Source of the DNA: an uncultured Saprospirales bacterium
Lineage (GTDB): Bacteria; Bacteroidota; Bacteroidia; Chitinophagales; Saprospiraceae
Direction of reading: 5' to 3'
Length of the DNA: 64,000 nucleotides
Assembly (NCBI GenBank): GCA_937926355.1
Contig: CALAZP010000190.1
Span: forward strand, 40 to 64,039
Shown one piece after another: positions 1 through 64,000 of this stretch (positions within the stretch are counted from its first letter, which is position 1; every line of letters begins with the position of its first letter). The notes beneath the pieces were generated by a model. That model was given only the letters and a program-made list of their open reading frames with translations, ran no database searches and was not told the origin of the DNA. The translations under genes were made by a program, and so were the position numbers.

Positions 1-138
1 CTTATCCAGATCCTGGTGGGGATGCTTATCCGGACGTGCCTGGCGCCGATCTTGGAGTTCCTGACAGAGCTTATCCAGATCCTGGAGGTGACGTATATTC
101 CAATGTTCCTGGACAAGATCTTGGAGTTCCTGATAGAA
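1..138 (+). repeat. Two tandem 69-nt units encoding a 23-aa repeat (AYPDPGGD.Y..VPG.DLGVPDR); the array may continue upstream of the window
   Basis: Units 1-69 and 70-138 are near-identical (cttatccagatcctgg...gatcttggagttcctga.aga). Confidence 0.85.
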
Positions 139-470
139 ATTATAACCGGACAATAGGTGAGAATGACGTTTATTCAAATTCAAACTTTACTACGGATTCG
201 TTGGAGTCAACGAGGGTCTATGGAGATGATTCACTAGTTTCCTCTAGGGGTGAACTTAGATCTCCAGAAAATACATTTACCGAACCTCCCGGACAAGTTT
301 ATTCGCAGAGAAAAAGGAACACACCATCTGGCGAAATTGGTAATGTTTATCCTGTGACTAATGGTGATTTTATAATTGAAAGGCCTCTAAATTTGGGGAA
401 CTCTAAACCTGCTGATAAATACAATGTGAGTCTTGGTGATTATAACCCTGACGAGTACGAAGAGCAATAA
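3..470 (+). CDS. 3' part of a CDS entering from upstream; Pro/Gly/Asp-rich repeat protein, function unknown (probably virion-associated)
   Basis: Frame 3 is open from the window edge (no stop before the listed GTG at 36). Stop at 468-470. Followed directly by the spike gene. Confidence 0.6.
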   Translation, partial: YPDPGGDAYPDVPGADLGVPDRAYPDPGGDVYSNVPGQDLGVPDRNYNRTIGENDVYSNSNFTTDSLESTRVYGDDSLVSSRGELRSPENTFTEPPGQVYSQRKRNTPSGEIGNVYPVTNGDFIIERPLNLGNSKPADKYNVSLGDYNPDEYEEQ

Positions 471-482
471 AATCATCTAAAT

Positions 483-1157
483 ATGCCTTATACCCCGCCC
501 AAAATATACCTTGGTGAGATTGTCGATATAAACGATCCGATAAAAGAGGGAAGAGCTAAGATTAGGGTTTTTGGACTCTTTGATGAACTTGAGGTAGAAG
601 ATATTCCATGGGCAAGTCAAGTAAATGGTATTTCTTTCAGCGGGGATGGAAACGGTAGGTTATCCGTTCCTAAATTGGGATCTGTAGTAGCTGTTCAGTT
701 TGATGGTCAGAACTACTATCGAATTACATATTACGGGGAGTGGGAAACTTCTAGGGCCCTTTTAGATGAAATTTCAGATTCATATGAAGGTGCTCAAGCT
801 TTACTTTATGATACAGATGCACAGCCAGGACCTTTAAAAATATTTTATACCAGGAAAAGTGGTATGAATATGATTCTTGGTAATGCAAAGGTACAGCTAG
901 ATACCCAAGACGGCGGACAACTTCGTGTTGTTATCGAAATGGGAGACGATCAAATTAGGATGGAAAATAATAAGGTGATTGTAAACTCTAATAATATTGA
1001 GCTTGGCGAAGCAGCAACCGAATCTGTAATAAAGGGAAATCTATTCCAAACATATTTTAATAACCATACCCACCTAGGAAATTTAGGTGGACCCACTTCT
1101 CCCCCGGTTATACCTTCGGACCCAACTCATCTTTCAAATGTTTCAAAGACCCGATAA
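483..1157 (+). CDS. Baseplate central spike/hub protein (gp5 OB-fold, P2 gpV / Mu gp45 class)
   Basis: N-terminal OB-fold pattern GEIVDINDP..GRAKIRVFG..PWASQV..PKLGSVVAVQFDG. C-terminal NNHTHLGNLGGPTSPP is the HxH spike-tip motif. Confidence 0.8.
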   Translation: MPYTPPKIYLGEIVDINDPIKEGRAKIRVFGLFDELEVEDIPWASQVNGISFSGDGNGRLSVPKLGSVVAVQFDGQNYYRITYYGEWETSRALLDEISDSYEGAQALLYDTDAQPGPLKIFYTRKSGMNMILGNAKVQLDTQDGGQLRVVIEMGDDQIRMENNKVIVNSNNIELGEAATESVIKGNLFQTYFNNHTHLGNLGGPTSPPVIPSDPTHLSNVSKTR

Positions 1158-1160
1158 TGA

Positions 1161-3995
1161 ATGGCTATTTTACCAGATAAAATAATACAGGATTATGAAT
1201 TTGATGCTTTTATCAATAGAGTTAATTCTGGGGCTGAAAAAATTATTAGCGATTCCAAATTTAAGCTAACAACGCCTGATTTACCGGGTCTTTCTTTTTT
1301 GATCAAATTGCAGGTCAGGGTTTTTGAGAAATCCCTTGCCAGTTCTTTTGCTCCTATTTTCATTGGAAAAAACGCATTCAGCAATGGTATAAAGGGAATT
1401 AGAGAAGCTTTCGAAAGCTTGCAGACTTTGTTCTCGAATCCTTTGCAATTTCTTTTGGATGAGGGCGTGAATTCAACTCTAGAGGATTTCCCATTTCCCC
1501 TTAGATTGGAACTTGGTGGTGCAAGTTCGGGCTCTTTAGATTTACCACTCTCGGATGCTAGAGATTTTAGTGGATATCAAACTTTTGATTATAACCCGGT
1601 TTTTAATACCAATGACTTGCCAGAAGCTGGCCAGTATACGACCCAGCAATCCTCTGTTGACACTATCCAATTCATTTCTATAAGTAAAATCACCAACACT
1701 AATAATGAAAACACCCTTTTAGTTGGGGTTAGTCCGGGAGATCCTATTCAAATATCTGATGGTGTTTCTGTTGGAAATTTTACAGTTAGTACTGTTCAAG
1801 ACCAAGGACAAAATAACAGTGTAAGACTGGGTTTAAAGTTTGTTTCTAGCTCGCTTTTAACGGATGCCTCTGCACAGACTTCAATCCCTGGATTTAGCAG
1901 TCCCAGCATCGGATTTGAAAAATGCCAATTGGTGATCAAAAACTTTATTAATCCCGAAGGAGCCTTAAAAATACCAATTTCTGCTCTTGGACTAAACATT
2001 CCCCTTTTAGAAAACCTCACCTTTGTAATGGGGGATTTTAGTCAACTAAAGGAAACCTCACCAACTAAAAAATTTGTGAATAGGCTTTCTCAGGAAACCG
2101 GACTAGAGTTCCAGGACGTATTTAGTGGAATACTTACTGGTAATTTCCCAAACATAGACTTCTCAAAAATCCAGGAGGAATCTGAAGCTGGTATAGACGA
2201 ATCTGAGGAACAAAGCAAAATTGACTTGATTACAGTTGCTAGATTTTTAGAGATTGGTATAACAAATCCTTGTTTCCTCATAGGGATAATACTCAATTAC
2301 GTAAAGCTTCTTCTTCTCCCCATAAAAGTTGTGATAAATGTACTCAAGGGACTTGGTGAATTAATAAGTGGGCCTATTAGGCTTATCCGAACTGTTATAA
2401 AGGGTATCACTGATCCATTAGGGTTAATTTGTGATCTTGTAGCAATTGCATTTCTAGAGGCACTGAGACCTTATATACAAAATCCTTTAGCTGCAGCAAA
2501 TATTACTTGGCAAGAGGCTTTAGAGGATCCTAACGATCCTTCCCGGGGATTAAAACCCTTGATTTCTGATATGGTTTGTGGCATGTTTAGAGATAAGCTT
2601 AAAAATTTTACACCCAGCCAAAGTTTTTTCCAAAGTTTAAGAAACGAATTAGAGGATAATCAAGTTGAAGAACTAGGACCTCAGATAACCTATGATTTAA
2701 GAGTTGATGGGCTTATTCCGTCGGAGGGTCAAGTGTCCGTAAACTCTGAAAATCCCTCGGAGATAAGAAACTTTAAGGTTTCCACTTTCTCAAACACAGT
2801 TGAAAATGCAACCAGTGCTCTTGCAAGTCTTTCCCCTGGGGATGAGTTTACTTTTTCCTTCTTAGATCAGATTGGGAAATATAGAGTAAACACAAAAAAT
2901 TTTATTTCCGATTCGGATTTCCCATATTTCGAAATAAGGGTTCAGTCAATCCCCAATCTTTTAGAAATCGCCTCTTCAAAAAGTGATTCTCAGAAATTAG
3001 TAGATGGATTGAATAACGATAATCTTAGATCTCAACTTTCTATAGACAATCCAGATACTGAGTTCCTTTTTATTTTAGAAAATTATCTTCCGATAAAGCT
3101 GATTGGTGTCTGGGAAGCAATAAAAGGAATGATAGCCATTTTCGGGAGCCTTGCACAACAGGTACCGTCTCTTCTTCCAGCGATAGTCAGAGGGCTATTC
3201 AGTAATGGTAATAACAACCAAAGTCAATCTGAGGTTTTAGCCCTGATCGAGTCCGGTGATTTTGATTTTACTTCTCTTTCTATTGATTCAAGCATCGAGG
3301 TTGTAAATTTGATTTATGGTGGAGGTAGCGATGGACAATCCCTCTCTTTTGCACAATCTTATGTTGATGGGCTTGTTTATCAGTCCACAGATCAATCGGA
3401 CGGCTTCTCGAATAGATTTAGCGAGGAATCAAGGGAAGCTTTATTTGAAATTGTAAATAATAGCCCTAGTTTTTTTGAAGAACCCGGGATAGAGCAGATT
3501 TTTTACGATCTGGGGGATTCTTTGTCAGGAAAGAATAAGGCTCCTGTGGTTTTTAGAAAGAATCTTTCGACCGACCCCGGTAGATTAACTGATCTTAATC
3601 TCTTCTTGAATAGGAGACGGGCAAACGGAGAACCTCTCTTTAGAAGCAATGCTCCGGATAAATCCGAATTTTATTGGGGAGCTTATAATCTTGTAGATAT
3701 TGGTAATACAGTCAAAGTCCTTACCTCTATCATGATGCTGTTTGGTAATCAGTATTATTTTTCTACATCTAATATAAATCTGAGAGATAGAAATATCACT
3801 GTGTATGTAAATAATGACACCGGGACAGGTAGAAGAATACTTTACCAGGGAAGCATCTTAAATGCTCTTAAGAAGTACTATTTCATTAGTTATCCTTTTG
3901 GAGAAAGAATACAATATTGGTCTTTAAGGATTTGCATAAACCGACAAATGAGTCTACTTTCTAATTACCTTTTACCCTCGCTAAAAGAAAGCTAA
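1161..3995 (+). CDS. Large virion protein, 944 aa; possible tape-measure or hub-associated protein
   Basis: Long ORF next to the spike gene. Central hydrophobic segments (ITNPCFLIGIILNYVKLLLLPIKVVINVL, LIGVWEAIKGMIAIFGSLA) resemble tape-measure proteins. No catalytic motif seen. Confidence 0.35.
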   Translation: MAILPDKIIQDYEFDAFINRVNSGAEKIISDSKFKLTTPDLPGLSFLIKLQVRVFEKSLASSFAPIFIGKNAFSNGIKGIREAFESLQTLFSNPLQFLLDEGVNSTLEDFPFPLRLELGGASSGSLDLPLSDARDFSGYQTFDYNPVFNTNDLPEAGQYTTQQSSVDTIQFISISKITNTNNENTLLVGVSPGDPIQISDGVSVGNFTVSTVQDQGQNNSVRLGLKFVSSSLLTDASAQTSIPGFSSPSIGFEKCQLVIKNFINPEGALKIPISALGLNIPLLENLTFVMGDFSQLKETSPTKKFVNRLSQETGLEFQDVFSGILTGNFPNIDFSKIQEESEAGIDESEEQSKIDLITVARFLEIGITNPCFLIGIILNYVKLLLLPIKVVINVLKGLGELISGPIRLIRTVIKGITDPLGLICDLVAIAFLEALRPYIQNPLAAANITWQEALEDPNDPSRGLKPLISDMVCGMFRDKLKNFTPSQSFFQSLRNELEDNQVEELGPQITYDLRVDGLIPSEGQVSVNSENPSEIRNFKVSTFSNTVENATSALASLSPGDEFTFSFLDQIGKYRVNTKNFISDSDFPYFEIRVQSIPNLLEIASSKSDSQKLVDGLNNDNLRSQLSIDNPDTEFLFILENYLPIKLIGVWEAIKGMIAIFGSLAQQVPSLLPAIVRGLFSNGNNNQSQSEVLALIESGDFDFTSLSIDSSIEVVNLIYGGGSDGQSLSFAQSYVDGLVYQSTDQSDGFSNRFSEESREALFEIVNNSPSFFEEPGIEQIFYDLGDSLSGKNKAPVVFRKNLSTDPGRLTDLNLFLNRRRANGEPLFRSNAPDKSEFYWGAYNLVDIGNTVKVLTSIMMLFGNQYYFSTSNINLRDRNITVYVNNDTGTGRRILYQGSILNALKKYYFISYPFGERIQYWSLRICINRQMSLLSNYLLPSLKES

Positions 3996-4006
3996 TTTAG
4001 AAGGTG

Positions 4007-4014
4007 GATATATA
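4007..4014 (+). promoter_or_regulatory. Intergenic octamer GATATATA (candidate phage promoter -10-like element)
   Basis: Context ggtgGATATATAcaac; 29 nt upstream of the ATG at 4044. Confidence 0.45.
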
Positions 4015-4043
4015 CAACAACTAATTTTCTAATTCAAAAATAA

Positions 4044-5210
4044 ATGAACACACCAGAGAACACTGATCAGATCCAGGAAGAATTTGATTGGAATATTTCC
4101 AATCGTAGAAAGATTAACCGAGATATAGAAGTTTTAGATGACTCAAAAGTTTATTGTAGGGAGGATTATGCACAATCTCTCTACTATCAAATGGCTGAAA
4201 GTCTAAAAGGAGTAAGCTCTTCGAAGGATTTGAGAACTGGAAATTCTTATAATAGCACTATTACCTCCCTAACAGATAAGCACGCTATTGCTCAAACTTA
4301 CGAGGGACAATCGATTTATGTTGATGTGGGGAAAGAGAAAAAAGATGCTGATAAACTTGGAATATCTCTAATGGATTTTGAAATTGGGTCCGAGATCCAA
4401 ACCATAGTGAGAAATATTAATGGTACTTATTACGGATCTATAGTAGATTGTTTCATCGAGACAACTAAGCAAGAATTCTTCGAACAGATCAAAAAAGAGT
4501 CCCTTGCTTATGAGGCAAGAATCGAATCCATTAATAACGGAGGTTATATTGTGGATGTTCAAGGCATAAAGTGTTTCTTACCTGGTTCACTTGCAGCTGC
4601 AAATAAGATAACGGACTTTGAGTCTTATTTAGGTAAGAAGATTTGTGTAATGATGGATGGATATGTTCAGAAGAAAGACATATTTGTAGTTTCTTATAAA
4701 AAATATCTTAATAAGATCATGGATCGAAAAATCCAGGAACTTGATCTTACTAAGAAATACAAGGGCTTCGTAACTGGTACTTCCAGCTTTGGAGTTTTCG
4801 TGGAGTGGGAAGACATCTACACAGGTCTTATTCATAAAACAGAGTTCGATAATCAAAAAGTTGAAGGCTTCACCGCTGGAGATGAGATTGAATTTTATGT
4901 CAAAGAAGTAAAGGATGATAATAGGCTAACCTTAACTTTCGGCGAACCTGTTGATAAAACACTAAAAATCTACGATCTCAAAAGGGATCTAGAGGATGGT
5001 GTTTCCCCGATTTCCAACGCAAAAGTTAAGCACAAGAGGAAAAATGGAGCTTTGGTTGAACTATTGGAGTTTGGCTTAATTGCAATGATACCACAAGGTC
5101 GTTTAGGTAAAAGGCATAAAGGTTTAAAAACTGGAGATCAAATCTTGGTAAGCGTTTATGAGGTAGACCAGGTTATGGGAAAAATATTTGTAGAACCAGT
5201 CAATGAATAA
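4044..5210 (+). CDS. Protein with 3-4 S1 (OB-fold) RNA-binding repeats, ribosomal protein bS1-like
   Basis: S1 signatures GGYIVDVQGIKCFLPGSLAA, YKGFVTGTSSFGVFVEWEDIYTGLIHKTEF, AKVKHKRKNGALVELLEFGLIAMIPQGRL. Confidence 0.75.
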   Translation: MNTPENTDQIQEEFDWNISNRRKINRDIEVLDDSKVYCREDYAQSLYYQMAESLKGVSSSKDLRTGNSYNSTITSLTDKHAIAQTYEGQSIYVDVGKEKKDADKLGISLMDFEIGSEIQTIVRNINGTYYGSIVDCFIETTKQEFFEQIKKESLAYEARIESINNGGYIVDVQGIKCFLPGSLAAANKITDFESYLGKKICVMMDGYVQKKDIFVVSYKKYLNKIMDRKIQELDLTKKYKGFVTGTSSFGVFVEWEDIYTGLIHKTEFDNQKVEGFTAGDEIEFYVKEVKDDNRLTLTFGEPVDKTLKIYDLKRDLEDGVSPISNAKVKHKRKNGALVELLEFGLIAMIPQGRLGKRHKGLKTGDQILVSVYEVDQVMGKIFVEPVNE

Positions 5211-6597
5211 CACCCACTTTGATAAAAGACAGTTACTTTCCTCTGCCTTTTTAGGTTTTGAGTTTGAATTCTTCTCTGAAATGGTCAGAGGAAGGATAAC
5301 TGAATCTTTGTCTAAGCTTTTGGGTAAGAAAATAACCCTTTCCAATAAATATCACTCTAAAGATCCTGTTAGTAGGGAGATTTTCAAACTTGAACCCGAC
5401 TATTCTGGAGGGGGAAAAATGAATGAGTTAGTTACTGGTCCCTTACCATATGCAGAAGCTATCCCAGTACTTATCAAGGTTCTTAAATGGATAGATGAAA
5501 ATGGATGGACTACCGATAAGTGCGCTTTCCAATTTTCCCTTAGTTTTGATAAGTTTGATAGATCCATTAAAAGGATGGAGGAGCTTGATAAGCTTCAATT
5601 TATTCTTGGTATTGACGAGGGCTTGATATATTCTAACTTTGGTAACAGAAAAAATAATGTCTATTCTAGGTCCATCAAAAAAGTTGTACCTAGAAATAGA
5701 TTTTCTATTCTCGAAAACGTATCTCATATAGATCCGAAGTTATTCAAAATTCCGGATGAGAAGTATTATGGTGCCAATTTTACAAAAGTACCAAAAGGGT
5801 ATATTGAAATAAGGTATCTGGGTGGTAAAGACTACCAGAAAAAGATTACCGCAATCCGCGACGTAATAGACTATGTTGTTCTTTATACCCATGATATTTT
5901 ATCCGGTAGGAGGTCATACACAAAGACAGACTTAGAAAATCTTAAATCCATGATGAAAGAATATTCTAAGGTTGTGAGGAGCTTCTCAGATCCTGAGTCA
6001 TTCTTCACGAATTTCCCAGATTTCCATCTTTTGGTTGATCTTAAGGGATATTTAGAAAACATTAAAACATACTTCCCCTACATCAGGGAAAAGGTTTTTG
6101 ATATAATAGTGGAGGGTAACGTGAAGAACGGATTCTTCAATTATGATACCACTAATGGGAGATTTCAGCTTAAGGATGTAAAAATCAAAAGCGCTGCATA
6201 CTTAGATAATTTAGACCTTATAAACTGTAAGGTGAGATCCTCTAAATTGGATAATTGTAGGATATTCAGCTGTGACGTTAGAAATAGCGAAATATATAAT
6301 TCTGAGATTTTAAATGGGAATAAGATTTCTAAATCCAAAATTAAGGATACCAGCGCTGATTTTGGAAATAAGCTCATAGAGTGCTACATAGATTCCCCCG
6401 AAAAAATGCTCGATTGTGAAATCACAGGTGGCGTTTTGAGGAAGGGTGATATCGGGAGAAATGCTGATGTAAGCAAGGAGACTGAAAAAGCTAAAGACTT
6501 TAATGAAATAAGAAAGGGTAGGTTTATCACAGATTCTAGATTAAAAAACCTAAATGATCCTATTTCTAGAATAAAGTTTAAAAATCAGAACTACTAA
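5203..6597 (+). CDS. Hypothetical protein; N-terminal region tentatively amidoligase-like (COOH-NH2 ligase fold), C-terminal pentapeptide/beta-helix-like repeats
   Basis: LGFEFEFF, EPDYSGGGKMNELVTGPLPY and YIEIRYLGGKDY fit the amidoligase strand pattern, but the HVH position reads QFS. C-terminal run is NCKVRSSKLDNCRIFSCDVRNSEIYNSEILNGNKISKSKI. Confidence 0.3.
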   Translation: MNNTHFDKRQLLSSAFLGFEFEFFSEMVRGRITESLSKLLGKKITLSNKYHSKDPVSREIFKLEPDYSGGGKMNELVTGPLPYAEAIPVLIKVLKWIDENGWTTDKCAFQFSLSFDKFDRSIKRMEELDKLQFILGIDEGLIYSNFGNRKNNVYSRSIKKVVPRNRFSILENVSHIDPKLFKIPDEKYYGANFTKVPKGYIEIRYLGGKDYQKKITAIRDVIDYVVLYTHDILSGRRSYTKTDLENLKSMMKEYSKVVRSFSDPESFFTNFPDFHLLVDLKGYLENIKTYFPYIREKVFDIIVEGNVKNGFFNYDTTNGRFQLKDVKIKSAAYLDNLDLINCKVRSSKLDNCRIFSCDVRNSEIYNSEILNGNKISKSKIKDTSADFGNKLIECYIDSPEKMLDCEITGGVLRKGDIGRNADVSKETEKAKDFNEIRKGRFITDSRLKNLNDPISRIKFKNQNY

Positions 6598-6598
6598 A

Positions 6599-7375
6599 AT
6601 GACTTTAGAAGAATTAGTACAGGAAATTAAGGACGATCTTTCAGCAAGCTGTTCGCTGCCATATAACTTGAATGATGATGAAATTCATAGAATCATCAGA
6701 AGGGCAAAGTTGTACATGTATGACAACTACCAGTATGCTGCTGAAGAGAGGGTATTCATCCTGGCTAATAATCTTTTCGCTCACGAGGAATTTAGAAGGA
6801 CCAGACAAATAAAGCTTCCTGAGAAGATTGTAAGCGTGTATGACGTTAGAGAGGTAAATGGGATGGGAATAGCTGGTACCCCGGATAGAGACTTTGGTGA
6901 TTCTAAGCTGTTGGGATCTGAACTTTTGCTTTCCCCCTTTACTGGAGATAACCTGGTTTATAGAACTGTCATGTACTCTTATTTTGATCTAGCACAGGCA
7001 TATCTTCTTCCTACTTTTGCTTTCAAGTTCAATAAGAACAATAAAAAGCTAACCATACTTGGTCGTGATCCCAATAGATCTGGGTCTGGCGGCGTCGGAA
7101 CTGGATATAACCAAAATGGAATGGATGTTGCTGTTAGGTGCTTTATTGCTATCGACGACTATGAATTATATGACGACGAACTTTTTGTAAGATATTGCTT
7201 AGCGAGAGCTAAAATTTCACTATCACGCGTTCTGAGTGCATTTGATTATAACCTTCCTGGTGGAGTAAGAGTAAACACTTCCGAATTAAGATCAGACGGA
7301 GAACGTGAACTCCAGGAGGTAATGGATATGATCAACGGAGAGAACACTCCTTCTTATTTCTTACAGTGGAATTAA
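6599..7375 (+). CDS. Hypothetical virion-module protein, 258 aa
   Basis: Long ORF tightly packed between structural genes; no motif recognised. Confidence 0.5.
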   Translation: MTLEELVQEIKDDLSASCSLPYNLNDDEIHRIIRRAKLYMYDNYQYAAEERVFILANNLFAHEEFRRTRQIKLPEKIVSVYDVREVNGMGIAGTPDRDFGDSKLLGSELLLSPFTGDNLVYRTVMYSYFDLAQAYLLPTFAFKFNKNNKKLTILGRDPNRSGSGGVGTGYNQNGMDVAVRCFIAIDDYELYDDELFVRYCLARAKISLSRVLSAFDYNLPGGVRVNTSELRSDGERELQEVMDMINGENTPSYFLQWN

Positions 7376-7379
7376 TCTT

Positions 7380-7387
7380 GATATATA
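7380..7387 (+). promoter_or_regulatory. Intergenic octamer GATATATA (candidate promoter element)
   Basis: Context atcttGATATATAtggg; 19 nt upstream of the ATG at 7407. Confidence 0.45.
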
Positions 7388-7406
7388 TGGGGAATTAAAA
7401 TTTCCC

Positions 7407-7778
7407 ATGGTAGAGATTTATAACAGAGATCCCCAAGACCCTAACTACAAAGAAAATGTGGTTGAGATAACTCAACCTGTAGAAATTTGTATAGGCCAAC
7501 TTAAAATGTTGCTCCTTACAAATAAGGGAGAAGTTTTAGGTGATCCTAAATTTGGTCTAAATTTGGAGGAACTGGTTTTTAGCTTAGAACTTTCGGAAGC
7601 AACTCTTAGGGAAGAGATAGAAAAAGGTCTTAGGTTTTATGTACCCCTGTTTGGTCAGTTGGCTGGTTATTTTGATTTAAAATTTTACCAGGGGACTGAG
7701 AGGGATATTTGTCTTTTGGATTTTTACATCCCAAGCTCAGGTAACGAAAGCCCTTTAATATCATTGAAAGTAAGTTAA
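7407..7778 (+). CDS. gp25: Baseplate wedge protein, gp25/gpW-like
   Basis: GPW/gp25 pattern IGQLKMLLLTNKGEVLGDPKFGLNLEELVFS; about 120 aa; lies immediately upstream of the gpJ-like gene. Confidence 0.75.
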   Translation: MVEIYNRDPQDPNYKENVVEITQPVEICIGQLKMLLLTNKGEVLGDPKFGLNLEELVFSLELSEATLREEIEKGLRFYVPLFGQLAGYFDLKFYQGTERDICLLDFYIPSSGNESPLISLKVS

Positions 7779-7782
7779 AAAG

Positions 7783-9564
7783 ATGGCTAATAACATTTTT
7801 AGGAAAAATAACATCCTCATCCAAGGTCTTCTGGGAGATTCTTTTGAATTTCTCCAAAGAACTTATAATCAAACAAGAAACGTTTTTACTGTTGCTTCTG
7901 CATGGGGCCAGATCCTTTTTGTCCTCGAAAATCTGTCCCAGCTGATTCTTTATTTCATAGAGGATTCTATCACGGAACTTAATATGCAGGAGGCTACCAG
8001 GAATTACTCCATTAAAAGCTTGGCAAGGATTGCTGGATATGACCCAGTTAGAGGAATGGCTGCGCAAGGAGAAGCTTCTGTTGCTTGGAATCTAAGAGAA
8101 GATGACGCTGGTGGAGGGGCAGTTATTTTAAGCAATAACCCTAAAATCCAGAATATCCAAAACGGCCTTCCATACACCCTTATCTTGAATTCACCAACTG
8201 TGAAAGTTCCGCTTTCTAGAGGTAAGGCATTCAACTTTAAAGTAGTGCAGGGTGCTTTTTCATCCTCTACTTTTACTGGAACCGGCCAATCTTTGCAGAG
8301 TTTTAATTTACCATCTAAGGCTGGTGCCTATATTGACCAGTTTTATGTTAATGTTTATGTAAATGGCACTCCGTGGGAAAGATATGAGTCCCTTTATGAT
8401 ATACCATTTGAGGGTGAAGGATACCTTGTAAAAACTGGGATAAGCGAGGGTATAGACATTTATTTTGGTAACTCCAATTTTGGAAAGATACCACAGGCAG
8501 GAAGTACAATTAGGGTTGAATATCTACAGACCTCTGGATTTAGTGGAAACCTCCAAGCAAAGAAAGATGCTACTCTTACTTACAGGTTCCTTGATAGCGG
8601 TACGGATCTTTTTGGCAATGATGTTAACCTAAACAACTATCTTACAATAACTGGAGTACTAGATCCAAGTTTTGGTGCAGATCCTGAACCAATCGAGCTA
8701 ACCAGGATAGTAGCTCCTAAAACAAGTAGGTCTTATGTTTTTGCAAATGCCGAAAACTATGAGATCTATCTTCAAAAACTAAATATATTTTCTCAAATTC
8801 AAGCTTTTTCAACCTTTGATGATGAGTATCTTGACGATGATAATGTCGTGTATATTTTTCTAGTCCCTGACGTTACCATATCCATGTCATCTAACCAAGA
8901 CTATTTTGATATTCCTCAAGATCAATTTCTATTGACGCAATCTCAAAAGCTTTCTTTATTAAACCTAATCGAAGATTCCGGGAGAATGATTGCAACTACT
9001 GTTGTGAAAATACTTGATCCTGAGATAAAGAGGTTTATTGGTAATGTTTCTATGTCAATCTTTGAGGGCTATGATCCTGAGGTATTGAAAGATAAAGTTA
9101 GGGATAGAATCTCAGAATATATGCTGAATACGAAAAGGCGTGATAGAATTCCAAAATCCGACATCATAGCCCTTATAGAGGGTATTGAGGGAGTAGATTC
9201 TGTTTCTTTCTTTTTTGTTGGCGAAGAGAACGAAAGATATCACCTTACAGTAGATAATTTGTCTAATGCATCCCAAGCCCAATTGGACAGAGAAATTGGA
9301 TTAGATCAGTATGGGGACATTATTATCGGGAGTGGGGAACTTATTTTGCTTAGAGGAGGCTGGACCGATAGATACGGAACAGTGTACGAGGAAGGAATAG
9401 TTAGTGGTAAGCCCTCTGCTTTAAATATAGCTGTAACTAGTATAAATCCAAGAAATTTCCTAAGCAATCTTAACGCGCAAACAAAAGCGAAGTTAATGGA
9501 GCAAAACAATACCAGCAGTGGTAGTGCAGTTGGAAGAAGGGCAAACTCAAGGAGTACCCTATAA
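7783..9564 (+). CDS. Baseplate wedge protein, gpJ/gp6-like
   Basis: Conserved W-J synteny directly after the gp25-like gene, and size (593 aa). No motif-level confirmation. Confidence 0.5.
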   Translation: MANNIFRKNNILIQGLLGDSFEFLQRTYNQTRNVFTVASAWGQILFVLENLSQLILYFIEDSITELNMQEATRNYSIKSLARIAGYDPVRGMAAQGEASVAWNLREDDAGGGAVILSNNPKIQNIQNGLPYTLILNSPTVKVPLSRGKAFNFKVVQGAFSSSTFTGTGQSLQSFNLPSKAGAYIDQFYVNVYVNGTPWERYESLYDIPFEGEGYLVKTGISEGIDIYFGNSNFGKIPQAGSTIRVEYLQTSGFSGNLQAKKDATLTYRFLDSGTDLFGNDVNLNNYLTITGVLDPSFGADPEPIELTRIVAPKTSRSYVFANAENYEIYLQKLNIFSQIQAFSTFDDEYLDDDNVVYIFLVPDVTISMSSNQDYFDIPQDQFLLTQSQKLSLLNLIEDSGRMIATTVVKILDPEIKRFIGNVSMSIFEGYDPEVLKDKVRDRISEYMLNTKRRDRIPKSDIIALIEGIEGVDSVSFFFVGEENERYHLTVDNLSNASQAQLDREIGLDQYGDIIIGSGELILLRGGWTDRYGTVYEEGIVSGKPSALNIAVTSINPRNFLSNLNAQTKAKLMEQNNTSSGSAVGRRANSRSTL

Positions 9565-9582
9565 TAAATTTTAACAACCAAA

Positions 9583-10113
9583 ATGGCTAAGAGAAATTAT
9601 ACACCCTTTTTACCCCCTGTAGAATCTTCATATAGTGTTAAGGGCATAAGATTTAGAACTAATACTCCTGATTTTGAAACGTCCGATGATCTGTACAAGT
9701 CAATTGCAAAAGCAGAGGAAAGAGCTTACAATATTGGATGCTCTGGATACAGAAAGGTTACGACTGATGCTCTAGGGTCAATTCTTTATGGCCCTTGCTC
9801 TAGCCTTGATACATATGTTAACATTACAAAGCATATTAAGCCTACGTCTATGGAAAGAAGATACTACCAATTTGATCCAACTAATAATATCTATGATATA
9901 AGGGATTCTATCAATGATGATGTAAGGGAAGGATTTGACTATAAGAATCAGATTTTTGAAAGGACTCTGTCGAATGTAATGTTTAGGGATCCTAGAAAAA
10001 TAGCTATCCTGAATAATATGCAAAGGGTTGTTTTTGCTTTAATAGAGTCTGTGAAGCAGATTAGAAATTTCTTTAACTATACTGTTCCGTTTAACAATAA
10101 AAGAGTATTCTAA
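9583..10113 (+). CDS. Hypothetical baseplate-module protein, 176 aa
   Basis: ORF in the structural operon; no motif recognised. Confidence 0.45.
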   Translation: MAKRNYTPFLPPVESSYSVKGIRFRTNTPDFETSDDLYKSIAKAEERAYNIGCSGYRKVTTDALGSILYGPCSSLDTYVNITKHIKPTSMERRYYQFDPTNNIYDIRDSINDDVREGFDYKNQIFERTLSNVMFRDPRKIAILNNMQRVVFALIESVKQIRNFFNYTVPFNNKRVF

Positions 10114-10115
10114 TA

Positions 10116-13100
10116 ATGGCTGATAGACGCTTAAAATTCTATAACAAGCAGGGGAATCCACTTAACTTTGAATATATCGGTGCAACCGCAGGGATTCCGT
10201 TAACTTACACCTTTAATTACGAGACCTTTTCTGTAAACACTACTCCTACTGCAGGTAATGTTTCTTTGATATCCTTGTCTAGTAACATCATTTATTTTAA
10301 TGTCAAAGATCTTAATGGATTTGATATTACTAGCTGGGCTAATTCGGTTAATGAGAAAATCCAGAGGGGTGGCAAGATTACCCTTAGACTTAGTATTCAG
10401 CCTTCCAATATAATCAATGCTACTATTGCTTCCACCTCAGTTTCTGGTGGTATTGTTACGGTTAATCTTAGTGGATTTAACGGACCGAGTATAATTTCAA
10501 ACAGCAACTTTGCTTATTGTGAGACTATAGTACAAGATTTACCTGGCGGCTATTTTAAAGGCAGTATTTTCTTTGATCCCGTATCTGCTGGTCTTTACGA
10601 AAATGAGCAGATCTTTATATTGCAGGAATTTAAGGATTCTGGAACTGGGTTAAATTTTGTTGGATTTCCACATACTGGTGCAACTGGTGCAAGCGGTAGT
10701 GCTACGTGGAGATCAAGATGGGAAAATGATTCCTATGGTGATGTCGACGTGTCCAATGTTATCTTCACATACCAGATTACCGAAAATGATCCTGAGCTTG
10801 GTGGGGATCCAACAATTACTAATTACCAGAACATTGTTTTCCCTGTCATTAAAAACCAAGCAGATACCTATCTTAATGGATATGTTTCTACCCCAGAGGG
10901 ATCAACTCCTTCTAGGGCATTGCAGGTTAATGTTGCTATCAACGCACCTGAACAAGGAGCGGAGGTTTACGAGAGGAAATTAATCATCGAAGACATCACA
11001 TCAGGGAATCCTTCCAAGGTTGCTGAAATAGATTTTTATGGTCAGATTGTAGGTTCCGGCGAGAGATTGGATGTTCTAACAAGGAATCTTGGCCGGGCTT
11101 TTGTGAACGAGGATTCTAGAATTCTTAGAAATCATGATCCCTCTGAGCCCCTTCCAGATTACATTGAGATAAATGAAAAGAGGAAGGAGCTTATGGTTGC
11201 TGGGGAAGATATCTTCCCATACATCGGTAGTTATAAGGGACTTATTGGTGCACTTAAGTTTTTTGGGTACCAGGATTTAAGAATCAAAGAATATTGGCTA
11301 AACCTTAATTATCAAAGAGTAAATCTAAGTCCACTCCAAGAGAATCAAATTTTCTTAGATAATTATAACAATACAAAAACTCCAAACCAAACAGTCCTGA
11401 TTGCTGATGTTTTGGATAATGAAAACACTGGTAAATATAGGCTAGAGCAAACCTATGGACCCAACGATGACGGTGAGTACGTCTTGGATGTATCCTCTGA
11501 AAATACACTGGTTCCATCTCGTACCTATAAAAAGACCTCTCTTTTTGGTCTCTACTATGATATAAATACTACCTCTACACAAACTGATCCCTATGGATAC
11601 CCAGTAACACCAGAGGCATTCACATTTACCCAGGAAGAAGTACTGGTTAAGCTTTTTGCTTTAAAAGAAAGGCTGAAAGAAAGTTATCTACCTCTTAATG
11701 CAAGAATAATTGATATAACCGGAGAGGGAGTTTACTATAATGTTTTCAATACTAAGGCTTGGACTGACACGGTTGAGCGTGATGAGGTTGATTCTGGTAA
11801 TAATATAAATTTCATCGCTAATCCAGATTTTGGATTTTTGGAGGATCTGAGAGCATTTGGAACTAGAACTGATCCAAAATCAATTCAAGCCCCGATGAAT
11901 TATGACAATATCGTTGATATTGGTGTTGAGGCCGTTGGTCCTTCAGGGGACGCATTTAGATTTTCAACCGGAAATGCACTAAATCCAACAATATCAATAC
12001 AGAGGGGAAAACAGTACAATTTCAATCTTATCTCATCAGGTTACGACCTTTACTTTACAACAGATCCTTCTCTGTCTCAGACCGACCCGGTCGGTGTTCT
12101 GAACAACGGAGCAACATCGGGTACTGTAAGAATAGATGTTAATCCGCAGGCTACAGGTCCTTATTACTACTATTCAAGTGTGAACCCGGTAAAGATGAAT
12201 GGTACGATTAATATCACAGATTCTCCGATTTCTGATTTTGGTAACGTTGTAAGTCCTTTGCATAATGGGCAGAAATACACTAATGGTCAAAATCAAAGTC
12301 TATTAACAGCCATTTCTAACTTCTATGATAAGAAAATGAATGGCGAAATTAAAAATCTTGGAGATGAAATTAATACATCTTTGAATAATGAGGAATGCGA
12401 TGTAGCGATCGGAATGCCTGTTATTCTTGAATTGGTTCCTGATACGTGGGATTGGGATGAAATGGGAATGTCTTGGAACTCGCTCGATCTTCCGTCTTTC
12501 CAGAGCCAAAACAGTGCTTTGACCTGGAGAACCATAGATTTTTCTGCCTATAATGAAATTGAATGGGTGATTAATAAATCTGAATCACAGCCTGGGTCTG
12601 GATACAATTTCTCTCATAGGGGATATGCTGTAGATTTCTACAAACTAGCACATTTTCTTCCATATAGTGGTGAATATGACGTAACCTGTTACCTATATGA
12701 TGCTTTTAATTTTAAGAATAGAAAAATTGTAAAGTCGTCGGTAACTGTTTCTCCGAGAACTATATTGCTTGACGGTTGGACGAGATACAGAGAGAATGAA
12801 AAGTACTCGTGGGATCTAACAATTAGAGACTGGGATAGCTATGATTCTATCTGGGAATATCCGGCGGAAGGAAAAACATATACCGAACTAAAGAAAGAGA
12901 TACCGGAGCAACTTTTAGATTTTGCAATTTATGGTAACAATGCCATAGATGGGCAAATTTTTAAAGTCGGTAAAGATGTTGCTTCTATTGGTGCTTCTGG
13001 TGATATTAGGCTTTCCCAAAATATACTCGACATATCAAAAATATACTCAGTTTTGGTGTCTGGTAGCCAGTATAGTTTTGCCAACGTATTTACAACACAA

Positions 13101-14147
13101 CCTCACAACTTTACTGATGGGTCCGATGTTTTTATAACTGGAAGTATAGACGCTCTAAACAAGTCTTGGCAAATATCAATCCCACCAGGAGCAACCGGTT
13201 ATTCTTTCCAGATACCTTACATACTTGGTAACCAAGCGGGAGTTGGTGCAACATCAGGACCTTCTTCTATTGTAGGAGCAACTGGATATTATGTTTTACC
13301 GTCAACACACCCAGATCAAAAAGTAACCGGCGGCGGAAGCATTAGTGTATCTGTAAATGGTCGTATAATAGGTGCTACTGCATCTGGATCAAATTTGCAG
13401 TCTACCGCTAATTCTATCATACAGGAAATAAACAAAATAGAAACACAGCCTGATTATTTTGCACAAACATTTGATCCTACTGAAAGTCCGGTTACCATTA
13501 ATATTGTCGCAGATCCAGAAAGCGGAAATGTAGGTAATGGTGATATTCTTACTGTCAATCTTACTGGATCCTTGAATTTGGTATCTTCGGATGCAGAACT
13601 CTCTGGAGGTGTAACTGGTGGTTTTAGATATGTTGATTGGGATGCTTCTTCTGGAACAAATCCCGTTGAAAACCTTAAATACTTTGGGACCAAGAATTTA
13701 AAATGGCAAACATTTACTGAAGCCTCCTGGGATAATGCATACGCACATTCCTGGGAAGATTTAGAATTTGAAAACGGGTGGCTTGGTGGATATGAGATAC
13801 ACAGTGCTAAAGTTGGAGATAATGTGAAGGTAAGTATGGGAAGTGAACCTTTCCCATTCCCTGTTGGTGTAACATTTGGACCTACTGGGGGTGGAACTGG
13901 AGCATCCGCATATTTGACTCTGGGATCTGCTGCCAGTCAGTTAAATGCTTCTGCTGATCCAAACATTACTAATTTTTACTATAGGGTTATCCCAGAAACA
14001 GCAACCGCAACACTAACAACATCTGGACCTTCTTCTATATCGCTATTTCCATTTGCAGCAACTGGAGGTACTGGATCTGTTCCGGCTTCAGTTCCTGGCG
14101 CACCCCCACCATTGGTTGTAACTTTTGTAGTAGCAACTGGCCCATAA
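10116..14147 (+). CDS. Large baseplate/tail-fibre structural protein, 1343 aa
   Basis: Size, Ser/Thr/Gly/Asn-rich composition, short G-x-T/GATG runs, and position after the wedge genes. Confidence 0.5.
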   Translation: MADRRLKFYNKQGNPLNFEYIGATAGIPLTYTFNYETFSVNTTPTAGNVSLISLSSNIIYFNVKDLNGFDITSWANSVNEKIQRGGKITLRLSIQPSNIINATIASTSVSGGIVTVNLSGFNGPSIISNSNFAYCETIVQDLPGGYFKGSIFFDPVSAGLYENEQIFILQEFKDSGTGLNFVGFPHTGATGASGSATWRSRWENDSYGDVDVSNVIFTYQITENDPELGGDPTITNYQNIVFPVIKNQADTYLNGYVSTPEGSTPSRALQVNVAINAPEQGAEVYERKLIIEDITSGNPSKVAEIDFYGQIVGSGERLDVLTRNLGRAFVNEDSRILRNHDPSEPLPDYIEINEKRKELMVAGEDIFPYIGSYKGLIGALKFFGYQDLRIKEYWLNLNYQRVNLSPLQENQIFLDNYNNTKTPNQTVLIADVLDNENTGKYRLEQTYGPNDDGEYVLDVSSENTLVPSRTYKKTSLFGLYYDINTTSTQTDPYGYPVTPEAFTFTQEEVLVKLFALKERLKESYLPLNARIIDITGEGVYYNVFNTKAWTDTVERDEVDSGNNINFIANPDFGFLEDLRAFGTRTDPKSIQAPMNYDNIVDIGVEAVGPSGDAFRFSTGNALNPTISIQRGKQYNFNLISSGYDLYFTTDPSLSQTDPVGVLNNGATSGTVRIDVNPQATGPYYYYSSVNPVKMNGTINITDSPISDFGNVVSPLHNGQKYTNGQNQSLLTAISNFYDKKMNGEIKNLGDEINTSLNNEECDVAIGMPVILELVPDTWDWDEMGMSWNSLDLPSFQSQNSALTWRTIDFSAYNEIEWVINKSESQPGSGYNFSHRGYAVDFYKLAHFLPYSGEYDVTCYLYDAFNFKNRKIVKSSVTVSPRTILLDGWTRYRENEKYSWDLTIRDWDSYDSIWEYPAEGKTYTELKKEIPEQLLDFAIYGNNAIDGQIFKVGKDVASIGASGDIRLSQNILDISKIYSVLVSGSQYSFANVFTTQPHNFTDGSDVFITGSIDALNKSWQISIPPGATGYSFQIPYILGNQAGVGATSGPSSIVGATGYYVLPSTHPDQKVTGGGSISVSVNGRIIGATASGSNLQSTANSIIQEINKIETQPDYFAQTFDPTESPVTINIVADPESGNVGNGDILTVNLTGSLNLVSSDAELSGGVTGGFRYVDWDASSGTNPVENLKYFGTKNLKWQTFTEASWDNAYAHSWEDLEFENGWLGGYEIHSAKVGDNVKVSMGSEPFPFPVGVTFGPTGGGTGASAYLTLGSAASQLNASADPNITNFYYRVIPETATATLTTSGPSSISLFPFAATGGTGSVPASVPGAPPPLVVTFVVATGP

Positions 14148-14159
14148 AAAATTACAGAT

Positions 14160-15785
14160 ATGTCTTCAAGGATTAAAATATACGAATCGCAGTCAGTCAT
14201 TTTTACGGACACTACCTCTGGAGGACTACCACCATATAATAGAGTGTGGTCTTTTAATGGTGGAGATATAGTTTCTGCAACCGGTGCAACAGCTCAGGTT
14301 AGATACAATACCCCTGGGCAATATACTGCTACCTTGACTGTGACCGATTTTAACAATGTTACAAATTCTTTTACCTCTTCTAATGGAATAGAGGTATTGA
14401 CAGCTTCTGTTACCTCCTCTTTTACTGTTAGCCCTAATCCGGTTTTGATGTCACAAACGGCACAATTCACTAATAATTCTACTGGAGTTCCCGAAGCACC
14501 TAGCTCTTACCAGTGGATTATAGGGGGATCGAACTATTCAACCTCGACTAATCCGACCCTAGAATATGATGATTGGAAAACCGTTCCTGGAGCTAACATA
14601 GGAGCTCAGCCCGGATCCACAGTTCTTGTTTCTACAAGACTTGACGCTTCGAGCTCTTTTGCTTCTGATAGTAGTCAGTCCAACATAACAGTTACAAAAA
14701 CCGGGGTGGAGGAATTTAATTTTATAAATAGAGTTGGGCCTTCACAACCATATTCTCAGGATGGAACAATAACTAGCACTGCAATAAAGGCTGGGTCTCT
14801 AGGGTATCCAACCAATTCCTATGTTTTTGAGATAGATTTTACCTCATCCTCTTCAAGACAATTTATCACTGGATTTCACTCAACCCTAGAAGATGCATAT
14901 TTAATATTAACTGGATTAAGTGGAAATACCTCCTTCGTTATAAATGGTGTTTCGGTAGTAAGAGGATACATTATTGTTGAGAATTATTTTTACAAAACCG
15001 GAGATAACGAAATAGTAAAGGGTCGTTATATATTCCCTGGCCTCTCAAGCGGTAAGCCTTATAAGTTATTTTTTGCAGATGACGGGGGAGACGGAAGTAT
15101 TACCGATCTGGTGGACAACGGAAACTTTACTTTATCTCTTATTGAAGATATAATGGACAATGTTTATCCCCAGTTAAATTCGGCTCAGAGTGATTATTGG
15201 TCTCCAAGATTCCCGGTAACAATCCAAAGCCCGGGACTTAACCCCGTTGTTTATTCACCCCGGTATTTTAGTAATAGAGGTTTCAACGGGGCAGAATATG
15301 AGGTTTATATTGTTGTAAAAATTGTAAATAATTCCATATCTGCAACTTGTACTTTTAATGGTAATTCGGGACAAGGTAACGAGTCGGGCGGTGATTTTGA
15401 ATTCTATGTAATGCAAGATGTTTCTGGAAATGCTGGGGTTGCAACACAGTTAAACGCTGCTATTGCTGCCTCTTTTCCCGGTGGGACTGCCTCTGTAGAA
15501 TTTAGTTCGATCCAGAGTTATAATATACATAGCGGCGGAACTCCCTCCCATTATTATGGATTGAAGATGGAAGTTAAAAACGAGAATATTGAGCAGGTGC
15601 AGATAAAAGACAATTCCGCTACCTTAAATGCCTTGTATGGACTTTCGTTGGCTCCATTTTCATACAAACACACTGGGAACTCTGGCGAGGTCTCTTGTTC
15701 GGGAATGCCTCCAGATTTATTGCTGTCTACTGATGGTTACGTTGATCTTGGGAAACGCATTTTTTATGGGAATACAATATTCTAA
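14160..15785 (+). CDS. PKD-domain-containing virion/fibre protein
   Basis: PKD signature WSFNGGDIVSATGATAQVRYNTPGQYTATLTVTDFNN, followed by a second PKD-like repeat. Confidence 0.65.
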   Translation: MSSRIKIYESQSVIFTDTTSGGLPPYNRVWSFNGGDIVSATGATAQVRYNTPGQYTATLTVTDFNNVTNSFTSSNGIEVLTASVTSSFTVSPNPVLMSQTAQFTNNSTGVPEAPSSYQWIIGGSNYSTSTNPTLEYDDWKTVPGANIGAQPGSTVLVSTRLDASSSFASDSSQSNITVTKTGVEEFNFINRVGPSQPYSQDGTITSTAIKAGSLGYPTNSYVFEIDFTSSSSRQFITGFHSTLEDAYLILTGLSGNTSFVINGVSVVRGYIIVENYFYKTGDNEIVKGRYIFPGLSSGKPYKLFFADDGGDGSITDLVDNGNFTLSLIEDIMDNVYPQLNSAQSDYWSPRFPVTIQSPGLNPVVYSPRYFSNRGFNGAEYEVYIVVKIVNNSISATCTFNGNSGQGNESGGDFEFYVMQDVSGNAGVATQLNAAIAASFPGGTASVEFSSIQSYNIHSGGTPSHYYGLKMEVKNENIEQVQIKDNSATLNALYGLSLAPFSYKHTGNSGEVSCSGMPPDLLLSTDGYVDLGKRIFYGNTIF

Positions 15786-15806
15786 AATTTTGATAAATAG
15801 AAAGTA

Positions 15807-18800
15807 ATGCCAACAACATTTTTTTATATAAATACTGCAGCTCTTGATTCCTTCGGGGATGTGTGGGCTGTAGGTAGAGATTTAACCAAGTATGATGGCG
15901 AAAATTGGTCGTATTATAACTACCAAAATTCGGTGGTTCCAAGTAATGCTCCTTACTTTTTAGATACTAGATCAATCTCTATTGATAATGAGAATAACAA
16001 ATGGGTTGGTTGTGCAGTTACCGCTTCCTTGTCCCAAGAATTGGTTTTTGTAGCTTCTGGTAACCAAGCAGCTACTGGGGAAAGTTGGTCTTTAAGTCAA
16101 TTTGGTGACTATTCTTCCCAATCACCAAATTGGGAAGTCCCCACTATTTATGCAAGTCCATATACTGAGGAGGTTCTTGCCTTCGTATCTCCTTTGAATG
16201 GAGGATTTGGTACTGGATCTACAGGTAATGTTGGCGTGACTGGTGGATACCTTTGGAGGTATGATAAGGTTTCAGAGGAATGGAGAGAGGTAAGTCCTGG
16301 ATATACCTGGCCACACATATATGAGATAACGGCTAAGGGCGAAGGTGGTAATAGTTTTGAATACTATCTAAGTACCAATGATGGTTTGCAAACAATACCG
16401 CAAGGAAACTTAGATCCAATTACCTTAGACAACGGAGAGCTTGCGATCAAGCAGCTTTCAAAATACAACTCTAAGACATCCGGTATTGGCGGTGATATTG
16501 TATACGATGTTTCTTTTGATGAGGATGGTAACTATTGGGCTGGTACCGAAAATGGAATTACATATTGGGACGGCAAAAAATTCTACAATTGGAACATTGG
16601 CGGCGGCGTAGGTGTAACCAAGGTTGTTGCCAGAAAAAACGGACACGTTTTCTTTAGGATAGGAAACCCATTTGGCCAACCTTCCACCTCTAATGGATTT
16701 TATCATTTTAATGGAGACTCGTTTACACATTTAACTTCATCTAATACAAATCTACCTGACAATCGGGTAATTGAGTTAATGAAGGTCGAAGAAAAATCAA
16801 TAGCAGGTACTAGACAAATATTTGAGGAAGATTTGTGGATTGTTGCTGGCAATAACATTTGTCTTTTTGATTATACCCTACCTCATATTTACGGAACCTC
16901 TAAATACACCGGAACTACCGGATGGAACTTTGTTTATTATACTCACACTACAGCAGGAGCAACCACAGACACTGCTAGATTACCAAAGGCAGATAAGTAC
17001 ACCTGGAAATATCCGACTTGGAGAGGATATGACAACGAATATTTGAAGAATTTACATCCAGGTTTAGATCCGAGAAATCTTTTTCTAGAAACTAACTTCA
17101 AAGATATAGCAAACGGAAAAGCTGGATTACAACAATATTGGGACAACGGCGAGGTAGTTCCTTATAGTGATCAGGAATTAGCCAAGCTTATTGCCAATTC
17201 TGAGTGGCTGACAGATACAACTTCTTTTACGATTACCTCAGCTAATAAGTACAGAAACTACAATGTTGTAACTGGATATTCTAGTGAAGCAACGATAAAC
17301 TTTGGAGAGAAAAATAACCTCAATCCAAATTATTCTATCACTAACCCAAACCCAACAGATTCAGCTGGTGGAACTGCTGATCTTGGATTTGTTGCACTTT
17401 ACAGTGATGGTGGACAGGTTAAAACCGTAGTACCATTTAGAGGATTCTCGACGAGAATTTATAAGGCATTACCTTCTTCGGATAATTCGTCGATTTATGT
17501 ACTAGGAACCTTTAGAAAGTACCTAGAGACTGGAGAATTCGTTTATTCTAGTAAATACCCAGGAGCATTTGATATGACAGTAACCGGTATAACTGGACCT
17601 ACTGGTGGACCTGTCGGATTTTCTAATATAGCTTCCCCTGGGTTAACTGGATCCTATGATTATCCGTGGATACTTAATGCAGCGACAGGAGCAACAAGTG
17701 GTATCTATTTACCGCAAACCTCCATCCTGGGAGATACCGAAGCAATCTTTATAGCTGAAGTTGAAATTGATTTGGGCAACAAGGTCAGCTATGGCGATTT
17801 GGATTTTTCTTCGGGCGATTCTGATCTAAATCAATTTTCTCTAAAAAACTTTAGATATTTCCCTGGTGCAAGTGGTAGCTATGACCCAACCGGAATAATA
17901 AATGCGTCATATTCTCCTCCAACCTCTATAGAAAGCTTGGATTTATCAGTTACTCAAAATTCTGTTAGATTAACCTCTAATTATTCCGGAGGACTAGCAA
18001 TGTTAAAGAATAATTGGTTTGATCTTAGCGATTTACCATATTCTCCAGAATTTATTTTCTCCTCTAAGAGTTCGGGTACCTATGATAGAAGCGGGAGCTT
18101 CATAGATATGAATGCAAATCTTTCGGTAAGAGACGGATTTACAGTGGGTCTTACTGGATCAAGTACTTCTAGCTTGGATGGCCTGGTATCTCTTGAGAAT
18201 TCTTTGACTTATCTGTTGACTGGAACATCGACAAGAGACGTTGTGCTTAATAATACAGTGTTATCCCATCCGAATCCTGGATTTTCATACCCGTATTTTG
18301 TATTGAATGACTTTAACCATCTTTCATTAACGGGAGCTTTTGTTAAAAATTCAGGAGGGACAGCTGCTGCTTATTCAACCTGGTACAAAACTATCTCTGG
18401 TTATAAGTCAGATAGTAATTATTATGTAAATACTCTCTACACAGATACCCCAACACTATCTCCTCTGTCTAAAAGTCCTACCCTTACCGGAATTGGCACC
18501 TCTGGTGGAGTTAATGTGCTTACTCTTTCAGTTAAACCCAGTGGAAATTTCACACAGCTTTCTGCCTATGAGGTGCTACCCGAAACTTACGGAAGTCCAT
18601 TTCTAGCATCCATCAGCGATCAAAGTGACTCTTTACCTGGTGGAGATCAATATATGGCTTTATATTATGAGAGGGCAACTGGAGCAAGTGGTGGAGGACA
18701 TAGTATTATAAAGAGAAACGTAACTGGTACATATGTAGATGTTGTTTCTACTTTTGGACAAGGGAACACCGGGGACCAATCCGAATTAAGGATGCACGTT

Positions 18801-19469
18801 AGTCCTAGTTTGGACGTATTCTTAGCAGGCTCAAGTTCGGGTGCTTCCGGACCAAATAATATCCCTTATAGTTCTGCAACTGGATCGTTTGTTGCTTTCC
18901 TTGAAAGCTATAAACCTGGTGTAGGTAAAGATGTAGGTAATATCATATCTAGAGCCGGATCCGGAGCATGGACGTGGGTAGATGTACATAACTCTGATTC
19001 TGACCTTTTTGTTCCCCTCTTATCTACTGTTTTTCTAAGCAATTATGACAGTAAGATTTTTGGTAAAAATACGAATACGTGGAAATTGACTAATGCTTTA
19101 ACTGGTGAAGTGTTGCTAGATGTAAAGGATGTGCCATTCTTTATCTATACTTTCTCAACTTCTGGATATTATTCTATACAAAATATTGTTGAAGATTGTA
19201 ACGGAAACGTGTATGAAATTTCCAAACCTGCCTTTGTTAAAGTAGTGGACCAAACTATACCAGCAGCTAATGATCCAAATCCTGAATATGTAAACTCTGC
19301 AGATTATGGATATAGAAAACCTCCTAAGTATATTAGTGGTGCTGAGTATAAAGAACTGTCGAAAGACCTTTCGGAAGAGCAGAAAAGGATTATGCTCCAA
19401 AATATAGTTCCTTTTGGGTCTGCTTTAATAATTAAAGATAACCCAGACGCTACTTTCGATTTGTTTTAA
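15807..19469 (+). CDS. Beta-propeller (Reg_prop-like repeats) plus C-terminal PKD-like protein; putative receptor-binding protein
   Basis: Repeats such as GDVWAVGRDLTKYDG, ISIDNENNKWVGC, VSFDEDGNYWAGTENGITYWDG, NGFYHFNGDSFTHL. C-terminal SGYYSIQNIVEDCNGNVYE. Confidence 0.55.
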   Translation: MPTTFFYINTAALDSFGDVWAVGRDLTKYDGENWSYYNYQNSVVPSNAPYFLDTRSISIDNENNKWVGCAVTASLSQELVFVASGNQAATGESWSLSQFGDYSSQSPNWEVPTIYASPYTEEVLAFVSPLNGGFGTGSTGNVGVTGGYLWRYDKVSEEWREVSPGYTWPHIYEITAKGEGGNSFEYYLSTNDGLQTIPQGNLDPITLDNGELAIKQLSKYNSKTSGIGGDIVYDVSFDEDGNYWAGTENGITYWDGKKFYNWNIGGGVGVTKVVARKNGHVFFRIGNPFGQPSTSNGFYHFNGDSFTHLTSSNTNLPDNRVIELMKVEEKSIAGTRQIFEEDLWIVAGNNICLFDYTLPHIYGTSKYTGTTGWNFVYYTHTTAGATTDTARLPKADKYTWKYPTWRGYDNEYLKNLHPGLDPRNLFLETNFKDIANGKAGLQQYWDNGEVVPYSDQELAKLIANSEWLTDTTSFTITSANKYRNYNVVTGYSSEATINFGEKNNLNPNYSITNPNPTDSAGGTADLGFVALYSDGGQVKTVVPFRGFSTRIYKALPSSDNSSIYVLGTFRKYLETGEFVYSSKYPGAFDMTVTGITGPTGGPVGFSNIASPGLTGSYDYPWILNAATGATSGIYLPQTSILGDTEAIFIAEVEIDLGNKVSYGDLDFSSGDSDLNQFSLKNFRYFPGASGSYDPTGIINASYSPPTSIESLDLSVTQNSVRLTSNYSGGLAMLKNNWFDLSDLPYSPEFIFSSKSSGTYDRSGSFIDMNANLSVRDGFTVGLTGSSTSSLDGLVSLENSLTYLLTGTSTRDVVLNNTVLSHPNPGFSYPYFVLNDFNHLSLTGAFVKNSGGTAAAYSTWYKTISGYKSDSNYYVNTLYTDTPTLSPLSKSPTLTGIGTSGGVNVLTLSVKPSGNFTQLSAYEVLPETYGSPFLASISDQSDSLPGGDQYMALYYERATGASGGGHSIIKRNVTGTYVDVVSTFGQGNTGDQSELRMHVSPSLDVFLAGSSSGASGPNNIPYSSATGSFVAFLESYKPGVGKDVGNIISRAGSGAWTWVDVHNSDSDLFVPLLSTVFLSNYDSKIFGKNTNTWKLTNALTGEVLLDVKDVPFFIYTFSTSGYYSIQNIVEDCNGNVYEISKPAFVKVVDQTIPAANDPNPEYVNSADYGYRKPPKYISGAEYKELSKDLSEEQKRIMLQNIVPFGSALIIKDNPDATFDLF

Positions 19470-20096
19470 CTAAAAAGTGTAGAGCAATCTTAGAACTTCA
19501 TCGATCGAATCGTGTCTATGATTATCCTTGAGTGCCATTGAGTAGACATATTGGGAATCCTTTAATTTTGGAACCTCGTGAATAGCTGAGTCGTTGTTAA
19601 ACTTTAGATCGATTTGTTGTCCATCCCCACAAAGAATCATGGTAGAATGCTTTCCTAACCTTCCCAATACCATTCCTAGTTGCTGTTTGGTGAGATTTTG
19701 GAATTCATCTACTATAACAATAGCTCTTTCGAATGTCCTACCTCTAAAGTGAGTAAGAGAAACTAATTCAATAGATTCATCTTTTTCCATTTTTTCTAGA
19801 TGGTCTGGTTTGTTGTAAACCTTTCTCATATTCGATCTGATTGGAACGAGCCAAGGCTCCATTTTTTCCTCAAGTGAACCCGGAAGAAATCCATTATCCT
19901 CGTTAGAAACGGTAGGTCTTGTTATTACTATCTTTTCACACTGCTTTTTGAAAAACATATCCAGTGCTATCTGAACAGCTAGTAAAGTTTTACCACTTCC
20001 TGCTTTTCCCGTAATAAAGTTAAACGGATGCATTAAAATTTGTGCTTTTGCTTGCTTTTGCTCTTCTGAGAGCGTAATGGAGAATTTTTTATCCAC
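19470..20096 (-). CDS. phoH: PhoH-like ATPase
   Basis: Walker A GKAGSGKTLLAV, ITRPTV..GFLPGSLEEKMEPWLVPI, RGRTF..IVDEFQN. GTG start is uncertain. Confidence 0.9.
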   Translation of the reverse strand: MDKKFSITLSEEQKQAKAQILMHPFNFITGKAGSGKTLLAVQIALDMFFKKQCEKIVITRPTVSNEDNGFLPGSLEEKMEPWLVPIRSNMRKVYNKPDHLEKMEKDESIELVSLTHFRGRTFERAIVIVDEFQNLTKQQLGMVLGRLGKHSTMILCGDGQQIDLKFNNDSAIHEVPKLKDSQYVYSMALKDNHRHDSIDEVLRLLYTF

Positions 20097-20113
20097 TGAG
20101 TTATTTTTATTTT

Positions 20114-20287
20114 TTATTGGTTGTTGTTCCAGAGGAAAAGGTTGAAATTTTGGTTATTTAAGTGCTGGATAACTTTTAGAAATCCCTCCTCCCTCTTCCA
20201 AGTACACATAATTACTGGTAAGATATTTCCATTATGAGATGTGTGGTTTGTATTGAGTTGAATTAGTTCCTTCTCGTTTATGAACAT
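20114..20287 (-). CDS. 57-aa ORF resembling the N-terminus of a GT2-type glycosyltransferase (possible truncated remnant)
   Basis: My translation: MFINEKELIQLNTNHTSHNGNILPVIMCTWKREEGFLKVIQHLNNQNFNLFLWNNNQ*. It fits the GT2 beta1-alpha1 pattern and stops where the DxD region would begin. Not in the ORF track (<60 aa). Confidence 0.3.
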   Translation of the reverse strand: MFINEKELIQLNTNHTSHNGNILPVIMCTWKREEGFLKVIQHLNNQNFNLFLWNNNQ

Positions 20288-20311
20288 GTTTTATGTCTTT
20301 GGAAATGGTTT

Positions 20312-20319
20312 GATATATA
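20312..20319 (+). promoter_or_regulatory. Intergenic octamer GATATATA within a near-palindromic core in a divergent intergenic region
   Basis: Context ggtttGATATATAttca; 34 nt upstream of the ATG at 20354. The minus strand reads GAATATATATC upstream of the 20287 ORF and phoH. Confidence 0.45.
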
Positions 20320-20353
20320 TTCAAAACTAAAGAAATCAAAATAATTACAAAAA

Positions 20354-21244
20354 ATGGCTACAGTAAATACTACTTCCATGAATGGCTCCGATTCGATTTC
20401 TGCATCGAGAACAACAATTAATTCAAATTTCCTTACGCTGGAGAATTGGATTAATAACTACAGCACTGTTTTCGGTCTAGATACTGTTAATGGAATCCTC
20501 AACTTAACAGGTGCTTCGACAGGTAGAATATCTGCTAAAACTGGGAAATTCGATTCTATTATCGTACCAAGTGGGGGAACAGCACTAGCACAGATTAATT
20601 CTGCTGGTGCAGGATCTTTTACAACCCTTTCAACGACAAACCTCACAGCTAGCGGCACTATTAGCTTTGGTGTGGGTAGCGTGTTAACACAAAGCGGTAC
20701 CTCGACTTTCTCAGGATCAACTACCTTGAGCGGGGCTACTACTCTCAACAACACTATGGTTTTAGGACCTGTTGGTAATGTTGCTTGCCAAAATACGATT
20801 GGTGCTAGTGGAGCAACTGCTGGAACAACGTTCCCTTCTTCTGCTACCGGAGGAGGTGGAGGTAGAGGAACCTCGTCAGGTAACCCATATGTAATTACTT
20901 CCCAAGAAGATGTAATATACGCTCAATGTTCTTCTGGATTTTACATGAGTGTAGGAACTGATGGATCAACTGGAGCTAACCTTCCTGCTGGACTTAGGAT
21001 TACTATTGTTAATACTGAAACCTCGGCTGGAACGATTATGACTGGAGTTCAGGGGTCAAATTATACTGGATTTAATACGGTAAGTGGATATGGAGAATTC
21101 CCTTCAACGGGGATTACTGTTGATGCTAACCGACCTTACCAATCTTCTGTTCAACTTCAATGGGAACCAAGGATAGGAAAGGATAGCGGTAGCCAGGAAG
21201 GATCTTGGGTAGTACTGGGATCTTCAAATATGTCTTGGTCATAA
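20354..21244 (+). CDS. Tail-fibre/needle-like protein sharing the N-terminal adaptor motif
   Basis: D13 and I22-N23-S-N25-F26 occupy the same positions as in the two collagen-like fibres. Thr/Ser/Gly-rich. Confidence 0.5.
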   Translation: MATVNTTSMNGSDSISASRTTINSNFLTLENWINNYSTVFGLDTVNGILNLTGASTGRISAKTGKFDSIIVPSGGTALAQINSAGAGSFTTLSTTNLTASGTISFGVGSVLTQSGTSTFSGSTTLSGATTLNNTMVLGPVGNVACQNTIGASGATAGTTFPSSATGGGGGRGTSSGNPYVITSQEDVIYAQCSSGFYMSVGTDGSTGANLPAGLRITIVNTETSAGTIMTGVQGSNYTGFNTVSGYGEFPSTGITVDANRPYQSSVQLQWEPRIGKDSGSQEGSWVVLGSSNMSWS

Positions 21245-21261
21245 TAAAAAAAATTAGATAA

Positions 21262-23472
21262 ATGGCAAAAACTCCATTTATAAGGCCTCTTCAAGTACAG
21301 GGTGGAACTTTTTACGCATTCTCTTCTGCCGCTGAAGACCTGTCCTTTACTTTTAATAATTCAGTAGATAAGTTCAAATTTTCAAAATTTGCTCTCCTGA
21401 ACATACCAGATATTAATTCTGGGGATCCTTTAGGAAACAGTATAAAGCTAAACGCGCCTGACAGCGCCTTTTTAGATTATGCTACAAGCGCTGGAAACAT
21501 TATTACTGGTAACGCCAATACTGATTTCTCACAAAGTTTCCAAAGCTATTGTTTGAATTTTGAAACTACTGTTTTAAGCTCTGATAATTACAACTCGGAT
21601 CTAAAACAAAATATCTCTGAAAGGGTTTTCTTTAAATGGTTAAAAGAGCTCGGTGCCATTAGATATCAACCTGCATCTTCTGATCAAGTAGTTTCTACGT
21701 TAGATCAAAATACGGTTCTTACTGTAAATGGTTTGCCATCTACCCAGAAAAGATATGTTGAGGGTGATCCATCTGGGGGAACGGGTTCGTATGGTTTAAG
21801 TGGTTCTACTTATAACAGGGTAGTTCAATACATTGGAAACTTGGATATCGTAAATTCAGTTAAGAATAACAACAATACTTATTCTGAGGTATATGTCCAC
21901 GTCCCAACCAAAGACGGTAACACACCGACGGTTCTTTTTAAGAATGTTGTTGACGAAAACTATTATCCAGATTTCCAATGGACCAACAACCCAGCAGATC
22001 CTTTGGATAGAGAATATTTGACAGGCAGGTCTTACGATGAATTGAATCCTAGTGGTCTAACTACTTTAGCAATTTTCGATGATGATGTCTTAGGTCTTCC
22101 CAATGTTACATTTGAGGATACTGCTGATGGTACTACAGGAAGTGGTAATTGGTATACCCCAAGAGACACTGCAAACACCTATTTTACAGATTCATCTTTT
22201 GTTGATCCCACTGCACAGATTTTATCCAAGTCAGTCTCTGGTGCTACATCCGGAGTTGGATTCCAAAAATATGTAAGGACAAGACTAGATTCTGTTGGTA
22301 TTGATTTCGATCCAGACTCGTATAAACAAATTGTTGATGATGCTTCAATTTCTACTCTGGAAGAATTTAACGCCACCTCAATTTCTCAGGATTTTGAATT
22401 TAATGCGGTCTTAATCTATTACGATGTATATGATCCTGCAGATCCTACAAATTCTGCTACTAACCTATATGGTGTATTATTCTTAGATGATGTGCAAACA
22501 ACGGGGTCCGGTATCTATAGCATACCTAGATTCCAGAAGTATAAACCAAACATAGTTACCAAGTTAAATGGTAATTCTTATGGTTTAAAGCTAAACATCA
22601 AATTTGACGTTGATATAGATCAAACTGGTGTTGAACAAGCGATAAATGACTATTCACCTTTCTCCTTAACCATGTTTATGGATGCGGTGAATGTATTGCA
22701 AGACGCTTCTAGCACTTTAAACAATAATGCAGCAAGCTATATTGATTTGGAAGCAAGAGTTTCTGCTATGGAGAATCTGATGCTAACTCAGGATACTTCA
22801 GCATCTCTTGATAGAAGAATCGCAAGTCTTGAAAGTTCTTATGCATCAAACCAAGCTTTGTTCAATAATACCCAATCAGTAATGGGCCTTATTACACAGA
22901 ACTATGAGCTAATTCGTGCTATAATTAATAATGAAACTTCGGTTGAAATATCCTATAATCTAGACGCAATAAAGCAGGGATCTGGTGTTATCGTCAATAG
23001 ATCAATACCAAACCAGGTAATGATCGAAAATAATAACCAGGAGTTTAACCTTGGCCAGGGTAACGGTACTATTACCCTCCAAAATAATGCCCTGAATAGA
23101 ATTGGTCTTAGATCCTTTGGTAATTATTGTAAGCACATAAACAACGGAACCCCAATCACGCTGACTTCCGATTTGTCTATAAGGATTGATGATTCTATTA
23201 CAACATGGAAAAAAGGTCAGACGTTTAAGTTCAGTTTTGGTGACCAAATAATTCCAAATGATTTTACAATCAATTTCCTAACTAATGCGGTTGGAAAATA
23301 TCCTCTTAGTAACCCATCTGGGGTTGCTTATTCAAATCTGATTATTTCTTTGGTTGATTCAGACATCTCATCTTATGACTATATGCCAGTTATTGAGATT
23401 GTTTGTATCGACGATGAAAACTTAGTATTCCAGACTGATATAGTCGGTAAAAGCTTAACAAATAATGGGTAA
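21262..23472 (+). CDS. Virion structural protein, 736 aa, with a coiled-coil segment
   Basis: Long ORF in the fibre module; heptad-like LEARVSAMENLMLTQDTSASLDRRIASLESSY. Confidence 0.45.
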   Translation: MAKTPFIRPLQVQGGTFYAFSSAAEDLSFTFNNSVDKFKFSKFALLNIPDINSGDPLGNSIKLNAPDSAFLDYATSAGNIITGNANTDFSQSFQSYCLNFETTVLSSDNYNSDLKQNISERVFFKWLKELGAIRYQPASSDQVVSTLDQNTVLTVNGLPSTQKRYVEGDPSGGTGSYGLSGSTYNRVVQYIGNLDIVNSVKNNNNTYSEVYVHVPTKDGNTPTVLFKNVVDENYYPDFQWTNNPADPLDREYLTGRSYDELNPSGLTTLAIFDDDVLGLPNVTFEDTADGTTGSGNWYTPRDTANTYFTDSSFVDPTAQILSKSVSGATSGVGFQKYVRTRLDSVGIDFDPDSYKQIVDDASISTLEEFNATSISQDFEFNAVLIYYDVYDPADPTNSATNLYGVLFLDDVQTTGSGIYSIPRFQKYKPNIVTKLNGNSYGLKLNIKFDVDIDQTGVEQAINDYSPFSLTMFMDAVNVLQDASSTLNNNAASYIDLEARVSAMENLMLTQDTSASLDRRIASLESSYASNQALFNNTQSVMGLITQNYELIRAIINNETSVEISYNLDAIKQGSGVIVNRSIPNQVMIENNNQEFNLGQGNGTITLQNNALNRIGLRSFGNYCKHINNGTPITLTSDLSIRIDDSITTWKKGQTFKFSFGDQIIPNDFTINFLTNAVGKYPLSNPSGVAYSNLIISLVDSDISSYDYMPVIEIVCIDDENLVFQTDIVGKSLTNNG

Positions 23473-23488
23473 AATTTTATAAAGTAAA

Positions 23489-26400
23489 ATGGCATCAACA
23501 CAAAATTCAATAAGTTCTCTAGTAGCTCAGTTCCTTAGACTGCAAAAAAATTCATTGGAGATCATTAATGGCCTTAATGAGGTAGCAACTTCTACTAACG
23601 ATAATGTACAAATTGAGCTGCTTGATGAAAATGGTTTGCCATCTTTCACTAGTATTCCAGCTTACGGTTACCTTAGAAGTGAGATAGAAAGACTTGATTC
23701 TAACATTCAATCACTTGCAGGTTTAGGTGACAACTTTGCTACTGTTAGAAATCCTGATGGAACTTACAGCCAGGTTTATAGATCTCAGCCTATTAAAGAT
23801 CCTACCCAACTTGCTAACCTTCAGGTCCCAAGCACATTTTCTGCTAGAGACAATTGGTTTTTTGAAAGCTTTTTAAGTCCTTTGCTTTACATATCAATCG
23901 ACGTCACAGGTCAGGTTGCCGATGACGCCGATCGTGTTAGGGTCAAAAGAATTATTGCAAATACGAATACCGACGAGAAGAAGGCTTATTTTGACGACAA
24001 TTTAAATGGAAGGAACGATTTATCGGAACAGGATTTTATTAATGATTTAGAGGATGCCGGCATCGACTATTTTGTGGATGAGGACAATATAGATCTTCCA
24101 CTTAGATCAATACGAAATCGAGGCTCTTTTGGTGTTCTATCCTTTTTTGATGATGTAGTAACAATAACAGATGCTAACGGAAACCAGGTCCAAGAAACTA
24201 GGAGGAATTACAAGTTAAATACTGTTAATTACACAGATACAACCTCTAATGTAACCAATGGAAGGACCTTAGCAGTTGGCGATACCTTGTTAACTAACGA
24301 TGGGACAAGATATCTAATTACTGCTGTAAATATTGAAGAAACCTCGGTACAACTAAAAAGAACCTCTGGTTATCAGCCTGTCCAGATCGGTGACAATCAA
24401 TTAACTTTAGAGTCCAGCCAGCTGAGTGCAAGGCTCATAGAAGTTAATGTTGGATTTGACGAGAGACAAGGTATTTTCTTTAAGCAAATAGATGACAACT
24501 TTAATATAGTTGGATCTACGTGGTCTACTGGAATTGTTATTTACAGTAATGAATTAACAATTAATACGGATTCTGGAGTACAAACCCTTGAGCAATTCTA
24601 CCTAAACTCAGTAGCAGATCTGGGTCAAATATTCCTTGGGATGGCTAAGGAGAAAAAGATAAATGCCATAAATGGTCTTATCCCAGATGCACCTGCAGTT
24701 TCTGCTACAAATTTCAGAGTAGTTCAGGTTAATACACAGCTTACCGAGGGTACTGATGTGCAAACCTTGAATGATAAAGTTGCTTTAAAGGCAACCTTAC
24801 AATCCGAAATTCAACAGATAGATGGGTCAATATCAAAAGCCAGAACAGACTTAAATTCTGTTTCTTCTACGAATGTACTTGCCAACAATACTCTGACGGC
24901 TCAAACTAACTCACTAAGTCGGGGTAATGACCAAGCATCTAGCTCTATATTGGCTTCTTTAAATTCATTGACTCAGCAAAGGGTACAAAAACAACAACTA
25001 CTTGCTTCTGTTGTTAGTGATATTACCACAATCTCGGAAACGAATACACAATTTAAGGTAGAGCCAAAATACAGGGTAAGAGGATTTTGGCCTATCCCTT
25101 TACCAAAATCAAGCACTGTCACCGGGGATCAAAGCGTTATACAGTTCATTATACAGTATAGGTACCTTTCTGAAGCTGGTGCTTCTCCTGCGGTACAACA
25201 GATAAGCTACCTCGATGATAATGGTCAGGAAAAAACTGGGGCTTTTTCTAACTGGACTGAGATAAAATCCGAGATAAGAAAGAAAATCTTTGATGCAAAC
25301 ACTGGAACGTACGTTTGGGCTCCGGAGGATACGGAGAATGCGGATGCAACAAATATCAATCAGCTTGATATCCCAATTACCAAGGGAGAACGAGTTGAAA
25401 TAAGAATCAAATCGGTTTCTGAAGCTGGCTGGCCGGATAATCCAGTAACCTCGGAATTCTCCGATCCAGTGGTGGTCACATTCCCTGACGATCTTTCAAC
25501 TCAAAGTACTGTCGAAAGTGTAAATAGTAACTTGAAAGACGAAGCTGTCCTTGCAATCCAACAGGATTTATCAGCTAAAGGAATAGACGGCCTTTTGAAC
25601 CAACAGGTAGTTACTGGTAATAAAACTTACTATTTAGCATCAAGCTCTATTTTAAGCGGGTATTTTGATTCTGCCGGAAATCCTTTGGATCTTTTCCAGA
25701 AGCTCACCGAACTTCAAGATCAGCTAAACTCTTTAAGGGCAACTGTAGAAAACGCAACTGGCATTTTGGAAGTTTATCTTGTAGACGGTACAAATACACA
25801 ACTTGTAAGTAACGGATCGACTATAAATCTTAATGCTGGATATTTTAACCAGATATACCAGAACGCATCTACTTCTGATGCTGGTAAAATAGCTTCTACT
25901 GTTTATGAGATAAAGATCAGCAATACCTCTGCCGGTCTATTGGAACTCTCATCCATACTTCCTGGAGGGCTAACAACGCTTGCAGGAACAAGCTCTTCGT
26001 ATGCTTTACCTGATGGTTATTCTAGTAATTTAAGATATGGAGAAGTGCCAATTTCAATTACTTCTTTAACCACTTCAGATATAATTCCGGTTGGATCTAC
26101 TGGAGGTGCAAACGACGATTCTTTTAAAGAATACAGACAAGCCCCTCCTTATGCTTCTGGTAATTCTAACAGCCAGTTTGTATATCCTAGATGGAAGTCT
26201 GTTGGATTTGATAGCGATTTGTACATAACTCCATCTGCTTTTGCTGGTTCTTATCTATATGCTGGTGACGCAAGCGGATTACCTAGAAACGGAAGTCAGC
26301 TATTACCCTACGACCCAACAAATGCTTCGGTACCAACTGCTTCCGGAACAGATGCTAATGTTTGGAGTGGTGTAATTACCGGTGCAACTGGTAGCTATAC

Positions 26401-27043
26401 AGGTATTGGTAATGGTACTTTGAGCGAATTCTGTATCCACAAGGATCACCCAGATTTATCTACAGGTCTTTCCTTCACGAATTTGGTAAAACCAGATTTT
26501 TCTGGTGGTTTAGTAGTGTATCCTTATTTCAGACATTCTGATTATTTCTATACTGATACAACAATACTAGATAACTATAAGCAATTAGGATTCCAGCAAG
26601 TATCTGCAGATTTTGTTCAAGGTCCTACTGCTGCCAGGGAAGATGAAATGTATCCAAATAAACTTGGATTTACTGCTAACGACGAGTATTTGATCGGAAG
26701 ATATACCTGTGGAGCTTATCTATTCTTAGGTCCTCCAACAGCTTCAACTATCCAAGTTGAGGGATCGACCCAATTGGCTTCTAAGTTTGTTAAGAATGGT
26801 GATTCTAATGCTATAAACGTTCCTTTGATATTCCAGTTTAGAGCAAACGATAAGTTGGGTTACATCGGAGGTTTTAGAGCTGACGGAAACCCAACAAACA
26901 TTACCTATACTAAAAAGATAGGAATAGATATACAGGTTAGAAACCAAAGTCCTTTCTCTTTTGACGTACAGGTTACTGGAAAATATAAAAACGATACCCT
27001 TTCGGCTCCAAATTTCTCTTCAACAACTAGAAATGTAGGCTAA
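23489..27043 (+). CDS. Virion structural protein, 1184 aa (fibre/baseplate-associated)
   Basis: Size, N-terminal and central coiled-coil-like segments, position. Confidence 0.45.
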   Translation: MASTQNSISSLVAQFLRLQKNSLEIINGLNEVATSTNDNVQIELLDENGLPSFTSIPAYGYLRSEIERLDSNIQSLAGLGDNFATVRNPDGTYSQVYRSQPIKDPTQLANLQVPSTFSARDNWFFESFLSPLLYISIDVTGQVADDADRVRVKRIIANTNTDEKKAYFDDNLNGRNDLSEQDFINDLEDAGIDYFVDEDNIDLPLRSIRNRGSFGVLSFFDDVVTITDANGNQVQETRRNYKLNTVNYTDTTSNVTNGRTLAVGDTLLTNDGTRYLITAVNIEETSVQLKRTSGYQPVQIGDNQLTLESSQLSARLIEVNVGFDERQGIFFKQIDDNFNIVGSTWSTGIVIYSNELTINTDSGVQTLEQFYLNSVADLGQIFLGMAKEKKINAINGLIPDAPAVSATNFRVVQVNTQLTEGTDVQTLNDKVALKATLQSEIQQIDGSISKARTDLNSVSSTNVLANNTLTAQTNSLSRGNDQASSSILASLNSLTQQRVQKQQLLASVVSDITTISETNTQFKVEPKYRVRGFWPIPLPKSSTVTGDQSVIQFIIQYRYLSEAGASPAVQQISYLDDNGQEKTGAFSNWTEIKSEIRKKIFDANTGTYVWAPEDTENADATNINQLDIPITKGERVEIRIKSVSEAGWPDNPVTSEFSDPVVVTFPDDLSTQSTVESVNSNLKDEAVLAIQQDLSAKGIDGLLNQQVVTGNKTYYLASSSILSGYFDSAGNPLDLFQKLTELQDQLNSLRATVENATGILEVYLVDGTNTQLVSNGSTINLNAGYFNQIYQNASTSDAGKIASTVYEIKISNTSAGLLELSSILPGGLTTLAGTSSSYALPDGYSSNLRYGEVPISITSLTTSDIIPVGSTGGANDDSFKEYRQAPPYASGNSNSQFVYPRWKSVGFDSDLYITPSAFAGSYLYAGDASGLPRNGSQLLPYDPTNASVPTASGTDANVWSGVITGATGSYTGIGNGTLSEFCIHKDHPDLSTGLSFTNLVKPDFSGGLVVYPYFRHSDYFYTDTTILDNYKQLGFQQVSADFVQGPTAAREDEMYPNKLGFTANDEYLIGRYTCGAYLFLGPPTASTIQVEGSTQLASKFVKNGDSNAINVPLIFQFRANDKLGYIGGFRADGNPTNITYTKKIGIDIQVRNQSPFSFDVQVTGKYKNDTLSAPNFSSTTRNVG

Positions 27044-27070
27044 GGGTTTAATAAAGGAATAACATTTTAG

Positions 27071-30000
27071 ATGGCATCACCAAAATTATTTGACTATAAT
27101 TCATCCTTTGGACTGTTAAGGACAAACCCTAAGATTACTGGCAATGTAAAGATCTCTTTGGATTCTTCTGGTGGTGTTTGGTTAAATTCTTTTAACGCAA
27201 ATCCGACACTTAGCACAGAGAAATTCAAAAAGTTTCAGGTAACTGGAAAGGATTCCTACGCCACAGATCTCTATAACTTCTTTGATAAAGGATCAGTCGC
27301 TAACGATCTTATTTTCCAAGTTGGTGAATTTACAGACGGAAGTTCAAAAGCTCAGGAGGATTTTGAGTTCCAATATGACTTCTTTTACGGCAGTGGAGCT
27401 TCTACCCTAATCGACAAAAATTACACTGAAAACTTCAGGTATTTTCAGCCTCTTTGGCTGCGTAATGAACTACCTGAATTCTTTGTTATTTTCAAAGTAC
27501 CAAATCCCGTTAGTTACCCCTATACCACCAATGTAACTAGAATCCGGACTTCGGTTAAATACAAGCTTATACAAGATCCAGAATCGACAGAAACTTTCCA
27601 GATAGCATATGGAAAGGACAATTCAGGTCAAGACATTTTTTATACGGCTAACCAAATTTTCGAGGGACTGAGCTTGTATAATTCCTATACTGTTGTATCC
27701 GGCTCTGGTAAAGTTGCTGAAATGGATGAACTCAAATATCAGCCAAATGTGGATGATGTAGAGTCTTTTTTTAACTCAAAGATATTACCAAATGCTAGCG
27801 TAGTTGCTACTTTTGATTTAAGATCTGGTACCAAGATTGGGAATTATATAAGGAGTATTGTAAACAATAAGAATTACAAGCAATCCCCTATAGATTTTTC
27901 CTTCCAGCAGAATACTTATACGTATTATAACGGAGTTAGCATAAAGGATGGTGTTTTTACTGAGAGGGGAGAACTCCTTTATGATTACCTAATTGATCCT
28001 CAGTCTTCAATTCAATCCGATTTTGAAAACTATGTAACCGACGGCTTCCAGAGAAATGGGGTAATTTGTTCTAATGTGTTGAACATGGAATTTTTGTTCA
28101 ACGATCCAGATTCTGACCTGTACACTATCAATAGGTATTTTGGTTTTTATGTTTCTAAAAATGACCTTGGCGAATTTTTCCTAAACGGGGATTTCTTTTA
28201 CAACTTTAGAAACTCTACTGGTAATTTAAATCTTCCCAAGCCTTCTAGGAATAATATTGGACACTACGAGGATAACAGATCCAACTATCAAAGCAGTACA
28301 GGAGGAGTTAGATTTTATTACGAGGGTGCATCGGGATGGATTCCTGGATCCTACGATGTCAACGTAAATGATCCACAGAAGCTATATTACATAACAGACA
28401 AGTCTGATAGATTTTATTCGCTTAAAAGGTATGAAAATTACAATTCAACTACTAAAACGTGGGCGGATAATGCACCAGAATATGCCCAATATGGACCCTA
28501 TGATGGAACGACTTTTGGAGTGACTGGGAACACAAGCCTAACGACTGGGTCTCTGGTCTTAGGAAATTCCTCAGTAAATCTACAAAATTTTACCGGGTAT
28601 GGTGATAAAATAGGATCGATTAAAGGGATTCTGCCCAGATCCAACGGAAGAGCTAACATTGGTATCGAGTTTACTGAAAATGAACCGTCAGTAGCTGAAA
28701 TTGTTTTTAAGATATTTTGGCCAAACGGTTCTAAGTCAGAATCTGCAGGAAGGTACGATCTAATTAAAAGCGGGGAGTTTGGCGGAACCTTAGTAGGATG
28801 GAAAGCTGGATCTTCATATAATGTTGGGGACGAACATTTCTTTAACGCTATTGACGGGGACACCGAGGATATTGCTTCTTCCTTTTGTGAATGTGTGACC
28901 TCAATTAGCGACGTTGTTTGGGACTCTGCACCTAGTTCATCTACTTCGGTTATCAGAACAAAGGCATCAGGAACCAAGGTTAATAGTGAATATCGGGTTG
29001 CAGTTTATGACGACTATGCAACTTTTGAATCTTTGTATGTTGGTGTTTGGGATAATACTAGTCCATATTCTGCTGGTGATGTTGTCTTAAGTCAAAACAA
29101 ATATTACCAAGCATCGAATAATATACCCGCAGCAGTTCCCGGCTCTGAGAATGTTAGTCCTGACTTAGATCCTACTAACTGGCAAGTTTATTCAACTTTT
29201 TCTCAAAGCGGATTCGTTAAAATTTCTGGGTCTGATGCTTCTACTTTAAGCGGTCCTGTATCTTTTAGTGGAGGAACCGATTATCCACTCTGTAGGGTAG
29301 CTTTTGATATCAAAGAAGTAAATAAGGTAATTCCTGGAAATTATATACAAGTAACCTCTGGAAGTGGGGTAACTGGTGGAGCCTCAATGGTCGAGATCGT
29401 AACCAGATATGTTGAAGATCCTGCCATAGACTCAAATGGAAAAGTTAGTGGATTTAGAGGATATAACGAGTTGTTAGTTGCAAATCTAAGAGACCAAAAG
29501 GCAGTTATTGATTTGGGAACAAGTCAGTCGTTTAACCTGTTTGAAATGCCTAAGGTTAAAACTGGTGTATTTTCATTTTTTGATATCAAGGACTTTGACT
29601 TTGATTTCTGGTCTTCTGAATATGGTGAAACCCCAACCTCAGAGTTTCATAGATACTTCCAGCTCCTACCCGATATTCAGGGACAAATTAAAGACGGAGT
29701 AAAATATCTGGTAAAGTCTGGTGAGATTGTAGTTGACATCGGCACTGTAAACCAGAGAACAATTCCTGCAGGAGGAGCTTTTATCGGATCCTCGGTTGAT
29801 TTTTTTAGAGACTCTGGATTTACAAATAGTGGGGTTTCATCTATCGTTGTACCTGCTATTTTTACTCAAATTGAATGGAAAACCCCATCCTCTTCATACC
29901 CTTCAAAAGCAATAAATTTTGAAAAGAATCTCGACTCTTTTGATGGTTTCTTTGGTATTCAATCGATCAACGAGACCCAATCAGTAACTCAATCAAATAC

Positions 30001-32599
30001 CAAGGAGTTCATTTTCAATTACGGTAAGTTAGAAACTGAATATGAATACCTAGAGGAAAATTATACCACAGCCAGAGCAAATAGATCCAAAATAGTCCCC
30101 TTTATTAACAAGTGGGGATACTTTGGTGGTACTGATGCTAGAGGTCATAGCTATAGACTAAATGCATCTGCAGCATTTAGTCCAACAAACTTTTCTCCAA
30201 GTTTTGAGAAGGAAACCCCAGATCCGATGTATCTCACACACGAATGGATGCTATTGGAAGGTGTTCCTGATGGCTATCCCTCGGACAAGATAGAGAGCCA
30301 GAATAGCTACCTCCCATCTAAGATTGATCTTGCAAAAGTAAGAAGCGCAGATCCGGATGATAGTTTATATTTTTCTTCGTTCTTTACTGTCGAGCCCTCG
30401 GATTATCCAAGTCCATACAACATCTCGATCAACACTACAAAGGAACTGTTTACTCCATTTACTTACAACAGATCTACTGGATTTTATGATACAGTATTTA
30501 GAGGAGCTAAAATTTCTTTGAGAAGAAGAAGTACAGTTGCTGATCCACAAACGGATCTTGAAAAATATGTACCTAACTATAGGGGTTTCGAGGATTATAA
30601 GTTTGCTTCAGTGTTAAGGGTAGTTCCTGAAACTCAAAACACTATACAATCCCCAGTTAGTTACGAAATTATTGAAAACACACAACAGAAGTGTGTGCTT
30701 TTTGTTTGTCAAATCGTTGTTAAAGATTATAGGGCATTACCATTGGGTTATACTGGTGGGACTGGGGGTAATCCTACTGTTGACTATCTACTACTCTATA
30801 GTCTGAGCGATAAGAAAAAAGATGCTGGTGTTGGGGTAACTGGAACTACTGGAGCAACAGGTGTTCCCTTATACGAGATAGATGATATTAAGCTAAGTGC
30901 TGCTTTGGATCTTTCTATGACCTCTGATAGCTCCGTGACACAATTTACAAATCCTGGATTTATCTACACCCTTCCAAATCCGAATTATGATACAGATCTT
31001 AGAGAAGAAATTAACACAATATATCCTGTTGGTGGTACCGGTTCTCTTTCCGCTACTGGGAAGGGTAGCTTTAGTGTTCCTGCTATAAGCTCTACTTATC
31101 CATGGCCAACTGGAAGATCTAAGAATCTGGCCTCTTTTGGGCCGGTGGGTACTAATTATACATTCACCATTCCTTTTGCGTTTGGCTCTCCGGTTACTGT
31201 TCCAGTTGGACCTAAGAGTGCTTATGGAAACAATCCGGTTTTCCAGCTGGAGGGAGGGGAAAAATACTTTGATTTCCTAATTAGGAGAATTTCCCTTTCA
31301 CAAATCTCGGATCGTGTAAATAACGAAAGCCCCTATATAAAATACCTTACATATTCTTGGAATGTTGATACACAAACAACTGAGGTCAGGAGCGATTACT
31401 TCCAAATCTATATGCAGCAGCCAACAGCCCTGCACAGATCAACTGGGGCATATCCAGTTGCAGACTATTCAGGACCACAAACATTAGGGCAGAACCAGCC
31501 CACTGGGTATCAGATAAATGTTGGGGCTAACTATGCTGCTGATATCTTAAGGTATGCTGGTAAGTATGAGCCTCTTTTCAATAAGGTTATTAGATATAAA
31601 AACGATAAAACTGATTCTATTACAGGCTATTCTTCTGTGGACTTGAGTTATAGAAACTGTACCTTTGCTCCGGAGAAGATTAACTTTGGAACTGTTAAGA
31701 ACCTAAATTACAGCAAGGTTTCCCTTGGGAGAAATATACTTGAAAAGTCAGTTAATCTTCCACTTGGACCCGTCTATCCGCTAGTTGGAGAAACTCCAAT
31801 TGCAAGAAAGGACTTTTCTGTATTTCTGTCAACTTGGGATCCTGGATATTTTAACCTTTACACCTCGGCTGTCCAAAATACTCCAGTTGCTGGAACTAGA
31901 TCTATGAGAGAGAATAAGTCTTTCCTAGGTTCTAAAATGATGCAAACTCCTTATACAATTACTACCTATACCTTTATAACTTTGGAAGTTAATAGGACCA
32001 CTGGAGAGACCGATGTACAGAAGATTAATCTCGAAGCAAAAGAAGCTTTAAGCCAGATTCAAAATATAACACCGCAAACATCCAATACTGGAATCGGTCA
32101 GTTGGGAGCGGTATTTTCGAATGTGGATCTTCAAGTTTTTGACGAAGGGATTTACCCTGACGTTGAGGTTTTTTGGCAAAAAGATACAAGAACTAATACC
32201 CTTTATGGATCTATAAGATTGGATAGAATATTAAGAAGATACCTCTTGAATGCCGGAATAAGTAAGGTGTTTGTGGATAATATGATAAGCGAATTTGGTG
32301 TTGGTGATCCAGAGAGTATTAATGATGATATCAAAACATACATCGACAAGAATATAGTTCCAATCTACCAGGGAATAACCTTTGATCTGTTTGTTAAAAA
32401 GACCGGAACAGACTTAAGTTCTACCGAACTATTATTAAGAGGTGATTTAACAAGCCCTGATAGGATTAGATATTCTTACTATTCAGAACCAAATTACAAG
32501 CTAACCAAGAGAAATTCTCTTTCGTATGCTTTTGAGCTTCCATTAGAAAGTGGTAAAAACTATTCTACAACATTTACTTTCCAGATTGAAAAAATATAG
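27071..32599 (+). CDS. Giant virion structural protein, 1842 aa, with an internal CBM5/12-like carbohydrate-binding motif
   Basis: W-x6-Y-x2-GD-V-x6-YYQA...P...NW at 29048-29182; size and position. Confidence 0.5.
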   Translation: MASPKLFDYNSSFGLLRTNPKITGNVKISLDSSGGVWLNSFNANPTLSTEKFKKFQVTGKDSYATDLYNFFDKGSVANDLIFQVGEFTDGSSKAQEDFEFQYDFFYGSGASTLIDKNYTENFRYFQPLWLRNELPEFFVIFKVPNPVSYPYTTNVTRIRTSVKYKLIQDPESTETFQIAYGKDNSGQDIFYTANQIFEGLSLYNSYTVVSGSGKVAEMDELKYQPNVDDVESFFNSKILPNASVVATFDLRSGTKIGNYIRSIVNNKNYKQSPIDFSFQQNTYTYYNGVSIKDGVFTERGELLYDYLIDPQSSIQSDFENYVTDGFQRNGVICSNVLNMEFLFNDPDSDLYTINRYFGFYVSKNDLGEFFLNGDFFYNFRNSTGNLNLPKPSRNNIGHYEDNRSNYQSSTGGVRFYYEGASGWIPGSYDVNVNDPQKLYYITDKSDRFYSLKRYENYNSTTKTWADNAPEYAQYGPYDGTTFGVTGNTSLTTGSLVLGNSSVNLQNFTGYGDKIGSIKGILPRSNGRANIGIEFTENEPSVAEIVFKIFWPNGSKSESAGRYDLIKSGEFGGTLVGWKAGSSYNVGDEHFFNAIDGDTEDIASSFCECVTSISDVVWDSAPSSSTSVIRTKASGTKVNSEYRVAVYDDYATFESLYVGVWDNTSPYSAGDVVLSQNKYYQASNNIPAAVPGSENVSPDLDPTNWQVYSTFSQSGFVKISGSDASTLSGPVSFSGGTDYPLCRVAFDIKEVNKVIPGNYIQVTSGSGVTGGASMVEIVTRYVEDPAIDSNGKVSGFRGYNELLVANLRDQKAVIDLGTSQSFNLFEMPKVKTGVFSFFDIKDFDFDFWSSEYGETPTSEFHRYFQLLPDIQGQIKDGVKYLVKSGEIVVDIGTVNQRTIPAGGAFIGSSVDFFRDSGFTNSGVSSIVVPAIFTQIEWKTPSSSYPSKAINFEKNLDSFDGFFGIQSINETQSVTQSNTKEFIFNYGKLETEYEYLEENYTTARANRSKIVPFINKWGYFGGTDARGHSYRLNASAAFSPTNFSPSFEKETPDPMYLTHEWMLLEGVPDGYPSDKIESQNSYLPSKIDLAKVRSADPDDSLYFSSFFTVEPSDYPSPYNISINTTKELFTPFTYNRSTGFYDTVFRGAKISLRRRSTVADPQTDLEKYVPNYRGFEDYKFASVLRVVPETQNTIQSPVSYEIIENTQQKCVLFVCQIVVKDYRALPLGYTGGTGGNPTVDYLLLYSLSDKKKDAGVGVTGTTGATGVPLYEIDDIKLSAALDLSMTSDSSVTQFTNPGFIYTLPNPNYDTDLREEINTIYPVGGTGSLSATGKGSFSVPAISSTYPWPTGRSKNLASFGPVGTNYTFTIPFAFGSPVTVPVGPKSAYGNNPVFQLEGGEKYFDFLIRRISLSQISDRVNNESPYIKYLTYSWNVDTQTTEVRSDYFQIYMQQPTALHRSTGAYPVADYSGPQTLGQNQPTGYQINVGANYAADILRYAGKYEPLFNKVIRYKNDKTDSITGYSSVDLSYRNCTFAPEKINFGTVKNLNYSKVSLGRNILEKSVNLPLGPVYPLVGETPIARKDFSVFLSTWDPGYFNLYTSAVQNTPVAGTRSMRENKSFLGSKMMQTPYTITTYTFITLEVNRTTGETDVQKINLEAKEALSQIQNITPQTSNTGIGQLGAVFSNVDLQVFDEGIYPDVEVFWQKDTRTNTLYGSIRLDRILRRYLLNAGISKVFVDNMISEFGVGDPESINDDIKTYIDKNIVPIYQGITFDLFVKKTGTDLSSTELLLRGDLTSPDRIRYSYYSEPNYKLTKRNSLSYAFELPLESGKNYSTTFTFQIEKI

Positions 32600-32616
32600 G
32601 GGATTAAGTTAATTGG

Positions 32617-32624
32617 AATATATA
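32617..32624 (+). promoter_or_regulatory. Variant octamer AATATATA (candidate promoter element)
   Basis: Context ttggAATATATAaac; 20 nt upstream of the ATG at 32645. Confidence 0.3.
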
Positions 32625-32644
32625 AACAAAGATAAAAGAAGAAA

Positions 32645-34147
32645 ATGCCGAGTCTGAACATAAAAGCTTTAAACGCTGGAGATACCCAGGAGTCTATCAG
32701 GGAAAAGGTAAACTCAAACTTCGACTCAATTGTAGCAGCTGGCGGAGGTCCACAAGGACAACAGGGTGAGCAAGGAGAACAGGGACCGATTGGACCAGCG
32801 GGTCCTAAAGGAGATCCAGGTCAAGAAGGCTTGAGGGGAACTAAATGGTTTGTCCAGGGTTCTGAACCTCTTGGAGGACCGAGCAATCCTATTAGAATCG
32901 GCGATTATTGGGTTCAAACTCTTCTTAATAACTCTATCTATGAATACACAGATTTGGGCTGGATCGATACCGGTCAAAACTTAAAAGCATCTGAGGTTTT
33001 TGAGGTCGTAGCTGGCATCTCTGGACCTACCGGAGGTAAGGATGCTATCGTTATCAGTAGTCCCTTCCCGGAGCTTAATACACTAGTGATTAGTGATTCT
33101 GCAGCTGCAACTTCTACTATAAACCCCACTTATGCTAAGTTTCTGATTTCGTCGAACGGAAGCAATGATTACCCCATCATAGAGTTTTCTAAAACAAACG
33201 TTGGTGGGATTGGAACCCCAGCTGATTATAATAGACATCCACAATTTAGATGGTTAGATGCTGCTGGAAGTAATTACAATTTGCTCTTTTCTGTACCCCA
33301 GGATGATTTTTCTTTAATATCCGGAGGAAGTATGCTTTTGCAGTCGACTTCTTCTACCCTTAACATCTCTGGTAATGGTGGATTAAATATCACATCGGGT
33401 TCTCAAATGACTTTCACCTCAACTGGTGCAATGTCCTTCTCTTCTGGAACATCCTTAATGACTTTTTCTTCTCAGAAATTTAATTTAACATCGTCATTGT
33501 TGGCTCTTAATGTTCCTATGACCATAAGCGGCGTGACATCGCAATCCCCACTACTTAGTCTTCTTAGTAGTGGTTCTGGGGACACTCTAAAAATTCAGTC
33601 TACTTCCTCTTCTTCTTCGTACTATCTTCTTAGACTACTAAGTGCTAGTACTGAAAGATTTAGTGTCAGAAACGATGGTAAGGTAACATTCCAAAGACAG
33701 GTTAATGCTACTAACAATACCCCCTCCAGTTCAACTTCTTTCAGCATTAGTATTAGTGGTATTACTTATGATAGCTGGTTCTATGGTCCTGCCTCAGGTA
33801 TAGTAGGAACTGTTAATACCTACGATTTTGGTCCAGGAAATATTATGTATGCGGATTGGACGACATCAAACCAAAGAATTCTTGGAGTTCCTAACACATC
33901 TGGCAACAGTAATGCTTGGCGAACTTATTTAGCCAGTGATGAATCTATTGTTTTAAAGTATTATGCAGCTAACGGGAAAGAAATAGATGGAATTACATCT
34001 CAAAACGGATCGCCTCCGACAACAATAGGTAACTATACTATTTTTTCTACTGCTGCTAAATCGGTTGAAGTTGTTATTTTAAAAGTTGGAGCAACACCAA
34101 AATGCTACTGGTCTACTTGTGCTGGAGAATGTGGAGTTTTATTCTAA
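32645..34147 (+). CDS. Collagen-like tail fibre protein (paralog 1)
   Basis: 11 G-X-Y triplets (aa 35-67, nt 32747-32845), the N-terminal adaptor motif, and a post-collagen W..GD.W...Y.Y...W motif. Confidence 0.75.
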   Translation: MPSLNIKALNAGDTQESIREKVNSNFDSIVAAGGGPQGQQGEQGEQGPIGPAGPKGDPGQEGLRGTKWFVQGSEPLGGPSNPIRIGDYWVQTLLNNSIYEYTDLGWIDTGQNLKASEVFEVVAGISGPTGGKDAIVISSPFPELNTLVISDSAAATSTINPTYAKFLISSNGSNDYPIIEFSKTNVGGIGTPADYNRHPQFRWLDAAGSNYNLLFSVPQDDFSLISGGSMLLQSTSSTLNISGNGGLNITSGSQMTFTSTGAMSFSSGTSLMTFSSQKFNLTSSLLALNVPMTISGVTSQSPLLSLLSSGSGDTLKIQSTSSSSSYYLLRLLSASTERFSVRNDGKVTFQRQVNATNNTPSSSTSFSISISGITYDSWFYGPASGIVGTVNTYDFGPGNIMYADWTTSNQRILGVPNTSGNSNAWRTYLASDESIVLKYYAANGKEIDGITSQNGSPPTTIGNYTIFSTAAKSVEVVILKVGATPKCYWSTCAGECGVLF

Positions 34148-34155
34148 TATAGGAA

Positions 34156-35715
34156 ATGGCTGACTTTAATACAAAATACATATTACCAGGTGATGATAAG
34201 GATACTATCATCAATAAGATAAATCACAATTTCTATCAGGTATTTTTTAATGGAGTTGGTGAGAAGGGTCCTGTTGGTAATGTGGGGCCTACAGGGATTA
34301 GAGGACAAGCTGGTAGGGACGGCATACCCGGTGCTACTGGAGAAAGAGCTGCTGAGTGGTTTTTCTCGTCTACTGAACCTATTGATTCTGTTTCACAGGA
34401 CGGCGATATCTGGATTAATATAGGGATAACCGGAGGACAGCAAGTTTACGTTTACACCTCGGGATCTTGGATTTACAGTGGGCAAACGCTTTTATCTTCT
34501 GGTGTATTTTCGACAATAACTGGTATTTCTGGTCCTGGTAATTCCACTTCAAGTAATGCCATTTATATTAATGCTAGCCAGGGAGATAAAACTTTTGTGC
34601 TATCAGACTCAATTGGTGCAACAGCATCCATGAATCCTAACTTTTCTAAAGTTATGGTTTCAACAGATGCCTCTCAAACTGCTGATTTTCCAATTTTTGG
34701 GTTTGCAAAGACATTTTTGCCACAGTCTAGTGGAAATATTGTAGAAATGAAATGGGGTGAGACGGGTAGCTCTTACAACCATAGCTGGACTTTTCCAGAT
34801 GAACTGAGGATGCAAAGTGGTCTTTCTTCGGCCTACTCTGCTACTGGAGGTACTATGAACTTAACCTCCCCCAGCGAAAGCGTGGCTGGCTCTTCCCAGA
34901 GTTTTACCAACTTCACTGCCGCGACCGGAACAAGCGGGGCTTTTGCATTTTCTACACCTTCCGTTTTAAGTTTTACTTCTTCTTTGGTTAATTTATCAGC
35001 ATCCTCCTTCTCTGTAACATTGTCAGCTCCTGGTGGGACTGGATATATTGCAGCCCCAGTTACCCCGTATGTTCCGTTGGTAAGTATCTCTGGATCTGGA
35101 TCTGGAATAAATGTTACAGCATCCTCTGAAACTTCCGATGAGCTGCTACAGATATTAAACACCACTGACCAGGATTTAATTAAATCCGGGAGAACAAATA
35201 AATTCGTATTTGGATCTGTTGGGGCAACAGGACTCAAAAAGGTCAAGGGAATTACTACTACCTCCCAAAATTTCTTATCTGACGGAACAGATTCATATGT
35301 ACTCTGTGGCAACCCGACAAATGATGTGTGTGTTATTACTCCGCCTCCTTCAGGTAGTCCAACTGCTAACGGAAAGGCTAATCGAGTAATGCTGTCCTTA
35401 GGCAGTAACTTTTCTTGGGCTAGTGAACTAGTGAATACTGGACAGAGCAGAACGTTTGATTTCTTTATGAATAGTTCTACATATTCCTTTGGTGGAATAA
35501 GAGTACTCCCTGCTTCTGGCCTTGGTTCTCCAACCAGAGTTTATATAGACGATAACGCTGCTGGCCCAACAGGATGCCAGCATATTAGAATTACTTTTTT
35601 CCCTTCGGGTGTCACTGAGAAGTTTCACTACGAAGCATTTTCTGATGGTAATTATAAATGTGGACAAATAACATACACGTTAGCAATAGCTGAAGGACCT
35701 CTTATAGTGATATGA
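34156..35715 (+). CDS. Collagen-like tail fibre protein (paralog 2)
   Basis: 10 G-X-Y triplets (aa 35-64, nt 34258-34347). G12-D13, N23, N25-F26, G35 and W68 are at identical positions to paralog 1. Confidence 0.75.
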   Translation: MADFNTKYILPGDDKDTIINKINHNFYQVFFNGVGEKGPVGNVGPTGIRGQAGRDGIPGATGERAAEWFFSSTEPIDSVSQDGDIWINIGITGGQQVYVYTSGSWIYSGQTLLSSGVFSTITGISGPGNSTSSNAIYINASQGDKTFVLSDSIGATASMNPNFSKVMVSTDASQTADFPIFGFAKTFLPQSSGNIVEMKWGETGSSYNHSWTFPDELRMQSGLSSAYSATGGTMNLTSPSESVAGSSQSFTNFTAATGTSGAFAFSTPSVLSFTSSLVNLSASSFSVTLSAPGGTGYIAAPVTPYVPLVSISGSGSGINVTASSETSDELLQILNTTDQDLIKSGRTNKFVFGSVGATGLKKVKGITTTSQNFLSDGTDSYVLCGNPTNDVCVITPPPSGSPTANGKANRVMLSLGSNFSWASELVNTGQSRTFDFFMNSSTYSFGGIRVLPASGLGSPTRVYIDDNAAGPTGCQHIRITFFPSGVTEKFHYEAFSDGNYKCGQITYTLAIAEGPLIVI

Positions 35716-35752
35716 TTTTAACTTATAAAAATTTTGGATAAATATAACTAAG

Positions 35753-35989
35753 ATGGAATTGACAAAGGAAGAGAGGGAAAGAGCTAATATGCTTAAGAAT
35801 AGATTTTCTTCGGTTAGGGAAGAGATTGAAACAGTACAAGCGGAAATGGATATACTAAATGCAAAGGCTGGTACTTTGATCAGAGAACTGGAGGAATTAA
35901 GAGACCAGGAATCCAAGTTTGTTGGTAATCTAAAAGAAAAATATGGGGAAGGTACTCTAGACCCATTTAAACTAATTTATATGAAATGA
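35753..35989 (+). CDS. Small coiled-coil protein, 78 aa
   Basis: Charged heptad-like sequence; overlaps the next ORF by 4 nt (ATGA). Confidence 0.45.
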   Translation: MELTKEERERANMLKNRFSSVREEIETVQAEMDILNAKAGTLIRELEELRDQESKFVGNLKEKYGEGTLDPFKLIYMK

Positions 35990-36801
35990 CAACAATTTTG
36001 GGTAAAATCTGGTCTGTAGTCAACAGCAAAATTGGACCTATAATAGCCATAGTGGTATTAGCTTTCCTGCTCCTAAGACAGTGTAATATATCACAGGACG
36101 CCAAGAGAGAAGCTGAAAGAAATATGAACAACCTACTTGCAGAGCAAGATAGTGTTCGGGAGGTATCATCAAAGCTAGGTAACGTACTTGCAGAAAAGTC
36201 TGCTTTTCAGCTTAAGTATAATGAGCTTTCTGCAGAGCAGGAAGAATTGATAAAACAACTTGAGCTTGCTAAAAACAAAAAGCCAGGAGTAATCATAGAG
36301 ACTCAAGTAGTTTATAGAGATACAACTATTATGGTACCGGTAGAAAATGAAATTGGAGATAGCACAAGTTCCCTTAAATTTACTTACAATCCTATTTTAC
36401 CTGGTAACAATCGTTTGATGGTAAGTGGTAAACTACCTTATACTACCAGAGATACTGTTTTAGGAGGAGTTGAAAGAACTCTAATTAATCCAGGGTCTGT
36501 TAATTTATTGATTGAGCAGAAAATAGATCTCGTTACTGGTTTATATAGAGATCCGAAAACCGATAGGCTTTATGTAAGGGCCTCAACAACTTTTCCCGGC
36601 ATTTCTTTTAACGATATAAACGCCTTGGATATGGTTGATGCTCCGGGGACACGAAAAGCTTTAAGAGGTGCTAGAAAGCCCTTTGGTATTGGAGTAAATG
36701 TAGGTTATGGGATGGTAATTACAACAAACGGTTATCAGGCTGGGCCTGTCATTGGGGTTGGTCTTCATTACTCCCCGAAATTCTTGCAGTTTGGTAAATA
36801 A
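35986..36801 (+). CDS. Membrane-anchored protein: N-terminal TM helix, coiled coil, beta-rich C-terminus
   Basis: IGPIIAIVVLAFLLL TM segment, then a coiled coil (NNLLAEQDSVREV...EELIKQLELAKNKK). Confidence 0.45.
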   Translation: MTTILGKIWSVVNSKIGPIIAIVVLAFLLLRQCNISQDAKREAERNMNNLLAEQDSVREVSSKLGNVLAEKSAFQLKYNELSAEQEELIKQLELAKNKKPGVIIETQVVYRDTTIMVPVENEIGDSTSSLKFTYNPILPGNNRLMVSGKLPYTTRDTVLGGVERTLINPGSVNLLIEQKIDLVTGLYRDPKTDRLYVRASTTFPGISFNDINALDMVDAPGTRKALRGARKPFGIGVNVGYGMVITTNGYQAGPVIGVGLHYSPKFLQFGK

Positions 36802-36812
36802 AGAAAGATAAA

Positions 36813-39272
36813 ATGGCATTTTCAACAACATCAAAATTTGTTCAATTAACCCCATATTTGGTTATGGAGTACATGTATGCTGACCAGCCAAATCCTGAAA
36901 CGTATTTTGTGAACACTGGATTTCCAGCTGTCGGATTCAACAAATTAGTTAATGGTGTATTTGAGGATGAAAATGGACAGCCCTCTAATGACATCCAAAT
37001 AATGAATTTGGATCAGGATCAATCGGTTACGCAAAATACTAGGAATAACAGCGTTGTCCGTACCAACCAGAATACCTTTGTTACCCTGGATCCGAGTTTG
37101 ATAGTTCCATATAATGACTTCAATTCAAATCTAACCGACACTGCAAATCTACAGATCACATTTCCTTCTAATATCCAAGTTATTTATGATTCCATAAGGT
37201 ATCACATTTTAGCGGGATATAATCTGGATAATGTTGATGGACTGGTGTTGCAGGTACAATACCCTGATGTTGATAGTTCATTTGTTACCTTTTCTCAGAT
37301 AAAGTTATCAAAGGGATCCTCTCAAACTTATACGTTAAATCCAAATCCAGTAACCATTGGATCTAGTATTTATGACAAGTATTATGAGGTAAAAGTTCCA
37401 AGCCTTGTTGATATGAACAACAAGTATGCTGTAGCAACCGCTCCAAATAAACCAAATACGTTAGCTGGGCTAACTAGTAAGAGTGGTAGAGGATATCAGA
37501 CTGCTGCTCCTATTAGGATAAATGCTTACGAGATTCTAAGCACTACTACCACTAATGGTTACGATACCTATGGAGTAGATCTTTTAGCATCTCTATCGCT
37601 TGAGTCTACCGACCCCTTTAAGAATATTGGTGCATATATTGCTCCTTCGGACCAGGGAGATTATTTCGAATATTTCGCAACAGATAATGGCGGATTCCCG
37701 GAGGATTTTATACTTTTCCAGAATTCGATCGGAAACAGTTATTATCTAAATCACTCAATCGAAACCTTGGAGCAGGTTGGTGGTGCATTGCTAAACACAT
37801 CAAACTTTAGCAACATCCAAACAACTGCTTATGACGTTCCAAATCTTTTAAGACCTATTGTTAGATATCCGCAGGTAGCTTCTTCTTTTACCTTAAGGTA
37901 CACTATGACCTTGGTAAACAATAAAGATCAATCCAGATTGATTAGGATTGCAACTTATACCTCGACGGATGTCAGTAGGTATGGTGCTAACATTCAGCCA
38001 TTGCAGCTACAGGTTTTACCCCAACAACAAAAAATTTATAATAAAGTTGCTGCGGGAGTAAGCATTTCAGTACCCGGAAATAAAAATGTACCTAAGCAGA
38101 TAACAAAGTTTTCTAATGTCTTTATCGACAGAACCTTGGTAAATACAACTCTTACCAATTTAATTGTTAATGGAACGACCTTAACTGAAGACAATTCTAA
38201 TGAGACTACCGAAACTGCTGCAGTTTCATATGGTGTGGGCAAAGCTTACATTACAGTTTCCCCTTTTGATAACTATTATAAGTTTACCTTTTTCCGGAAG
38301 GCAAATGATGGAACTATAAGAAACATAGATCTTTCTTCCTCTGGAGAGTATTCCATGGTTTTCATCAATAACCAAAATAGGAAAGTTAGTGCTCCTTCTA
38401 TAGTTGATAATAACATTGCTAAACCTGCTAATGGAGAGCTTGCTTTTAAGGTTGATGAAACGTTATCAACCCAAATATTGCAATTCACTAACAAGAAATT
38501 CTACATTTCCAACCGGCCAATAGTTGAATCTGAAACCAAATCCAGCAATTTCAAGGTTTCTAGACTAAATAAGGTTGCATCTAAGCTTGCTTCAAGATCT
38601 GTTTCTTTAAATGATTCCATAACCGAATTAAGAGCGGAAAGTGTGAGAAGATCCGAGCAACAGACATCGGTAAAAATTGGTACAGCTAGAATTTCCTCTA
38701 AATCTTCCTCTGTGCTTTATTGGGGAAATTGGATTAGCGAGGGTGAAAGTGTTCCTACACCGAATGTGATTACAAACGAGGCTCTAACTAGTTCAAGAGG
38801 TGCGCTTGATGCTCTAGCTGTCATAACACAAAGAACACCTGCTGTTGGAAAGCCATCTTGGCAAAAGTTTGGATCCATCTCTGGTAATTTACAGGCTAAC
38901 ACCACGTCGACAGTAAATCCAGGCAGAGGAAATAACCAAACTACTAACTTAAGTCCTTCACAACTTAGAAGTGCTATTGCATCTGATGTGCAAGGAAAAA
39001 TAGGACTTGGATGGATTACACCCGACATACTCTCTTATTTCTTAGACCCTTCTGGAACAGGATATAAGCTTTATGGTGGAATCACAAAAGAAGTTTTTGA
39101 GCAAGCAGTAGCTGGTATATTTGGCGGAGAAGATTTAGCACTACTTCTAAATTACGGAAACACCTCTTCAGGTAGAACAAACGGTGGAAGTGCATCTCAG
39201 GGCGGATCTAATAGTAATCAGACTGGAAGCGACAGCGGTAGTCCAAACAGGGGTCCTCAGTTCCCAAAATAA
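36813..39272 (+). CDS. Virion structural protein, 819 aa, with a Gly/Ser/Asn-rich C-terminal tail
   Basis: Long ORF, Met-Ala start like other structural genes; no motif recognised. Confidence 0.4.
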   Translation: MAFSTTSKFVQLTPYLVMEYMYADQPNPETYFVNTGFPAVGFNKLVNGVFEDENGQPSNDIQIMNLDQDQSVTQNTRNNSVVRTNQNTFVTLDPSLIVPYNDFNSNLTDTANLQITFPSNIQVIYDSIRYHILAGYNLDNVDGLVLQVQYPDVDSSFVTFSQIKLSKGSSQTYTLNPNPVTIGSSIYDKYYEVKVPSLVDMNNKYAVATAPNKPNTLAGLTSKSGRGYQTAAPIRINAYEILSTTTTNGYDTYGVDLLASLSLESTDPFKNIGAYIAPSDQGDYFEYFATDNGGFPEDFILFQNSIGNSYYLNHSIETLEQVGGALLNTSNFSNIQTTAYDVPNLLRPIVRYPQVASSFTLRYTMTLVNNKDQSRLIRIATYTSTDVSRYGANIQPLQLQVLPQQQKIYNKVAAGVSISVPGNKNVPKQITKFSNVFIDRTLVNTTLTNLIVNGTTLTEDNSNETTETAAVSYGVGKAYITVSPFDNYYKFTFFRKANDGTIRNIDLSSSGEYSMVFINNQNRKVSAPSIVDNNIAKPANGELAFKVDETLSTQILQFTNKKFYISNRPIVESETKSSNFKVSRLNKVASKLASRSVSLNDSITELRAESVRRSEQQTSVKIGTARISSKSSSVLYWGNWISEGESVPTPNVITNEALTSSRGALDALAVITQRTPAVGKPSWQKFGSISGNLQANTTSTVNPGRGNNQTTNLSPSQLRSAIASDVQGKIGLGWITPDILSYFLDPSGTGYKLYGGITKEVFEQAVAGIFGGEDLALLLNYGNTSSGRTNGGSASQGGSNSNQTGSDSGSPNRGPQFPK

Positions 39273-39290
39273 TTCATAATAGGATTCTGT

Positions 39291-39821
39291 ATGTTCCTTC
39301 ATAGAAGAGGCAAACAATTTTCTACAAGACCTTTCAAAAAGCCCACTTGGGATTTATTTAGGTTGTGGCTTAGGGATTATCTAAATGAAAATCCTAACCT
39401 AAAGTATGATATACTCTTAGTCGGTGCCTTTTGTGAGAATATTTTTGGGGAATCTGATAAAAAATATGATACCCTGGATGTTGATATCGCTTTATGTGGG
39501 GGGATCACAGATTTACAGAACTTGAGAGGTGGACTGATAAGTGCTTTTGAAATTGGTAAAAAATATGATTTGCTGATAGATGTTGCTTGGAGAAGCCACC
39601 TTTTGTCTTCCGTGCAGGGATCTATCGGGCAGGAGAAGATAATTACTTACTTTGATGTTGAGGATATTGATGATAAAGGAGATGGAAGAGTATATACTAT
39701 GAGTGGGACAGTTACTCCATTATCGGAAGATCTTTACCACTTCAGGGATTATGATCTTACCTCTGCATTAAAGAAATTTAATGAGAGAGAATATACTGTC
39801 CCTTTTAAAAAAATTGCATAG
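39291..39821 (+). CDS. Hypothetical protein, 176 aa (weak Pol-beta nucleotidyltransferase-like pattern)
   Basis: LLVGAF...DTLDVDIAL...LLIDVAW; spacing is longer than the canonical G[SG]x9-13DxD. Confidence 0.25.
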   Translation: MFLHRRGKQFSTRPFKKPTWDLFRLWLRDYLNENPNLKYDILLVGAFCENIFGESDKKYDTLDVDIALCGGITDLQNLRGGLISAFEIGKKYDLLIDVAWRSHLLSSVQGSIGQEKIITYFDVEDIDDKGDGRVYTMSGTVTPLSEDLYHFRDYDLTSALKKFNEREYTVPFKKIA

Positions 39822-40382
39822 ATGGGTATATTAAACGCAAGAGCCAATAGTTTTTATTTTGTTTTCCCCAAGGGTTTTTTCCCGGACAAGGTTCACCAAA
39901 AATACATTGACTATTTAAAGAAGCAACCAACACCATACGACACATTAACCTCGTATATGAATAGTACGATACAGAGTGTTACGTTCCCATCTATGAACAT
40001 GGATTTGTCTGAGCAGGTTAGACAGCTTGGAAAAAGGGTGAATTATCAAAGTGCTACCCCGGTTCAGGATCTTTTCAATAGGGAATTTCAGGTTTCTTTT
40101 AGAATAGCGGAGGGATTTGTTAATTACTTTATAATGCTGGAGACCGTGTTGGATTACCTGGATTTTAAAAATCCTGAGACTTATATCCAAAACCTTCCCC
40201 TTAGGACTTTAGATAATGAAGGTAATATACTAACAACTGTGATGTTCAAAGAGGTAACTCTCACTTCCTTCTCCGAGCTTAATTTAAACTACACCCAAAA
40301 TTCACCTTCCGTGTACACCTTCAATGTCGGATTCAAATGCAACTACTTGGGTCTAGATCTTGAAATTGGTAGAGAGAGGTAA
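39822..40382 (+). CDS. Hypothetical protein, 186 aa; possibly tail-tube-fold (gp19/gp48/gp54 class)
   Basis: Only a pattern-level resemblance (ANSFYFVFP..SVTFPSMN..FQVSFRI..YTFNVGFKCNY). Confidence 0.25.
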   Translation: MGILNARANSFYFVFPKGFFPDKVHQKYIDYLKKQPTPYDTLTSYMNSTIQSVTFPSMNMDLSEQVRQLGKRVNYQSATPVQDLFNREFQVSFRIAEGFVNYFIMLETVLDYLDFKNPETYIQNLPLRTLDNEGNILTTVMFKEVTLTSFSELNLNYTQNSPSVYTFNVGFKCNYLGLDLEIGRER

Positions 40383-40390
40383 GATATATA
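40383..40390 (+). promoter_or_regulatory. Intergenic octamer GATATATA (candidate promoter element)
   Basis: Context ggtaaGATATATAaaat; 21 nt upstream of the ATG at 40412. Confidence 0.45.
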
Positions 40391-40411
40391 AAATACAAAA
40401 AATACTAAGGC

Positions 40412-40657
40412 ATGAAGAAGTTCTCAGATTTAACCAAAATTAACGAAATGAAGTATGGTCAGCCAATGTACGGAGAGGATGATCTAAAGCAACATATGAA
40501 GGATCTTTTAGTCGCTGCATCTGGTAACGACCGGAGGGTGCTAAATGATATTGTTGATTGCTTGACTGATGATCAGATGAAAAAGTGCTATGACAAGCTG
40601 ATCAATGATTACAACTACACTGGAAAGAAAGGTGAGGTTGTAAAACCAACTATGTAA
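40412..40657 (+). CDS. Small protein, 81 aa, with a leader-like N-terminus (MKKFSDLTKINE)
   Basis: ORF bounded by a promoter-like octamer and terminator hairpins. Confidence 0.5.
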   Translation: MKKFSDLTKINEMKYGQPMYGEDDLKQHMKDLLVAASGNDRRVLNDIVDCLTDDQMKKCYDKLINDYNYTGKKGEVVKPTM

Positions 40658-40666
40658 CCCACTTCT

Positions 40667-40685
40667 CCTTGGATAGTATCCAAGG
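40667..40685 (+). terminator. Perfect 8-bp hairpin (CCTTGGAT-AGT-ATCCAAGG) without a U-tract
   Basis: Read directly; 10 nt after the stop at 40657. Confidence 0.35.
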
Positions 40686-40704
40686 ACCGACTCATAAGAG
40701 TTTC

Positions 40705-40731
40705 AGCTCCCTGGTAACTGGGAGCTTTTTT
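40705..40731 (+). terminator. Rho-independent terminator
   Basis: AGCTCCC-TGGTAACT-GGGAGCT followed by TTTTT. Confidence 0.7.
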
Positions 40732-40741
40732 GTGTTAGGTT

Positions 40742-40749
40742 GATATATA
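40742..40749 (+). promoter_or_regulatory. Intergenic octamer GATATATA (candidate promoter element)
   Basis: Context aggttGATATATAactt; 25 nt upstream of the TTG at 40775. Confidence 0.45.
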
Positions 40750-40774
40750 ACTTGTATTCTTAAACACATACATT

Positions 40775-41446
40775 TTGAAAACATTAGTCGGGATAGACTT
40801 TTCCCTTAATTCACCAGCATTCTGCATTTTGAGAGACAACCAATTCACTTGGGGATCTCTGACCAGAAGTGATCGTACAGAAGATTCCTTAAAAAAGAAT
40901 TCTAAAAAACCTTACTCCGTCTTATCTGAGGATAAATCCGAAGATTATGTCCTGATGTTTATGTCAAAGGATAAAATGCCAGACGACTACTCCGAGAGAG
41001 AAAGGATAAAAATAGATTATTTCCAAGAACTTGTCGATGTGTTTTGGTCCGAGATTGAGAACCTCTGTGGTGGAGATGACATTGTGGTAGCTATGGAAGG
41101 ACTCAGCTTTTCTTCGAACGGAAATGCTTTAATAGATATTTCCATGGCAACTGCCCTTCTAAGGAAAAAAATAGTGGACCACACAGGAAGTGATAATTTC
41201 TATGTGTATTCTCCCACATCTGTGAAAAAGTTTGCTTACAAGGGAAATGCAAAAAAACACGAACTCTATAATTCTCTAATAGAGCACAGATTTCCCGAAA
41301 CTAATCTGAGGTCATTCACTACTATTTTAGAAGAAAACAAGGATGAATGGATAACTCCTTCTGGCAACGTAAATAAGCCACTTGACGATATTATCGATTC
41401 AACTTGGATATGTTTGTTTTTGCATGACTCAATCAAAGAAGATTAA
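40775..41446 (+). CDS. RuvC-like Holliday junction resolvase (RNase H fold)
   Basis: VGIDFSLNSPA (Asp 1), VVAMEGLSFSS (Glu), SPTSVKKFAYKGNAKKHEL, DDIIDSTWICLFL (C-terminal acidic pair). TTG start is uncertain. Confidence 0.65.
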   Translation: MKTLVGIDFSLNSPAFCILRDNQFTWGSLTRSDRTEDSLKKNSKKPYSVLSEDKSEDYVLMFMSKDKMPDDYSERERIKIDYFQELVDVFWSEIENLCGGDDIVVAMEGLSFSSNGNALIDISMATALLRKKIVDHTGSDNFYVYSPTSVKKFAYKGNAKKHELYNSLIEHRFPETNLRSFTTILEENKDEWITPSGNVNKPLDDIIDSTWICLFLHDSIKED

Positions 41447-42152
41447 TATACTCATTCCTCTTGGCGGTGCTGGAAGGAGATTTACTGAGGTAGGGTATAA
41501 GCAGGTAAAGCCTTTTATAGATGTAAAAGGTGAAACTATGATTAGGTCAGTTATCAAAAACCTGAACCATAGAGATGCACACTTTATATTTGTTGTAAAT
41601 GAGGAGTATATCTCCCCTAAGGAGTTTAAGTCCCATATAGAAGATATGGAGATCTCTTATGATATTTTCTCAACCCCCACCTTAACTCAAGGACCTGCTT
41701 CAACAGTTCTAATTGCCAAAGAATCTATAAACAACGAAGTTCCCCTCATTGTTATAAACTGTGATCAAATTATCCTGGATTTCGATTTGGGTCATTTAAT
41801 GAACTTTGCAAATTCAACGGGTTGTGATGGATTGTTAGGATGCTTCCTTTCTTCCTCTAAAAAGAACAGCTATGTAAAACTTGATCCTAACGGTGAGGTT
41901 TGTGATGTAAAGGAGAAAATAGTTATTTCCAATATAGCTACGAATGGATTGCATTTCTGGAAGCATGGTGAATATTTTGTCTCCAGTGCAGAACAGATGA
42001 TAGAATCTAATGACAGATACAACAACGAATTCTATGTTGCCCCCACCTACAATTATCTCATAAAAGATGGAAAAAAAATATTGCCTTTCTTCTATAATCT
42101 TCACTTTCCAATAGGAACCCCGGAGGACCTGGAAAGATTTTTAACGGTTTAG
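41424..42152 (+). CDS. Sugar/alcohol-phosphate nucleotidyltransferase (NTP_transferase, LicC/GCD1-like)
   Basis: ILIPLGGAGRRFTEVGYKQVKPFIDVKGETMI, the G-x-G-x-R..KP loop. I chose the ATG at 41424 over the listed TTG at 41382. Confidence 0.6.
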   Translation: MTQSKKINILIPLGGAGRRFTEVGYKQVKPFIDVKGETMIRSVIKNLNHRDAHFIFVVNEEYISPKEFKSHIEDMEISYDIFSTPTLTQGPASTVLIAKESINNEVPLIVINCDQIILDFDLGHLMNFANSTGCDGLLGCFLSSSKKNSYVKLDPNGEVCDVKEKIVISNIATNGLHFWKHGEYFVSSAEQMIESNDRYNNEFYVAPTYNYLIKDGKKILPFFYNLHFPIGTPEDLERFLTV

Positions 42153-42204
42153 CTATGCTCTCGTGCCGTAAATCGAGAACGAAACTTTCAAATAATACAA
42201 AACT

Positions 42205-42420
42205 ATGAACGAAGCAAAAAACATTAATAAACCCACTAAAAAGGCATGGAGTATAGCTTTTGTTATGTGGCGTTATTTCAAGTGGATATTAATCCCTGCG
42301 TGGCTTATTTTATGCGTAAACTTCGGTGCTTTTTTAGGTAAGTGCCTTTGGTTAACAATGACATACTTTGGTGTAGAAGATAACTTTGCAAGTTTTATTG
42401 AGTGGTTGGTTTGGTTTTAA
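42205..42420 (+). CDS. Small membrane protein, 71 aa
   Basis: Hydrophobic WILIPAWLILCVNFGAFLGKCLWLTMTYF. Confidence 0.5.
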   Translation: MNEAKNINKPTKKAWSIAFVMWRYFKWILIPAWLILCVNFGAFLGKCLWLTMTYFGVEDNFASFIEWLVWF

Positions 42421-42441
42421 TGCCACATAACAATAGTGTAA

Positions 42442-42765
42442 ATGGAGGTTTTTAGAATAGAAGAAATGAAAGATGGGTGGTATGCTGGTAATTTTTCCCC
42501 GGCAGCATACCAAACAGAACAATTTGAGATTTGCTACAAAAAGCATTTTAAGGGTGAAAAATGGCCAAAACATTATCACAAGGAGGCAGACGAAATTAAT
42601 TATCTCAGATCGGGTAAAATGATAATACAAGGCAGGGAGCTGAGTGCTGGAGATATATTCATATTGAGAAAAAACGAAATTGCTGATCCTGTTTTTTTGG
42701 ATGACTGTGAAGTCTTTATTGTAAAATCTCCTTCTGTGCCTGGAGATAAATTTGTGATTGAATGA
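42442..42765 (+). CDS. Cupin-fold protein, 107 aa (NDP-sugar ketoisomerase/epimerase-like or dioxygenase-like)
   Basis: KHYHKEADEINYLRSGKMIIQG..GDIFIL cupin motifs; stop overlaps the next start (ATGA). Confidence 0.5.
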   Translation: MEVFRIEEMKDGWYAGNFSPAAYQTEQFEICYKKHFKGEKWPKHYHKEADEINYLRSGKMIIQGRELSAGDIFILRKNEIADPVFLDDCEVFIVKSPSVPGDKFVIE

Positions 42766-43997
42766 TTAGTATTTTTAAAAATAAGGATGAATTTGATATT
42801 TCTGACTATTTTGTGGTTAGGTATTATTTGGAAGCTAAAACTTCTTTGAGAGATGCCTCTTGGAATTTGGCTATCGGTCAAAGTATCGGTAACCCGACGA
42901 ATCGCAGTGAATGGGAAACTGATGAAATGTTTGAAAATCACAGTTGTTTCATTCTTGCTTCTGAACAAGATCTTAGCCAAAAAAAAGATGGTGAAGTTGA
43001 AATTGCTTTCCCCTTGGCAAACATTAATTTGGAGGAGGATGGGATATCACAGATCCTTTGCCATATAGCCGGTGGACAAGTCGATATAGAAGAGGTGAAG
43101 CAGTGTCATGTTTTGGATATTGTTCTGCCTCAAGAAGTTGAAGACTCTTTTTCTTTGAAACCTGCTTACGGTATTAGTGGATGGAGAAGATTCAATGGAG
43201 TTGATGCCAAGCCTTTTCTAGGGGGAATAGTTAAACCTAAAGTAGGCATGCCCCCGGAGGTATTGCTAGAAGCTGTTAAAGAGATGGTTTATGGAGGGGT
43301 CAACTTTATTAAAGAGGATGAGCTCCTAGCAAACCCTTCTCACTGTCCACTAGAACAAAGAGTTCCTTTAATTTCATCTTGGTTAAAAGAAAATGCTCCG
43401 GATGTGATCTATTGTTTCTGTATCAATGGTGATAGCCCATATGCTTTGGAGAGAGCAAATTTTGTTGCAAATAATGGCGGGAACGGAATCCACATAAATG
43501 TCTGGAGCGGTCTTGGGGTATATCGTGCTATAAGGAAGCAAAACCCTAACATATGGATACATTTTCAAAAAAGTGGTGATAAATTCTTTACTGACAAAAG
43601 GGCACCATTCCACATCTACTGGCCTGTGATTTGTAAAATTGCTGGATGGTCTGGTGTGGATTCTATACATGCTGGAATGATTGGAGGTTATATGAACCAG
43701 GATAATGATGAGATACGGGATACTCTAAAAGTCCTCTGGCATTACAATATAGTTCCAGCTCTCAGTTGTGGAATGCATCCTGGTCTGGTTGATTATATCA
43801 ATGAATCTATACACAGTGTGGATTGGATGGCTAATGTTGGAGGAGCTATGCATGGACATCCAATGGGAACTAGAGCTGGTGGCTTGGCAATGAAGCAAGC
43901 CATCAATAATGATTTCCAAGAAGAGGAATATGTTTGCGCCATAAAGAAATGGGGAAAAAGAACATTTTCTAAAGACCTAGATTACAGGATATTTTAG
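42762..43997 (+). CDS. RuBisCO large-subunit-like protein (form IV-type RLP)
   Basis: GGIVKPKVG, GGVNFIKEDE, NIWIHFQ, GVDSIHAGMIGGY, PALSCGMHPG, NVGGAMHGHPMGTRAGG align to the RbcL catalytic motifs. Confidence 0.85.
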   Translation: MISIFKNKDEFDISDYFVVRYYLEAKTSLRDASWNLAIGQSIGNPTNRSEWETDEMFENHSCFILASEQDLSQKKDGEVEIAFPLANINLEEDGISQILCHIAGGQVDIEEVKQCHVLDIVLPQEVEDSFSLKPAYGISGWRRFNGVDAKPFLGGIVKPKVGMPPEVLLEAVKEMVYGGVNFIKEDELLANPSHCPLEQRVPLISSWLKENAPDVIYCFCINGDSPYALERANFVANNGGNGIHINVWSGLGVYRAIRKQNPNIWIHFQKSGDKFFTDKRAPFHIYWPVICKIAGWSGVDSIHAGMIGGYMNQDNDEIRDTLKVLWHYNIVPALSCGMHPGLVDYINESIHSVDWMANVGGAMHGHPMGTRAGGLAMKQAINNDFQEEEYVCAIKKWGKRTFSKDLDYRIF

Positions 43998-43998
43998 G

Positions 43999-44478
43999 AT
44001 GAGACTAATATCACACCGGGGAAATATAAAGGGGCCAATACCATCAAGAGAGAACAACCTTGACTACATACAAGAAGCTCTTGATCTTGGTTATGATGTG
44101 GAGATAGATGTTTGGATATCTGGATCTTCACTTTATTTAGGACACGATTCCCCAAATTCTAAGGTCTCCTTAGATTGGCTTATGGAGAGATCAGACAACC
44201 TTTGGATCCACTGCAAAAACATCTCTGCTCTTGTGTATCTAAAGGAGTATGTTGAATTCAATGTATTTTGGCATGAACAAGACAGAATAACTCTTACTTC
44301 TAAGTCTTTCATTTGGGCTTTCCCTGGAAATCAGCCCATAAATAAAAGTATCGCAGTTCTTCCTGAGATCTATGATGATCCTGTTAACGGATGCTGTGGA
44401 ATTTGCTCAGATTATATAGAGAAGTACAAATTTTTAAGTACAAATGAAAGTAGCTCTTTTACTTCCTGGACAGATTAG
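43999..44478 (+). CDS. Compact glycerophosphodiester phosphodiesterase (GDPD)-like protein
   Basis: ISHRGN, RENN, DVEIDVW, LGHD, LWIHCKN, GICSDY match the GDPD N- and C-terminal signatures in only 159 aa. Confidence 0.55.
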   Translation: MRLISHRGNIKGPIPSRENNLDYIQEALDLGYDVEIDVWISGSSLYLGHDSPNSKVSLDWLMERSDNLWIHCKNISALVYLKEYVEFNVFWHEQDRITLTSKSFIWAFPGNQPINKSIAVLPEIYDDPVNGCCGICSDYIEKYKFLSTNESSSFTSWTD

Positions 44479-45226
44479 GGAGGCAAAAGAAACCTTTCCC
44501 TACTTAAAAGGCAGAATTTTGGATAGGTTTAAGCCAGATGTTTTTATATCTACCTGGAGCCCATCTGAAACTATAAAAAATTCCCTTCATGCAGAAACAC
44601 ACTACCTTACTGACACCCTAAGCACCGACACTTTAGCAAGTCTTTATTCTCCAGTAACCATAAAGATGGACAAGTTTGAATCCCCGGGTATATCAAGGAT
44701 AGTAGATAAAGCGTGGTCGTTTGAAAGCTATGGCCCACAAACTGGTGAGATAAATCCAGTTTCGGTTTTCTTGATGTGGTATAAGATAAGACAGTCCTTT
44801 CTCCTTTTAGAGGAGCATGAAAACCTAACTGGTGAGAGATATGATTATATTATAAAAGGAAGAATGGACATAAAAATCCACAACGACATCCCTTTGGATC
44901 CAAATCTAAAAACTATATGTATTCCTCCCGGTTTTGATTGGAAGGGCGGGGTTAATGATATTTTTGCATGGGGAGGTAGGGAAGCAATGGAACACTACTC
45001 AAAACTCTACGAGATGATGGAAGAATACATTTTCTCTGGTGTTTACTTTCACCCCGAGACACTTTTAAAGCATCATATACTTAATTCTGAATTTAACCTT
45101 TCCCGCCCTATGGTAAAGGTATCCTTAAGAGGTAAGAGAGTGTGGGAAATTGAATCCACGGGTGAACGAATGGATAAAAAAAATTATGAATATATACAAT
45201 CTAAGGGAAACATTTGGGACACTTAG
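44444..45226 (+). CDS. Hypothetical protein, 260 aa; tentatively a WavE-like/GT-A-type glycosyl- or phosphotransferase
   Basis: Pattern VALLLPGQIR...DVFISTWS...YDYIIKGRMD...NDIFAWGG..M..Y. Confidence 0.3.
   Translation: MKVALLLPGQIREAKETFPYLKGRILDRFKPDVFISTWSPSETIKNSLHAETHYLTDTLSTDTLASLYSPVTIKMDKFESPGISRIVDKAWSFESYGPQTGEINPVSVFLMWYKIRQSFLLLEEHENLTGERYDYIIKGRMDIKIHNDIPLDPNLKTICIPPGFDWKGGVNDIFAWGGREAMEHYSKLYEMMEEYIFSGVYFHPETLLKHHILNSEFNLSRPMVKVSLRGKRVWEIESTGERMDKKNYEYIQSKGNIWDT
45189..45196 (+). promoter_or_regulatory. Variant octamer AATATATA(CAA), candidate promoter for the SSB gene
   Basis: tgAATATATAcaatc inside the 3' end of the upstream gene; 67 nt upstream of the ATG at 45264. Confidence 0.2.
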
Positions 45227-45263
45227 AGATTAAATAAAGGATTTAAAAATAATTAAAGGAATC

Positions 45264-46214
45264 ATGAGTAACTTAGACATTTTCAATTTGGATGCGGAAG
45301 CATTCGTAACGAAAGCAAAAAAGGAGAATTCAGAGGGAACAGAATTTTACAAACCATATCCGGAAAACGGAAAGGATGGAGTTTATAAATCGCTGATCCG
45401 TTTTCTTCCTAACCACGTCGATCCGACGAAATCAAAAATCCACAAGTACTACGTTTATCTAAACGATCCAACAACAGGAGATGGCTTCCCAGTTGACTGT
45501 CCGTCAACAGTAGGAAAAAAATCGGTACTTAAGGATATGTTCTGGAAGCTGAAAAATTCGCATTCAGCTGCAGATCAAGAGCTATCAAGAAGTTTTTCTA
45601 GAAAGGAAGACTATTACTCTCTCATCCAAATTGTACAGGATAAGCACAATCCTGAACTTGAGGGTAAAATTATGATCTTCAAATTTGGACGTAAGCTAAA
45701 TGATATGCTCGAAGCACAGCTTAAGCCTGAGTATGGTGATTCGTGCAACCCTTACGACCTTTTCGAGGGTAAACTTTTCTCAGTTCACACAAGAAAAGTT
45801 GGTGAGTGGAACAACTACGATCTTTGTTCATTTGTTGGAGATAGAACTCCTATCGAAATCAATGGCAAAAAGATGGAGAAAAATCAGGATGACATGAATG
45901 CAATCATGGAGTACCTTAAAACAGGTCCTGACAATCTCACCCAGTTTGAATATAAAGATTGGGACGATAACACTACTCAAAGGGTTATGAATGTGATTAA
46001 AAAAACAGTTCCAGATGGAAGGCTAGTTAATGAGGTTTTAGGAGGTGCAAACCAGACTTCGACCCCATCGTCATCTAGCTCAACGAATGACTTTTACAAC
46101 GAGGCTTCATCAACTAAAGTAGGCTCTGAACCTGCAAAGGAAGATAAAGGCATTAGTCAGCCATCAGCACCTGAAACATCTTCGTCTCTAGACGACCTAT
46201 ACGCAGATCTCTAA
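45264..46214 (+). CDS. gp32: Single-stranded DNA-binding protein, T4 gp32-like
   Basis: YKSLIRFLPN, EGKIMIFKFGRKLNDML, Ser-rich linker and acidic tail SSLDDLYADL as in gp32. Confidence 0.8.
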   Translation: MSNLDIFNLDAEAFVTKAKKENSEGTEFYKPYPENGKDGVYKSLIRFLPNHVDPTKSKIHKYYVYLNDPTTGDGFPVDCPSTVGKKSVLKDMFWKLKNSHSAADQELSRSFSRKEDYYSLIQIVQDKHNPELEGKIMIFKFGRKLNDMLEAQLKPEYGDSCNPYDLFEGKLFSVHTRKVGEWNNYDLCSFVGDRTPIEINGKKMEKNQDDMNAIMEYLKTGPDNLTQFEYKDWDDNTTQRVMNVIKKTVPDGRLVNEVLGGANQTSTPSSSSSTNDFYNEASSTKVGSEPAKEDKGISQPSAPETSSSLDDLYADL

Positions 46215-46227
46215 ATCTACCTTGAAT

Positions 46228-46268
46228 GGGGGCTAAGCAATAATCATTGCTGCCCCCTTTTCTTTTTT
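46228..46268 (+). terminator. Rho-independent terminator
   Basis: GGGGGC-TA-AGCAAT-AATC-ATTGCT-GCCCCC followed by TTTTCTTTTTT. Confidence 0.8.
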
Positions 46269-46289
46269 AACTGTAAATAAAGGATTGAT

Positions 46290-47351
46290 ATGGATTTGGG
46301 TAGAATTAGGGAGCTTTTAGGCGATATCTTAAGGAAAGAATTTGCTGGTAATATTGGAAAGCAAAAAATCTATGAAGCCGGTAATAGGCTGAACATTTCT
46401 TGTCCCTATTGTGGGGATAGTCCTAATCCTAGGAAGAAGAGGGGAAATTTTTACATCGATACCCTTACTTACAAGTGCTACAATGGGGGGTGTGGTATCT
46501 ACAAGGACGCATATTCTATGTTCCGTGATTTTCATGTTGCGTCAAAGCTTGAGGGTGATGAAAAGAGGGATATAATCGATCTCATTAAAAAGGGGAAAGA
46601 GAAGAGACAGACGACATACGGAGATGTCGACATTTCCCTTTTCTTCGATACAGATTTTAAGTCTGTTGTTATTCCGAGGGATAAGTTCGTACATGATATG
46701 AACCTCCAGGAAGTAAAGGGGTCAAAGATGGAAAGATATCTAATGGGGAGAAACCAACAGGCTGATGATAAGTTTGCTTGGGATCCCAAGAGTGGTAAAC
46801 TTTATCTTTTCAATTTATCCAAGGATAACGAGATTCTAGGTTTGCAGTTTAGAAATATGGATTCAACGTATGGATCTAAATATTACACGTACAAGCTCAG
46901 TGGTATTTGGGAAAAACTCCTCAAGACCAATGACCAGAATTTGATAGAAGAGGCAAAAAAGATAGATCCTGTATCCTTTGTTTTTAATGTAGGCAGGATT
47001 TCTTTTGATCGGACAATAACTATCTTCGAGGGACCAATGGATTCCTGGCTCTGGAAAAATTCGGTTGCACTTTGCTCTATAGAAAACAAATTCCCATTTG
47101 ATGTTGAGAATGTGCAATATTGGTATGACTGGGACAACGCAGGAAGACAGAAGCATTCTGAGCTTTTATCTGCGGGTAAAAAGGTGTTTAATTGGAAGAA
47201 GTTTTTAATGGATCACGAACTTCCGATAAATAGGAAATGGGACTTAAACGACCTTGTGAATTTTCTTCGAGCGAAGAGAATAAAAATAAGGAGATTGGAT
47301 AACTACTTTACCGAGGAGATACTTGATTTATCCGATTTCATATATGCATGA
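46290..47351 (+). CDS. gp61: DNA primase, T4 gp61-like (Zn ribbon plus TOPRIM)
   Basis: SCPYCGDSPNPRKKRGNFY..YKCYNGGCG zinc ribbon; IFEGPMDSW and WYDWDNAGR TOPRIM acidic motifs. Confidence 0.8.
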   Translation: MDLGRIRELLGDILRKEFAGNIGKQKIYEAGNRLNISCPYCGDSPNPRKKRGNFYIDTLTYKCYNGGCGIYKDAYSMFRDFHVASKLEGDEKRDIIDLIKKGKEKRQTTYGDVDISLFFDTDFKSVVIPRDKFVHDMNLQEVKGSKMERYLMGRNQQADDKFAWDPKSGKLYLFNLSKDNEILGLQFRNMDSTYGSKYYTYKLSGIWEKLLKTNDQNLIEEAKKIDPVSFVFNVGRISFDRTITIFEGPMDSWLWKNSVALCSIENKFPFDVENVQYWYDWDNAGRQKHSELLSAGKKVFNWKKFLMDHELPINRKWDLNDLVNFLRAKRIKIRRLDNYFTEEILDLSDFIYA

Positions 47352-47571
47352 GATGCCAACTATAGATCAAACGCAGGAGTGGGAGGAAAGCTTAAATTCT
47401 GAAGAGGGTGGGGTAAAATTTCCCATATCTTTTCTTGACAGGTTTAACGAGGAAGAGATTAGAATAGAAGCATCCAATATTGATATAGGTCCACCGAGGC
47501 TTAAGAAGTCCTCGGTAAAGGAAATAAAGTTAGGGAAAAAGACTAAAAACAAGGGCAAAGAATTATTCTAA
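47344..47571 (+). CDS. Hypothetical small acidic/basic protein
   Basis: ORF; start chosen at the ATG overlapping the primase stop (ATGCATGA). The listed start 47323 lies inside the primase gene. Confidence 0.4.
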   Translation: MHEMPTIDQTQEWEESLNSEEGGVKFPISFLDRFNEEEIRIEASNIDIGPPRLKKSSVKEIKLGKKTKNKGKELF

Positions 47572-47572
47572 T

Positions 47573-48019
47573 ATGTCAGAGCAACAAAAAACCGATTACA
47601 GTAAGCTTTTCGAAAGGGAAAGAGCTGAATGGAAAGAAAAAATCCAAGTGATATCTTTGAGCCTAAAAAACATTAGAACAGTTGCTGAAGCACAAGTGGA
47701 TTTGTTTTCCAATAGACAAATACTATTGGAATACAGCTATAAACTTGCTCAGATTGTTAATAAGCTTGCTACTAAGGAAAGAAAGCTGAGAGCTTCCAAA
47801 CTAAGAGATTATACGGTTAACAGTGATGTGAGATATGGATCGAATGAGACTAAATTACTTATTGAGGGAGATGTTGCCGATGTTGTGGAAAAAATACAAC
47901 TAGTGGAAGGACACCGCAAATTTATTGACCAAACAATCCAGACTGTTGATCACATGCTCTATGGTATTAAGTCAAGGATTGCTCTTGAAGAATATCTTAG
48001 AGCTAGCACGATAGAATAA
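47573..48019 (+). CDS. Possible UvsY-like recombination mediator
   Basis: About 148 aa, helical, directly upstream of the UvsW-like gene; C-terminal LYGIKSRIALEEY resembles the UvsY C-terminal helix. Weak. Confidence 0.4.
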   Translation: MSEQQKTDYSKLFERERAEWKEKIQVISLSLKNIRTVAEAQVDLFSNRQILLEYSYKLAQIVNKLATKERKLRASKLRDYTVNSDVRYGSNETKLLIEGDVADVVEKIQLVEGHRKFIDQTIQTVDHMLYGIKSRIALEEYLRASTIE

Positions 48020-48028
48020 GATAGGTAG

Positions 48029-49552
48029 ATGATCAAATTTAACGTATCTGAGGATCAACAATGGCTAATACTCGCTCAATCAAATGATGAGATAGAAAAA
48101 AGGCAAATTGAGATCTCTTTAACCAAGAAAATACACAATTGGTATTTTCACCCGCTAGTTAAGAAGAAGATCTGGGACGGTAATATTTGCTTTATAGAAA
48201 AAAGAGGGCCATTTTGGAAAGTCCCAGTTGGGCTCTGGAGGGAGGTTCTGGAGATAGGTAAAGAGTTTGGTATAGACATCGACATTGAGGGCCTTGATAA
48301 GATAATACTCAGCGACTTAACTCTGGAAGAGTTCCAAGAATGGGTAGACGGGTTCTTTGCAGATAAGGATATTACTCCCCGTGATTATCAGGTTGAAGCT
48401 GCATGGAAAATCGTAAAGTATAGGTATTCTGTATCTGAGATTGCTACTTCCTCTGGTAAGACACTTATATCCTTTATGATATTTGCTTTTCTTAAGCAGA
48501 GGGGACTGATTAGAAAGTTCTTAATGATTGTACCAAACACTAACCTAGTCTTCCAAGGAAACGGTGACTTTATAGATTATGGCATTGGCGAACTTGGTGT
48601 GAGAATCCAGCAAATTGGAGGTGGTAGTAAGCTTAGAGAAGGGTGTGATCTTATAATAGGTACTTTCCAATCTTTGGTTAAAAAAGACGAGGACTTCTTT
48701 GAGGAGATTGATGCAGTTTTCGTTGATGAAGCACATCACACAAACTCCATGTCAATTAAGAAGATTGTTGCTAAGTGTATGCACAGTAAGTGGAGGTTTG
48801 GTTTAACTGGGACACTTACTAAAAGGGGTTCAGCTGATCATTTAACCATACAGCAATTTTTGGGACCTGTTGTCGTTGAGATCTCACCGGATTTCCTTTT
48901 CAAAAATAAACACGCAACCCCGGTCCACATCAAGGTGGTAAGGATGAATTGGTTAGATGACGAGATCAAGGGGAAACTAGCAGATCTAAAAGCTAATTCA
49001 CAAAGTCTTGAGGGTAATGAACTTTATAACCTTGAGAGGAAACTTGTAATTGAAAGCGAGAAAAGACTTAATTACGTAGTTGAATTCATATCTAAAACAT
49101 CTAAGAATTCCTTGGTCCTATTCCAATCAGTAAAGGACGAGTATGGTAAGCAGATCTGGAATAGACTCAGGGAGGTAACCAACGATAAGGAGGTTTTTTA
49201 TGTCGATGGTGATACAGACGAATCTCTCAGGGAAGAGTATAAATCTAGGATGGCAAACGGTGAGAATAAAATACTGGTTGCGACATATGGCACTTTTTCT
49301 ACGGGTATCTCTATTAACAATCTTCACAACATTTTCTTGGTTGAGTCTTATAAGAGCGAGGTTCTCATTAAGCAGAGCCTCGGTAGGGGAATGAGAAAAA
49401 TGGACGGAAAGGAAAAAGTTAACGTGATTGACTTTGTGGACGATTTTTCCTCCCCAAAATACAAGAACTACCTGCTTAAGCACAGCGAAGCAAGGATTGA
49501 GATCTATAAAAACGAAAAGTTCAAGTATAAGATCTTTAATGTTAATCTCTAA
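48029..49552 (+). CDS. uvsW: SF2 DNA helicase, T4 UvsW-like
   Basis: Motif I TSSGKT, motif II VDEAHH, motif III TGT, motif VI QSLGRGMR; YGTFSTGISINNLHNIFL and C-terminal NYLLKH..KFKYKIFNVNL resemble UvsW. Confidence 0.7.
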   Translation: MIKFNVSEDQQWLILAQSNDEIEKRQIEISLTKKIHNWYFHPLVKKKIWDGNICFIEKRGPFWKVPVGLWREVLEIGKEFGIDIDIEGLDKIILSDLTLEEFQEWVDGFFADKDITPRDYQVEAAWKIVKYRYSVSEIATSSGKTLISFMIFAFLKQRGLIRKFLMIVPNTNLVFQGNGDFIDYGIGELGVRIQQIGGGSKLREGCDLIIGTFQSLVKKDEDFFEEIDAVFVDEAHHTNSMSIKKIVAKCMHSKWRFGLTGTLTKRGSADHLTIQQFLGPVVVEISPDFLFKNKHATPVHIKVVRMNWLDDEIKGKLADLKANSQSLEGNELYNLERKLVIESEKRLNYVVEFISKTSKNSLVLFQSVKDEYGKQIWNRLREVTNDKEVFYVDGDTDESLREEYKSRMANGENKILVATYGTFSTGISINNLHNIFLVESYKSEVLIKQSLGRGMRKMDGKEKVNVIDFVDDFSSPKYKNYLLKHSEARIEIYKNEKFKYKIFNVNL

Positions 49553-49562
49553 CCATTTGTCC

Positions 49563-49570
49563 GATATATA
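49563..49570 (+). promoter_or_regulatory. Intergenic octamer GATATATA (candidate promoter element)
   Basis: Context gtccGATATATAggat; 18 nt upstream of the ATG at 49589. Confidence 0.45.
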
Positions 49571-49588
49571 GGATAAATGAGGAAGAAA

Positions 49589-50077
49589 ATGGATAACATA
49601 AAAGATTTTCAAAGTTTTCTCAACGAGAATATTGAAAGAAGAGAACCATATTCTGCTACTGAGTGGATCAAGCAGAAAAGGAGAAGTATAGAGGCAGAAA
49701 CCGGCGCTGAGAAAATCTACCAAATGACTTATGATGAAGGGGGTGCTTTGCAGAGACTTGTAAAAGGTGCTGTTGAAGGGCTTCGAAACCTGGGTCAGGG
49801 AATTGCTGATCTTTTCGATTCTGGTAAGGCAGCAAGCATGGATATTGAGGGTCTTAGTAAAAATAAAGATCAGGTTTTATCTAGATGGGGAGATTCAATT
49901 AGAGCTTCTGGAAAAAACAAAAGGGGAGAATATGAAACCTTTTACAGAGACGCTATCCGAAAAGGTAAGTCAACTTTCGGTAAAGACTTTGACATCAACA
50001 ACCCACAGGGAAGAGACCAGCAACTTTACAGGGATTATGTCTTTTCTGCCACAGATTATTTTGATTTAGGAAGATGA
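49589..50077 (+). CDS. Hypothetical protein with leader MDNIKDFQSFLNE
   Basis: Start moved to the second ATG: the listed 49577 lies only 6 nt after the octamer, and gaggaag precedes 49589. The stop overlaps the next start (ATGA). Confidence 0.5.
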   Translation: MDNIKDFQSFLNENIERREPYSATEWIKQKRRSIEAETGAEKIYQMTYDEGGALQRLVKGAVEGLRNLGQGIADLFDSGKAASMDIEGLSKNKDQVLSRWGDSIRASGKNKRGEYETFYRDAIRKGKSTFGKDFDINNPQGRDQQLYRDYVFSATDYFDLGR

Positions 50078-50985
50078 GAAACGTGCTAAAATTCGGAGAT
50101 TACGTTTCGCTGTTCGAAGGTGGAGCTGCGATAAAGGAATCTAGGAGGATAAAGGAGAGTGAGGTTCCAAAAACCATGGAGTCCATCAAAGAAATTCTTT
50201 TCCCTCTGCTTGGTGGTGGGGAGGTAGACAAGGAGTATCTTATCATTGGTAGCATTGGTAAAAAGAAAGATCAAAATGACACATCTGGTGATATCGATCT
50301 TGGTATAGATAAAAAGTTCCTCTCTAAGAAGCTGGGTGTTTCTGAAGATGATGTTCTCGGAGCTTTATACAAAAATCTTTCGGAGACCTTACACAACAAA
50401 CTTGGCTTTGTACCAGATATGAAATTGATGAGAGGAATTAACGTTCTCTCGATTGGTTGGCCTATAGAGGGTGACGCTGAAAATGGTATAGTTCAATTAG
50501 ATCTTATTCCAATTTCTGATATGGAATGGGCTAAGTTTATATTCTATTCCCCAGATTACAGAAAGAACGAAAGTAAATACAAGTCGGCTCACAGAAACTG
50601 GCTTTTCCAAGCAATTCTTTCAGCACTAAAGGAAGTAATTTCTAAGGACGAAAATGGTGAACTGGAGGATTTTTATTCTTATGCCCTGAGGTTAAGCGAT
50701 GGGATTTACAAAAATAAGAAGTCTTTTAGGGGTGCTACAAAAAGACTCAAAAGTCCTAAAACGGTTAAAGGAAAAAGCACTTTGGTAACTAGAGATCCAG
50801 ACGAGTTTGTTGAGATGATGTTTGGTGGTGGGATTAAGAAGGAGGATCTAAAATCTTTTGAGGATGCTTGGAAGTTGGTTTCTTCTCCAAACTTTGTCCA
50901 TGCTGACAAGAGGGACGAGATCAGGGACGATCTGGAAAGATATTTAACAAACGGTGGATTTGAAATCCCCACCGAGATCAAATAA
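50074..50985 (+). CDS. Pol-beta-superfamily nucleotidyltransferase-like protein
   Basis: GSIGKKKDQNDTSGDIDLGID fits G[SG]-x(9-13)-D-x-D; third acidic candidate in VQLDLIP. Confidence 0.55.
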   Translation: MRNVLKFGDYVSLFEGGAAIKESRRIKESEVPKTMESIKEILFPLLGGGEVDKEYLIIGSIGKKKDQNDTSGDIDLGIDKKFLSKKLGVSEDDVLGALYKNLSETLHNKLGFVPDMKLMRGINVLSIGWPIEGDAENGIVQLDLIPISDMEWAKFIFYSPDYRKNESKYKSAHRNWLFQAILSALKEVISKDENGELEDFYSYALRLSDGIYKNKKSFRGATKRLKSPKTVKGKSTLVTRDPDEFVEMMFGGGIKKEDLKSFEDAWKLVSSPNFVHADKRDEIRDDLERYLTNGGFEIPTEIK

Positions 50986-51437
50986 TGGAGTTTACACAAA
51001 AACATAACGATTTAATCTACGGCGCCTTGGAGGTTTTCTTAGAAAAGGATTCACCTTCCCTAGTAGCGAGGGAAGAAGATGGACTTATTTCTTTTTCTAC
51101 CGTACTTGGTTTAAGTGGTGTAATTGAGAAGGAAGAGAATGGAAGTGCTAATGTATTTTTGGAGGGTCAAAAGTACTATGAAATTGAGAAAGAGGTTTTC
51201 CATCTAATAGAGAATAGAAACGATGCCCCAGAGGTTGAGTCTCTATTGGAAGAGTTGGCTATAATACATCAGATGGAATTACAGGAAAGATCGAAAATTC
51301 TTATAGAAACGATCATAAGAGGTTTAGCAAAACTTATAGTGGACCAAAAGGTAACTGTCGGAGTTGATATCCAACTTGGACCTGTACTTATTAAGAACAC
51401 CGATGAGATGGGGAACGTAAAAATTCTATTGAACTAA
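50985..51437 (+). CDS. Hypothetical acidic protein, 150 aa
   Basis: ORF with a TAATG overlap to the upstream gene. Confidence 0.45.
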   Translation: MEFTQKHNDLIYGALEVFLEKDSPSLVAREEDGLISFSTVLGLSGVIEKEENGSANVFLEGQKYYEIEKEVFHLIENRNDAPEVESLLEELAIIHQMELQERSKILIETIIRGLAKLIVDQKVTVGVDIQLGPVLIKNTDEMGNVKILLN

Positions 51438-51441
51438 GAGG

Positions 51442-53355
51442 ATGGCTGGGATAAATCACTTATATGACATTTACAACAAAAAAGGATCTGACTTTGTCAA
51501 TCAGCTTTTTAATCGTTATGTAACCATCAACGAAAAGATGGATGGCTCGGCTTTTTCTTTTGAAAGAGATAAGGAATCTGGAAATTTCCGGTTTTATAGG
51601 AGGGATCAAAGAAATCCAATAACTTTAGTGGACAGGACTCTCATGAAATATTACGAGAAGCCAATCCAGTATATCGAATCTCTTCCTCCAAACATACTTG
51701 AAAAAATACCTAGAGGATTGAGATTCGGGCTGGAATATTTTTCAAACACTAAACCTGTAGAGATCTCCTACGATAGATTGCCAAAGAATAACTTGATTCT
51801 TTCTTATATCCACAAGATGGGTACTGGAGGTAAGATAGAAAGCACTATTCAGGATAAGGGGGAATTAGACAATTGGGCAGATCTGATTGGGGTTGAAAGA
51901 CCACCAATTGTTTTTCAGGGAGTTCTAGACGAGGACCAGAAATCTGAACTTATGGAGTTTTTGAACACCCCGTTCAAGGATCTTGTCGAAAGATTCAAAA
52001 CTCAATCTTTTGTTAGGTTTGTTATTAAGACCCTGAACCCAGAGTTAACCAAAACTGCTCTCAACGATGACCTAGATAAGGACGTCGAGGGAATAGTTTT
52101 TAGGTTTGGCGAGCCCGATGGTGATAGTGATACCGTTTTAGCTAAAATGGTAGATCCAATATTCACCGAGATTGCTAAGCAAAAGTTTGCTGACAAAAAG
52201 AGCAAAAAGCCTTCTGATTTTCTAGGTATTACGCTGCTCGACGTAATGAATTTCATTTTGGAGAAAGATCTTTCCGAATTTGAAGTTGAAGGCGAGTCTG
52301 AGGACGAGAGATACATTTCCTTTATAGGAGACGTTTTTGTCAAGTTCCTTGATGAATACGAGGAAAAGTATAAGGGTACTGATTTCGAAGAACCAGATTA
52401 TCTAAAAAGAGAAGAATTTAGGTTAAACAAGGAAAAAATTAAGGATAGAAGAGTTCTTAAGTATGTTGAAAAAGACGACTCGTTCGAATCTCTATTCAAA
52501 CTCATTCTTAATTCCTTTAGAAAAATAAAAACCAGAGCTGGTGGAATAATCACAGCTGGTATGAAGGACCAAATGAATCTTTTGATCAAAGACATTAAGG
52601 ACTACATCAAAAAACCAGAGAAGAACGTAAACGAATCTAGGTTTATTAGCTTCGGTGAATTTAGGAAGGAGAACACCCCCTCTGTAGAATACCTACAGGA
52701 GGAGGATGATTCGGATACAAGTGATGATCCTTTTTTCTCATACCGTGAATTCATCAGCAAACTTGAGACTATTGATAACGAGGAGTTGCCAAACGAGGTA
52801 GAGATTCTTAAAGAGGACGATACCGAGGAAAGAAAGCCGGTAAATGTCATAATGGGTAGATTTCAGCCCTTCCACCAGGGGCACCTCAAGATGGCAAAGG
52901 ATCTTATGGAGAAAAACGATTTGCCTTCATTCGTTGTTGTAGTTTATCCTGGCCACAACAAGTCTGGAAAATCCCCATTTGATGAAGAATCTATCAAAAG
53001 ATACATGAATGCGATAGTTGCCAACAATGAAGAGATAGAAGGCTATGTTCTTGCTACTCGGGGACTTCTTGGTTCTGCCATTGCAAGACTAATAGATATG
53101 GGATATGATCCTAAGTTAATTGGTGCAGGCCCCGACCGAATAGATGACTACTCTAAGCAGATAGACTATGTTAAGATGTCTGATATAAAAGACAAAATAA
53201 GCGATGACCTAAGCATAGTAGAAACCCCAAGAGTAACGAGCGGTACCGAAGTTAGGCAAGCTATGAAAGACCAAGATTTTGCCAAGTTTAAAAAGATGGT
53301 TCCAAAAGAGGTCTCAAACCTCTATAATGACCTCATTACAAGCGTCAGGGACTGA
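51442..53355 (+). CDS. Fusion protein: N-terminal covalent nucleotidyltransferase (RNA/DNA ligase-like) domain plus C-terminal NMN adenylyltransferase-like (HxGH cytidylyltransferase fold) domain
   Basis: Ligase motifs: I INEKMDGS, III RFGLEYF, IV VEGIVFRF, V VLAKMVDP. C-terminal: IMGRFQPFHQGH and TSGTEVRQAM. Confidence 0.65.
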   Translation: MAGINHLYDIYNKKGSDFVNQLFNRYVTINEKMDGSAFSFERDKESGNFRFYRRDQRNPITLVDRTLMKYYEKPIQYIESLPPNILEKIPRGLRFGLEYFSNTKPVEISYDRLPKNNLILSYIHKMGTGGKIESTIQDKGELDNWADLIGVERPPIVFQGVLDEDQKSELMEFLNTPFKDLVERFKTQSFVRFVIKTLNPELTKTALNDDLDKDVEGIVFRFGEPDGDSDTVLAKMVDPIFTEIAKQKFADKKSKKPSDFLGITLLDVMNFILEKDLSEFEVEGESEDERYISFIGDVFVKFLDEYEEKYKGTDFEEPDYLKREEFRLNKEKIKDRRVLKYVEKDDSFESLFKLILNSFRKIKTRAGGIITAGMKDQMNLLIKDIKDYIKKPEKNVNESRFISFGEFRKENTPSVEYLQEEDDSDTSDDPFFSYREFISKLETIDNEELPNEVEILKEDDTEERKPVNVIMGRFQPFHQGHLKMAKDLMEKNDLPSFVVVVYPGHNKSGKSPFDEESIKRYMNAIVANNEEIEGYVLATRGLLGSAIARLIDMGYDPKLIGAGPDRIDDYSKQIDYVKMSDIKDKISDDLSIVETPRVTSGTEVRQAMKDQDFAKFKKMVPKEVSNLYNDLITSVRD

Positions 53356-53361
53356 TATATA
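53354..53361 (+). promoter_or_regulatory. Octamer GATATATA overlapping the upstream stop codon (candidate promoter element)
   Basis: Context ggacTGATATATAaaaa; 19 nt upstream of the GTG at 53381. Confidence 0.45.
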
Positions 53362-53380
53362 AAAAAATACAAATAAACCA

Positions 53381-53920
53381 GTGGATAAAAGAATACAGAG
53401 CTTCTCCGACTTCCTAAAGGCTTCTTCGATTAACGAGGGAGATGGATTTGGGACCTATCCTTTCTTATTAGTAAAGGATGGTGACATTTACAACTACCTT
53501 TTCCAATTAGAACTTGAGAATGGTTCTCAGAAAGGATTTATGTTGGTGGTTGGCAAATATTCTCAGTATGAGACAATGGAGGGACCTAAAAACTCTTACG
53601 CAGTTCTAAATATAAACGAGATAGCTCCTGAAATTATAGAAGATATTGCTATCAAGAAATCCGAAATACCCGATCTAAATGATGCTAAGTTTAATCTTAA
53701 GGACAATGTCCTAAGCAGATTTTTAGAGCAGATATCTAAGGCTTTATTAAATTATCTTGAGAAAAATCCAAAAGTAATTCGTATATTTGACGAAATGCAG
53801 GGTAATATGGATATCGAAAACTATGAAGAAATGGTAAAATCAGTTTTACTTTCCTTCTTAGGTCCAGAATGGGCAATCCAGGAAGGATCTCACAAGGGAA
53901 CATTCATAATCAGTAGATAA
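53381..53920 (+). CDS. Hypothetical protein with leader (M)DKRIQSFSDFLKASSINE
   Basis: GTG start; N-terminus paralogous to the leaders at 49589 and 58507. Confidence 0.5.
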   Translation: MDKRIQSFSDFLKASSINEGDGFGTYPFLLVKDGDIYNYLFQLELENGSQKGFMLVVGKYSQYETMEGPKNSYAVLNINEIAPEIIEDIAIKKSEIPDLNDAKFNLKDNVLSRFLEQISKALLNYLEKNPKVIRIFDEMQGNMDIENYEEMVKSVLLSFLGPEWAIQEGSHKGTFIISR

Positions 53921-53951
53921 TCCAAATTGAAACATTTACTCTTAACAATCC

Positions 53952-53959
53952 TATAAATA
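53952..53959 (+). promoter_or_regulatory. TATAAATA box (identical to the T4 late-promoter consensus)
   Basis: cTATAAATAagg; 18 nt upstream of the ATG at 53978. Confidence 0.35.
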
Positions 53960-53977
53960 AGGAAAATTTAAACAACT

Positions 53978-54154
53978 ATGGAAAATTTCGATCGAATCAA
54001 AGAAGTTATGGAAGCTGCAGAAGCTGACGTAGCAAAGTTTGTTGAAAAAGGCAATAAGGCAGCTGGAACAAGAGTTCGCCAAGCCATGCAAGAAGTTAAG
54101 AAGCTTGCTCAACAAGTAAGGTTGGATGTTCAGGAGATAAAGAACAACTCTTAA
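53978..54154 (+). CDS. Histone H1-like / Hc1-like small basic DNA-binding protein (Bacteroidota-type), 58 aa
   Basis: My translation: MENFDRIKEVMEAAEADVAKFVEKGNKAAGTRVRQAMQEVKKLAQQVRLDVQEIKNNS*. The core KFVEKGNKAAG.R.R matches the family. Absent from the ORF track, which lists only an antisense ORF here. Confidence 0.6.
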   Translation: MENFDRIKEVMEAAEADVAKFVEKGNKAAGTRVRQAMQEVKKLAQQVRLDVQEIKNNS

Positions 54155-54178
54155 GAAACCAAACCACAAACAGATATT

Positions 54179-54204
54179 AGGCAGCCCTTCAGGCTGCCTT
54201 TTCT
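54179..54204 (+). terminator. Rho-independent terminator
   Basis: AGGCAGCC-CTTCA-GGCTGCCT followed by TTTCT. Confidence 0.75.
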
Positions 54205-54243
54205 GTGTACATGGAAATGGAAATGGAATAAAACCACCTAATC

Positions 54244-54251
54244 GATATATA
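54244..54251 (+). promoter_or_regulatory. Intergenic octamer GATATATA (candidate promoter element)
   Basis: Context aatcGATATATAagat; 19 nt upstream of the ATG at 54271. Confidence 0.45.
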
Positions 54252-54270
54252 AGATGTAAATTTTATACAC

Positions 54271-54477
54271 ATGGGATATTACGTAGCAAAAGTTAGTTTT
54301 GAATCAACTGAAACCAAAAGAAATGGTGATCCAGTAATTCACAAATCAGAATTTCTAGTTGCAGCTGAGTCTGTGCTAGAGGTTGAGACGAAAGTAGCGG
54401 AGTTCCTTGAGGGAACCACTGGATTCTTTGAAACCACACAGATTTCAAAATCCAAAATCGAAGCAGTTATAGAATAA
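54271..54477 (+). CDS. Hypothetical protein, 68 aa
   Basis: ORF after a promoter-like octamer. Confidence 0.45.
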   Translation: MGYYVAKVSFESTETKRNGDPVIHKSEFLVAAESVLEVETKVAEFLEGTTGFFETTQISKSKIEAVIE

Positions 54478-54773
54478 TGGCAAATACCGGCAGCTATATT
54501 CCCCCACAATCCCCCATTGCTATCCAACCTGGAGACAAGGGATTTGAGATAGTTGGGAAGAGTTACAATAGATGGCTTTGGACATTCCCCGATTGGAAGA
54601 AGGGAAAGAAGAAGATAATTAATCCTGCAACTAACTGGGAATTGAACGCAAAGCCAATGAGTCCTGCAGAGATAAAGAAAAAGATGAAAGGTCTTTATCT
54701 ACAGGAGGATAACGATAAAAAAGTAGAGGAGAGCATGAAAATCATTACTCCCTACGAAAAATATAAGATTTGA
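54477..54773 (+). CDS. Hypothetical protein, 98 aa
   Basis: ORF; TAATG overlap with the upstream gene. Confidence 0.45.
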   Translation: MANTGSYIPPQSPIAIQPGDKGFEIVGKSYNRWLWTFPDWKKGKKKIINPATNWELNAKPMSPAEIKKKMKGLYLQEDNDKKVEESMKIITPYEKYKI

Positions 54774-54774
54774 A

Positions 54775-55212
54775 ATGCCCTCGGTTAGTAAAGCACAGCA
54801 AGCAATTATGGGTCAAGCTTGGGCTCTAAGACAAAACGAGCTAAAGCTCAAGGACATCAATGCTAAATACAGAAAAGAAATCGAAAAGATTGCTTTTGGT
54901 TACAAGGACAAGGACGGAAAGTTTATTGCACCTATGACTGACAAGGAACTTAAAAAGTTTGCAAAAACAAAATCTAAGGATTTACCCGAGAACGTAAAAG
55001 ACGGTAAACCGGTGAATGAGGAAAAATTCACTCCGGGGATAACCAGTTCTAAGGGAGTTCCATCCTTTACACCTAGTATTACTTTTGGTGGAGAAATTAA
55101 ACCCATTATACCTTATCTAGACACGGATGCAAAAAAAGAGAAGCCTGGGAAGAAAAACCTAGAGAATCTCAAGGATTATAGGGACTGGATAAAGGAAAGA
55201 AAGAAGTCATGA
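54775..55212 (+). CDS. Hypothetical Lys-rich protein, 145 aa
   Basis: ORF; N-terminal SKAQQAIMGQAWA motif. Confidence 0.45.
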   Translation: MPSVSKAQQAIMGQAWALRQNELKLKDINAKYRKEIEKIAFGYKDKDGKFIAPMTDKELKKFAKTKSKDLPENVKDGKPVNEEKFTPGITSSKGVPSFTPSITFGGEIKPIIPYLDTDAKKEKPGKKNLENLKDYRDWIKERKKS

Positions 55213-55619
55213 TAAATCTTTTTGAGTTTGATAAGTATGATCCTAAATCTGAATATCTTGAGGATGAAAGGAGAAACATAGATCTGGATAAGATAAGAAA
55301 GTCTGATGCTTATATGGATATTTTAGACCTCGGTTTTTCCGATGAAACCTCGGATCAACAGGAACTAAACAATACACTCAAATTCAAAAGAAAGAATCAG
55401 CCTGAGGTAAAGGGATATGGTGAGGTATTTTACACTATACACCCAACAGGTGTAGTTCGTCGCTATAACCCAATCAAATCAAATGAAACCCCAGAGGGAC
55501 AAGGAAATACTATTAGGACTTATCCATCACCTTTCAGAAACGGTAAGGAATATAAAAAGGCATTAAGATACCTCTTTAATTATCTACGGAGAAAGGAATT
55601 AAGGAAAGACTATAGATAA
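55209..55619 (+). CDS. Hypothetical protein, 136 aa
   Basis: ORF; ATGA overlap with the upstream gene. Confidence 0.45.
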   Translation: MINLFEFDKYDPKSEYLEDERRNIDLDKIRKSDAYMDILDLGFSDETSDQQELNNTLKFKRKNQPEVKGYGEVFYTIHPTGVVRRYNPIKSNETPEGQGNTIRTYPSPFRNGKEYKKALRYLFNYLRRKELRKDYR

Positions 55620-55647
55620 ATATAGAAACAACTTAAAGAATACTAAA

Positions 55648-55875
55648 ATGGGATGTGGATGCAATAAAGGGTCAAGGAGTGAGACAAGCACTCAAACTAC
55701 AAAGCAATACGATGACCTTTCTGGTAAGTTTATACTTGACACACAGGGTAACAAATTTCTTGTAACTTCGCCAATATATGATGCTTATAAGGATATTGTT
55801 GGCTACACTGTCAAGGACGAGCAGGGAAACTCTCTTAGAATATTTGCAAAGAATGTTCAAAAAATACTAGATTAA
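55648..55875 (+). CDS. Hypothetical protein, 75 aa (N-terminal MGCGCNKG)
   Basis: ORF. Confidence 0.4.
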   Translation: MGCGCNKGSRSETSTQTTKQYDDLSGKFILDTQGNKFLVTSPIYDAYKDIVGYTVKDEQGNSLRIFAKNVQKILD

Positions 55876-55876
55876 A

Positions 55877-56371
55877 ATGGATTCAATGTACTATCCAACT
55901 GGAAATTCAACTAACGGACGAACGCTAGTTTGTTTGTGCTGCGAGGATGTTCCGGTAATGGAAGACCAGGAAACCCCAGATGCTATGGAACTTAAGATCA
56001 AGGAATGGTTGGACGAAAACGACTATTGCGTTGAAAAATGGCAAATGGACGAAGAAATGAAAAATTGCGGATGTGAAGGGTATGAACTCCAAGAAATGGA
56101 TGGAGGAGCACCTGCACCAGCTGGAGATGGTGGTGGAGCATTCGCTACATTAGGAACTACCCAGGGGATGGGAAATGTTGAAGCACCTTCGTCTGGCGGT
56201 ACTAATGCAGATTTTTATAGCGGAGCAGTTGGATCCGGCGATAAGTTCCCTTCACTTACGGTAGGAACCCCGGCTGCTAAAGGGGGTTCTGGTAAAAAGA
56301 AGAAAAAGAAAGATAAGGTTGTTAAAAGCTTCGAGGATTTCAAGAAAATGATGAAGTCTTTGCAGAAATAA
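55877..56371 (+). CDS. Hypothetical protein with Cys pairs, a Gly/Ala-rich linker and a poly-Lys tract
   Basis: CLCCED, CGCEGY, GGAPAPAGDGGGA, GKKKKKKDK; C-terminal KSFEDFKKMM. Confidence 0.45.
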   Translation: MDSMYYPTGNSTNGRTLVCLCCEDVPVMEDQETPDAMELKIKEWLDENDYCVEKWQMDEEMKNCGCEGYELQEMDGGAPAPAGDGGGAFATLGTTQGMGNVEAPSSGGTNADFYSGAVGSGDKFPSLTVGTPAAKGGSGKKKKKKDKVVKSFEDFKKMMKSLQK

Positions 56372-56395
56372 GACAAAAAGTCATAACTGTTTGCT

Positions 56396-56425
56396 AAAAG
56401 GTGCCAAAAAGGCACCTTTTTCTTT
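56396..56425 (+). terminator. Rho-independent terminator (A-tract/U-tract symmetric, potentially bidirectional)
   Basis: AAAAGGTGCC-AAAAA-GGCACCTTTT followed by TCTTT. Confidence 0.8.
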
Positions 56426-56476
56426 GCTTTTTATTAGTGGAACAGGATTTGAAATATTAGTAATAAAAAACAAATT

Positions 56477-56833
56477 ATGAACAGAACAACTTTTTACAGT
56501 CCTCTAGAAATGATGGAAAGGATTTTCCACAACACAAATCCTGTTATTCAAAGTAGAAACTACTTTGTGGACGAGAGGGATGGAGAGTATGCTTTAGAAA
56601 TACCGGTCCCTGGTTTTTCTAAAAAAGACATCTCGGTTGATGTCGAAGGAAACTTTTTGGTCATAAGTGGTGAAGATAATGAATCATATTGGACAGATGA
56701 CTTCACGAAGAAATTCAAACTTCCCAATGAAGCTGATCCAGAATTGATTAAAGCGAAGATAGAAGACGGTGTACTTAAGGTTTCAGTGGGTAAGAAGAAA
56801 GAGTCGATGCCTAAGAAGATTAAAATCTCATAA
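56477..56833 (+). CDS. Small heat-shock protein (Hsp20/alpha-crystallin family)
   Basis: YALEIPVPGFSKKDISVDVEGNFLVISGE ... F.KKFKLPNEADPELIKAKIEDGVLKVSV. Confidence 0.85.
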   Translation: MNRTTFYSPLEMMERIFHNTNPVIQSRNYFVDERDGEYALEIPVPGFSKKDISVDVEGNFLVISGEDNESYWTDDFTKKFKLPNEADPELIKAKIEDGVLKVSVGKKKESMPKKIKIS

Positions 56834-56865
56834 GTTCCGAAATTTTTCTTACTTTTATAAATATT

Positions 56866-56896
56866 AAAGCTCGATCACTAAAGATTGAGCTTTTTT
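56866..56896 (+). terminator. Rho-independent terminator
   Basis: AAAGCTCGAT-loop-ATTGAGCTTT (one G-U pair) followed by TTT. Confidence 0.6.
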
Positions 56897-56899
56897 ATT

Positions 56900-57115
56900 A
56901 TGTCAAGGGAAAAAGAAATATTCGAAAGATTCGCAATTGAGATTGCACAAGAAATCATTAAGAAGGAAGAAAATCCAGACTATGAAATAATTCTGGATAG
57001 AAAGTCTGTTATAGGTAAACTTTCATCTATCATGGGACAAGAATATCCAGAAACAGCCTCTCAGTTTGATAAGAGAATAAATGATCACCTAAAAAGATTA
57101 AGGAGAAATCTATAA
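56900..57115 (+). CDS. Hypothetical protein, 71 aa
   Basis: Start moved to the ATG at 56900; the listed TTG at 56885 lies inside the terminator stem. Confidence 0.45.
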   Translation: MSREKEIFERFAIEIAQEIIKKEENPDYEIILDRKSVIGKLSSIMGQEYPETASQFDKRINDHLKRLRRNL

Positions 57116-57501
57116 TGGAAAGGCTTATACAGGAAGATTACTTAGATAGCCCTTGGAAGATGACCGTAATATGTATACTGCTAAACCAAACCACTAACCA
57201 GCAGGTAAGAAAAATTTTAGATTCCCTTTTTGATCTAATACAATCCCCAGAGAAATGCTCTGGATTGAACCCAGACCAGATCTATCCAGTAATTAAAGGA
57301 ACTGGCTTTGGAAACGTAAAATCTAGGAGGATAATCTCTATGAGTCAAAAATGGATCGACGGATTTAAAGACGTCCAAGAATTACCCGGGGTTGGAAAAT
57401 ACGCAAAGGAGTCCTGGGAAATTTTTGTGAATGGAAAAACAAATTTTACTCCAAGTGACAAAAAATTAAGGATGTACCTAGAGGGATTGAATAGTCTCTA
57501 A
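57115..57501 (+). CDS. HhH-GPD DNA glycosylase, MBD4 glycosylase-domain-like
   Basis: ICILLNQTTNQQV, ELPGVGKYAKESWEIF (HhH, compare MBD4 GIGKYGNDSYRIF), downstream PSDKKL candidate catalytic Asp. Confidence 0.6.
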   Translation: MERLIQEDYLDSPWKMTVICILLNQTTNQQVRKILDSLFDLIQSPEKCSGLNPDQIYPVIKGTGFGNVKSRRIISMSQKWIDGFKDVQELPGVGKYAKESWEIFVNGKTNFTPSDKKLRMYLEGLNSL

Positions 57502-58170
57502 TAGAGCTGGATGTGGTGGACAGCTCAATCTATCAATTCTTACATTGCTATGAGACCAAAGACCTTGACCCCCTAATAAAGCATTTTCTGACAGTTCAAA
57601 TCCACCAAAATCACCAAACTTCAGGATTTCTTTCTGAAGACCTCTTTTAAGATCTATTTCATATTTTTCGCTAAGGTATTTAAGTAAACCCTTTAGTGAT
57701 TCTATTTGAGCTTTTGAATAACTATGAAAATACTTACTGCCCCTGAAAGGTGATTCAAGCTCTGTAACTTGATTTTTACTTATCTTAACGTGACTTGATG
57801 TATAGAAATCTCCATCCTCTGTTTTTATAAGAGGACCGTAGTTACATATGTCGATGCCTATACTCTTTTGGTTTAGGAAGGTGTTATTTTTTGCTTTTAT
57901 GAATAGATGGTGTGACCACATAGATTCGTCAAAAGCTCTATAAACTACCCCATCATACTTTTTATCTTTCCCGTCTGGAGATATACCACCAATTACAAAT
58001 GCACTAGAGGATCTTATTTTGTTGGTAGAATTTTTCCTGTCTCTTCCCCGGTATTCAATCAGCCAATCGGGCCTATAATGTCCAGACGAATCCCTTAGGA
58101 AAATGGAATCCTTCGGGTGTGGTTGTTGATAATATGCACTTTCGGAAAGTGGATGATCAATATATTCCAA
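57478..58170 (-). CDS. Peptidoglycan amidase (Amidase_2/PGRP fold) endolysin
   Basis: SHHLFIKAKN..NQKSIGIDICNYG and LWSHSNV...RLSCPP (His/Cys Zn ligands). The first Zn-ligand position is ambiguous (IFLRDSSGH). Confidence 0.6.
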   Translation of the reverse strand: MEYIDHPLSESAYYQQPHPKDSIFLRDSSGHYRPDWLIEYRGRDRKNSTNKIRSSSAFVIGGISPDGKDKKYDGVVYRAFDESMWSHHLFIKAKNNTFLNQKSIGIDICNYGPLIKTEDGDFYTSSHVKISKNQVTELESPFRGSKYFHSYSKAQIESLKGLLKYLSEKYEIDLKRGLQKEILKFGDFGGFELSENALLGGQGLWSHSNVRIDRLSCPPHPALLETIQSL

Positions 58171-58180
58171 TCCTTGATAC

Positions 58181-58507
58181 TTATTTTTCTTCGGAGGTTT
58201 TGGCTGTTGGTGAAAGTTCCTCGTGTATTCTCTTTTTCAAATACTTGATAACATCCTTAGGTGCCTCTCCATTTTTAACCATATTCGTGAATTCCTCCTC
58301 CTCTGCTAACGTATCTAAATAGTTGTAAAGATCCGTACTTTGAAACATTGAATCCACTACCTGTGGGGTTTGTGTATAAGCGGGCCTATAGTTTCTTGAG
58401 TTAACATTATCCTTGTACCATTCACCAGGAACAACCACACTACCAGGTGCTGCTGAAATGTAATATTCATTAAGGAAATTCTCGAAACTTTTGATCCTGC
58501 TATCCAT
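58181..58507 (-). CDS. Hypothetical protein with leader MDSRIKSFENFLNE
   Basis: Start moved to Met13 of the listed ORF, because the octamer (58518-58525) lies inside the longer version. Leader is paralogous to 49589 and 53381. Confidence 0.5.
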   Translation of the reverse strand: MDSRIKSFENFLNEYYISAAPGSVVVPGEWYKDNVNSRNYRPAYTQTPQVVDSMFQSTDLYNYLDTLAEEEEFTNMVKNGEAPKDVIKYLKKRIHEELSPTAKTSEEK

Positions 58508-58517
58508 AAGTATGTTG

Positions 58518-58525
58518 TATATATC
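58518..58525 (-). promoter_or_regulatory. Octamer GATATATA on the minus strand (candidate promoter element)
   Basis: Minus strand reads aaaGATATATAcaac; 10 nt upstream of the ATG at 58507. Extended match to the 4007 copy (GATATATACAAC). Confidence 0.45.
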
Positions 58526-58567
58526 TTTAGCGATTTCCGCCAAAGGTGTAATCTCAAATTTTATTCC

Positions 58568-59980
58568 ATGATAGTAGACATTGAAAACAAAGGGACTTAT
58601 TTAAAAGTATCGTCTTTCTCCGAGGAGGGCGATTTAATTTTTGTAGATGTTCCTGTCCCAGAGGAGGAAAGGTTTATCTGGGAAAAATGCTCACCTTCGG
58701 ATAGAAGAAGGGCATCTGATTGGGAGTCTTGGGATGGAATGCCGGTTAGAAAAGTGAAGACCCAGAAGTATGACAAATACCGAATGGTTCAAATCTTGGA
58801 AGAAGCAGACCCAGAGCTTACTAAATCTCTTTGGGATTTCCAAATCCCGAAAAAGTACTTTGTGGATATTGAGGTTGAGATGACCGATGAGATGGGAGAT
58901 TCCCTAGATACCTCTAATGCCAAGAACAAGGTGCTTTCTATCGGTATTGCAACAGATAGGTGTAAATCAATAATTCTAGGGCTTGATCCACTTTCAGCCG
59001 AGGAGCAAGCGGACATTTACAAAAAGACCAACGAGTATCTTGAACCGATGGGTGATGAATGGTCTTTTAAATATCACCAGTTTGAATCTGAGTATGATAT
59101 GCTTTATACCTTCTTTAAGAAGTTGGCCCCTAAAATGCCATTGATAACTGGGTGGAACTGGTTTGGGTATGACTGGCCATATTTGGTGAATAGAGCTAAG
59201 AGACTTGGTATCGATCCAAAGGTAATTTCACCAGCTAACTGGCTTATTGGAAAGAACAATCTTCCTATGCATTTGCTAATGGTCGATTATCTTGAGATCT
59301 ATAAAAAATGGGATCGGACAATTAAGATCAAGGAGAGCAATAGATTAGACTATGTTGCAGAGAAGGCTACAGGGTTAAAGAAGATTGTATATGACGGATC
59401 TCTAAGGGACCTCTACCAGTCTGATTTCCCTAAGTTTATCCTTTACAACGTAATTGACTGTGCCCTGGTTCACTATATAGATGTTAAGTTAAAAACCCTC
59501 CTAACTTATTTCAAGATAGCTAATTTAAACAGGGTTGAAATCAGTAGGGCGCTTTCACCCGTATGGGCAACAGAGGTCATGATGCTCAAAAAGTTTTTGG
59601 AGAGGAATCAGGTCTTTGTCAATGAGAGGAAAGAAGAAAGCCATGTCAAATTCATTGGTGGGTATGTCAAAGAGCCTATCAAGGGACTTCACGAATGGGT
59701 TGCTTGTTATGACTTTGCTTCCCTATACCCAAACACCATTGTGCAATGGGGTATTTCTCCTGAGGTTTATAAAGGTAAGCTAGGAAGGGATATATCTGAA
59801 GCCAAAGAGGGATGGGTGAAAACATCCTCTACCGCACTCTTTGGTGGAGACGACGAAAGTCCAATTCTGAAGACAATAATTAAGGACTTATACTCAAAGA
59901 GGAAAGCAACAAAAAAGAGAATGCTTGAGTTGCAGATAGAAATTGACGGGTTGGAGAAACAATTGAAAAAATTAACATAG
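58568..59980 (+). CDS. gp43: Family-B DNA polymerase, N-terminal part (exonuclease domain, motif A and first fingers helix), T4 gp43-like; split gene
   Basis: ExoI FVDIEVE, ExoII ITGWNWFGYDWPYLVNRA, ExoIII YNVIDCALV, motif A YDFASLYPNTI. Stop about 50 aa later; no KxxxNSxYG or YGDTDS motif. Confidence 0.85.
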   Translation: MIVDIENKGTYLKVSSFSEEGDLIFVDVPVPEEERFIWEKCSPSDRRRASDWESWDGMPVRKVKTQKYDKYRMVQILEEADPELTKSLWDFQIPKKYFVDIEVEMTDEMGDSLDTSNAKNKVLSIGIATDRCKSIILGLDPLSAEEQADIYKKTNEYLEPMGDEWSFKYHQFESEYDMLYTFFKKLAPKMPLITGWNWFGYDWPYLVNRAKRLGIDPKVISPANWLIGKNNLPMHLLMVDYLEIYKKWDRTIKIKESNRLDYVAEKATGLKKIVYDGSLRDLYQSDFPKFILYNVIDCALVHYIDVKLKTLLTYFKIANLNRVEISRALSPVWATEVMMLKKFLERNQVFVNERKEESHVKFIGGYVKEPIKGLHEWVACYDFASLYPNTIVQWGISPEVYKGKLGRDISEAKEGWVKTSSTALFGGDDESPILKTIIKDLYSKRKATKKRMLELQIEIDGLEKQLKKLT

Positions 59981-60017
59981 AATTTTCCTAAAATCACCGC
60001 ACTTTAGGGACCCACTT

Positions 60018-60025
60018 GATATATA
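60018..60025 (+). promoter_or_regulatory. Intergenic octamer GATATATA (candidate promoter element)
   Basis: Context cacttGATATATAaaaa; 51 nt upstream of the ATG at 60077. Confidence 0.45.
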
Positions 60026-60076
60026 AAAAACCTAGAGACGGGAAGGGATTTTAAAAACTATTGCAAACAAACAAAT

Positions 60077-60544
60077 ATGGCAAATACAGACAATCAATGT
60101 TCAGACCTACAGATCAAAAATCTTTATCCCGAATCTAAAGATACTCTAGGTGACATTTTAAATCTTCAGGCAGAAACCCAGAGGAATGTTTACGGCTACA
60201 ACTTCGATGAAATGTCTCTAAGGGACCTAATGGAGTTTTGGCACATGAACAACCACGCACTGATCGACGAAATCCACGAAGCAACCGACGCACTAGGTGG
60301 CATCAAGGACGGCAACGGAAACGCTATATGGAAGAGATGGAAAAGTGCATACTCTACATATTCAGACAAATGTTTTTCCGATTTATCCGAATCCGACAAA
60401 ATGGAATGCAAGTTTGAGATTATAGATATGCTACATTTCTTCATGAACTATGCAGCTTCCATTGGAATGACTTCCCAAGAAATGTACAACATGTACATGA
60501 GCAAGAACGAGGAAAATCGTCGAAGACAGGCAAACAATTACTAA
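60077..60544 (+). CDS. All-alpha NTP pyrophosphohydrolase (MazG / dimeric dUTPase / T4 gp56 dCTPase-dUTPase class)
   Basis: IDEIHEATDAL (ExxE), IWKRWKSAY, KFEIIDMLHF (ExxD), C-terminal KNEENRRRQ. Confidence 0.65.
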   Translation: MANTDNQCSDLQIKNLYPESKDTLGDILNLQAETQRNVYGYNFDEMSLRDLMEFWHMNNHALIDEIHEATDALGGIKDGNGNAIWKRWKSAYSTYSDKCFSDLSESDKMECKFEIIDMLHFFMNYAASIGMTSQEMYNMYMSKNEENRRRQANNY

Positions 60545-60569
60545 ACTAAAAAAAACAAAGTATTAAATT

Positions 60570-61553
60570 ATGAAGGAGGACTATTCGCTACCGGAACCGA
60601 TTTTACAAGAAAATCCCAACAGATTCGTTATTTTTCCCATACAGCATCAAGAGATTTGGAAGATGTATAAGAATCAGGAAGCTTGTATCTGGACAGCAGA
60701 AGAGATTGACCTTTCGGCAGATATCGACGATTGGAGAAATAAGTTAAATGATAGTGAAAGACACTTTATTAAGCACGTGTTGGCATTCTTTGCTGCTTCG
60801 GACGGTATTGTGAATGAGAACTTAGCTGAAAACTTCGTCAGAGAGGTTCAATATTCGGAAGCTAAATTCTTTTATGGATTTCAAATTATGATGGAGAATA
60901 TCCACTCTGAAACCTACTCCCTCTTAATTGATACTTATATTTCGGATCCTGCTGAGAAAAATGTGCTTTTCAATGCAATTGAAACCATCCCAGCGGTGAA
61001 GAAAAAAGCCGAATGGGCTTTAAAATGGGTTGAATCTGAGCATTTCCAAGAGAGACTAGTTGCCTTCGCTGCAGTTGAGGGTATATTCTTCTCCGGCTCT
61101 TTTTGTTCAATCTTCTGGCTTAAAAAGCGTGGATTAATGCCAGGCTTAAGCTTCTCGAATGAACTTATTTCAAGAGACGAAGGGATGCACTGTGATTTTG
61201 CAGTTCTTTTGCATAATAATTATCTTGCTAACAAGGTTTCTGAAGAAAGAATTAGGGAAATCATTCTCAGTGCACTTGAGATTGAAAAAGAATTTATTAC
61301 AGAATCTTTGCCTGTTAAGCTAATTGGTATGAATCAAGATCTTATGAAGCAATATCTAGAGTTTGTTGCTGACAGATTGCTAGTAGATCTTGGATGTTCA
61401 AAGGTTTTCAATGCAGAAAATCCATTCGACTTTATGGCAAATATTTCTTTGCAAGGTAAAACTAACTTCTTTGAAAAAAGAGTTGGTGAATACCAAAAAG
61501 CAGGAGTGAAGAATTCCTCCGAAAATACGTTCGATATGGACGTAGACTTCTAA
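60570..61553 (+). CDS. nrdB: Ribonucleotide reductase class Ia small subunit
   Basis: [64 protein letters not shown]. Confidence 0.95.
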
Positions 61554-61569
61554 AAAAATAAAAGCAAGC

Positions 61570-64000
61570 ATGTACGTAACTAAGAGGGACGGATCCAAAG
61601 AAGCGGTAAGATTTGATAAGGTTTCTAATCGCGTAAAAAAGATGACTTATGGCCTAAACAACGACTTTGTTGATTGGGTGGGTATTTCACAAAAGGTAAT
61701 CGCTGGAATATATGATGGCATTTCAACGGGAGAATTAGACAACCTAGCTGCTGAAACTGCAGCATCACTTATTCCAAGCCATCCAGATTATTCCATTCTG
61801 GCAGCAAGGATTGCCATTTCTAGATTGCACAAATCAACAAAGAAGAAATTTTCTGAGACCGTTGAGGATTTATATTCCTATATTGATCCTGAAACTAATA
61901 AGCCTGCAGGACTTATTGGAGATGAAACCTATGAGGTCGTAATGAAGAATAAGAACAAATTTGATTCTGCCATTATACATGATAGGGATTTCAACTTTGA
62001 ATATTTTGGATTCAAAACCCTTGAAAAAAGTTACCTCCTTAAAATGCATGGGATTCCAGCAGAAACCCCACAACACATGTACATGCGTGTTGCCGTAGGT
62101 ATCTGGGGAGATGATATTAAAAATGCTCTCAAAACATATGAGCTTCTCTCAACTCATATGATGACACATGCAACTCCAACCCTATTTAATTCTGGTACTA
62201 AAAAACCACAGCTATCTTCCTGTTTCCTTTTAACTATGCAGGAAGATTCTATCCCTGGAATCTACAAGACTCTTTCTGATGTTGCGATGATTTCTCAGAA
62301 TGCTGGTGGTATTGGTCTTGCTATCCACAACGTAAGATCAACGGGTTCTTATATCAGGGGTACAAACGGGAAATCCAATGGTATTGTACCAATGCTTAAA
62401 GTATTCAACGAAACTGCTAGATACGTTGATCAAGGTGGTGGTAAAAGAAAGGGATCCTTTGCTATCTATTTAGAACCATGGCACGCCGACGTTGAGGATT
62501 TCTTAGATCTGAGAAAGAACACAGGTAAGGAAGAAAGAAGAGCCAGAGACCTGTTCCTTGCTCTTTGGGTTTCTGACCTTTTCATGGAAAGGGTAGAAAA
62601 AGATGAAATGTGGTCTTTATTCTCTCCCTCTGAGGTACCTGGACTTCATGAAGTTTATGGGCAGAAGTTCAATGAAATGTACATAGCAGCTGAAGAGGCT
62701 GGGAAGGCAAAGAAAACCATTAAAGCGAGAGAACTCTGGGGAAAGATTATCGAGTCTCAAATTGAAACCGGAACACCCTACATCCTTTATAAAGACTCTG
62801 CTAATAGAAAGTCAAACCAGCAGAATTTAGGGACCATCAAATCTTCGAATTTATGCTGTGAGATCATTGAATACACAGACAGGGACGAACAAGCAGTTTG
62901 TAACTTGGCCTCTATCCCAGTTAACAAGTTCCTAAAGTCTACTGATGCAAGAACATCGAAGATAACTAGGGGTAAGTGTGAGGTCGATCATGATTATCTA
63001 TATGAAGTAGCATACCAAACTGCTGTAAACTTGAATAAAGTAATTGATGTAAATTTCTATCCTACTGTTGGGACCAGGAGGTCCAATATGAGACACCGCC
63101 CAATTGGTATTGGAATTCAGGGATTGGCTGATCTTTATGCAATGATGGGTATTCCATTTACATCTGACGAGGCAAGAAAAATTAACTCAGAATTATTTGA
63201 GACAATTTATTTTGCATCGATGACAGCTTCTAAAGATCTTGCTAAGAAATTTGGAGCTTATGAAACGTTTGAAGGCTCTCCATTAAGCGAGGGTAAATTC
63301 CAATATAACTTATGGCAGGTAAACGACGAGGATCTTTCTGGAAGATGGGATTGGAAAAAACTTAGGAAGGATGTTATGAAGCATGGAGTTAGAAACTCTC
63401 TTCTTCTTGCGCCTATGCCAACAGCTTCAACAGCTCAAATTATGGGTAACAACGAAGCATTTGAACCTTTTACCTCTAATATTTACACTAGAAGGACTCT
63501 AAGTGGCGAGTATGTTATAATCAATAAGCACCTAATTTCTGATCTGATTTCTCTCGGACTTTGGAATGAGGATATGAAGAATATGATCATTATCCATAAA
63601 GGCTCTGTACAGAATATTCCAAACATCCCTGATGACATCAAGGAGATCTATAAAACAGTTTGGGAGATCAAGCAGAAGGATCTCATCGAAATGTCTGCTG
63701 ACCGTGGTAAATTCATTTGCCAATCACAATCTCTAAACCTGTTTATAGAAGGAGTAAATGCTGCTAAACTTACTGCAGCACACTTCCATTCTTGGAAACT
63801 AGGACTTAAAACTGGAATGTACTACCTAAGAACAAAAGCTGCTGTGGATGCCCTTTCTGGCCTTGGTATAGATACGAGCAAATACAAAAAAGTCGAGGAG
63901 AACCCAACTCCAAAGGCAATTATGGTTGAGAAGAAAAATGTTGCTGCAAATGAAGACCTAAAAGCCCTGGCAGAACAAACTATGAACGATCTTTCTTGTA
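61570..64000 (+). CDS. nrdA: Ribonucleotide reductase class Ia large subunit (3' end beyond the window)
   Basis: My translation: [22 protein letters not shown] (ATP-cone), [49 protein letters not shown]. Frame is open to the window end; not in the ORF track. Confidence 0.95.

What the first reader, a model, noticed from the sequence alone, without database searches (positions are those of the whole stretch)
40742..46268. Six-gene sugar/phosphoester island co-transcribed with resolvase and SSB: candidate new phage pathway
One unit runs from the terminator at 40705 plus promoter-like octamer at 40742 to the strong terminator at 46228. In order it contains: RuvC-like resolvase; NTP-transferase (41424); a 71-aa membrane protein; a cupin; a RuBisCO-like protein; a compact GDPD-like phosphodiesterase; a WavE/GT-A-like protein (to 45226); and the gp32-like SSB. 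Starts and stops overlap or nearly abut (23-nt overlap at 41424, ATGA at 42762, 1-nt gap at 43998, 35-nt overlap at 44444), which suggests coupled expression. An activating nucleotidyltransferase, a cupin (ketoisomerase/epimerase type), an enolase/isomerase-type RLP acting on ketose phosphates, a phosphodiesterase and a transferase would fit synthesis and transfer of an unusual NDP-activated pentulose/polyol-phosphate. Expression alongside recombination and replication genes, and a gp56-class NTP pyrophosphatase nearby, make DNA hypermodification one possibility. Alternatives are remodelling of host surface polymers (teichoic-acid- or capsule-like phosphodiester glycans) or a salvage pathway (methionine salvage also pairs an RLP with a cupin). 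I know of no described phage system with this gene set.
Basis: inference. Interest (0 to 1): 0.9.

Follow-up and report, generated by a model that had tools for sequence, protein, structure and literature searches.

The report
Phage RuBisCO-like sugar-activation gene cassette
A five-gene cassette built around a RuBisCO-like enzyme, inserted between two DNA-handling genes of an uncultured aquatic phage, most likely makes and transfers an unusual activated sugar for a surface glycan rather than modifying DNA; the same cassette recurs in many viruses and in SAR11 and other bacteria, and its chemistry is still unknown.

Summary
Identities are confirmed for the NTP-transferase, a metal cupin, a RuBisCO-like protein (RLP) and a compact GDPD-like protein. 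The last protein is GT-A-fold DUF7796, not WavE. The unit is not six genes plus resolvase and SSB. Most of 80 relatives of this phage lineage have RuvC directly next to SSB. Only the closest subclade carries a 3.8-kb insertion between them, so co-transcription with DNA genes is positional. The 71-aa membrane ORF is a strain-specific 281-bp insertion.

The core (NTP-transferase + cupin + RLP, usually with the GDPD-like protein) recurs in 77, 74 and 63 of 80 unrelated viral contigs. It also occurs in Pelagibacter, Verrucomicrobia, Beckwithbacteria, Nonomuraea and Azospirillum, all with an identical RLP active-site signature. Fusions link all the parts. Neighbours elsewhere are sugar O-methyltransferases, SDR epimerases, glycosyltransferases and O-antigen ligase.

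Best reading: a mobile module that makes and transfers a nucleotide-activated sugar, with the RLP as an enolising, non-carboxylating step. DNA hypermodification is poorly supported. Phage RLPs were reported in 2018 with function unknown; I found no description of this partner set.

The parts
40705..40736 (+). Intrinsic-terminator-like hairpin plus T-run ending the upstream structural block. It is the left boundary of the transcription unit (context, not part of the cassette).
   Evidence: -13.3 kcal/mol, z -2.7.
40775..41446 (+). RuvC-like Holliday-junction resolvase. It is the ancestral left flank of the insertion, not part of the cassette.
   Evidence: phrog_159, 5e-15. It lies directly next to SSB in about 58 of 80 lineage relatives.
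41424..42152 (+). Nucleotidyltransferase (NTP_transferase family, 242 aa), the activating enzyme of the cassette.
   Evidence: PF00483, 50.4 bits against a cut-off of 21.2. phrog_3980, 2.9e-57. PDB 4evw, 1.3e-12. It is present next to the RLP in 77 of 80 viral loci. Relatives are fused to cupin, HAD or RLP.
42147..42427 (+). Strain-specific 281-bp insertion carrying a 71-aa hydrophobic ORF (42205-42420). Not part of the conserved cassette.
   Evidence: Absent from all 80 RLP loci, including L022, whose flanking genes are 96-99% identical. The alignment break is shown. Present in L161 and L162, absent in L163.
42442..42765 (+). Small single-domain metal cupin (107 aa).
   Evidence: phrog_24762, 9.7e-30. 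H44, H46, E51 and G58 are invariant in 37 relatives. The profile hits PDB cupins (quercetinase 2e-6; small Cupin_2 / mannose-6-P isomerase 7zvm 1.1e-4). It lies next to the RLP in 74 of 80 loci. It is fused to the NTP-transferase in at least 10 loci.
42762..43997 (+). RuBisCO-like protein (411 aa) of the phage/Beckwithbacteria 'IV-like' clade. It is non-carboxylating and is predicted to catalyse enolisation chemistry.
   Evidence: PF00016 7.6e-31 and PF02788 3.3e-5. It scores below every NCBIfam subfamily cut-off. K175, K177, K201, D203, E204 and H327 equivalents and the P1 glycines are kept. E60, N123, H294, R295, H298 and K334 equivalents are replaced.
43999..44478 (+). Compact GDPD-like (PLC-type) phosphodiesterase-fold protein (159 aa; the conserved core is about 145 aa).
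   Evidence: phrog_34507, 6.3e-32. The profile hits GDPD 7e0v at 6.7e-5 with HRG/EN/ExD/HD aligned. The AF2 model has pLDDT 91.8, and its best TM-scores (0.51-0.57) are to GDPDs. It is present in 63 of 80 loci. Relatives are fused to p260 (L070) or to RLP (P0330).
44444..45226 (+). DUF7796-family protein with a GT-A-like fold (260 aa), the putative glycosyl or phosphoglycosyl transferase.
   Evidence: phrog_13607, 9e-18. DUF7796 is matched by 20 of 37 relatives. The AF2 model has pLDDT 90.2. Foldseek against PDB gives GT6/GT8 GT-A enzymes at E 3.6e-7, TM 0.39-0.47. Foldseek against BFVD gives cyanophage and giant-virus proteins at TM up to 0.80.
45264..46214 (+). gp32-like single-strand DNA-binding protein. 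It is the ancestral right flank of the insertion, not part of the cassette.
   Evidence: PF08804 2.3e-12 and phrog_224 7e-34. Adjacency to RuvC in relatives is shown.
46228..46268 (+). Strong terminator-like hairpin (12 bp with a 2-nt bulge) plus T-run. It is the right boundary of the transcription unit.
   Evidence: -18.8 kcal/mol, z -3.45.

Best explanation
Window 41424-45226 is a horizontally mobile cassette that makes a nucleotide-activated sugar (or sugar or polyol phosphate) and transfers it. It was inserted between the RuvC and SSB genes in one subclade of an uncultured aquatic myovirus lineage.

**Proposed mechanism (inferred unless marked)**
- The RLP keeps the carbamylated-lysine/Mg site and one phosphate site (shown by sequence). 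It lacks the residues needed for carboxylation (shown by sequence).
- I infer that it enolises a phosphorylated keto-sugar to isomerise or epimerise it.
- The His-His-Glu metal cupin carries out a second isomerisation.
- The nucleotidyltransferase couples the resulting sugar phosphate to an NMP. In relatives a fused HAD domain may act first as mutase or phosphatase.
- The GT-A-fold DUF7796 protein, helped by the GDPD-like phosphodiesterase-fold protein, transfers the activated unit to a glycan acceptor.
- During infection the acceptor would be a host envelope glycan (LPS-like) or a virion protein, not DNA.

The RLP could act in either of two positions. It could be a feeder that makes the sugar phosphate, or a tailoring enzyme that acts on the NDP-linked keto sugar. 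The data do not decide between these.
For: **1. Synteny**
- NTP-transferase, cupin and GDPD-like genes accompany the RLP in 77, 74 and 63 of 80 viral loci (RLP identity 51-91%).
- RuvC, SSB and primase occur only in the 16-20 loci of the same phage lineage. Gene orders are given.

**2. Rosetta-stone fusions**
- NTP-transferase-cupin fusions occur in at least 10 loci.
- HAD-NTP-transferase fusions occur in 13 loci and in Pelagibacter.
- Single examples exist of NTP-transferase-HAD, GDPD-like-DUF7796 (L070), RLP-NTP-transferase (P0283, an intact 667-aa ORF on its contig) and GDPD-like-RLP (P0330).
- Sources.

**3. Bacterial loci**
- The same gene set accompanies an RLP with an identical 20-residue active-site signature in Pelagibacter, Verrucomicrobia, Beckwithbacteria, Elusimicrobia, Nonomuraea and Azospirillum. 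More distant RLPs have neither the partner genes nor the signature.

**4. Context is glycan biosynthesis**
- Pelagibacter: Wzy_C O-antigen ligase, GT1, GT9 heptosyltransferase, SDR epimerase and a KdsB-type cytidylyltransferase.
- Nonomuraea: GT2. Azospirillum: PAPS synthesis genes plus a GT41.
- Viral loci: CmcI/FkbM/TylF-type O-methyltransferases lie directly beside the RLP in 33 of 79 loci, together with SDR, GT2 and DegT genes.
- Cultured cyanophages Bellamy and SynMITS9220M01 carry the cassette without the RLP inside a large epimerase/GT/heptose-type cluster.

**5. The transferase**
- It has a GT-A-like fold. Its relatives are in chloroviruses, mimivirus-like viruses and cyanophages.

**6. 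The island is an insertion**
- About 58 of 80 relatives have RuvC abutting SSB.
Against: - No enzyme here has a characterised orthologue, so substrate, nucleotide and product are all unknown.
- The RLP is dispensable for the rest of the cassette in cultured cyanophages, so its step is not essential to the basic pathway.
- The cupin is missing from the Pelagibacter versions.
- The GT-A assignment rests on moderate TM-scores (0.39-0.47), and the window protein itself has no Pfam hit.
- A GDPD-fold enzyme has no obvious place in a textbook nucleotide-sugar route. It sometimes occurs alone between RuvC and SSB.
- RLP, HAD and cupin together also echo the second half of Bacillus methionine salvage.
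- The acceptor (host envelope or virion) is pure inference.
- The RLP-NTP-transferase and GDPD-RLP fusions are each seen only once.
Confidence: 0.6

Rival explanations
1. Salvage-type auxiliary metabolism. The RLP and cupin (with the HAD in relatives) would process a 5-substituted ribulose phosphate derived from MTA, SAH or 5'-deoxyadenosine. This would parallel the Rhodospirillum MTA-isoprenoid shunt (RLP isomerase plus cupin methylsulfurylase) or the Bacillus MtnW/MtnX/MtnD steps. It would relieve product inhibition or recycle sulfur during infection.
For: - An RLP paired with a small metal cupin is the precedent in the MTA-isoprenoid shunt, and RLP + HAD + cupin is the precedent in Bacillus methionine salvage (my own knowledge of these pathways; PMC5893883 and PMC4958253 were listed but not read).
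- The RLP keeps the enolisation machinery.
- The Nonomuraea locus contains a protein with an AdoHcyase-type NAD domain and a dNK-like kinase.
- SAM-dependent methyltransferases, which produce SAH, are frequent neighbours.
Against: - The NCBIfam MtnW models score far below their cut-offs (111 bits against 409; 78 against 513.6).
- No recurrent unassigned family sits in a fixed position beside the RLP that could be an MtnA, MtnB, MtnK or MtnP partner. Only 10 of these families were typed with Pfam.
- A salvage route does not explain the near-obligatory NTP-transferase, which is even fused to the RLP and to the cupin. It also does not explain the GT-A transferase or the O-antigen/LPS contexts.
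Confidence: 0.12
2. Phosphodiester decoration (teichoic-acid-like or LicC/LicD-like). The cassette would make an NDP-activated polyol or ketose phosphate, as in the CDP-ribitol and CDP-6-glucitol routes. It would then transfer the phospho-unit, not the sugar alone, onto a glycan. The GDPD-fold protein would handle the phosphodiester.
For: - The GDPD catalytic motif is fully conserved, and the protein is fused to the transferase (L070) and to the RLP (P0330).
- An abstract listed (PMC10918830, not read further) reports biosynthesis of CDP-6-D-glucitol for Campylobacter capsules. From my own knowledge, that route starts with cytidylylation of a ketose 6-phosphate.
- No kinase or clear mutase is present in the window cassette to make a sugar-1-phosphate.
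Against: - No reductase is conserved in the core to make a polyol.
- The transferase has a GT-A fold, not a LicD or TagF fold.
- NTP-transferase-cupin fusions resemble sugar-1-phosphate routes (type II PMI-GMP architecture; my knowledge).
- This is a variant of the best explanation rather than a true opposite.
Confidence: 0.15
3. DNA hypermodification. The activated sugar would be attached to phage DNA bases to evade restriction.
For: - The cassette lies in one transcription unit with the resolvase and SSB, bounded by the two terminators.
- Phage DNA glycosylation exists in other phages (my knowledge).
Against: - The position is an insertion accident: about 58 of 80 relatives have RuvC next to SSB without the cassette.
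- The same cassette sits in chromosomal LPS/O-antigen islands of free-living bacteria and in cyanophage glycan clusters.
- No hydroxymethylase, base-modifying or DNA-glycosyltransferase gene was found in the neighbours scanned.
Confidence: 0.05
4. Carbon metabolism. The RLP would be a working carboxylase or part of a pentose-bisphosphate (AMP) pathway that boosts host carbon flux.
For: - Its best profile match is the type III RuBisCO model (1.7e-45). Its best PDB match is a form III enzyme (2cwx, 2.9e-32).
Against: - It scores 155.6 bits against a cut-off of 497.
- The equivalents of E60, N123, H294 and K334 are replaced throughout the clade.
- No AMP phosphorylase or R15P isomerase is present in the loci. 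The IF-2B fusions belong to other RuBisCO clades.
Confidence: 0.02

Closest known systems
Phage / Beckwithbacteria 'form IV-like' RuBisCO-like proteins (Jaffe et al. 2018, bioRxiv 10.1101/386292), and probably the unassigned RuBisCO homologue groups of the Global Ocean Sampling data (PMC1821046)
   Same: It is the same kind of protein: a divergent RLP on myovirus-like and very large phage contigs from many environments, grouping with Beckwithbacteria. Here the Beckwithbacteria locus L089 is 51% identical and has the identical active-site signature.
   Different: That work left the function open. Its main text mentions no nucleotidyltransferase, cupin or glycosyl partners. The conserved partner set, the fusions and the bacterial LPS-island context are added here.
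Glycan (LPS-like) gene clusters of cultured Synechococcus myoviruses such as Bellamy (NC_047838) and SynMITS9220M01 (MT408532)
   Same: They contain contiguous homologues of the NTP-transferase (fused to HAD), the cupin, the DUF7796 protein and the GDPD-like protein. Identities are 24-51% to members of the cassette families; the window's own cupin and GDPD-like protein are 40-45% identical by tblastn. The genes sit among epimerases and glycosyltransferases.
   Different: They have no RLP. Instead the cluster includes a kinase, a second cupin and NTP-transferase and, in Bellamy, a phosphoheptose isomerase and an aldolase.
Type II phosphomannose isomerase / GDP-mannose pyrophosphorylase (bifunctional NTP_transferase-cupin enzymes) and the GDP-glycero-manno-heptose route GmhA/HddA/GmhB/HddC
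   Same: The architecture and logic match: an N-terminal NTP_transferase fused to a C-terminal metal cupin occurs in relatives. A HAD enzyme is coupled to the nucleotidyltransferase. There is a weak HddC-model hit (9.7e-9).
   Different: There is no hit to the PMI cupin family or to any equivalog cut-off. Here a RuBisCO-fold enzyme stands where a sugar-phosphate isomerase would be expected. This is a resemblance from my knowledge of those pathways, not a membership.
RLP-cupin pair of the Rhodospirillum MTA-isoprenoid shunt, and MtnW/MtnX/MtnD of Bacillus methionine salvage
   Same: A non-carboxylating RLP that enolises a ketose phosphate works with a small metal cupin and, in Bacillus, a HAD phosphatase.
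   Different: The MtnW models score far below their cut-offs. The active-site signature is different. Here the obligatory partners are a nucleotidyltransferase and glycan enzymes, not MtnA/B/K.
Virus-encoded glycosylation machinery of chloroviruses and mimivirus-like giant viruses
   Same: The DUF7796 GT-A-like protein has close fold relatives in PBCV MT325, Tupanvirus, Catovirus, Fadolivirus and CroV (TM 0.6-0.73). Some RLP loci are on contigs labelled as giant-virus MAGs.
   Different: None of the characterised giant-virus glycan pathways known to me uses an RLP. The target of glycosylation here is unknown.

Membership tests
RuBisCO large-subunit superfamily | Significant match to the catalytic and N-terminal domain models | tested here: met
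   PF00016 scores 107.9 bits (cut-off 30.1). PF02788 scores 24.5 bits (cut-off 20.7). There are 99 PDB RuBisCO/RLP matches.
Bona fide RuBisCO (forms I-III) | Full catalytic set including E60, N123, H294 and K334, and a score above the subfamily cut-off | tested here: not met
   The equivalents are G39/Q40, G105/Q106, Q269 and Y310, invariant in the clade. TIGR03326 scores 155.6 bits against a cut-off of 497.45.
RuBisCO superfamily enolisation core | K175, K177, carbamylated K201, metal ligands D203 and E204, H327, and the P1-site S379/G381/G403/G404 | tested here: met
   K158, K160, K184, D186, E187, H303, S335, G337, G360 and G361 are invariant. Carbamylation itself cannot be tested with these tools.
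MtnW/YkrW DK-MTP-1-P enolase | Score above the NCBIfam equivalog cut-off | tested here: not met
   PRK09549 scores 111.2 bits against 409. TIGR03332 scores 78.1 against 513.6.
OiaX 3-oxo-isoapionate-4-phosphate decarboxylase | Score above the NCBIfam equivalog cut-off | tested here: not met
   121.3 bits against a cut-off of 700.
Phage/Beckwithbacteria 'IV-like' RLP clade | Groups with phage and Beckwithbacteria RLPs, apart from the classical form IV clades | tested here: met
   It is 51-91% identical to 123 IMG/VR proteins. It is 51% identical to a Beckwithbacteria MAG protein with the identical signature. It is only 25-30% identical to other RLPs. No tree was built.
NTP_transferase (sugar-phosphate nucleotidyltransferase) family | Pfam model above the gathering score | tested here: met
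   PF00483 scores 50.4 bits against 21.2. No NCBIfam equivalog cut-off is reached, so specificity is unknown.
Cupin superfamily (metal-binding) | G(x)5HxH(x)3-4E(x)6G motif and a beta-barrel match | tested here: met
   G38..H44-x-H46..E51..G58 are conserved; H44, H46, E51 and G58 are invariant. The profile hits PDB cupins at 2e-6 to 1e-4. The single-sequence Cupin_2 score of 16.8 bits is below the 27.2 cut-off.
Glycerophosphodiester phosphodiesterase (GDPD) family | Catalytic HRG / EN / ExD / HD residues | tested here: met
   H6, R7, G8, E18, N19, E35, D37 and H49 are invariant and D50 is conserved in at least 90% of relatives. All align to GDPD 7e0v (E 6.7e-5).
Glycerophosphodiester phosphodiesterase (GDPD) family | Complete (beta/alpha)8 barrel of about 240 residues and a Pfam GDPD match | tested here: inconclusive
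   There is no Pfam hit. The protein has about 145 conserved residues. The AF2 model (pLDDT 91.8) aligns best to GDPDs at TMq 0.51-0.57 but with E 0.03-0.1.
WavE (PF07507) | Match to the Pfam model | tested here: not met
   No hit was found for the window protein at E <= 0.1 or for any of 37 relatives at E <= 0.05.
DUF7796 (PF25072) / GT-A-fold glycosyltransferases | Family-model match and a GT-A Rossmann-like fold with an acidic motif after beta-4 | tested here: met
   20 of 37 relatives match DUF7796 (best 7.8e-10); the window protein itself does not. Foldseek hits GT6/GT8 enzymes at E 3.6e-7, TM 0.39-0.47. R140-x-D142 is invariant. Transferase activity was not tested.
Phage DNA hypermodification systems | A base-modifying enzyme (e.g. 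pyrimidine hydroxymethylase) or DNA glycosyltransferase in the same genome region, and restriction of the cassette to viruses | tested here: not met
   None was found among 20 neighbouring proteins scanned. The cassette occurs in chromosomal glycan islands of bacteria. Only 64 kb of the phage was available.

The most novel reading that the evidence does not exclude
The 'IV-like' RuBisCO-like proteins of phages, giant-virus-like contigs, SAR11 and other bacteria form one isofunctional clade. This clade performs a previously unknown enolisation-based step in making a rare, often O-methylated, nucleotide-activated sugar for surface or virion glycans. That would be a third functional realm for the RuBisCO fold, after carbon fixation and sulfur or sugar-acid salvage, and it is spread between viruses and cells as a mobile cassette.
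Probability: 0.4. Interest if true: 0.8.

Novelty: new variant of a known kind. Interest (0 to 1): 0.66.

Why it matters
RuBisCO-like proteins have so far been tied to methionine/MTA salvage and to sugar-acid catabolism. The function of the large phage and ocean clade has been open since it was first seen in metagenomes.

The analysis here shows that this clade travels with a nucleotidyltransferase, a cupin, a GDPD-fold protein and a GT-A-fold transferase. It is even fused to some of them, and it sits in glycan islands from SAR11 to actinomycetes. That turns an orphan enzyme into a defined, reconstitutable pathway.

- It names cultured organisms in which the pathway can be tested: Nonomuraea rosea and Azospirillum oleiclasticum, plus RLP-less cyanophages as natural controls.
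- If confirmed, it would add a new chemistry to nucleotide-sugar biosynthesis.
- It would identify a widespread viral tool for altering cell or virion surfaces in the ocean's most abundant bacteria.

Tried and rejected
- **GenBank phages.** blastn of the island (distant mode) and tblastn of the RLP against GenBank phages found nothing. The phage is known only from metagenome contigs.
- **tRNAs.** None in the window.
- **Promoter.** The octamer at 40742 is not enriched as a recurrent motif. Sigma-70-like and terminator-like counts in the region equal shuffled expectation.
- **WavE.** Rejected.
- **Sequence search of the DUF7796 profile against PDB.** Only noise. Structure prediction was needed.
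- **Foldseek of the GDPD-like model.** No hit with E below 0.001. GDPDs had the best TM-scores, but HisF-type barrels ranked higher by E-value.
- **Literature.** Searches for the RLP together with cupin or nucleotidyltransferase, giant virus, SAR11, 'IV-like', O-antigen or nucleotide sugar found no paper linking an RLP to glycan synthesis. The library lacks most subscription journals, so absence is weak evidence.
- **gp56-class pyrophosphatase.** I looked for it and for DNA-modification genes in ORFs 47573-57501 and 60077-61553. I found helicase, DNA polymerase, RNR beta, an RNA-ligase/cytidylyltransferase fusion, HSP20 and HhH-GPD only.
- **Naming the sugar.** I considered heptose, mannose-like, methylthio-pentose, polyol phosphate and ketopentose bisphosphate epimer. 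I dropped the attempt because no partner enzyme reaches any equivalog threshold.
- **IF-2B-RuBisCO and TIR-RuBisCO fusions.** Those found in the representative library belong to other clades and were set aside.

Full report
**1. What is in the sequence**

Between 40775 and 46214 the + strand carries eight tightly packed ORFs.
There is a 23-nt overlap at 41424-41446, an ATGA overlap at 42762, a 1-nt gap at 43998 and a 35-nt overlap at 44444-44478.
- Gene calls made independently on public metagenome contigs that carry the same phage (112-168 kb) give the same genes.
- The block is bracketed by two hairpin-plus-T-run sites. One is at 40705-40726 (-13.3 kcal/mol, z -2.7). The other is at 46228-46268 (-18.8 kcal/mol, z -3.45).
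- The 'promoter-like octamer' at 40742 is not a recurrent motif.

**2. Protein identities**
- RuvC-like resolvase: phrog_159, 5e-15.
- NTP_transferase: PF00483, 50.4 bits. Nearest structure 4evw, an uncharacterised NDP-sugar pyrophosphorylase (1.3e-12).
- A 107-aa cupin with the invariant metal motif H44-x-H46...E51...G58.
- A 411-aa RuBisCO large-chain homologue: PF00016, 7.6e-31.
- A 159-aa protein whose family profile matches glycerophosphodiester phosphodiesterases over the catalytic HRG/EN/ExD/HD motif (E 6.7e-5).
- A 260-aa protein with no Pfam hit of its own.
- gp32-type SSB, followed by a primase.
- Sources.

The 260-aa protein is not WavE.
- Twenty of 37 relatives match DUF7796.
- An AlphaFold model (pLDDT 90) resembles GT-A glycosyltransferases of families GT6 and GT8 (E 3.6e-7, TM 0.39-0.47).
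- It resembles uncharacterised proteins of cyanophages, chloroviruses and mimivirus-like viruses much more closely (TM up to 0.80).

The model of the GDPD-like protein (pLDDT 92) is a cut-down barrel. Its best TM-scores (0.51-0.57) are to GDPDs, but the E-values are weak.

**3. The RuBisCO homologue is not a carboxylase**

I aligned it to a form III enzyme, to 36 relatives and to bacterial relatives.
- Kept: K175, K177, the carbamylated K201, the metal ligands D203 and E204, H327, and the P1 phosphate site (S379, G381, G403, G404).
- Replaced by fixed residues: E60, T65, W66, N123, H294, R295, H298 and K334 become G/Q, N, P, G/Q, Q, K, D and Y.
- It falls far below the curated cut-offs of the form III, MtnW and OiaX models.

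It is therefore an RLP that probably still enolises a phosphorylated keto compound. It belongs to none of the characterised RLP families.

**4. What the unit really is**

A search with the RLP found 123 relatives in IMG/VR. In the 80 loci fetched:
- the NTP-transferase, cupin and GDPD-like genes accompany the RLP in 77, 74 and 63 loci;
- RuvC, SSB and primase are present only in the 16-20 loci that are the same phage lineage.

The converse search used the SSB.
- About 58 of 80 lineage relatives have RuvC directly beside SSB (716-1362 bp from start to start).
- Only the closest subclade has about 3.4 kb of extra DNA between the two genes (3.8 kb in the window, which also carries the 281-bp insert).
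- Four relatives have only the GDPD-like gene there.

So the cassette (window 41447-45263) is an insertion into an ancestral RuvC-SSB junction. Its co-transcription with DNA genes follows from where it landed.

Two further points about the window copy:
- The 71-aa membrane ORF lies on a further 281-bp insertion. That insertion is absent even from a relative whose neighbouring RuvC, NTP-transferase and cupin genes are 96-99% identical.
- The cassette is mosaic. Its left half matches one relative, and its GDPD-like and DUF7796 genes match another. This pattern is expected for genes under diversifying pressure.

**5. Evidence that the parts work together**
- The gene order NTP-transferase > cupin > RLP dominates.
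- Fusion proteins join the parts:
  - NTP-transferase-cupin, in at least ten loci, several on contigs labelled giant-virus MAGs;
  - HAD-NTP-transferase, in thirteen loci and in Pelagibacter;
  - NTP-transferase-HAD;
  - GDPD-like-DUF7796;
  - RLP-NTP-transferase (P0283, an intact 667-aa ORF);
  - GDPD-like-RLP (P0330);
  - sources.
- The same gene set, with an RLP carrying the identical 20-residue signature, is found in several bacteria: Pelagibacter (including a complete chromosome), a Verrucomicrobiae chromosome, Beckwithbacteria, Patescibacteria, Elusimicrobia, Nonomuraea rosea and Azospirillum oleiclasticum.
- RLPs that are only 25-30% identical have neither the partners nor the signature.

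**6. What the context says about function**
- **Pelagibacter:** the cassette lies among an O-antigen ligase (Wzy_C), GT1 and GT9 glycosyltransferases, an SDR epimerase and a KdsB-type cytidylyltransferase.
- **Nonomuraea:** it lies beside a GT2 on an integrase-flanked island.
- **Azospirillum:** it lies beside PAPS synthesis genes and a GT41.
- **Viral loci:** 33 of 79 have a sugar O-methyltransferase (CmcI, FkbM or TylF type) directly beside the RLP. SDR epimerase/dehydratases, GT2s and a DegT aminotransferase are common nearby.
- **Cultured Synechococcus myoviruses:** Bellamy and SynMITS9220M01 carry NTP-transferase(-HAD), cupin, DUF7796 and GDPD-like genes contiguously but without an RLP. 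The genes sit inside a large epimerase/glycosyltransferase/heptose-type cluster.

All of this points to the biosynthesis and transfer of a nucleotide-activated sugar. The RLP is an optional extra step.

**7. Mechanism**

*Shown:* the RLP keeps an enolisation-competent metal site but not the carboxylation residues. The cupin keeps a His-His-Glu site. The NTP-transferase, the GDPD catalytic residues and the GT-A-like fold are present.

*Inferred:*
- The RLP isomerises or epimerises a phosphorylated keto-sugar.
- The cupin does a further isomerisation. The NTP_transferase-cupin architecture is that of type II phosphomannose isomerase/GDP-mannose pyrophosphorylase (my knowledge).
- The nucleotidyltransferase activates the product.
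- The DUF7796 and GDPD-like pair transfers it to a glycan on the host envelope or the virion.

I cannot decide whether the RLP feeds the pathway or tailors an NDP-keto sugar. I also cannot name the sugar.

**8. Rivals**
- **DNA hypermodification** loses its only support once the insertion is recognised. It is also contradicted by the chromosomal LPS-island homologues, and no base-modifying gene was found nearby.
- **A methionine/MTA-type salvage role** is suggested by the RLP-cupin(-HAD) combination. It does not explain the obligatory nucleotidyltransferase or the glycan context, and the MtnW models fail.
- **A phosphodiester (teichoic-like) decoration** is a plausible variant of the main model that would give the GDPD-fold protein a role.
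- **Carbon fixation** is excluded by the active site.

**9. Novelty**

Phage RLPs were reported by Jaffe et al. (10.1101/386292; about 90 sequences plus Beckwithbacteria, 'functionality unclear'). Unassigned RuBisCO homologue groups were noted in GOS data. Phage and giant-virus glycan clusters are also known.

I could not find three things in the searchable literature: the link between this RLP clade and a nucleotidyltransferase/cupin/GDPD/GT-A module, the fusions, and the shared active-site signature across viruses and bacteria. I therefore class the finding as a new variant of a known kind. It is an uncharacterised pathway, not a new kind of system, and it is of above-average interest.

Noticed in passing
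window 42147-42427 (ORF 42205-42420): A 281-bp insertion carries a 71-aa hydrophobic ORF between the NTP-transferase and cupin genes. It is absent from all 80 related viral loci, including L022, whose neighbouring RuvC, NTP-transferase and cupin genes are 96-99% identical. It is present in metagenome contigs L161 and L162 but not in L163.
   Followed up: partly
window 41424-45226 compared with L022 and L001: The cassette is a recombinant mosaic. RuvC, NTP-transferase and cupin are 96-99% identical to L022, while the GDPD-like and DUF7796 genes are 78% and 65% identical to it. Those two genes are 99% and 97% identical to L001, whose left half is only 73-84% identical.
   Followed up: partly
L189-L191 and L193 (about 5800-7000 in L189-L191; about 1390-2600 in L193): In four relatives of the phage lineage only a GDPD-like gene sits between RuvC and SSB. 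It is either a remnant of the cassette or an independent acquisition.
   Followed up: no
window 51442-53355: A 637-aa protein combines an RNA-ligase domain (PF09414) with a C-terminal cytidylyltransferase-like domain (PF01467; phrog_3041 and phrog_395).
   Followed up: no
window 56477-56833 and 57115-57501: The replication block encodes a phage HSP20/alpha-crystallin protein and a short (128-aa) HhH-GPD base-excision-repair-type protein.
   Followed up: no
P0354, P0319 and P0324 (representative protein library): P0354 is a 583-aa protein fusing a TIR domain to a full-length RuBisCO large chain. P0319 and P0324 are IF-2B (ribose-1,5-bisphosphate-isomerase-like) fusions to form-III-like RuBisCO. 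They are unrelated to this cassette but unusual architectures.
   Followed up: no
L094 (Nonomuraea rosea, about 5100-14700): The bacterial copy of the cassette (GDPD-like, RLP, cupin, NTP-transferase, GT2, a protein with an AdoHcyase-type NAD domain, and a dNK-like kinase) is flanked by a phage-type integrase and a transposase. It therefore looks mobile in an actinomycete too.
   Followed up: partly
L167 (Synechococcus phage Bellamy, 4489-11555) and L168 (SynMITS9220M01, 5632-8313): Cultured cyanophages carry the NTP-transferase(-HAD), cupin, DUF7796 and GDPD-like genes without the RLP. In Bellamy a double NTP-transferase, an aldolase and a short phosphoheptose isomerase are inserted between them.
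   Followed up: partly
window 1-40400: The upstream 40 kb is a structural block with several very large ORFs (up to 1842 aa). Only a baseplate-wedge match (7783-9564) and weak tail-fibre matches (32645-34147) were found. Most of the large proteins scanned have no PHROG family.
   Followed up: no

What the first reader, a model, noticed from the sequence alone, without database searches (positions are those of the whole stretch)
42762..43997. Phage RuBisCO-like protein: carbamate/metal triad kept, phosphate-binding residues replaced
This alignment to RbcL (spinach numbering) was done by eye. VKPKVG corresponds to K175/K177. NFIKEDE corresponds to K201, D203 and E204. WIHFQKS keeps H294 but changes R295 to F and H298 to S. 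SIHAGMIGGY keeps H327 but changes K334 to Y. ALSCGMH keeps S379, changes G380 to C and keeps G381. VGGAMHGHPMG is the 402-404 loop. N-domain residues (E60, T65, N123) are not recognisable. This is the form IV RLP signature: enolase/isomerase chemistry on a non-RuBP substrate, not CO2 fixation. I am not aware of any characterised virus-encoded RLP.
Basis: partly seen in the sequence, partly recalled or inferred. Interest (0 to 1): 0.85.

Follow-up and report, generated by a model that had tools for sequence, protein, structure and literature searches.

The report
Phage RuBisCO-like enzyme in sugar cassette
A T4-like phage carries a full-length, strongly conserved relative of the CO2-fixing enzyme RuBisCO that lacks the residues needed to fix CO2 and probably helps build an unusual activated sugar for surface glycans; such phage genes were first reported in 2019, but their function has never been tested.

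Summary
The ORF at 42762-43997 (+, 411 aa) is real. It is a full-length member of the RuBisCO large-subunit superfamily: both Pfam domains pass their thresholds and the best PDB match has E = 3e-32. K175, K177, K201, D203, E204, H327, S379, G381 and G403/404 are kept, and K334 is Y and G380 is C. One motif was read two residues out of register: the His in WIHFQKS is H292, so H294 is Q, R295 is K and H298 is D. This signature is invariant in 101 viral and cellular homologs, and dN/dS is about 0.1, so the protein is an active, specialised, non-carboxylating enzyme.

It is not a first. Jaffe et al. 2019 described about 80 phage "IV-like" RLPs that group with Beckwithbacteria, with function unknown.

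New here is the context. The RLP sits in a mobile cassette of sugar-phosphate nucleotidyltransferase, cupin, RLP, a mini-GDPD-like protein and a GT-A-fold transferase. The cassette lies in glycan-biosynthesis islands of phages, SAR11, DPANN, CPR and a cultured Azospirillum. Cultured cyanophages have the same module with a heptose kinase/SIS isomerase or an aldolase-family enzyme in place of the RLP.

Best reading: a Mg-dependent enolising isomerase/epimerase that feeds a nucleotide-sugar pathway. This is moderately interesting and is a new member of a known kind.

The parts
41382..42152 (+). Sugar-phosphate nucleotidyltransferase (NT). The likely true start is the ATG at 41424, as called in public assemblies (242 aa).
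   Evidence: Pfam NTP_transferase E=3.6e-13 and NTP_transf_3 E=9.8e-8. PHROG 3980 E=3.5e-57. Best solved relative is 4evw, an 'NDP-sugar pyrophosphorylase', at 1e-32, followed by Man-1-P, Glc-1-P and heptose-1-P transferases. Present next to the RLP in 77 of 80 viral loci and in about 32 of 36 cellular loci. Gene call of 242 aa.
42205..42420 (+). 71-aa hydrophobic ORF between NT and cupin. It is lineage-specific and its membership in the cassette is doubtful.
   Evidence: ORF and translation. No homolog in any of the 80 IMG/VR loci. Called as a gene in identical public contigs.
42442..42765 (+). Small metal-type cupin (107 aa) with an HxHx4Ex6G motif. Its stop overlaps the RLP start (ATGA).
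   Evidence: PHROG 24762 E=9.7e-30. Family profile against PDB finds small Cupin_2 proteins, quercetinase and KdgF. Members match Pfam Cupin_7 and Cupin_2. H44, H46, E51 and C89 are invariant. Found in 73 of 80 viral loci and fused to NT in 10 loci. ATGA overlap seen.
42762..43997 (+). RuBisCO-like protein (411 aa), the finding itself. The Mg/carbamate triad and the P1-phosphate glycines are kept. The carboxylation residues are replaced by an invariant G105/Q269/K270/D273/Y310/C336 set.
43999..44478 (+). P159: a mini glycerophosphodiester-phosphodiesterase-like protein. It has the N-terminal catalytic motifs H6-R7, E18-N19, E35-x-D37 and H49-D50, but is only about 150 aa.
   Evidence: PHROG 34507 E=6.3e-32. 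Family profile against PDB GDPDs 7e0v at 1.7e-4 and 3i10 at 2.8e-4, over the first ~50 residues only. Invariant residues. No single-sequence Pfam hit. Found in 58 of 80 viral loci. Fused to P260 in L070 and to NT in L101.
44444..45226 (+). P260: a predicted GT-A-fold, nucleotide-sugar-dependent transferase. Some homologs carry DUF7796, and cyanophage homologs are annotated 'capsular polysaccharide biosynthesis protein'.
   Evidence: PHROG 13607 E=9e-18. AF2 model with pLDDT 90.2 and pTM 0.88. Foldseek against PDB finds GT6 glycosyltransferases (BoGT6a, ABO GTA/GTB) at E~1e-6, probability 1.0, but TM only 0.4-0.5. PF25072 found in homologs. Cyanophage homologs.

Best explanation
The gene encodes an active, non-carboxylating RuBisCO-fold enzyme.

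Inferred mechanism: it uses a carbamylated Lys184-Asp186-Glu187 Mg2+ site to enolise a phosphorylated keto-sugar held through the conserved P1-phosphate pocket. It then reprotonates the enediolate, so it acts as an isomerase or epimerase and not as a carboxylase.

Shown by context: it is the 'front end' of a five-gene cassette of NT, cupin, RLP, mini-GDPD and GT-A transferase.

Inferred pathway: the cassette converts a common sugar phosphate into an unusual nucleotide-activated sugar and transfers it to a glycan. The most likely target is an LPS/capsule-like surface glycan of the infected cell or a virion glycan. The substrate and product are not identified.
For: 1. Full-length RuBisCO superfamily fold.
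2. The catalytic core for Mg binding and enolisation (K175, K177, K201, D203, E204, H327) and the P1 pocket (S379, G381, G403, G404) are invariant in 67 viral and 34 cellular homologs down to about 36-40% identity. The replaced positions are also invariant: N123G, H294Q, R295K, K334Y, G380C, plus an N-domain loop G39-Q-S-x-G-N-P..R48..E52. dN/dS is 0.10-0.12. Together these indicate a specific activity under selection.
3. Context across 80 IMG/VR loci: NT is present in 77, cupin in 73, P159 in 58 and P260 in 34. The flanking phage core genes are shared by only 15-20 loci, so this is a mobile cassette. The gene order NT-cupin-RLP is nearly fixed.
4. Rosetta-stone fusions exist: NT-cupin, HAD(beta-phosphoglucomutase family)-NT, NT-HAD, P159-P260 and NT-P159.
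5. Other recurrent neighbours are an SDR epimerase/dehydratase, sugar O-methyltransferases, GT2, UDP-GlcNAc 2-epimerase, DegT aminotransferase and an NDP-sugar dehydrogenase.
6. The same pairing occurs in cellular genomes inside glycan islands: GT17, GT61, RmlD-like, GT9 and a CMP-sugar synthetase in SAR11. A compact P159-RLP-cupin-NT operon is present in cultured Azospirillum oleiclasticum.
7. P260 models as a GT-A glycosyltransferase fold.
8. Cultured cyanophages carry the same NT/cupin/P159/P260 module in annotated LPS/capsule-type clusters without an RLP. In its place they have an HddA-type heptose kinase (3k85, E=7e-75), or a class II aldolase-family enzyme plus SIS phosphoheptose isomerases. 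The variable slot is therefore filled by sugar-phosphate-tailoring enzymes.
Against: - No biochemical data exist, and the substrate, nucleotide and acceptor are all unknown.
- The RLP model is only of moderate confidence (pLDDT 70), and its active-site loops are modelled poorly.
- The P260 fold match has low TM (0.4-0.5), and the GDPD assignment of P159 rests on about 50 N-terminal residues.
- A phosphodiesterase has no obvious role in a nucleotide-sugar pathway.
- In the window the cassette sits in the replication/recombination module with no other glycan genes nearby, so the acceptor could be something other than a surface glycan.
- Some 'cellular' members lie on short MAG/SAG contigs that could be mis-binned viral DNA.
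- Gene neighbourhood is correlative.
Confidence: 0.55

Rival explanations
1. The RLP-cupin pair works in nucleoside by-product salvage, like the MTA-isoprenoid shunt. There a DeepYkr RLP isomerises 5-methylthioribulose-1-P and an adjacent cupin removes the methylthio group to give DXP. The alternative model is Bacillus methionine salvage (MtnW enolase, MtnX HAD phosphatase, MtnD cupin dioxygenase). On this reading the phage would recycle MTA or 5'-deoxyadenosine during infection.
For: The RLP is immediately preceded by, and translationally coupled to, a cupin. Adjacent rlp1/cupin genes are a documented functional pair in R. rubrum and R. palustris (PMC5893883). HAD-family domains occur in the cassette in some loci. 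The distal phosphate site is altered (R295K, H298D), which would fit a ketose-1-phosphate with an uncharged tail. The cupin has an invariant Cys.
Against: No MtnP, MtnK, MtnA or MtnB genes were seen in the window or in the loci examined. The near-universal partner is a nucleotidyltransferase, and the cupin is missing from most SAR11 loci. The context is glycan biosynthesis. NCBIfam MtnW models score 78-111 bits against cut-offs of 409-514. N123 is Gly; from my recollection the YkrW enolase uses a Lys there as its base. The cupin matches only generic Cupin_2/Cupin_7 and not the ARD family. I could not compare it directly with the R. rubrum cupin.
Confidence: 0.12
2. The chemistry is the same (synthesis of an NDP-sugar), but the acceptor is the phage's own DNA. 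The cassette would supply and attach a sugar for base hypermodification, as glucosyl- or arabinosyl-hydroxymethylcytosine does in T-even phages, to evade host restriction.
For: In this window and in the roughly 16-20 syntenic loci, the cassette lies between a RuvC-like resolvase and gp32/primase/helicase, which is the DNA-metabolism module. No other glycan genes are nearby. It is self-contained, ending in a predicted glycosyltransferase. The phage is T4-like.
Against: No hydroxymethylase or other base-modification gene is detectable in the 64-kb window, though the rest of the genome is unseen. The same cassette occurs in cellular chromosomes (SAR11, Verrucomicrobia, Azospirillum) and in viral islands full of LPS/capsule-type genes. 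P260 homologs in cyanophages are annotated as capsule-biosynthesis proteins.
Confidence: 0.1
3. It is a bona fide CO2-fixing or AMP-pathway RuBisCO (form III-like) that boosts host carbon metabolism during infection.
For: The best profile and structure matches include form III enzymes: TIGR03326 at 1.7e-45, and 2cwx/2d69 at the top. The Mg/carbamate triad and K175 are intact.
Against: K334->Y, E60->G, N123->G and H294->Q are invariant across the family. By established RuBisCO mechanism these residues are needed for CO2 addition and for hydration/cleavage. The TIGR03326 score is 155.6 bits against a cut-off of 497. No AMP phosphorylase, R15P isomerase or PRK was found in any neighbourhood examined.
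Confidence: 0.01
4. It is a catalytically dead or decaying RuBisCO homolog kept for a structural or regulatory role, or simply a passenger gene.
For: Several canonical residues are replaced, and no function has been demonstrated.
Against: dN/dS is about 0.1. About 90 residues are invariant across 43 viral sequences, including the whole metal site. The signature is identical in 101 viral and cellular members. The gene is translationally coupled within a conserved operon.
Confidence: 0.03

Closest known systems
Phage 'Form IV-like' RuBisCO-like proteins of Jaffe, Castelle, Dupont & Banfield 2019 (Mol Biol Evol 36:435; PMC6389311)
   Same: Both are encoded on myovirus-type and large phage contigs from many environments. 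Both are highly divergent from canonical RLPs, with altered key residues. Both group with Beckwithbacteria (CPR) sequences. I find a Beckwithbacteria MAG homolog at 51% identity with the same cassette, inside the crown of the family tree. This is almost certainly the same clade.
   Different: That paper left the function 'unclear' and does not mention the nucleotidyltransferase, cupin or glycan context. I could not align directly to their sequences. The SAR11, DPANN, Verrucomicrobia and Azospirillum members found here extend the distribution beyond phage plus Beckwithbacteria.
DeepYkr RLP (5-methylthioribulose-1-P 1,3-isomerase) with its adjacent cupin methylsulfurylase, in the MTA-isoprenoid shunt of R. 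rubrum and R. palustris
   Same: Both have an RLP next to a small cupin. The likely chemistry is also shared: Mg-dependent enolisation and isomerisation of a ketose phosphate without C-C cleavage (PMC5893883).
   Different: There are no salvage genes in the context. The universal partner here is an NT, and the cupin is dispensable in many cellular loci. Sequence membership is untested. The nearest characterised RLPs are at most 30% identical.
YkrW/MtnW 2,3-diketo-5-methylthiopentyl-1-phosphate enolase
   Same: The fold is the same, as are the carbamate/Mg triad and the loss of carboxylation residues. PDB 2oej/2oek match at about 2e-21.
   Different: Scores are 111 and 78 bits against cut-offs of 409 and 514. 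Position 123 is Gly. There are no mtn genes nearby.
Form III (archaeal) RuBisCO
   Same: It gives the highest-scoring profile and structure matches. The length is similar and no small subunit is present.
   Different: K334, E60, N123, H294 and T65/W66 are missing. The score is 155.6 bits against a cut-off of 497. There are no AMP-pathway partners.
OiaX-type RLPs of D-apiose catabolism (3-oxo-isoapionate-4-phosphate decarboxylase)
   Same: These are the nearest annotated RLPs on plasmids, at 25-30% identity. They are a precedent for an RLP acting on an unusual sugar-acid phosphate.
   Different: The score is 121 bits against a cut-off of 700. They work in a catabolic context with DUF1537 kinases, not a biosynthetic NT/GT context.
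GDP-heptose-type nucleotide-sugar modules in cultured cyanomyophage LPS/capsule-like clusters (S-SM2, SynMITS9220M01, S-CAM9, Bellamy)
   Same: They share homologous NT, cupin, P159 and P260 genes in the same tight arrangement.
   Different: They have no RLP. The sugar-phosphate step is provided by SIS phosphoheptose isomerases, an HddA-type kinase and HAD phosphatases, or by a class II aldolase-family protein. These modules are themselves uncharacterised.

Membership tests
RuBisCO large-subunit superfamily | Significant match to both the catalytic TIM-barrel domain (PF00016) and the N-terminal domain (PF02788) | tested here: met
   PF00016 gives 107.9 bits (threshold 30.1) and PF02788 gives 24.5 bits (threshold 20.7). 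Foldseek neighbours are exclusively RuBisCO/RLP.
RuBisCO large-subunit superfamily | Carbamylatable Lys201 plus the Asp203/Glu204 metal triad, and Lys175 | tested here: met
   K184, D186, E187 and K158 are invariant in 101 homologs.
Bona fide RuBisCO (forms I-III) | Carboxylation residues K334, E60 and N123, and hydration/cleavage residue H294 | tested here: not met
   They are Y310, G39, G105 and Q269, and are invariant across the family.
Bona fide RuBisCO (form III equivalog TIGR03326) | Score above the curated cut-off | tested here: not met
   155.6 bits against 497.45.
Form IV-YkrW (MtnW enolase) | Score above the NCBIfam equivalog cut-offs (PRK09549, TIGR03332) | tested here: not met
   111.2 against 409, and 78.1 against 513.6.
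Form IV-YkrW (MtnW enolase) | Methionine-salvage gene context (mtnK/A/B/X/D) | tested here: not met
   None is present in the window or in about 118 related loci. The partners are NT, cupin, P159 and P260.
Form IV-DeepYkr (MTRu-1-P 1,3-isomerase) | Adjacent cupin-type methylsulfurylase, with mtnP/mtnA elsewhere in the pathway | tested here: inconclusive
   An adjacent cupin is present, but it is of a generic type. No mtnP or mtnA is seen. No reference DeepYkr or cupin sequence was available to compare.
OiaX (apiose-pathway RLP) | Score above the equivalog cut-off | tested here: not met
   121.3 bits against 700. Identity to plasmid OiaX genes is 25-30%.
Phage 'IV-like' RLP clade (Jaffe et al. 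2019) | Encoded on phage (myovirus-type) contigs | tested here: met
   The window has T4-like structural and replication genes. There are 123 IMG/VR loci.
Phage 'IV-like' RLP clade (Jaffe et al. 2019) | Groups with Beckwithbacteria sequences, apart from canonical RLPs | tested here: met
   The Beckwithbacteria MAG homolog L090 is 51% identical and lies within the family in an NJ tree. The 3nwr RLP, form III and form I fall outside. The tree has no support values.
Phage 'IV-like' RLP clade (Jaffe et al. 2019) | Direct clustering with the published sequences | not testable with these tools
Form IV-GOS (metagenome-only RLP clade of Tabita et al. 2007) | Clustering with the GOS reference sequences | not tested
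   This is a lead from memory, prompted by the SAR11 and marine-virus distribution. The defining papers are not held, and the clade is only mentioned in a review.

The most novel reading that the evidence does not exclude
This RLP clade performs the first anabolic role known for the RuBisCO fold. It would be the committed step of an undescribed route to a rare nucleotide-activated sugar, for example by C3-epimerisation or keto-migration of a ketose 1-phosphate, echoing RuBisCO's own xylulose-bisphosphate 'misfire'. It would replace the isomerase/kinase/phosphatase steps of heptose-type pathways. The cassette is traded between SAR11, DPANN, CPR and their viruses, and so re-decorates cell or virion surface glycans and shifts phage-host recognition in some of the most abundant microbes in the ocean.
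Probability: 0.35. Interest if true: 0.75.

Novelty: new member of a known kind. Interest (0 to 1): 0.5.

Why it matters
Phage-encoded RLPs have had no assigned function since they were reported in 2019. The same may be true of the metagenome-only marine RLP clade reported in 2007.

The conserved cassette turns that open question into a testable one. The partners are a nucleotidyltransferase, a cupin, a mini-GDPD and a GT-A transferase. The RLP slot is interchangeable with heptose-pathway enzymes in cultured cyanophages. The cassette also occurs in a complete Pelagibacter chromosome and in a cultivable Azospirillum.

If the inference is right, the RuBisCO fold has been recruited for glycan-precursor biosynthesis. 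Viruses would then carry it as an auxiliary gene that remodels surface sugars rather than carbon fixation. This matters when 'rbcL-like' viral genes in metagenomes are interpreted, because they should not be counted as carbon-fixation potential.

Tried and rejected
- GenBank phages: tblastn of the RLP against 50,697 records found no match, and megablast of 38-50 kb also found nothing. PHROGs has no RLP family. The BFVD viral structure library has no hit at E<=1e-3. The family is therefore absent from deposited and cultured phages and known only from metagenomes.
- Literature: I searched for a characterised viral RLP, or for an RLP linked to a cupin, nucleotidyltransferase or nucleotide sugar, and found nothing beyond Jaffe 2019. 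The Tabita reviews that define IV-GOS are not held.
- Cupin subtype: Pfam and PDB give only generic cupin matches. It is not ARD, RmlC or PMI.
- P159 in Pfam: no single-sequence hit. Only the profile reaches GDPDs.
- P260 against PDB by sequence: nothing. A fold search was needed.
I redid it with database homologs.
- Promoter and terminator scan of 40.3-46.4 kb: no excess over shuffles.
- DNA-modification genes in the window: none recognisable.
- Azospirillum operon flanks: no Pfam hits, probably because naive ORF calls are spurious at 73% GC.
- Bona fide carboxylase and decaying pseudo-enzyme were considered and rejected on residue and selection evidence.
Full report
**The observation**

It matches Pfam RuBisCO_large at E=7.6e-31, covering profile positions 5-281 of 299. 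It matches RuBisCO_large_N at E=3.3e-5, covering positions 14-119 of 120. Both are above the curated thresholds. It also matches 99 distinct RuBisCO/RLP sequences in the PDB; the best are the form III enzyme 2cwx (2.9e-32) and the Burkholderia RLP 3nwr (7.3e-32). An AlphaFold2 model built from a shallow alignment is only of moderate confidence (pLDDT 70, pTM 0.69). It still shows the N-terminal domain and eight barrel strands. Its structural neighbours are exclusively RuBisCO-superfamily chains, with form III and form IV structures interleaved at TM about 0.6. The refutation condition of a degenerate, truncated barrel is therefore not met.

**Residue map**

It aligns 1-475 without gaps to plant RbcL crystal-structure chains, so its numbering is canonical. 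A profile of 101 family members aligns to it at E=2.4e-38.

Residues at the canonical positions are as follows (N-domain positions from the 2cwx alignment):
- Kept: K175=K158, K177=K160, K201=K184, D203=D186, E204=E187, H327=H303, S379=S335, G381=G337, G403/404=G360/361.
- Replaced: T173->I156, D202->E185, K334->Y310, G380->C336, N123->G105, E60->G39, T65->N44, W66->P45.
The His is H292, so H294->Q269, R295->K270 and H298->D273.

Every one of these identities, the substitutions included, is invariant or nearly so in 67 viral and 34 cellular homologs. The N-domain loop G39-Q-S-x-G-N-P...R48...E52 is invariant among the viral sequences. dN/dS against the nearest homologs is 0.10-0.12.

On established knowledge of the RuBisCO mechanism (recalled, not re-derived here), the residues have these roles:
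- The carbamate/Mg triad and K175 carry out enolisation.
- K334, E60 and N123 stabilise CO2 addition.
- H294 acts in hydration and cleavage.
- G381, G403 and G404 bind the C1 phosphate.
- R295, H298 and H327 bind the distal phosphate.

The signature therefore points to an active enzyme. It can bind Mg and a C1-type phosphate and can enolise a keto-sugar. It cannot carboxylate or cleave it, and its distal pocket is remodelled, with Lys kept and Asp gained.

**The genome**

The window is a tailed phage of T4-like organisation. It has a baseplate wedge, tail tube, tail fibres, RuvC-like resolvase, gp32, primase, helicase, family-B polymerase and RNR. It is distant from cultured phages: the helicase is at most 43% identical to any deposited phage, and the best hits are uncultured huge phages. 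The exact RLP sequence occurs on public metagenomic contigs of up to about 168 kb.

**Prior art**

Jaffe et al. 2019 (PMC6389311) reported about 80 non-redundant 'Form IV-like' RLPs on phage contigs from IMG/VR and groundwater. Some were Myoviridae and one was a curated ~200-kb phage. They grouped with two Beckwithbacteria sequences as an outgroup to all RLPs, and the function was left open. My searches recover the same picture:
- 2,337 database homologs at E<=1e-10.
- 123 IMG/VR loci on contigs of up to 518 kb.
- A Beckwithbacteria MAG homolog at 51% identity.

The finding is thus a new member of an already described but uncharacterised clade. That paper does not discuss the gene neighbourhood. 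No deposited phage genome, PHROG family or BFVD model contains such a protein.

**Context, the main new result**

Across 80 IMG/VR loci the RLP is accompanied by homologs of four window neighbours:
- The nucleotidyltransferase at 41382-42152, in 77 loci.
- The cupin at 42442-42765, in 73 loci.
- The 159-aa protein at 43999-44478, in 58 loci.
- The 260-aa protein at 44444-45226, in 34 loci.

The phage core genes that flank the cassette in the window are shared by only 15-20 loci. The gene order NT-cupin-RLP is almost fixed. In the window the cupin stop overlaps the RLP start (ATGA). Fusion proteins tie the members together:
- NT-cupin in ten loci.
- HAD(beta-phosphoglucomutase family)-NT in about fourteen loci.
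- Single cases of NT-HAD, P159-P260 and NT-P159.

What the partners are:
- The NT is a sugar-1-phosphate nucleotidyltransferase-type enzyme. Its nearest solved relative is the uncharacterised 4evw, followed by Man-1-P, Glc-1-P and heptose-1-P transferases.
- The cupin has a canonical HxHx4Ex6G metal motif but no specific subfamily.
- P159 carries the N-terminal catalytic motifs of glycerophosphodiester phosphodiesterases in a protein of only about 150 aa.
- P260 models confidently (pLDDT 90). It resembles GT-A-fold GT6 glycosyltransferases, although TM is only 0.4-0.5.

Other recurrent neighbours are an SDR epimerase/dehydratase, sugar O-methyltransferases, GT2, UDP-GlcNAc 2-epimerase, DegT aminotransferase and an NDP-sugar dehydrogenase.

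**Cellular members**

The family also occurs in cellular genomes:
- Pelagibacterales, including a complete chromosome and SAG contigs longer than 170 kb.
- DPANN archaea.
- CPR bacteria.
- Verrucomicrobia.
- The cultured Azospirillum oleiclasticum.

In these genomes too the RLP is next to the NT in about 32 of 36 loci. P159 is often present, and the cupin or P260 sometimes. In SAR11 the island includes GT17, GT61, RmlD-like, GT9 and CMP-sugar synthetase genes. Azospirillum has a compact P159-RLP-cupin-NT operon.

A distance tree without support values shows three things:
- The family is one long-stemmed clade outside form I, form III and the 3nwr RLP.
- Its basal subclades are cellular only (SAR11, DPANN, Verrucomicrobia).
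- Its crown interleaves viral and cellular sequences, and the window lies in a virus-only subclade.

**Non-orthologous displacement**

The partner genes, unlike the RLP, do occur in cultured Synechococcus myophages, inside annotated LPS/capsule-like clusters.
- SynMITS9220M01 has NT-cupin-P260-P159, which is the window's cassette minus the RLP. It is followed by a GHMP kinase that is 7e-75 to D-glycero-D-manno-heptose phosphate kinases.
- S-SM2 has NT-NT, a class II aldolase-family protein (best solved match fuculose-1-P aldolase), SIS phosphoheptose isomerases, P159, P260 and a cupin.

The conserved module is therefore NT, cupin, P159 and P260. The variable slot is always filled by an enzyme that tailors a sugar phosphate. 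This is the strongest argument that the RLP does the same.

**Mechanism**

Shown:
- A conserved, selected, full-length RuBisCO-fold enzyme with an intact Mg/enolisation core and without the carboxylation residues.
- Obligate genomic coupling to a nucleotidyltransferase, and frequent coupling to a cupin, a mini-GDPD and a GT-A-like protein, in glycan islands.

Inferred:
- The RLP enolises and then isomerises or epimerises a phosphorylated keto-sugar.
- The cupin, by analogy with cupin-type PMI/PGI enzymes and with NT-cupin bifunctional PMI-GMP enzymes (recalled knowledge), and in some lineages a HAD mutase or phosphatase, convert the product to the NT substrate.
- The NT activates it and P260 transfers it.

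Unknown:
- The sugar, the nucleotide and the acceptor.
- The role of P159.

I put 0.55 on this general model. Rivals:
- A salvage-type RLP-cupin pair like the MTA-isoprenoid shunt: 0.12.
- The same pathway with phage DNA as the acceptor: 0.10.
- A bona fide carboxylase: 0.01.
- A dead homolog: 0.03.

**Verdict**

The interpretation as a non-carboxylating RLP is sound, but the gene does not belong to any characterised form IV clade, and viral RLPs are already published. Novelty: a new member of a known, uncharacterised kind. Interest is moderate (0.5). The value lies in the cassette context, which gives a concrete, testable function and a cultivable model organism.

Noticed in passing
window 51442-53355 (+): A 637-aa protein combines an RNA-ligase domain (residues 26-235) with a C-terminal cytidylyltransferase-like nucleotidyltransferase domain (residues 470-523). 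This is an unusual fusion in the replication module.
   Followed up: no
window 58568-59980 (+): A 470-aa ORF matches the family-B DNA polymerase exonuclease domain and only the first ~125 positions of the polymerase domain (PF00136 positions 16-140 of 453). The next genes are a MazG-like NTP pyrophosphohydrolase (60077-60544) and the RNR small subunit (60570-61553). The polymerase therefore looks split or truncated.
   Followed up: no
window 42205-42420 (+): A 71-aa hydrophobic ORF is inserted between the NT and the cupin. It has no homolog in any of the 80 related viral loci, yet is called as a gene in identical public contigs.
   Followed up: partly
L121 (Synechococcus phage SynMITS9220M01, MT408532, locus 3929-4249): The cupin homolog in this cultured cyanophage is under-annotated. 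Only a 46-aa 'hypothetical protein' is annotated where a 106-aa cupin ORF matches at E=8e-38.
   Followed up: partly
L066, L071, L073, L077: Four RLP-cassette loci come from bins labelled as giant-virus MAGs (GVMAG). They carry NT-cupin fusion genes. Either nucleocytoviruses also hold the cassette or these bins contain phage contigs.
   Followed up: no
L010, L011, L017-L020, L025, L036, L042, L057, L068, L069: These loci carry 453-465-aa fusions of a beta-phosphoglucomutase-family HAD domain to the cassette-type nucleotidyltransferase (bPGM model at E=1e-23, below its cut-off). This suggests a mutase or phosphatase step directly coupled to nucleotide activation.
   Followed up: partly
L114 3942-6722 (Azospirillum oleiclasticum RWY-5-1-1, NZ_JABFFR010000067): A cultured, 73%-GC alphaproteobacterium carries a compact P159-RLP-cupin-NT operon. 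It is a tractable organism for testing the function of this RLP clade.
   Followed up: partly
window 10116-14147, 15807-19469, 23489-27043, 27071-32599 (+): Four very large ORFs (1343, 1220, 1184 and 1842 aa) lie in the structural module. None was searched against PHROGs or Pfam. The other ORFs tested in this part of the window mostly had no PHROG match, apart from a tail-fibre hit at 32645-34147.
   Followed up: no
window 43999-44478 and family alignment A2: P159 is a ~150-aa 'mini' version of the GDPD phosphodiesterase fold. It has all the N-terminal catalytic motifs invariant, plus further invariant H71, K73 and H92. Its role in a biosynthetic cassette is unexplained.
   Followed up: partly

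What the first reader, a model, noticed from the sequence alone, without database searches (positions are those of the whole stretch)
51442..53355. Unusual fusion of a ligase-type covalent nucleotidyltransferase with an NMN adenylyltransferase-like domain
Residues about 1-250 carry ligase motifs I, III, IV and V (EKMDGS, RFGLEYF, EGIVFRF, LAKMVDP). Residues about 470-637 carry GRFQPFHQGH and SGTEVRQ, the HxGH/ISxT signature of archaeal/NadM-type NMNAT. An acidic linker joins them. The linker contains ESRFISFGEFRKE (52633-52671) and FFSYREFISKLE, which resemble the N-terminal leader family. This suggests the NMNAT part was once a separate leader-bearing gene, or that the protein is processed there. 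Possible roles: RNA (tRNA) repair coupled to local nucleotide-cofactor synthesis; NAD+ re-synthesis to counter NAD-depleting defences, which are known to be countered by phage NMNAT-containing pathways; or NAD-linked RNA chemistry.
Basis: partly seen in the sequence, partly recalled or inferred. Interest (0 to 1): 0.7.

Follow-up and report, generated by a model that had tools for sequence, protein, structure and literature searches.

The report
Phage RNA-ligase fused to adenylyltransferase-like domain
A giant-phage gene really does join an RNA-ligase-type enzyme to a second nucleotide-transferring enzyme. The fusion is conserved in hundreds of related phages, but calling the second half an NAD-making enzyme (NMNAT) is not supported.

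Summary
ORF 51442-53355 (+) encodes one 637-aa protein, and every quoted motif is at the stated place.

- **N-terminal part (residues 1-393):** it folds like T4 RNA ligase 2. Ligase motifs I, III, IV and V line up in order, and Lys32 is the predicted nucleophile.
- **C-terminal part (residues 462-637):** it is a HIGH-signature (HxGH...SxTxxR) nucleotidyltransferase.
- **Fusion:** it is not an artefact. It recurs in more than 200 independent assemblies and in 837 clusters at 50% identity. In this lineage both active sites are almost invariant.

The NMNAT label holds only at superfamily and fold level:
- NMNAT-specific models score far below their cut-offs.
- PPAT and NadD fit equally well.
- The nicotinamide-binding motif does not align.
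- Relatives match phage "cytidyltransferase" families rather than the phage NMNAT family.
- No Nampt is found in the window or in the one complete related genome, which also has its own NadM-like gene.

In Xanthomonas phages the two halves are adjacent separate genes, and a Pol-beta-type nucleotidyltransferase lies just upstream in most relatives. I therefore read this as a two-headed break-repair enzyme whose second substrate is unknown. The acidic linker carries invariant motifs that match a leader family resembling the T4 capsid-targeting sequence.

The parts
51442..53355 (+). Whole ORF: 637-aa fusion protein (the stop codon is included in the coordinates)
   Evidence: One search lists the ORF. 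Searches show full-length relatives in hundreds of independent assemblies.
51442..52176 (+). Ligase-type adenylyltransferase domain, residues 1 to about 245. Motif I is E31-K32-M-D34-G35-S36 (K32 codon at 51535-51537). Motif III is FGLE98Y. Motif IV is E216-G217-IVFR221. Motif V is AK235MVDP.
   Evidence: Pfam RNA_ligase covers residues 26-235. Foldseek matches T4 Rnl2 entries 2hvr, 2hvq and 1s68. hhalign gives a colinear motif alignment to Rnl2. These residues are invariant in the lineage.
52177..52620 (+). All-helical second domain of the ligase module, residues about 246-393. Its position corresponds to the Rnl2 C-terminal domain.
   Evidence: The AlphaFold secondary structure shows helices 239-390 with pLDDT of about 76-96. 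Foldseek alignments to full-length Rnl2 span 332-398 columns. Conserved residues are Y291, N329, R360-K361 and N379.
52621..52824 (+). Acidic disordered linker, residues 394-461
   Evidence: pLDDT is below 50 for residues 394-398 and 412-461. Composition is 21 D+E against 7 K+R.
52630..52671 (+). Linker motif 1, NESRFISFGEFRKE (residues 397-410). The core is [ILF]-x-S-F-x-[DE]-F. This motif forms the C-terminal tail of stand-alone ligase modules.
   Evidence: E398, F404 and F407 are invariant in 178 lineage sequences. The motif is present across the wider family. Stand-alone N-modules end with it.
52690..52704 (+). Conserved Y-[ILV]-x-E-E (residues 417-421). It fits the L/I-x-E form of a T4-type prohead-protease site. 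This is an inference only.
   Evidence: Y417 is present in 174/178, position 418 is I/L/V in 167/178, E420 in 133/178 and E421 in 175/178. The gp21 cleavage rule is taken from PMC9026906.
52729..52776 (+). Linker motif 2, PFFSYREFISKLETID (residues 430-445). The core Y-x-E-F-I is the same as in the leader family and in the T4 capsid-targeting sequence.
   Evidence: F437 is present in 178/178, I438 in 175, L441 in 172 and E442 in 177.
52825..53352 (+). HIGH-signature nucleotidyltransferase domain, residues 462-637. GRFQPFH478QGH481 lies at nt 52855-52884. S600-G-T602-E-V-R605 lies at nt 53239-53256.
   Evidence: Pfam CTP_transf_like is above its cut-off. TIGR00125 is above its cut-off. PHROGs 3041 and 395 match. 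Foldseek TM-scores to NMNAT, NadD and PPAT are 0.65-0.71. The residues are invariant in the lineage.
50074..50985 (+). Conserved upstream neighbour: a 303-aa Pol-beta-fold nucleotidyltransferase with an N-terminal leader that ends in the invariant E15-G16-G17
   Evidence: The alignment shows invariant GS...SGD.D. The AlphaFold model has pLDDT 89.3. Foldseek matches Pol beta/mu, TdT, Cid1, CutA and OAS1. The gene lies upstream of the fusion in 73 of 80 related loci.

Best explanation
The gene encodes a two-headed enzyme for nucleic-acid break repair, most likely RNA repair, in a jumbo phage.

**Head 1 (residues 1-393)** is an Rnl2-type polynucleotide ligase. By inference from the family mechanism it works in three steps:
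1. ATP adenylylates Lys32.
2. AMP passes to a 5'-phosphate end.
3. The 3'-OH attacks and seals the break.

The helical second domain and a conserved basic/polar surface (R65, K/R221, K235, R360-K361) would hold the nucleic acid.

**Head 2 (residues 462-637)** is a HIGH-motif (HxGH...SxTxxR) nucleotidyltransferase. It should use ATP or another NTP to put a nucleotidyl group on a phosphate-bearing acceptor and release PPi. Its tie to the ligase is shown by fusion here and by overlapping adjacent genes in Xanthomonas phages. It belongs to a phage-specific 'cytidyltransferase-like' clade, and its acceptor is not established. NMN (giving NAD+) is the candidate nearest to solved relatives, but it fails the family-specific tests.

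**Partner and tether.** The protein probably works with the Pol-beta-type nucleotidyltransferase encoded just upstream, which would rebuild ends before sealing. The heads are tethered by an acidic disordered linker. The linker's invariant aromatic motifs match the leader peptides of neighbouring genes and probably dock the protein on a common partner.

**Shown:** the architecture, the folds, intact catalytic residues, conservation and gene linkage. **Inferred:** the substrates, the order of steps and the role of the motifs.
For: **Ligase head**
- Foldseek matches T4 Rnl2 (2hvr_A E 2.9e-7, 2hvq, 1s68) and viral RNA ligases.
- Pfam RNA_ligase hits 28 of 61 relatives, best E 1.6e-7.
- hhalign pairs E31-K32 with Rnl2 E34-K35, E98 with E99, E216-G217 with E204-G205, and K235 with K225. 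The Rnl2 sequence was verified as 100% identical to T4 rnlB.

**HIGH head**
- Supported.
- It sits in a phage clade: PHROG 395 is hit by 37/61 relatives and PHROG 3041 by 27/61.

**Both sites under selection in this lineage**
- K32 177/177, E98, E216 and K235 178/178, H478 174/177, H481 175/177, R605 173/176.

**Functional linkage**
- The fusion is conserved down to about 26% identity.
- In phage BUDD, a stand-alone HIGH nucleotidyltransferase (family HMM E 1e-29) overlaps the end of a 286-aa gene. That gene's family aligns colinearly with the ligase domain (WKLDG, EGVV, YKI; hhalign E 0.0097).

**Pol-beta nucleotidyltransferase neighbour**
- Supported. One also lies next to the stand-alone ligase module in megaphage LR756502.
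- The logic of a Pol-beta nucleotidyltransferase (RlaP) working with an RNA ligase is described in PMC7824862.

**RNA repair in a relative**
- LR756500.1 encodes KptA/Tpt1 (E 5.5e-57).
- Its DNA ligase is a separate LigA.

**Linker motifs:** invariant.
Against: - No end-healing gene (Pnkp, 2H phosphoesterase), tRNA gene or KptA was found in the 64-kb window.
- The gene sits in a T4-like DNA replication and recombination block: gp32, a UvsY-like protein, a helicase and PolB. A DNA substrate therefore cannot be excluded.
- Pfam RNA_ligase is below its gathering score for this protein. The profile search of PDB sequences found no ligase. The hhalign E-values are marginal.
- The neighbour is not detectably RlaP: PF10127 was not hit. 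Its Foldseek E-values are weak, best 6e-3.
- Synteny within one lineage may reflect common descent rather than function.
- In the wider family, 22% of clusters lack the nucleophilic Lys and about 45% of HIGH domains have degenerate motifs. Catalysis is therefore not universally required.
Confidence: 0.5

Rival explanations
1. The C-terminal domain is a true NMN (or NaMN) adenylyltransferase that makes NAD+ next to the ligase. It would either counter NAD-depleting defences or recycle NMN for NAD-consuming phage enzymes.
For: - GRFQPFHxGH and SGTEVR are the archaeal NMNAT signatures, and they are invariant in this lineage.
- The best Foldseek and sequence-profile PDB hits are archaeal NMNATs: 1m8g E 2.7e-7 and MJ0541 E 2.3e-6.
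- The related genome LR756500.1 encodes two NAD consumers. One is a LigA-type DNA ligase, which releases NMN. The other is KptA.
Against: - NMNAT equivalog HMMs score 25-30 bits against cut-offs of 127-181.
- PPAT (E 9e-6, TM 0.67-0.71) and NadD are equally close.
- Family position 478 is T in 46, H in 33 and N in 18 clusters.
- The archaeal nicotinamide-binding segment aligns to non-matching, poorly conserved residues.
- Only 2 of 61 relatives hit the phage NMNAT PHROG.
- No Nampt is present in the window or in LR756500.1. The query was validated on 2,017 phage records. Known NadM phages always carry NadV (PMC9503650).
- LR756500.1 has a separate NadM-like nucleotidyltransferase-Nudix gene.
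- Nothing in NAD synthesis explains the repeated linkage to a ligase-like protein.
Confidence: 0.22
2. The HIGH domain acts on the ligation intermediate itself. It would adenylylate a polynucleotide 5'-phosphate to give A(5')pp(5')N-RNA/DNA, which is the same linkage as in NAD+. Or it would remove that AMP by pyrophosphorolysis. The ligase module could then seal without its own lysyl-AMP step, or be rescued after abortive ligation.
For: - Fusion or adjacency with a ligase-like protein recurs in distant phages.
- 31 of 141 family clusters have replaced the nucleophilic Lys. Of these, 11 keep E31 (11/11), D34 (9/11), G35, R65, K/R221 and K235, and also keep an intact HIGH motif.
- Family-wide, only one of the two motif V lysines is present: the Rnl2 K227 equivalent is V or I.
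- Rnl2 K227Q is impaired in enzyme adenylylation but still seals pre-adenylylated ends (PMC3149579).
- The isolated Rnl2 adenylyltransferase domain performs step 3 (PMC3884662).
Against: - K32 is invariant in the window's own lineage, so self-adenylylation is probably kept there.
- 15 Lys-less clusters also have degenerate HIGH motifs and 5 have no HIGH domain.
- Lys loss and HIGH decay are not clearly correlated (counts).
- I know of no HIGH-family enzyme that uses a polynucleotide end.
- Residue calls in distant members depend on HMM alignments.
Confidence: 0.12
3. The protein is a capsid-packaged (ejected) protein. The linker motifs would be internal copies of a T4-type capsid-targeting sequence, and a prohead protease would cut the linker and release the two enzymes inside the head. 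This concerns delivery, so it can be true together with any catalytic model.
For: - Window leaders have the form [FY]xxF[LI]xE.
- In LR756500.1, 26 of 620 ORFs start MK[YF]I..Y.[ED]F[LIV].E. About 4-5 are expected, and the maximum in 200 shuffles was 9.
- The spacing is that of the T4 IPIII targeting sequence: targeting residues 4 and 7, processing residues 8 and 10, and a cut after L/I-x-E (PMC9026906).
- A gp21-like protease is present in LR756500.1 (E 5.6e-9).
- E-G-G is invariant after the leader of the 303-aa neighbour.
- Linker motif 2 has the core Y-x-E-F-I, and a conserved Y-[ILV]-x-E-E lies between the motifs.
Against: - The fusion protein has no leader at its own N-terminus.
- The known T4 targeting sequences are N-terminal.
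- Motif 1 sits at the C-terminus of stand-alone ligase modules, and C-terminal copies occur in two other window proteins. This fits a general docking peptide, for example for a sliding clamp or SSB, as well as it fits capsid targeting.
- Motif 2 is followed by K-L-E, not [LI]-x-E.
- No virion data exist.
Confidence: 0.2
4. The ligase head is a replisome-associated DNA (or RNA-primer/DNA) nick sealer. The aromatic motifs would be clamp- or SSB-binding peptides.
For: - The gene lies between gp32, a UvsY-like protein and a helicase on one side and PolB on the other, in all 80 related loci.
- The motifs occur at N-termini, at C-termini and in linkers, as hub-binding peptides do.
- From my own knowledge, the motifs resemble T4 clamp-binding tails of the SLDFLF type.
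Against: - The fold and HMM affinities are to RNA ligases, not DNA ligases: 28 of 61 relatives hit RNA_ligase and 1 of 61 hits DNA_ligase_A_M.
- LR756500.1 has its own LigA, while its copy of this protein lacks the Lys.
- This model gives no role to the HIGH domain.
Confidence: 0.1
5. The apparent fusion is an artefact (frameshift or misassembly), or the protein is a non-catalytic relic.
For: - In the wider family many clusters have lost catalytic residues in one or both heads.
Against: - The same 635-640-aa reading frame occurs in more than 200 independent assemblies from several sources.
- All catalytic residues of both heads are essentially invariant in 178 lineage sequences.
Confidence: 0.02

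Closest known systems
T4 RNA ligase 2 (Rnl2, gp24.1) and the PF09414 RNA_ligase family
   Same: - It has the covalent nucleotidyltransferase fold, with motifs I (E-K-x-[DH]-G), III, IV (E-G) and V aligned in order.
- An all-helical second domain follows.
- The T4 Rnl2 entries are the only ligases in the listed top 50 PDB Foldseek matches.
   Different: - Identity is about 14%, and Pfam scores below its gathering cut-off.
- Only one motif V lysine is present.
- Family-specific invariant residues are D64-R65 and Y71-E72.
- The helical domain is larger.
- A conserved aromatic tail motif follows the module.
- It is fused to a HIGH nucleotidyltransferase.
- The nucleophile is lost in 22% of family clusters.
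Archaeal/NadM-type NMN adenylyltransferase (MJ0541, MTH150; 1f9a, 1ej2)
   Same: - It shares the Rossmann-like HIGH fold, with TM-scores of 0.66-0.71.
- It shares GRFQPFHxGH and SGTExR, and a P-F loop after strand 2.
   Different: - It scores 25-30 bits against cut-offs of 127-181.
- The archaeal nicotinamide-binding segment does not align to matching residues.
- Most relatives have T or N in place of the first His.
- There is no Nampt partner.
- It is fused to a ligase rather than to a Nudix or kinase domain.
Phosphopantetheine adenylyltransferase (CoaD/PPAT)
   Same: - The fit in sequence profile is equal (E 9e-6), and so is the fit in fold (TM 0.67-0.71).
- The family consensus FTNGH matches the PPAT T-x-G-H motif.
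- G-x-x-R...D-Y-x-x-Q aligns with the PPAT RGLR...DFEYExQ segment.
   Different: - Nothing in the context points to a CoA pathway.
- This lineage has HxGH.
- Acceptor-side residues are not conserved.
Phage 'cytidyltransferase' families PHROG 395 and 3041 (cyanophage 'cytitidyltransferase', Xanthomonas phage BUDD USV40836.1, Stenotrophomonas phages)
   Same: - These are the best family-level matches: E 1.4e-13 and 5.2e-10 for this protein, and 37/61 and 27/61 across relatives.
- The BUDD protein scores E 1e-29 with the family HMM.
   Different: - Those proteins are stand-alone or carry other partner domains.
- Depositors' names for them disagree: nucleotidyl transferase, NMNAT, cytidyltransferase, even ADP-ribosyltransferase. 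I found no report of a tested function.
RlaP (RNA-ligase-associated Pol-beta nucleotidyltransferase) plus RNA ligase repair cassettes of jumbo phages
   Same: - A Pol-beta-fold nucleotidyltransferase is encoded next to an RNA-ligase-type gene, which is the arrangement described in PMC7824862.
   Different: - The neighbour gives no PF10127 (RlaP) hit.
- It carries an N-terminal leader.
- The cassette adds a HIGH nucleotidyltransferase, which that review's RNA-repair section does not mention.
T4 internal-protein capsid-targeting sequence (IPIII residues 1-10) and gp21 L/I-x-E processing
   Same: - The leaders and linker motif 2 have aromatic residues three apart, followed by I or L.
- The N-terminal leaders then have x-E (PMC9026906).
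   Different: - In this protein the motifs are internal, and in stand-alone ligase modules they are C-terminal.
- Cleavage and packaging are untested.

Membership tests
Covalent nucleotidyltransferase (ATP-dependent polynucleotide ligase) superfamily | Motif I KxDG with the nucleophilic lysine | tested here: met
   The motif is E31-K32-M-D34-G35 and aligns to Rnl2 E34-K35-I-H-G. K32 is present in 177/177 lineage sequences. In the wider family K is present in only 110 of 141 clusters.
Covalent nucleotidyltransferase (ATP-dependent polynucleotide ligase) superfamily | Colinear motifs III, IV and V | tested here: met
   E98, E216-G217 and K235 align to Rnl2 E99, E204-G205 and K225. The second motif V lysine (Rnl2 K227) is V or I here.
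Covalent nucleotidyltransferase (ATP-dependent polynucleotide ligase) superfamily | Formation of a covalent lysyl-AMP adduct and strand sealing | not testable with these tools
   This needs an [alpha-32P]ATP labelling assay and a nick-sealing assay.
Rnl2-type RNA ligase (Pfam PF09414) | Score at or above the Pfam gathering cut-off | tested here: not met
   The score is 23.9 bits against a 27-bit cut-off, E 5e-5. 28 of 61 relatives match at E<=0.01, best 1.6e-7.
Rnl2-type RNA ligase (Pfam PF09414) | Rnl2-like fold made of a nucleotidyltransferase domain plus a helical C-terminal domain | tested here: met
   Foldseek gives 2hvr_A E 2.9e-7, 2hvq E 5.9e-7 and 1s68 E 1.2e-5, with probability 1.0. 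TM-scores are low (0.39-0.51 on the target). Homology of the helical domain itself is not resolved.
NMN adenylyltransferase (archaeal / NadM / NadR type) | HxGH and ISxTxxR nucleotide-binding signatures | tested here: met
   H478-Q-G-H481 and S600-G-T-E-V-R605 are present and invariant in the lineage. These signatures are shared by the whole HIGH superfamily.
NMN adenylyltransferase (archaeal / NadM / NadR type) | Score at or above the curated cut-offs of NMNAT family models | tested here: not met
   NF002243 scores 30 against 127. TIGR01527 scores 25.4 against 181.2. The NadM and NadR models score 16-18 against 341-409. The phage NMNAT PHROG 3462 is hit by 2 of 61 relatives.
NMN adenylyltransferase (archaeal / NadM / NadR type) | Nicotinamide-binding residues (the archaeal D-I-E-x-N-x-x-W segment, recalled from my own knowledge of the 1ej2/1f9a structures) | tested here: inconclusive
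   In the profile alignment to 1f9a the segment IKDIEFNSIW pairs with non-matching, poorly conserved residues. The alignment in this region is of low confidence, and the model coordinates could not be inspected.
NMN adenylyltransferase (archaeal / NadM / NadR type) | Co-occurrence with Nampt/NadV, stated for all NadM phages in PMC9503650 | tested here: not met
   There is no Nampt in the window or in complete genome LR756500.1 by tblastn at E<=0.01. The query finds NadV in 2,017 phage records. The window phage's full genome was not available.
HIGH / cytidylyltransferase-like nucleotidyltransferase superfamily | Family model above its cut-off, and the fold | tested here: met
   PF01467 scores 25.5 against 21. 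TIGR00125 scores 28.1 against 27.7. Foldseek matches NMNAT, NadD, PPAT, FAD synthetase and TmcAL.
RlaP (PF10127), tested on the upstream neighbour 50074-50985 | Match to PF10127, and the Pol-beta fold | tested here: not met
   There is no Pfam hit at E<=1. The Pol-beta fold is supported only weakly, best Foldseek E 6e-3 at probability 0.99, together with the invariant GS...SGD.D.
T4-type capsid-targeting sequence, tested on the linker motifs | N-terminal position, aromatic residues at i and i+3, then [LI]-x-E, cleaved by a gp21-type protease | tested here: inconclusive
   The pattern is met by the N-terminal leaders of neighbouring genes and by 26 ORFs of LR756500.1. The linker copies are internal, and only motif 2 keeps Y-x-E-F-I. 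A gp21-like gene was found in LR756500.1 only.

The most novel reading that the evidence does not exclude
The HIGH domain is not an NMNAT. It would be a polynucleotide 5'-phosphate adenylyltransferase, or in reverse a pyrophosphorolytic 5'-deadenylase. It would make or remove the A(5')pp(5')N ligation intermediate, which is chemically the same linkage as in NAD+. The attached ligase module could then seal breaks without a lysyl-AMP step. This would explain two facts. Some orthologues have replaced only the nucleophilic Lys while keeping the rest of the site and an intact HIGH motif. The second motif V lysine is missing across the whole family. The enzyme pair might also be delivered from the capsid through the leader-like motifs.
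Probability: 0.12. Interest if true: 0.85.

Novelty: new variant of a known kind. Interest (0 to 1): 0.55.

Why it matters
- **Function of an orphan family.** HIGH-motif "cytidyltransferase" genes are widespread in large phages, including marine cyanophages, and I found no report of a tested function. Their fusion to, or adjacency with, a ligase-type enzyme gives a concrete functional link that can be tested.
- **Ligation chemistry.** If the second head acts on nucleic-acid 5' ends, this would be a new route to ligation and a new activity for the HIGH superfamily.
- **NAD supply.** If it makes NAD+, it would couple cofactor supply to repair in phages that lack Nampt.
- **Annotation.** The family is large: 837 clusters at 50% identity, on phage contigs up to 434 kb. 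It is currently named inconsistently, for example "phosphopantetheine adenylyltransferase" or "cytidyltransferase-like".
- **Targeting signal.** The linker motifs tie this protein to a leader family that may mark dozens of capsid-targeted proteins in huge phages.

Tried and rejected
**Searches that found nothing**
- The profile of 61 relatives against PDB sequences found only HIGH nucleotidyltransferases and no ligase.
- Pfam, PHROG and NCBIfam scans of the neighbours (166, 150 and 179 aa), the L001 421-aa KLDG protein, BUDD genes 333 and 286, and the roughly 386-aa C-terminal extension of the longer forms gave no informative hit.
- There are no tRNA genes in the window.
- T4 Pnkp, T4 Rnl2 and T4 gp45 queries found nothing in LR756500.1 or in the window at BLAST level.
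- BLASTP between the BUDD cassette proteins and the window proteins was not significant. Only profile comparisons reached E of about 0.01-0.02.

**Tool runs that failed**
- hhalign in global mode gave a meaningless alignment. Local mode was used instead.
- The search for related loci with the diverse alignment A1 failed. It worked with the narrower alignment A3.

**Leader motif test**
- A loose leader regex was not enriched at N-termini: 4 observed against 2.5 expected.
- I replaced it with a stricter pattern, which was defined after looking at the data.
- I then tested a T4-type pattern on an independent genome.

**Literature**
- No paper in the held library describes a ligase-HIGH nucleotidyltransferase fusion.
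- Burroughs and Aravind 2016 is not held.

**Readings rejected or weakened**
- Frameshift artefact: rejected.
- Replicative DNA ligase: weakened, because the relative has its own LigA.
- RlaP membership of the neighbour: not met.

Full report
**1. The observation**

ORF 51442..53355 (+) encodes 637 aa without interruption. All quoted motifs are present at these residues:
- EKMDGS 31-36
- RFGLEYF 94-100
- EGIVFRF 216-222
- LAKMVDP 233-239
- GRFQPFHQGH 472-481
- SGTEVRQ 600-606
- ESRFISFGEFRKE 398-410 (nt 52633-52671)
- FFSYREFISKLE 431-442

The linker (residues 394-461) has 21 acidic and 7 basic residues.

**2. The fusion is real and conserved**

- A search of 5.8 billion proteins returned 671 hits. 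The best 120 are nearly all 634-644 aa at 66-97% identity, come from several independent sources, and sit on contigs up to 179 kb.
- An exhaustive search of 50%-identity representatives gave 837 clusters at E<=1e-3 and 199 at E<=1e-30. The two-domain architecture persists down to about 26% identity. Stand-alone N-modules of about 400 aa and longer forms of 1000-1290 aa also occur.
- IMG/VR holds at least 248 related loci. The best 80 lie on contigs up to 434 kb, so this is a jumbo-phage lineage.
- Among deposited phage genomes, only uncultured huge phages match. LR756500.1 (462 kb) has a full-length copy at 31.6% identity. The 630-735 kb genomes have the N-module alone.
- In 178 unique lineage sequences the catalytic residues of both halves are essentially invariant. 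K32 is present in 177/177. D34, G35, E98, E216, G217 and K235 are present in 178/178. H478 is present in 174/177, H481 in 175/177 and R605 in 173/176.
- A frameshift or a dead relic is therefore excluded for this lineage.

**3. The N-terminal module**

- Pfam RNA_ligase (PF09414) covers residues 26-235 at E 5e-5. That is 23.9 bits, just below the 27-bit cut-off. It matches 28 of 61 relatives, best E 1.6e-7. DNA_ligase_A_M matches one relative.
- The AlphaFold model, built on a 61-sequence alignment, has mean pLDDT 84.8. It shows a mixed alpha/beta domain to about residue 245 and a helical domain to about residue 393.
- The only ligases in the listed top 50 PDB Foldseek matches are the T4 Rnl2 entries: 2hvr_A E 2.9e-7, 2hvq, 2hvr_B and 1s68. 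Many viral RNA ligases match in BFVD.
- I verified my copy of the Rnl2 sequence as 100% identical to T4 rnlB.
- A profile alignment is colinear over 302 columns (E 0.0075). It pairs E31-K32 with E34-K35, E98 with E99, E216-G217 with E204-G205, and K235 with K225. The Rnl2 K227 position is V or I.
- Rnl2 K227Q is impaired in enzyme adenylylation but still joins pre-adenylylated ends (PMC3149579). The isolated Rnl2 adenylyltransferase domain performs steps 1 and 3, while the C-domain is needed for step 2 (PMC3884662).

**4. The C-terminal module**

- Pfam CTP_transf_like and NCBIfam TIGR00125 pass their cut-offs.
- The family profile hits archaeal NMNAT MJ0541 (E 2.3e-6), PPAT (9.4e-6), NadM (9.8e-5) and NadD (1e-4) almost equally.
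- Foldseek TM-scores are 0.66-0.71 for NMNAT, NadD and PPAT alike.
- NMNAT equivalog models score 25-30 bits against cut-offs of 127-181.
- In the wider family the first His of HxGH is T in 46, H in 33 and N in 18 clusters. G-x-x-R...D-Y-x-x-Q aligns with the PPAT RGLR...DFEYExQ segment.
- The segment that binds nicotinamide in archaeal NMNAT (my own knowledge of those structures) pairs with non-matching, variable residues.
- Among 61 relatives, 37 hit PHROG 395 and 27 hit PHROG 3041, both annotated "cytidyltransferase". Only 2 hit the phage NMNAT PHROG.
- The domain is therefore an intact HIGH nucleotidyltransferase of a phage-specific clade. NMNAT is a resemblance, not a membership.

**5. 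NAD context**

- The window ORFs I scanned contain no Nampt, Nudix, Pnkp or KptA. There are no tRNA genes.
- I assembled the complete LR756500.1 genome from ten fetched pieces.
- A human NAMPT query that detects NadV in 2,017 phage records finds nothing in LR756500.1.
- That genome does encode:
  - KptA/Tpt1 (E 5.5e-57);
  - a LigA-type NAD-dependent DNA ligase (E 2e-37 for its N-terminal half);
  - a separate 303-aa HIGH nucleotidyltransferase with a Nudix-like box, whose best matches are NadM models (E 1.5e-8, far below their cut-offs).
- In surveyed phages, every genome with NadM also has NadV (PMC9503650).
- The relative thus has NAD-consuming enzymes and its own NadM-like gene. This makes a second, ligase-fused NMNAT less likely, though it does not exclude one.

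**6. Gene linkage**

- In 73 of 80 related loci a 303-aa gene lies just upstream of the fusion. The surrounding block is gp32, helicase, 166-aa gene, 303-aa gene, (150-aa gene), fusion, 179-aa gene, Hc1, then PolB further on.
- The 303-aa protein has invariant GS...SGD.D. Its model is confident (pLDDT 89.3). Foldseek matches are weak but consistent, to Pol beta/mu, TdT, Cid1, CutA and OAS1 (best E 6e-3). It gives no RlaP (PF10127) hit.
- In megaphage LR756502 a Pol-beta-like gene (MTPAP-like palm, E 0.007) lies beside the stand-alone N-module.
- In Xanthomonas phage BUDD a stand-alone HIGH nucleotidyltransferase (family HMM E 1e-29) overlaps the end of a 286-aa gene. That gene's small family has invariant WKLDGFFLRFGK. 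It aligns colinearly with the ligase domain through motifs I, III, IV and V (hhalign E 0.0097). A Pol-beta-like 336-aa gene lies two genes upstream (hhalign E 0.017).
- The two halves are thus separate neighbours in one group of phages and fused in another, which argues for a shared pathway.
- The jumbo-phage review describes a Pol-beta nucleotidyltransferase (RlaP) working with RNA ligases, but no HIGH partner (PMC7824862).
- No paper in the held library describes this fusion.

**7. The wider family is plastic**

- Of 141 clusters with a residue at position 32, 31 lack Lys; most have Q or N.
- Eleven of these keep E31 (11/11), D34 (9/11), G35, R65, K/R221 and K235, together with an intact HIGH motif.
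- Fifteen have decayed motif I (E31 in 8/15) and degenerate HIGH motifs. Five have no HIGH domain.
- About 45% of HIGH domains lack one or more of the signature residues scored (positions 478, 481 and 605). These calls depend on HMM alignments.
- The N-module evolves more slowly than the C-module: 51-100% against 28-100% identity across loci.

**8. The linker**

- It is disordered in the model, yet it carries three conserved elements in 178 sequences:
  - N-E398-S-x-F-x-S-F404-x-[DE]-F407-K-K, with E398, F404 and F407 invariant;
  - Y417-[ILV]-x-E-E421;
  - P-F-[FY]-S-[YF]-x-E-F437-I438-x-x-L441-E442-T-I-D.
- The first element is present across the family. It forms the extreme C-terminus of stand-alone N-modules, for example ...TLSFTEFLKQNG and ...FQTFENFRLI.
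- The same core occurs in the window at four N-termini (genes at 49577, 50074, 53381 and 58181, the last on the minus strand) and near two C-termini (genes 54477-54773 and 55877-56371). A strict pattern, defined after looking at the data, gives 10 hits against 2.4 in shuffles. Terminal hits number 5 against 0.2.
- As an independent test, 26 of 620 ORFs in LR756500.1 start MK[YF]I..Y.[ED]F[LIV].E. About 4-5 are expected, and the maximum in 200 shuffles was 9.
- This has the architecture of the T4 IPIII capsid-targeting sequence. That sequence has targeting residues 4 and 7 and processing residues 8 and 10, and gp21 cuts after L/I-x-E (PMC9026906). The T4 sequence itself is from my memory.
- LR756500.1 has a gp21-like gene.
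- Whether the internal copies target the protein to the capsid, mark a cleavage site, or dock it on another hub such as a clamp or SSB is open.

**9. Verdict**

- The finding is a genuine, widely conserved domain fusion, and I found no description of it in the held literature.
- The best reading is a break-repair enzyme with an Rnl2-type sealing head and an intact HIGH nucleotidyltransferase head that serves the same pathway.
- The acceptor of the second head is unknown. NMNAT remains possible (about 0.2) but fails the specific tests.
- The most novel reading still open is that the second head makes or removes the 5'-adenylylated ligation intermediate.

Noticed in passing
window 49577-50077, 50074-50985, 53381-53920 (GTG start), 58181-58507 (minus strand); locus LR756500.1 (L087-L096): A family of N-terminal leaders. 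In the window they read ..IKDFQSFLNE, ..KFGDYVSLFE|GG, ..IQSFSDFLKASSINE|G and ..IKSFENFLNE. In the 462-kb phage LR756500.1, 26 of 620 ORFs start MK[YF]I..Y.[ED]F[LIV].E, against about 4-5 expected. The spacing matches the T4 capsid-targeting sequence followed by an L/I-x-E protease site, and LR756500.1 has a gp21-like gene. This may mark dozens of capsid-packaged proteins in huge phages.
   Followed up: partly
window 55877-56371 and 54477-54773: The same aromatic motif occurs near the C-termini of two other small proteins: ...KKKKKKDKVVKSFEDFKKMMKSLQK and ...IITPYEKYKI. This suggests a docking peptide that can be used at either end of a protein.
   Followed up: no
window 42762-43997 (with 41424-42152): A phage-encoded RuBisCO large-chain-like protein (Pfam PF00016 E 7.6e-31, plus the N-terminal domain). 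A sugar-phosphate nucleotidyltransferase gene (NTP_transferase, E 3e-13) lies about 0.6 kb upstream, with two small ORFs between.
   Followed up: no
proteins P0090, P0104, P0114, P0117; loci L058, L059, L071 at about 12100-13000: Some relatives extend the fusion by about 390 aa to roughly 1020 aa. The extension contains a G-[KR]-G-E...D...E-I-K pattern that is reminiscent of a PD-(D/E)xK nuclease. No PHROG family matched it, and Pfam/NCBIfam scans of full-length P0090 reported no separate domain for it.
   Followed up: partly
L006 (Xanthomonas phage BUDD, record positions 6049-9398): A four-gene run: a Pol-beta-like 336-aa gene, a 333-aa gene of unknown function, a ligase-like 286-aa gene (WKLDG...EGVV...YKI) and a stand-alone 162-aa HIGH nucleotidyltransferase. 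This looks like a split version of the window's cassette in a cultured phage.
   Followed up: partly
LR756500.1 356128-359240 (minus strand); 81900-82481; 47607-48536: The LigA-type NAD-dependent DNA ligase is interrupted by an inserted 340-aa ORF (357320-358339). The genome also has a KptA/Tpt1 RNA 2'-phosphotransferase and a NadM-like nucleotidyltransferase-Nudix gene, but no Nampt.
   Followed up: partly
L001 4704-5969 (LR756500.1): A 421-aa leader-bearing protein directly upstream of the fusion orthologue. It carries SEKLDGYA...SEGIVFVY...YKLTG, which looks like a second, very divergent ligase-type enzyme. The fusion orthologue beside it has lost its Lys (ENLDGS).
   Followed up: no
window 58568-59980: The family B DNA polymerase ORF is only 470 aa. 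It covers the exonuclease domain and the first part of the polymerase domain (PF00136 positions 16-140 of 453), so the polymerase appears to be split. The next genes are a dUTPase/MazG-like gene and an RNR small subunit.
   Followed up: no
window 4044-5210 and 19470-20033 (minus strand): An S1 RNA-binding-domain protein (E 6.6e-16) and a PhoH-like ATPase (E 4e-48) lie among the structural and baseplate genes.
   Followed up: no
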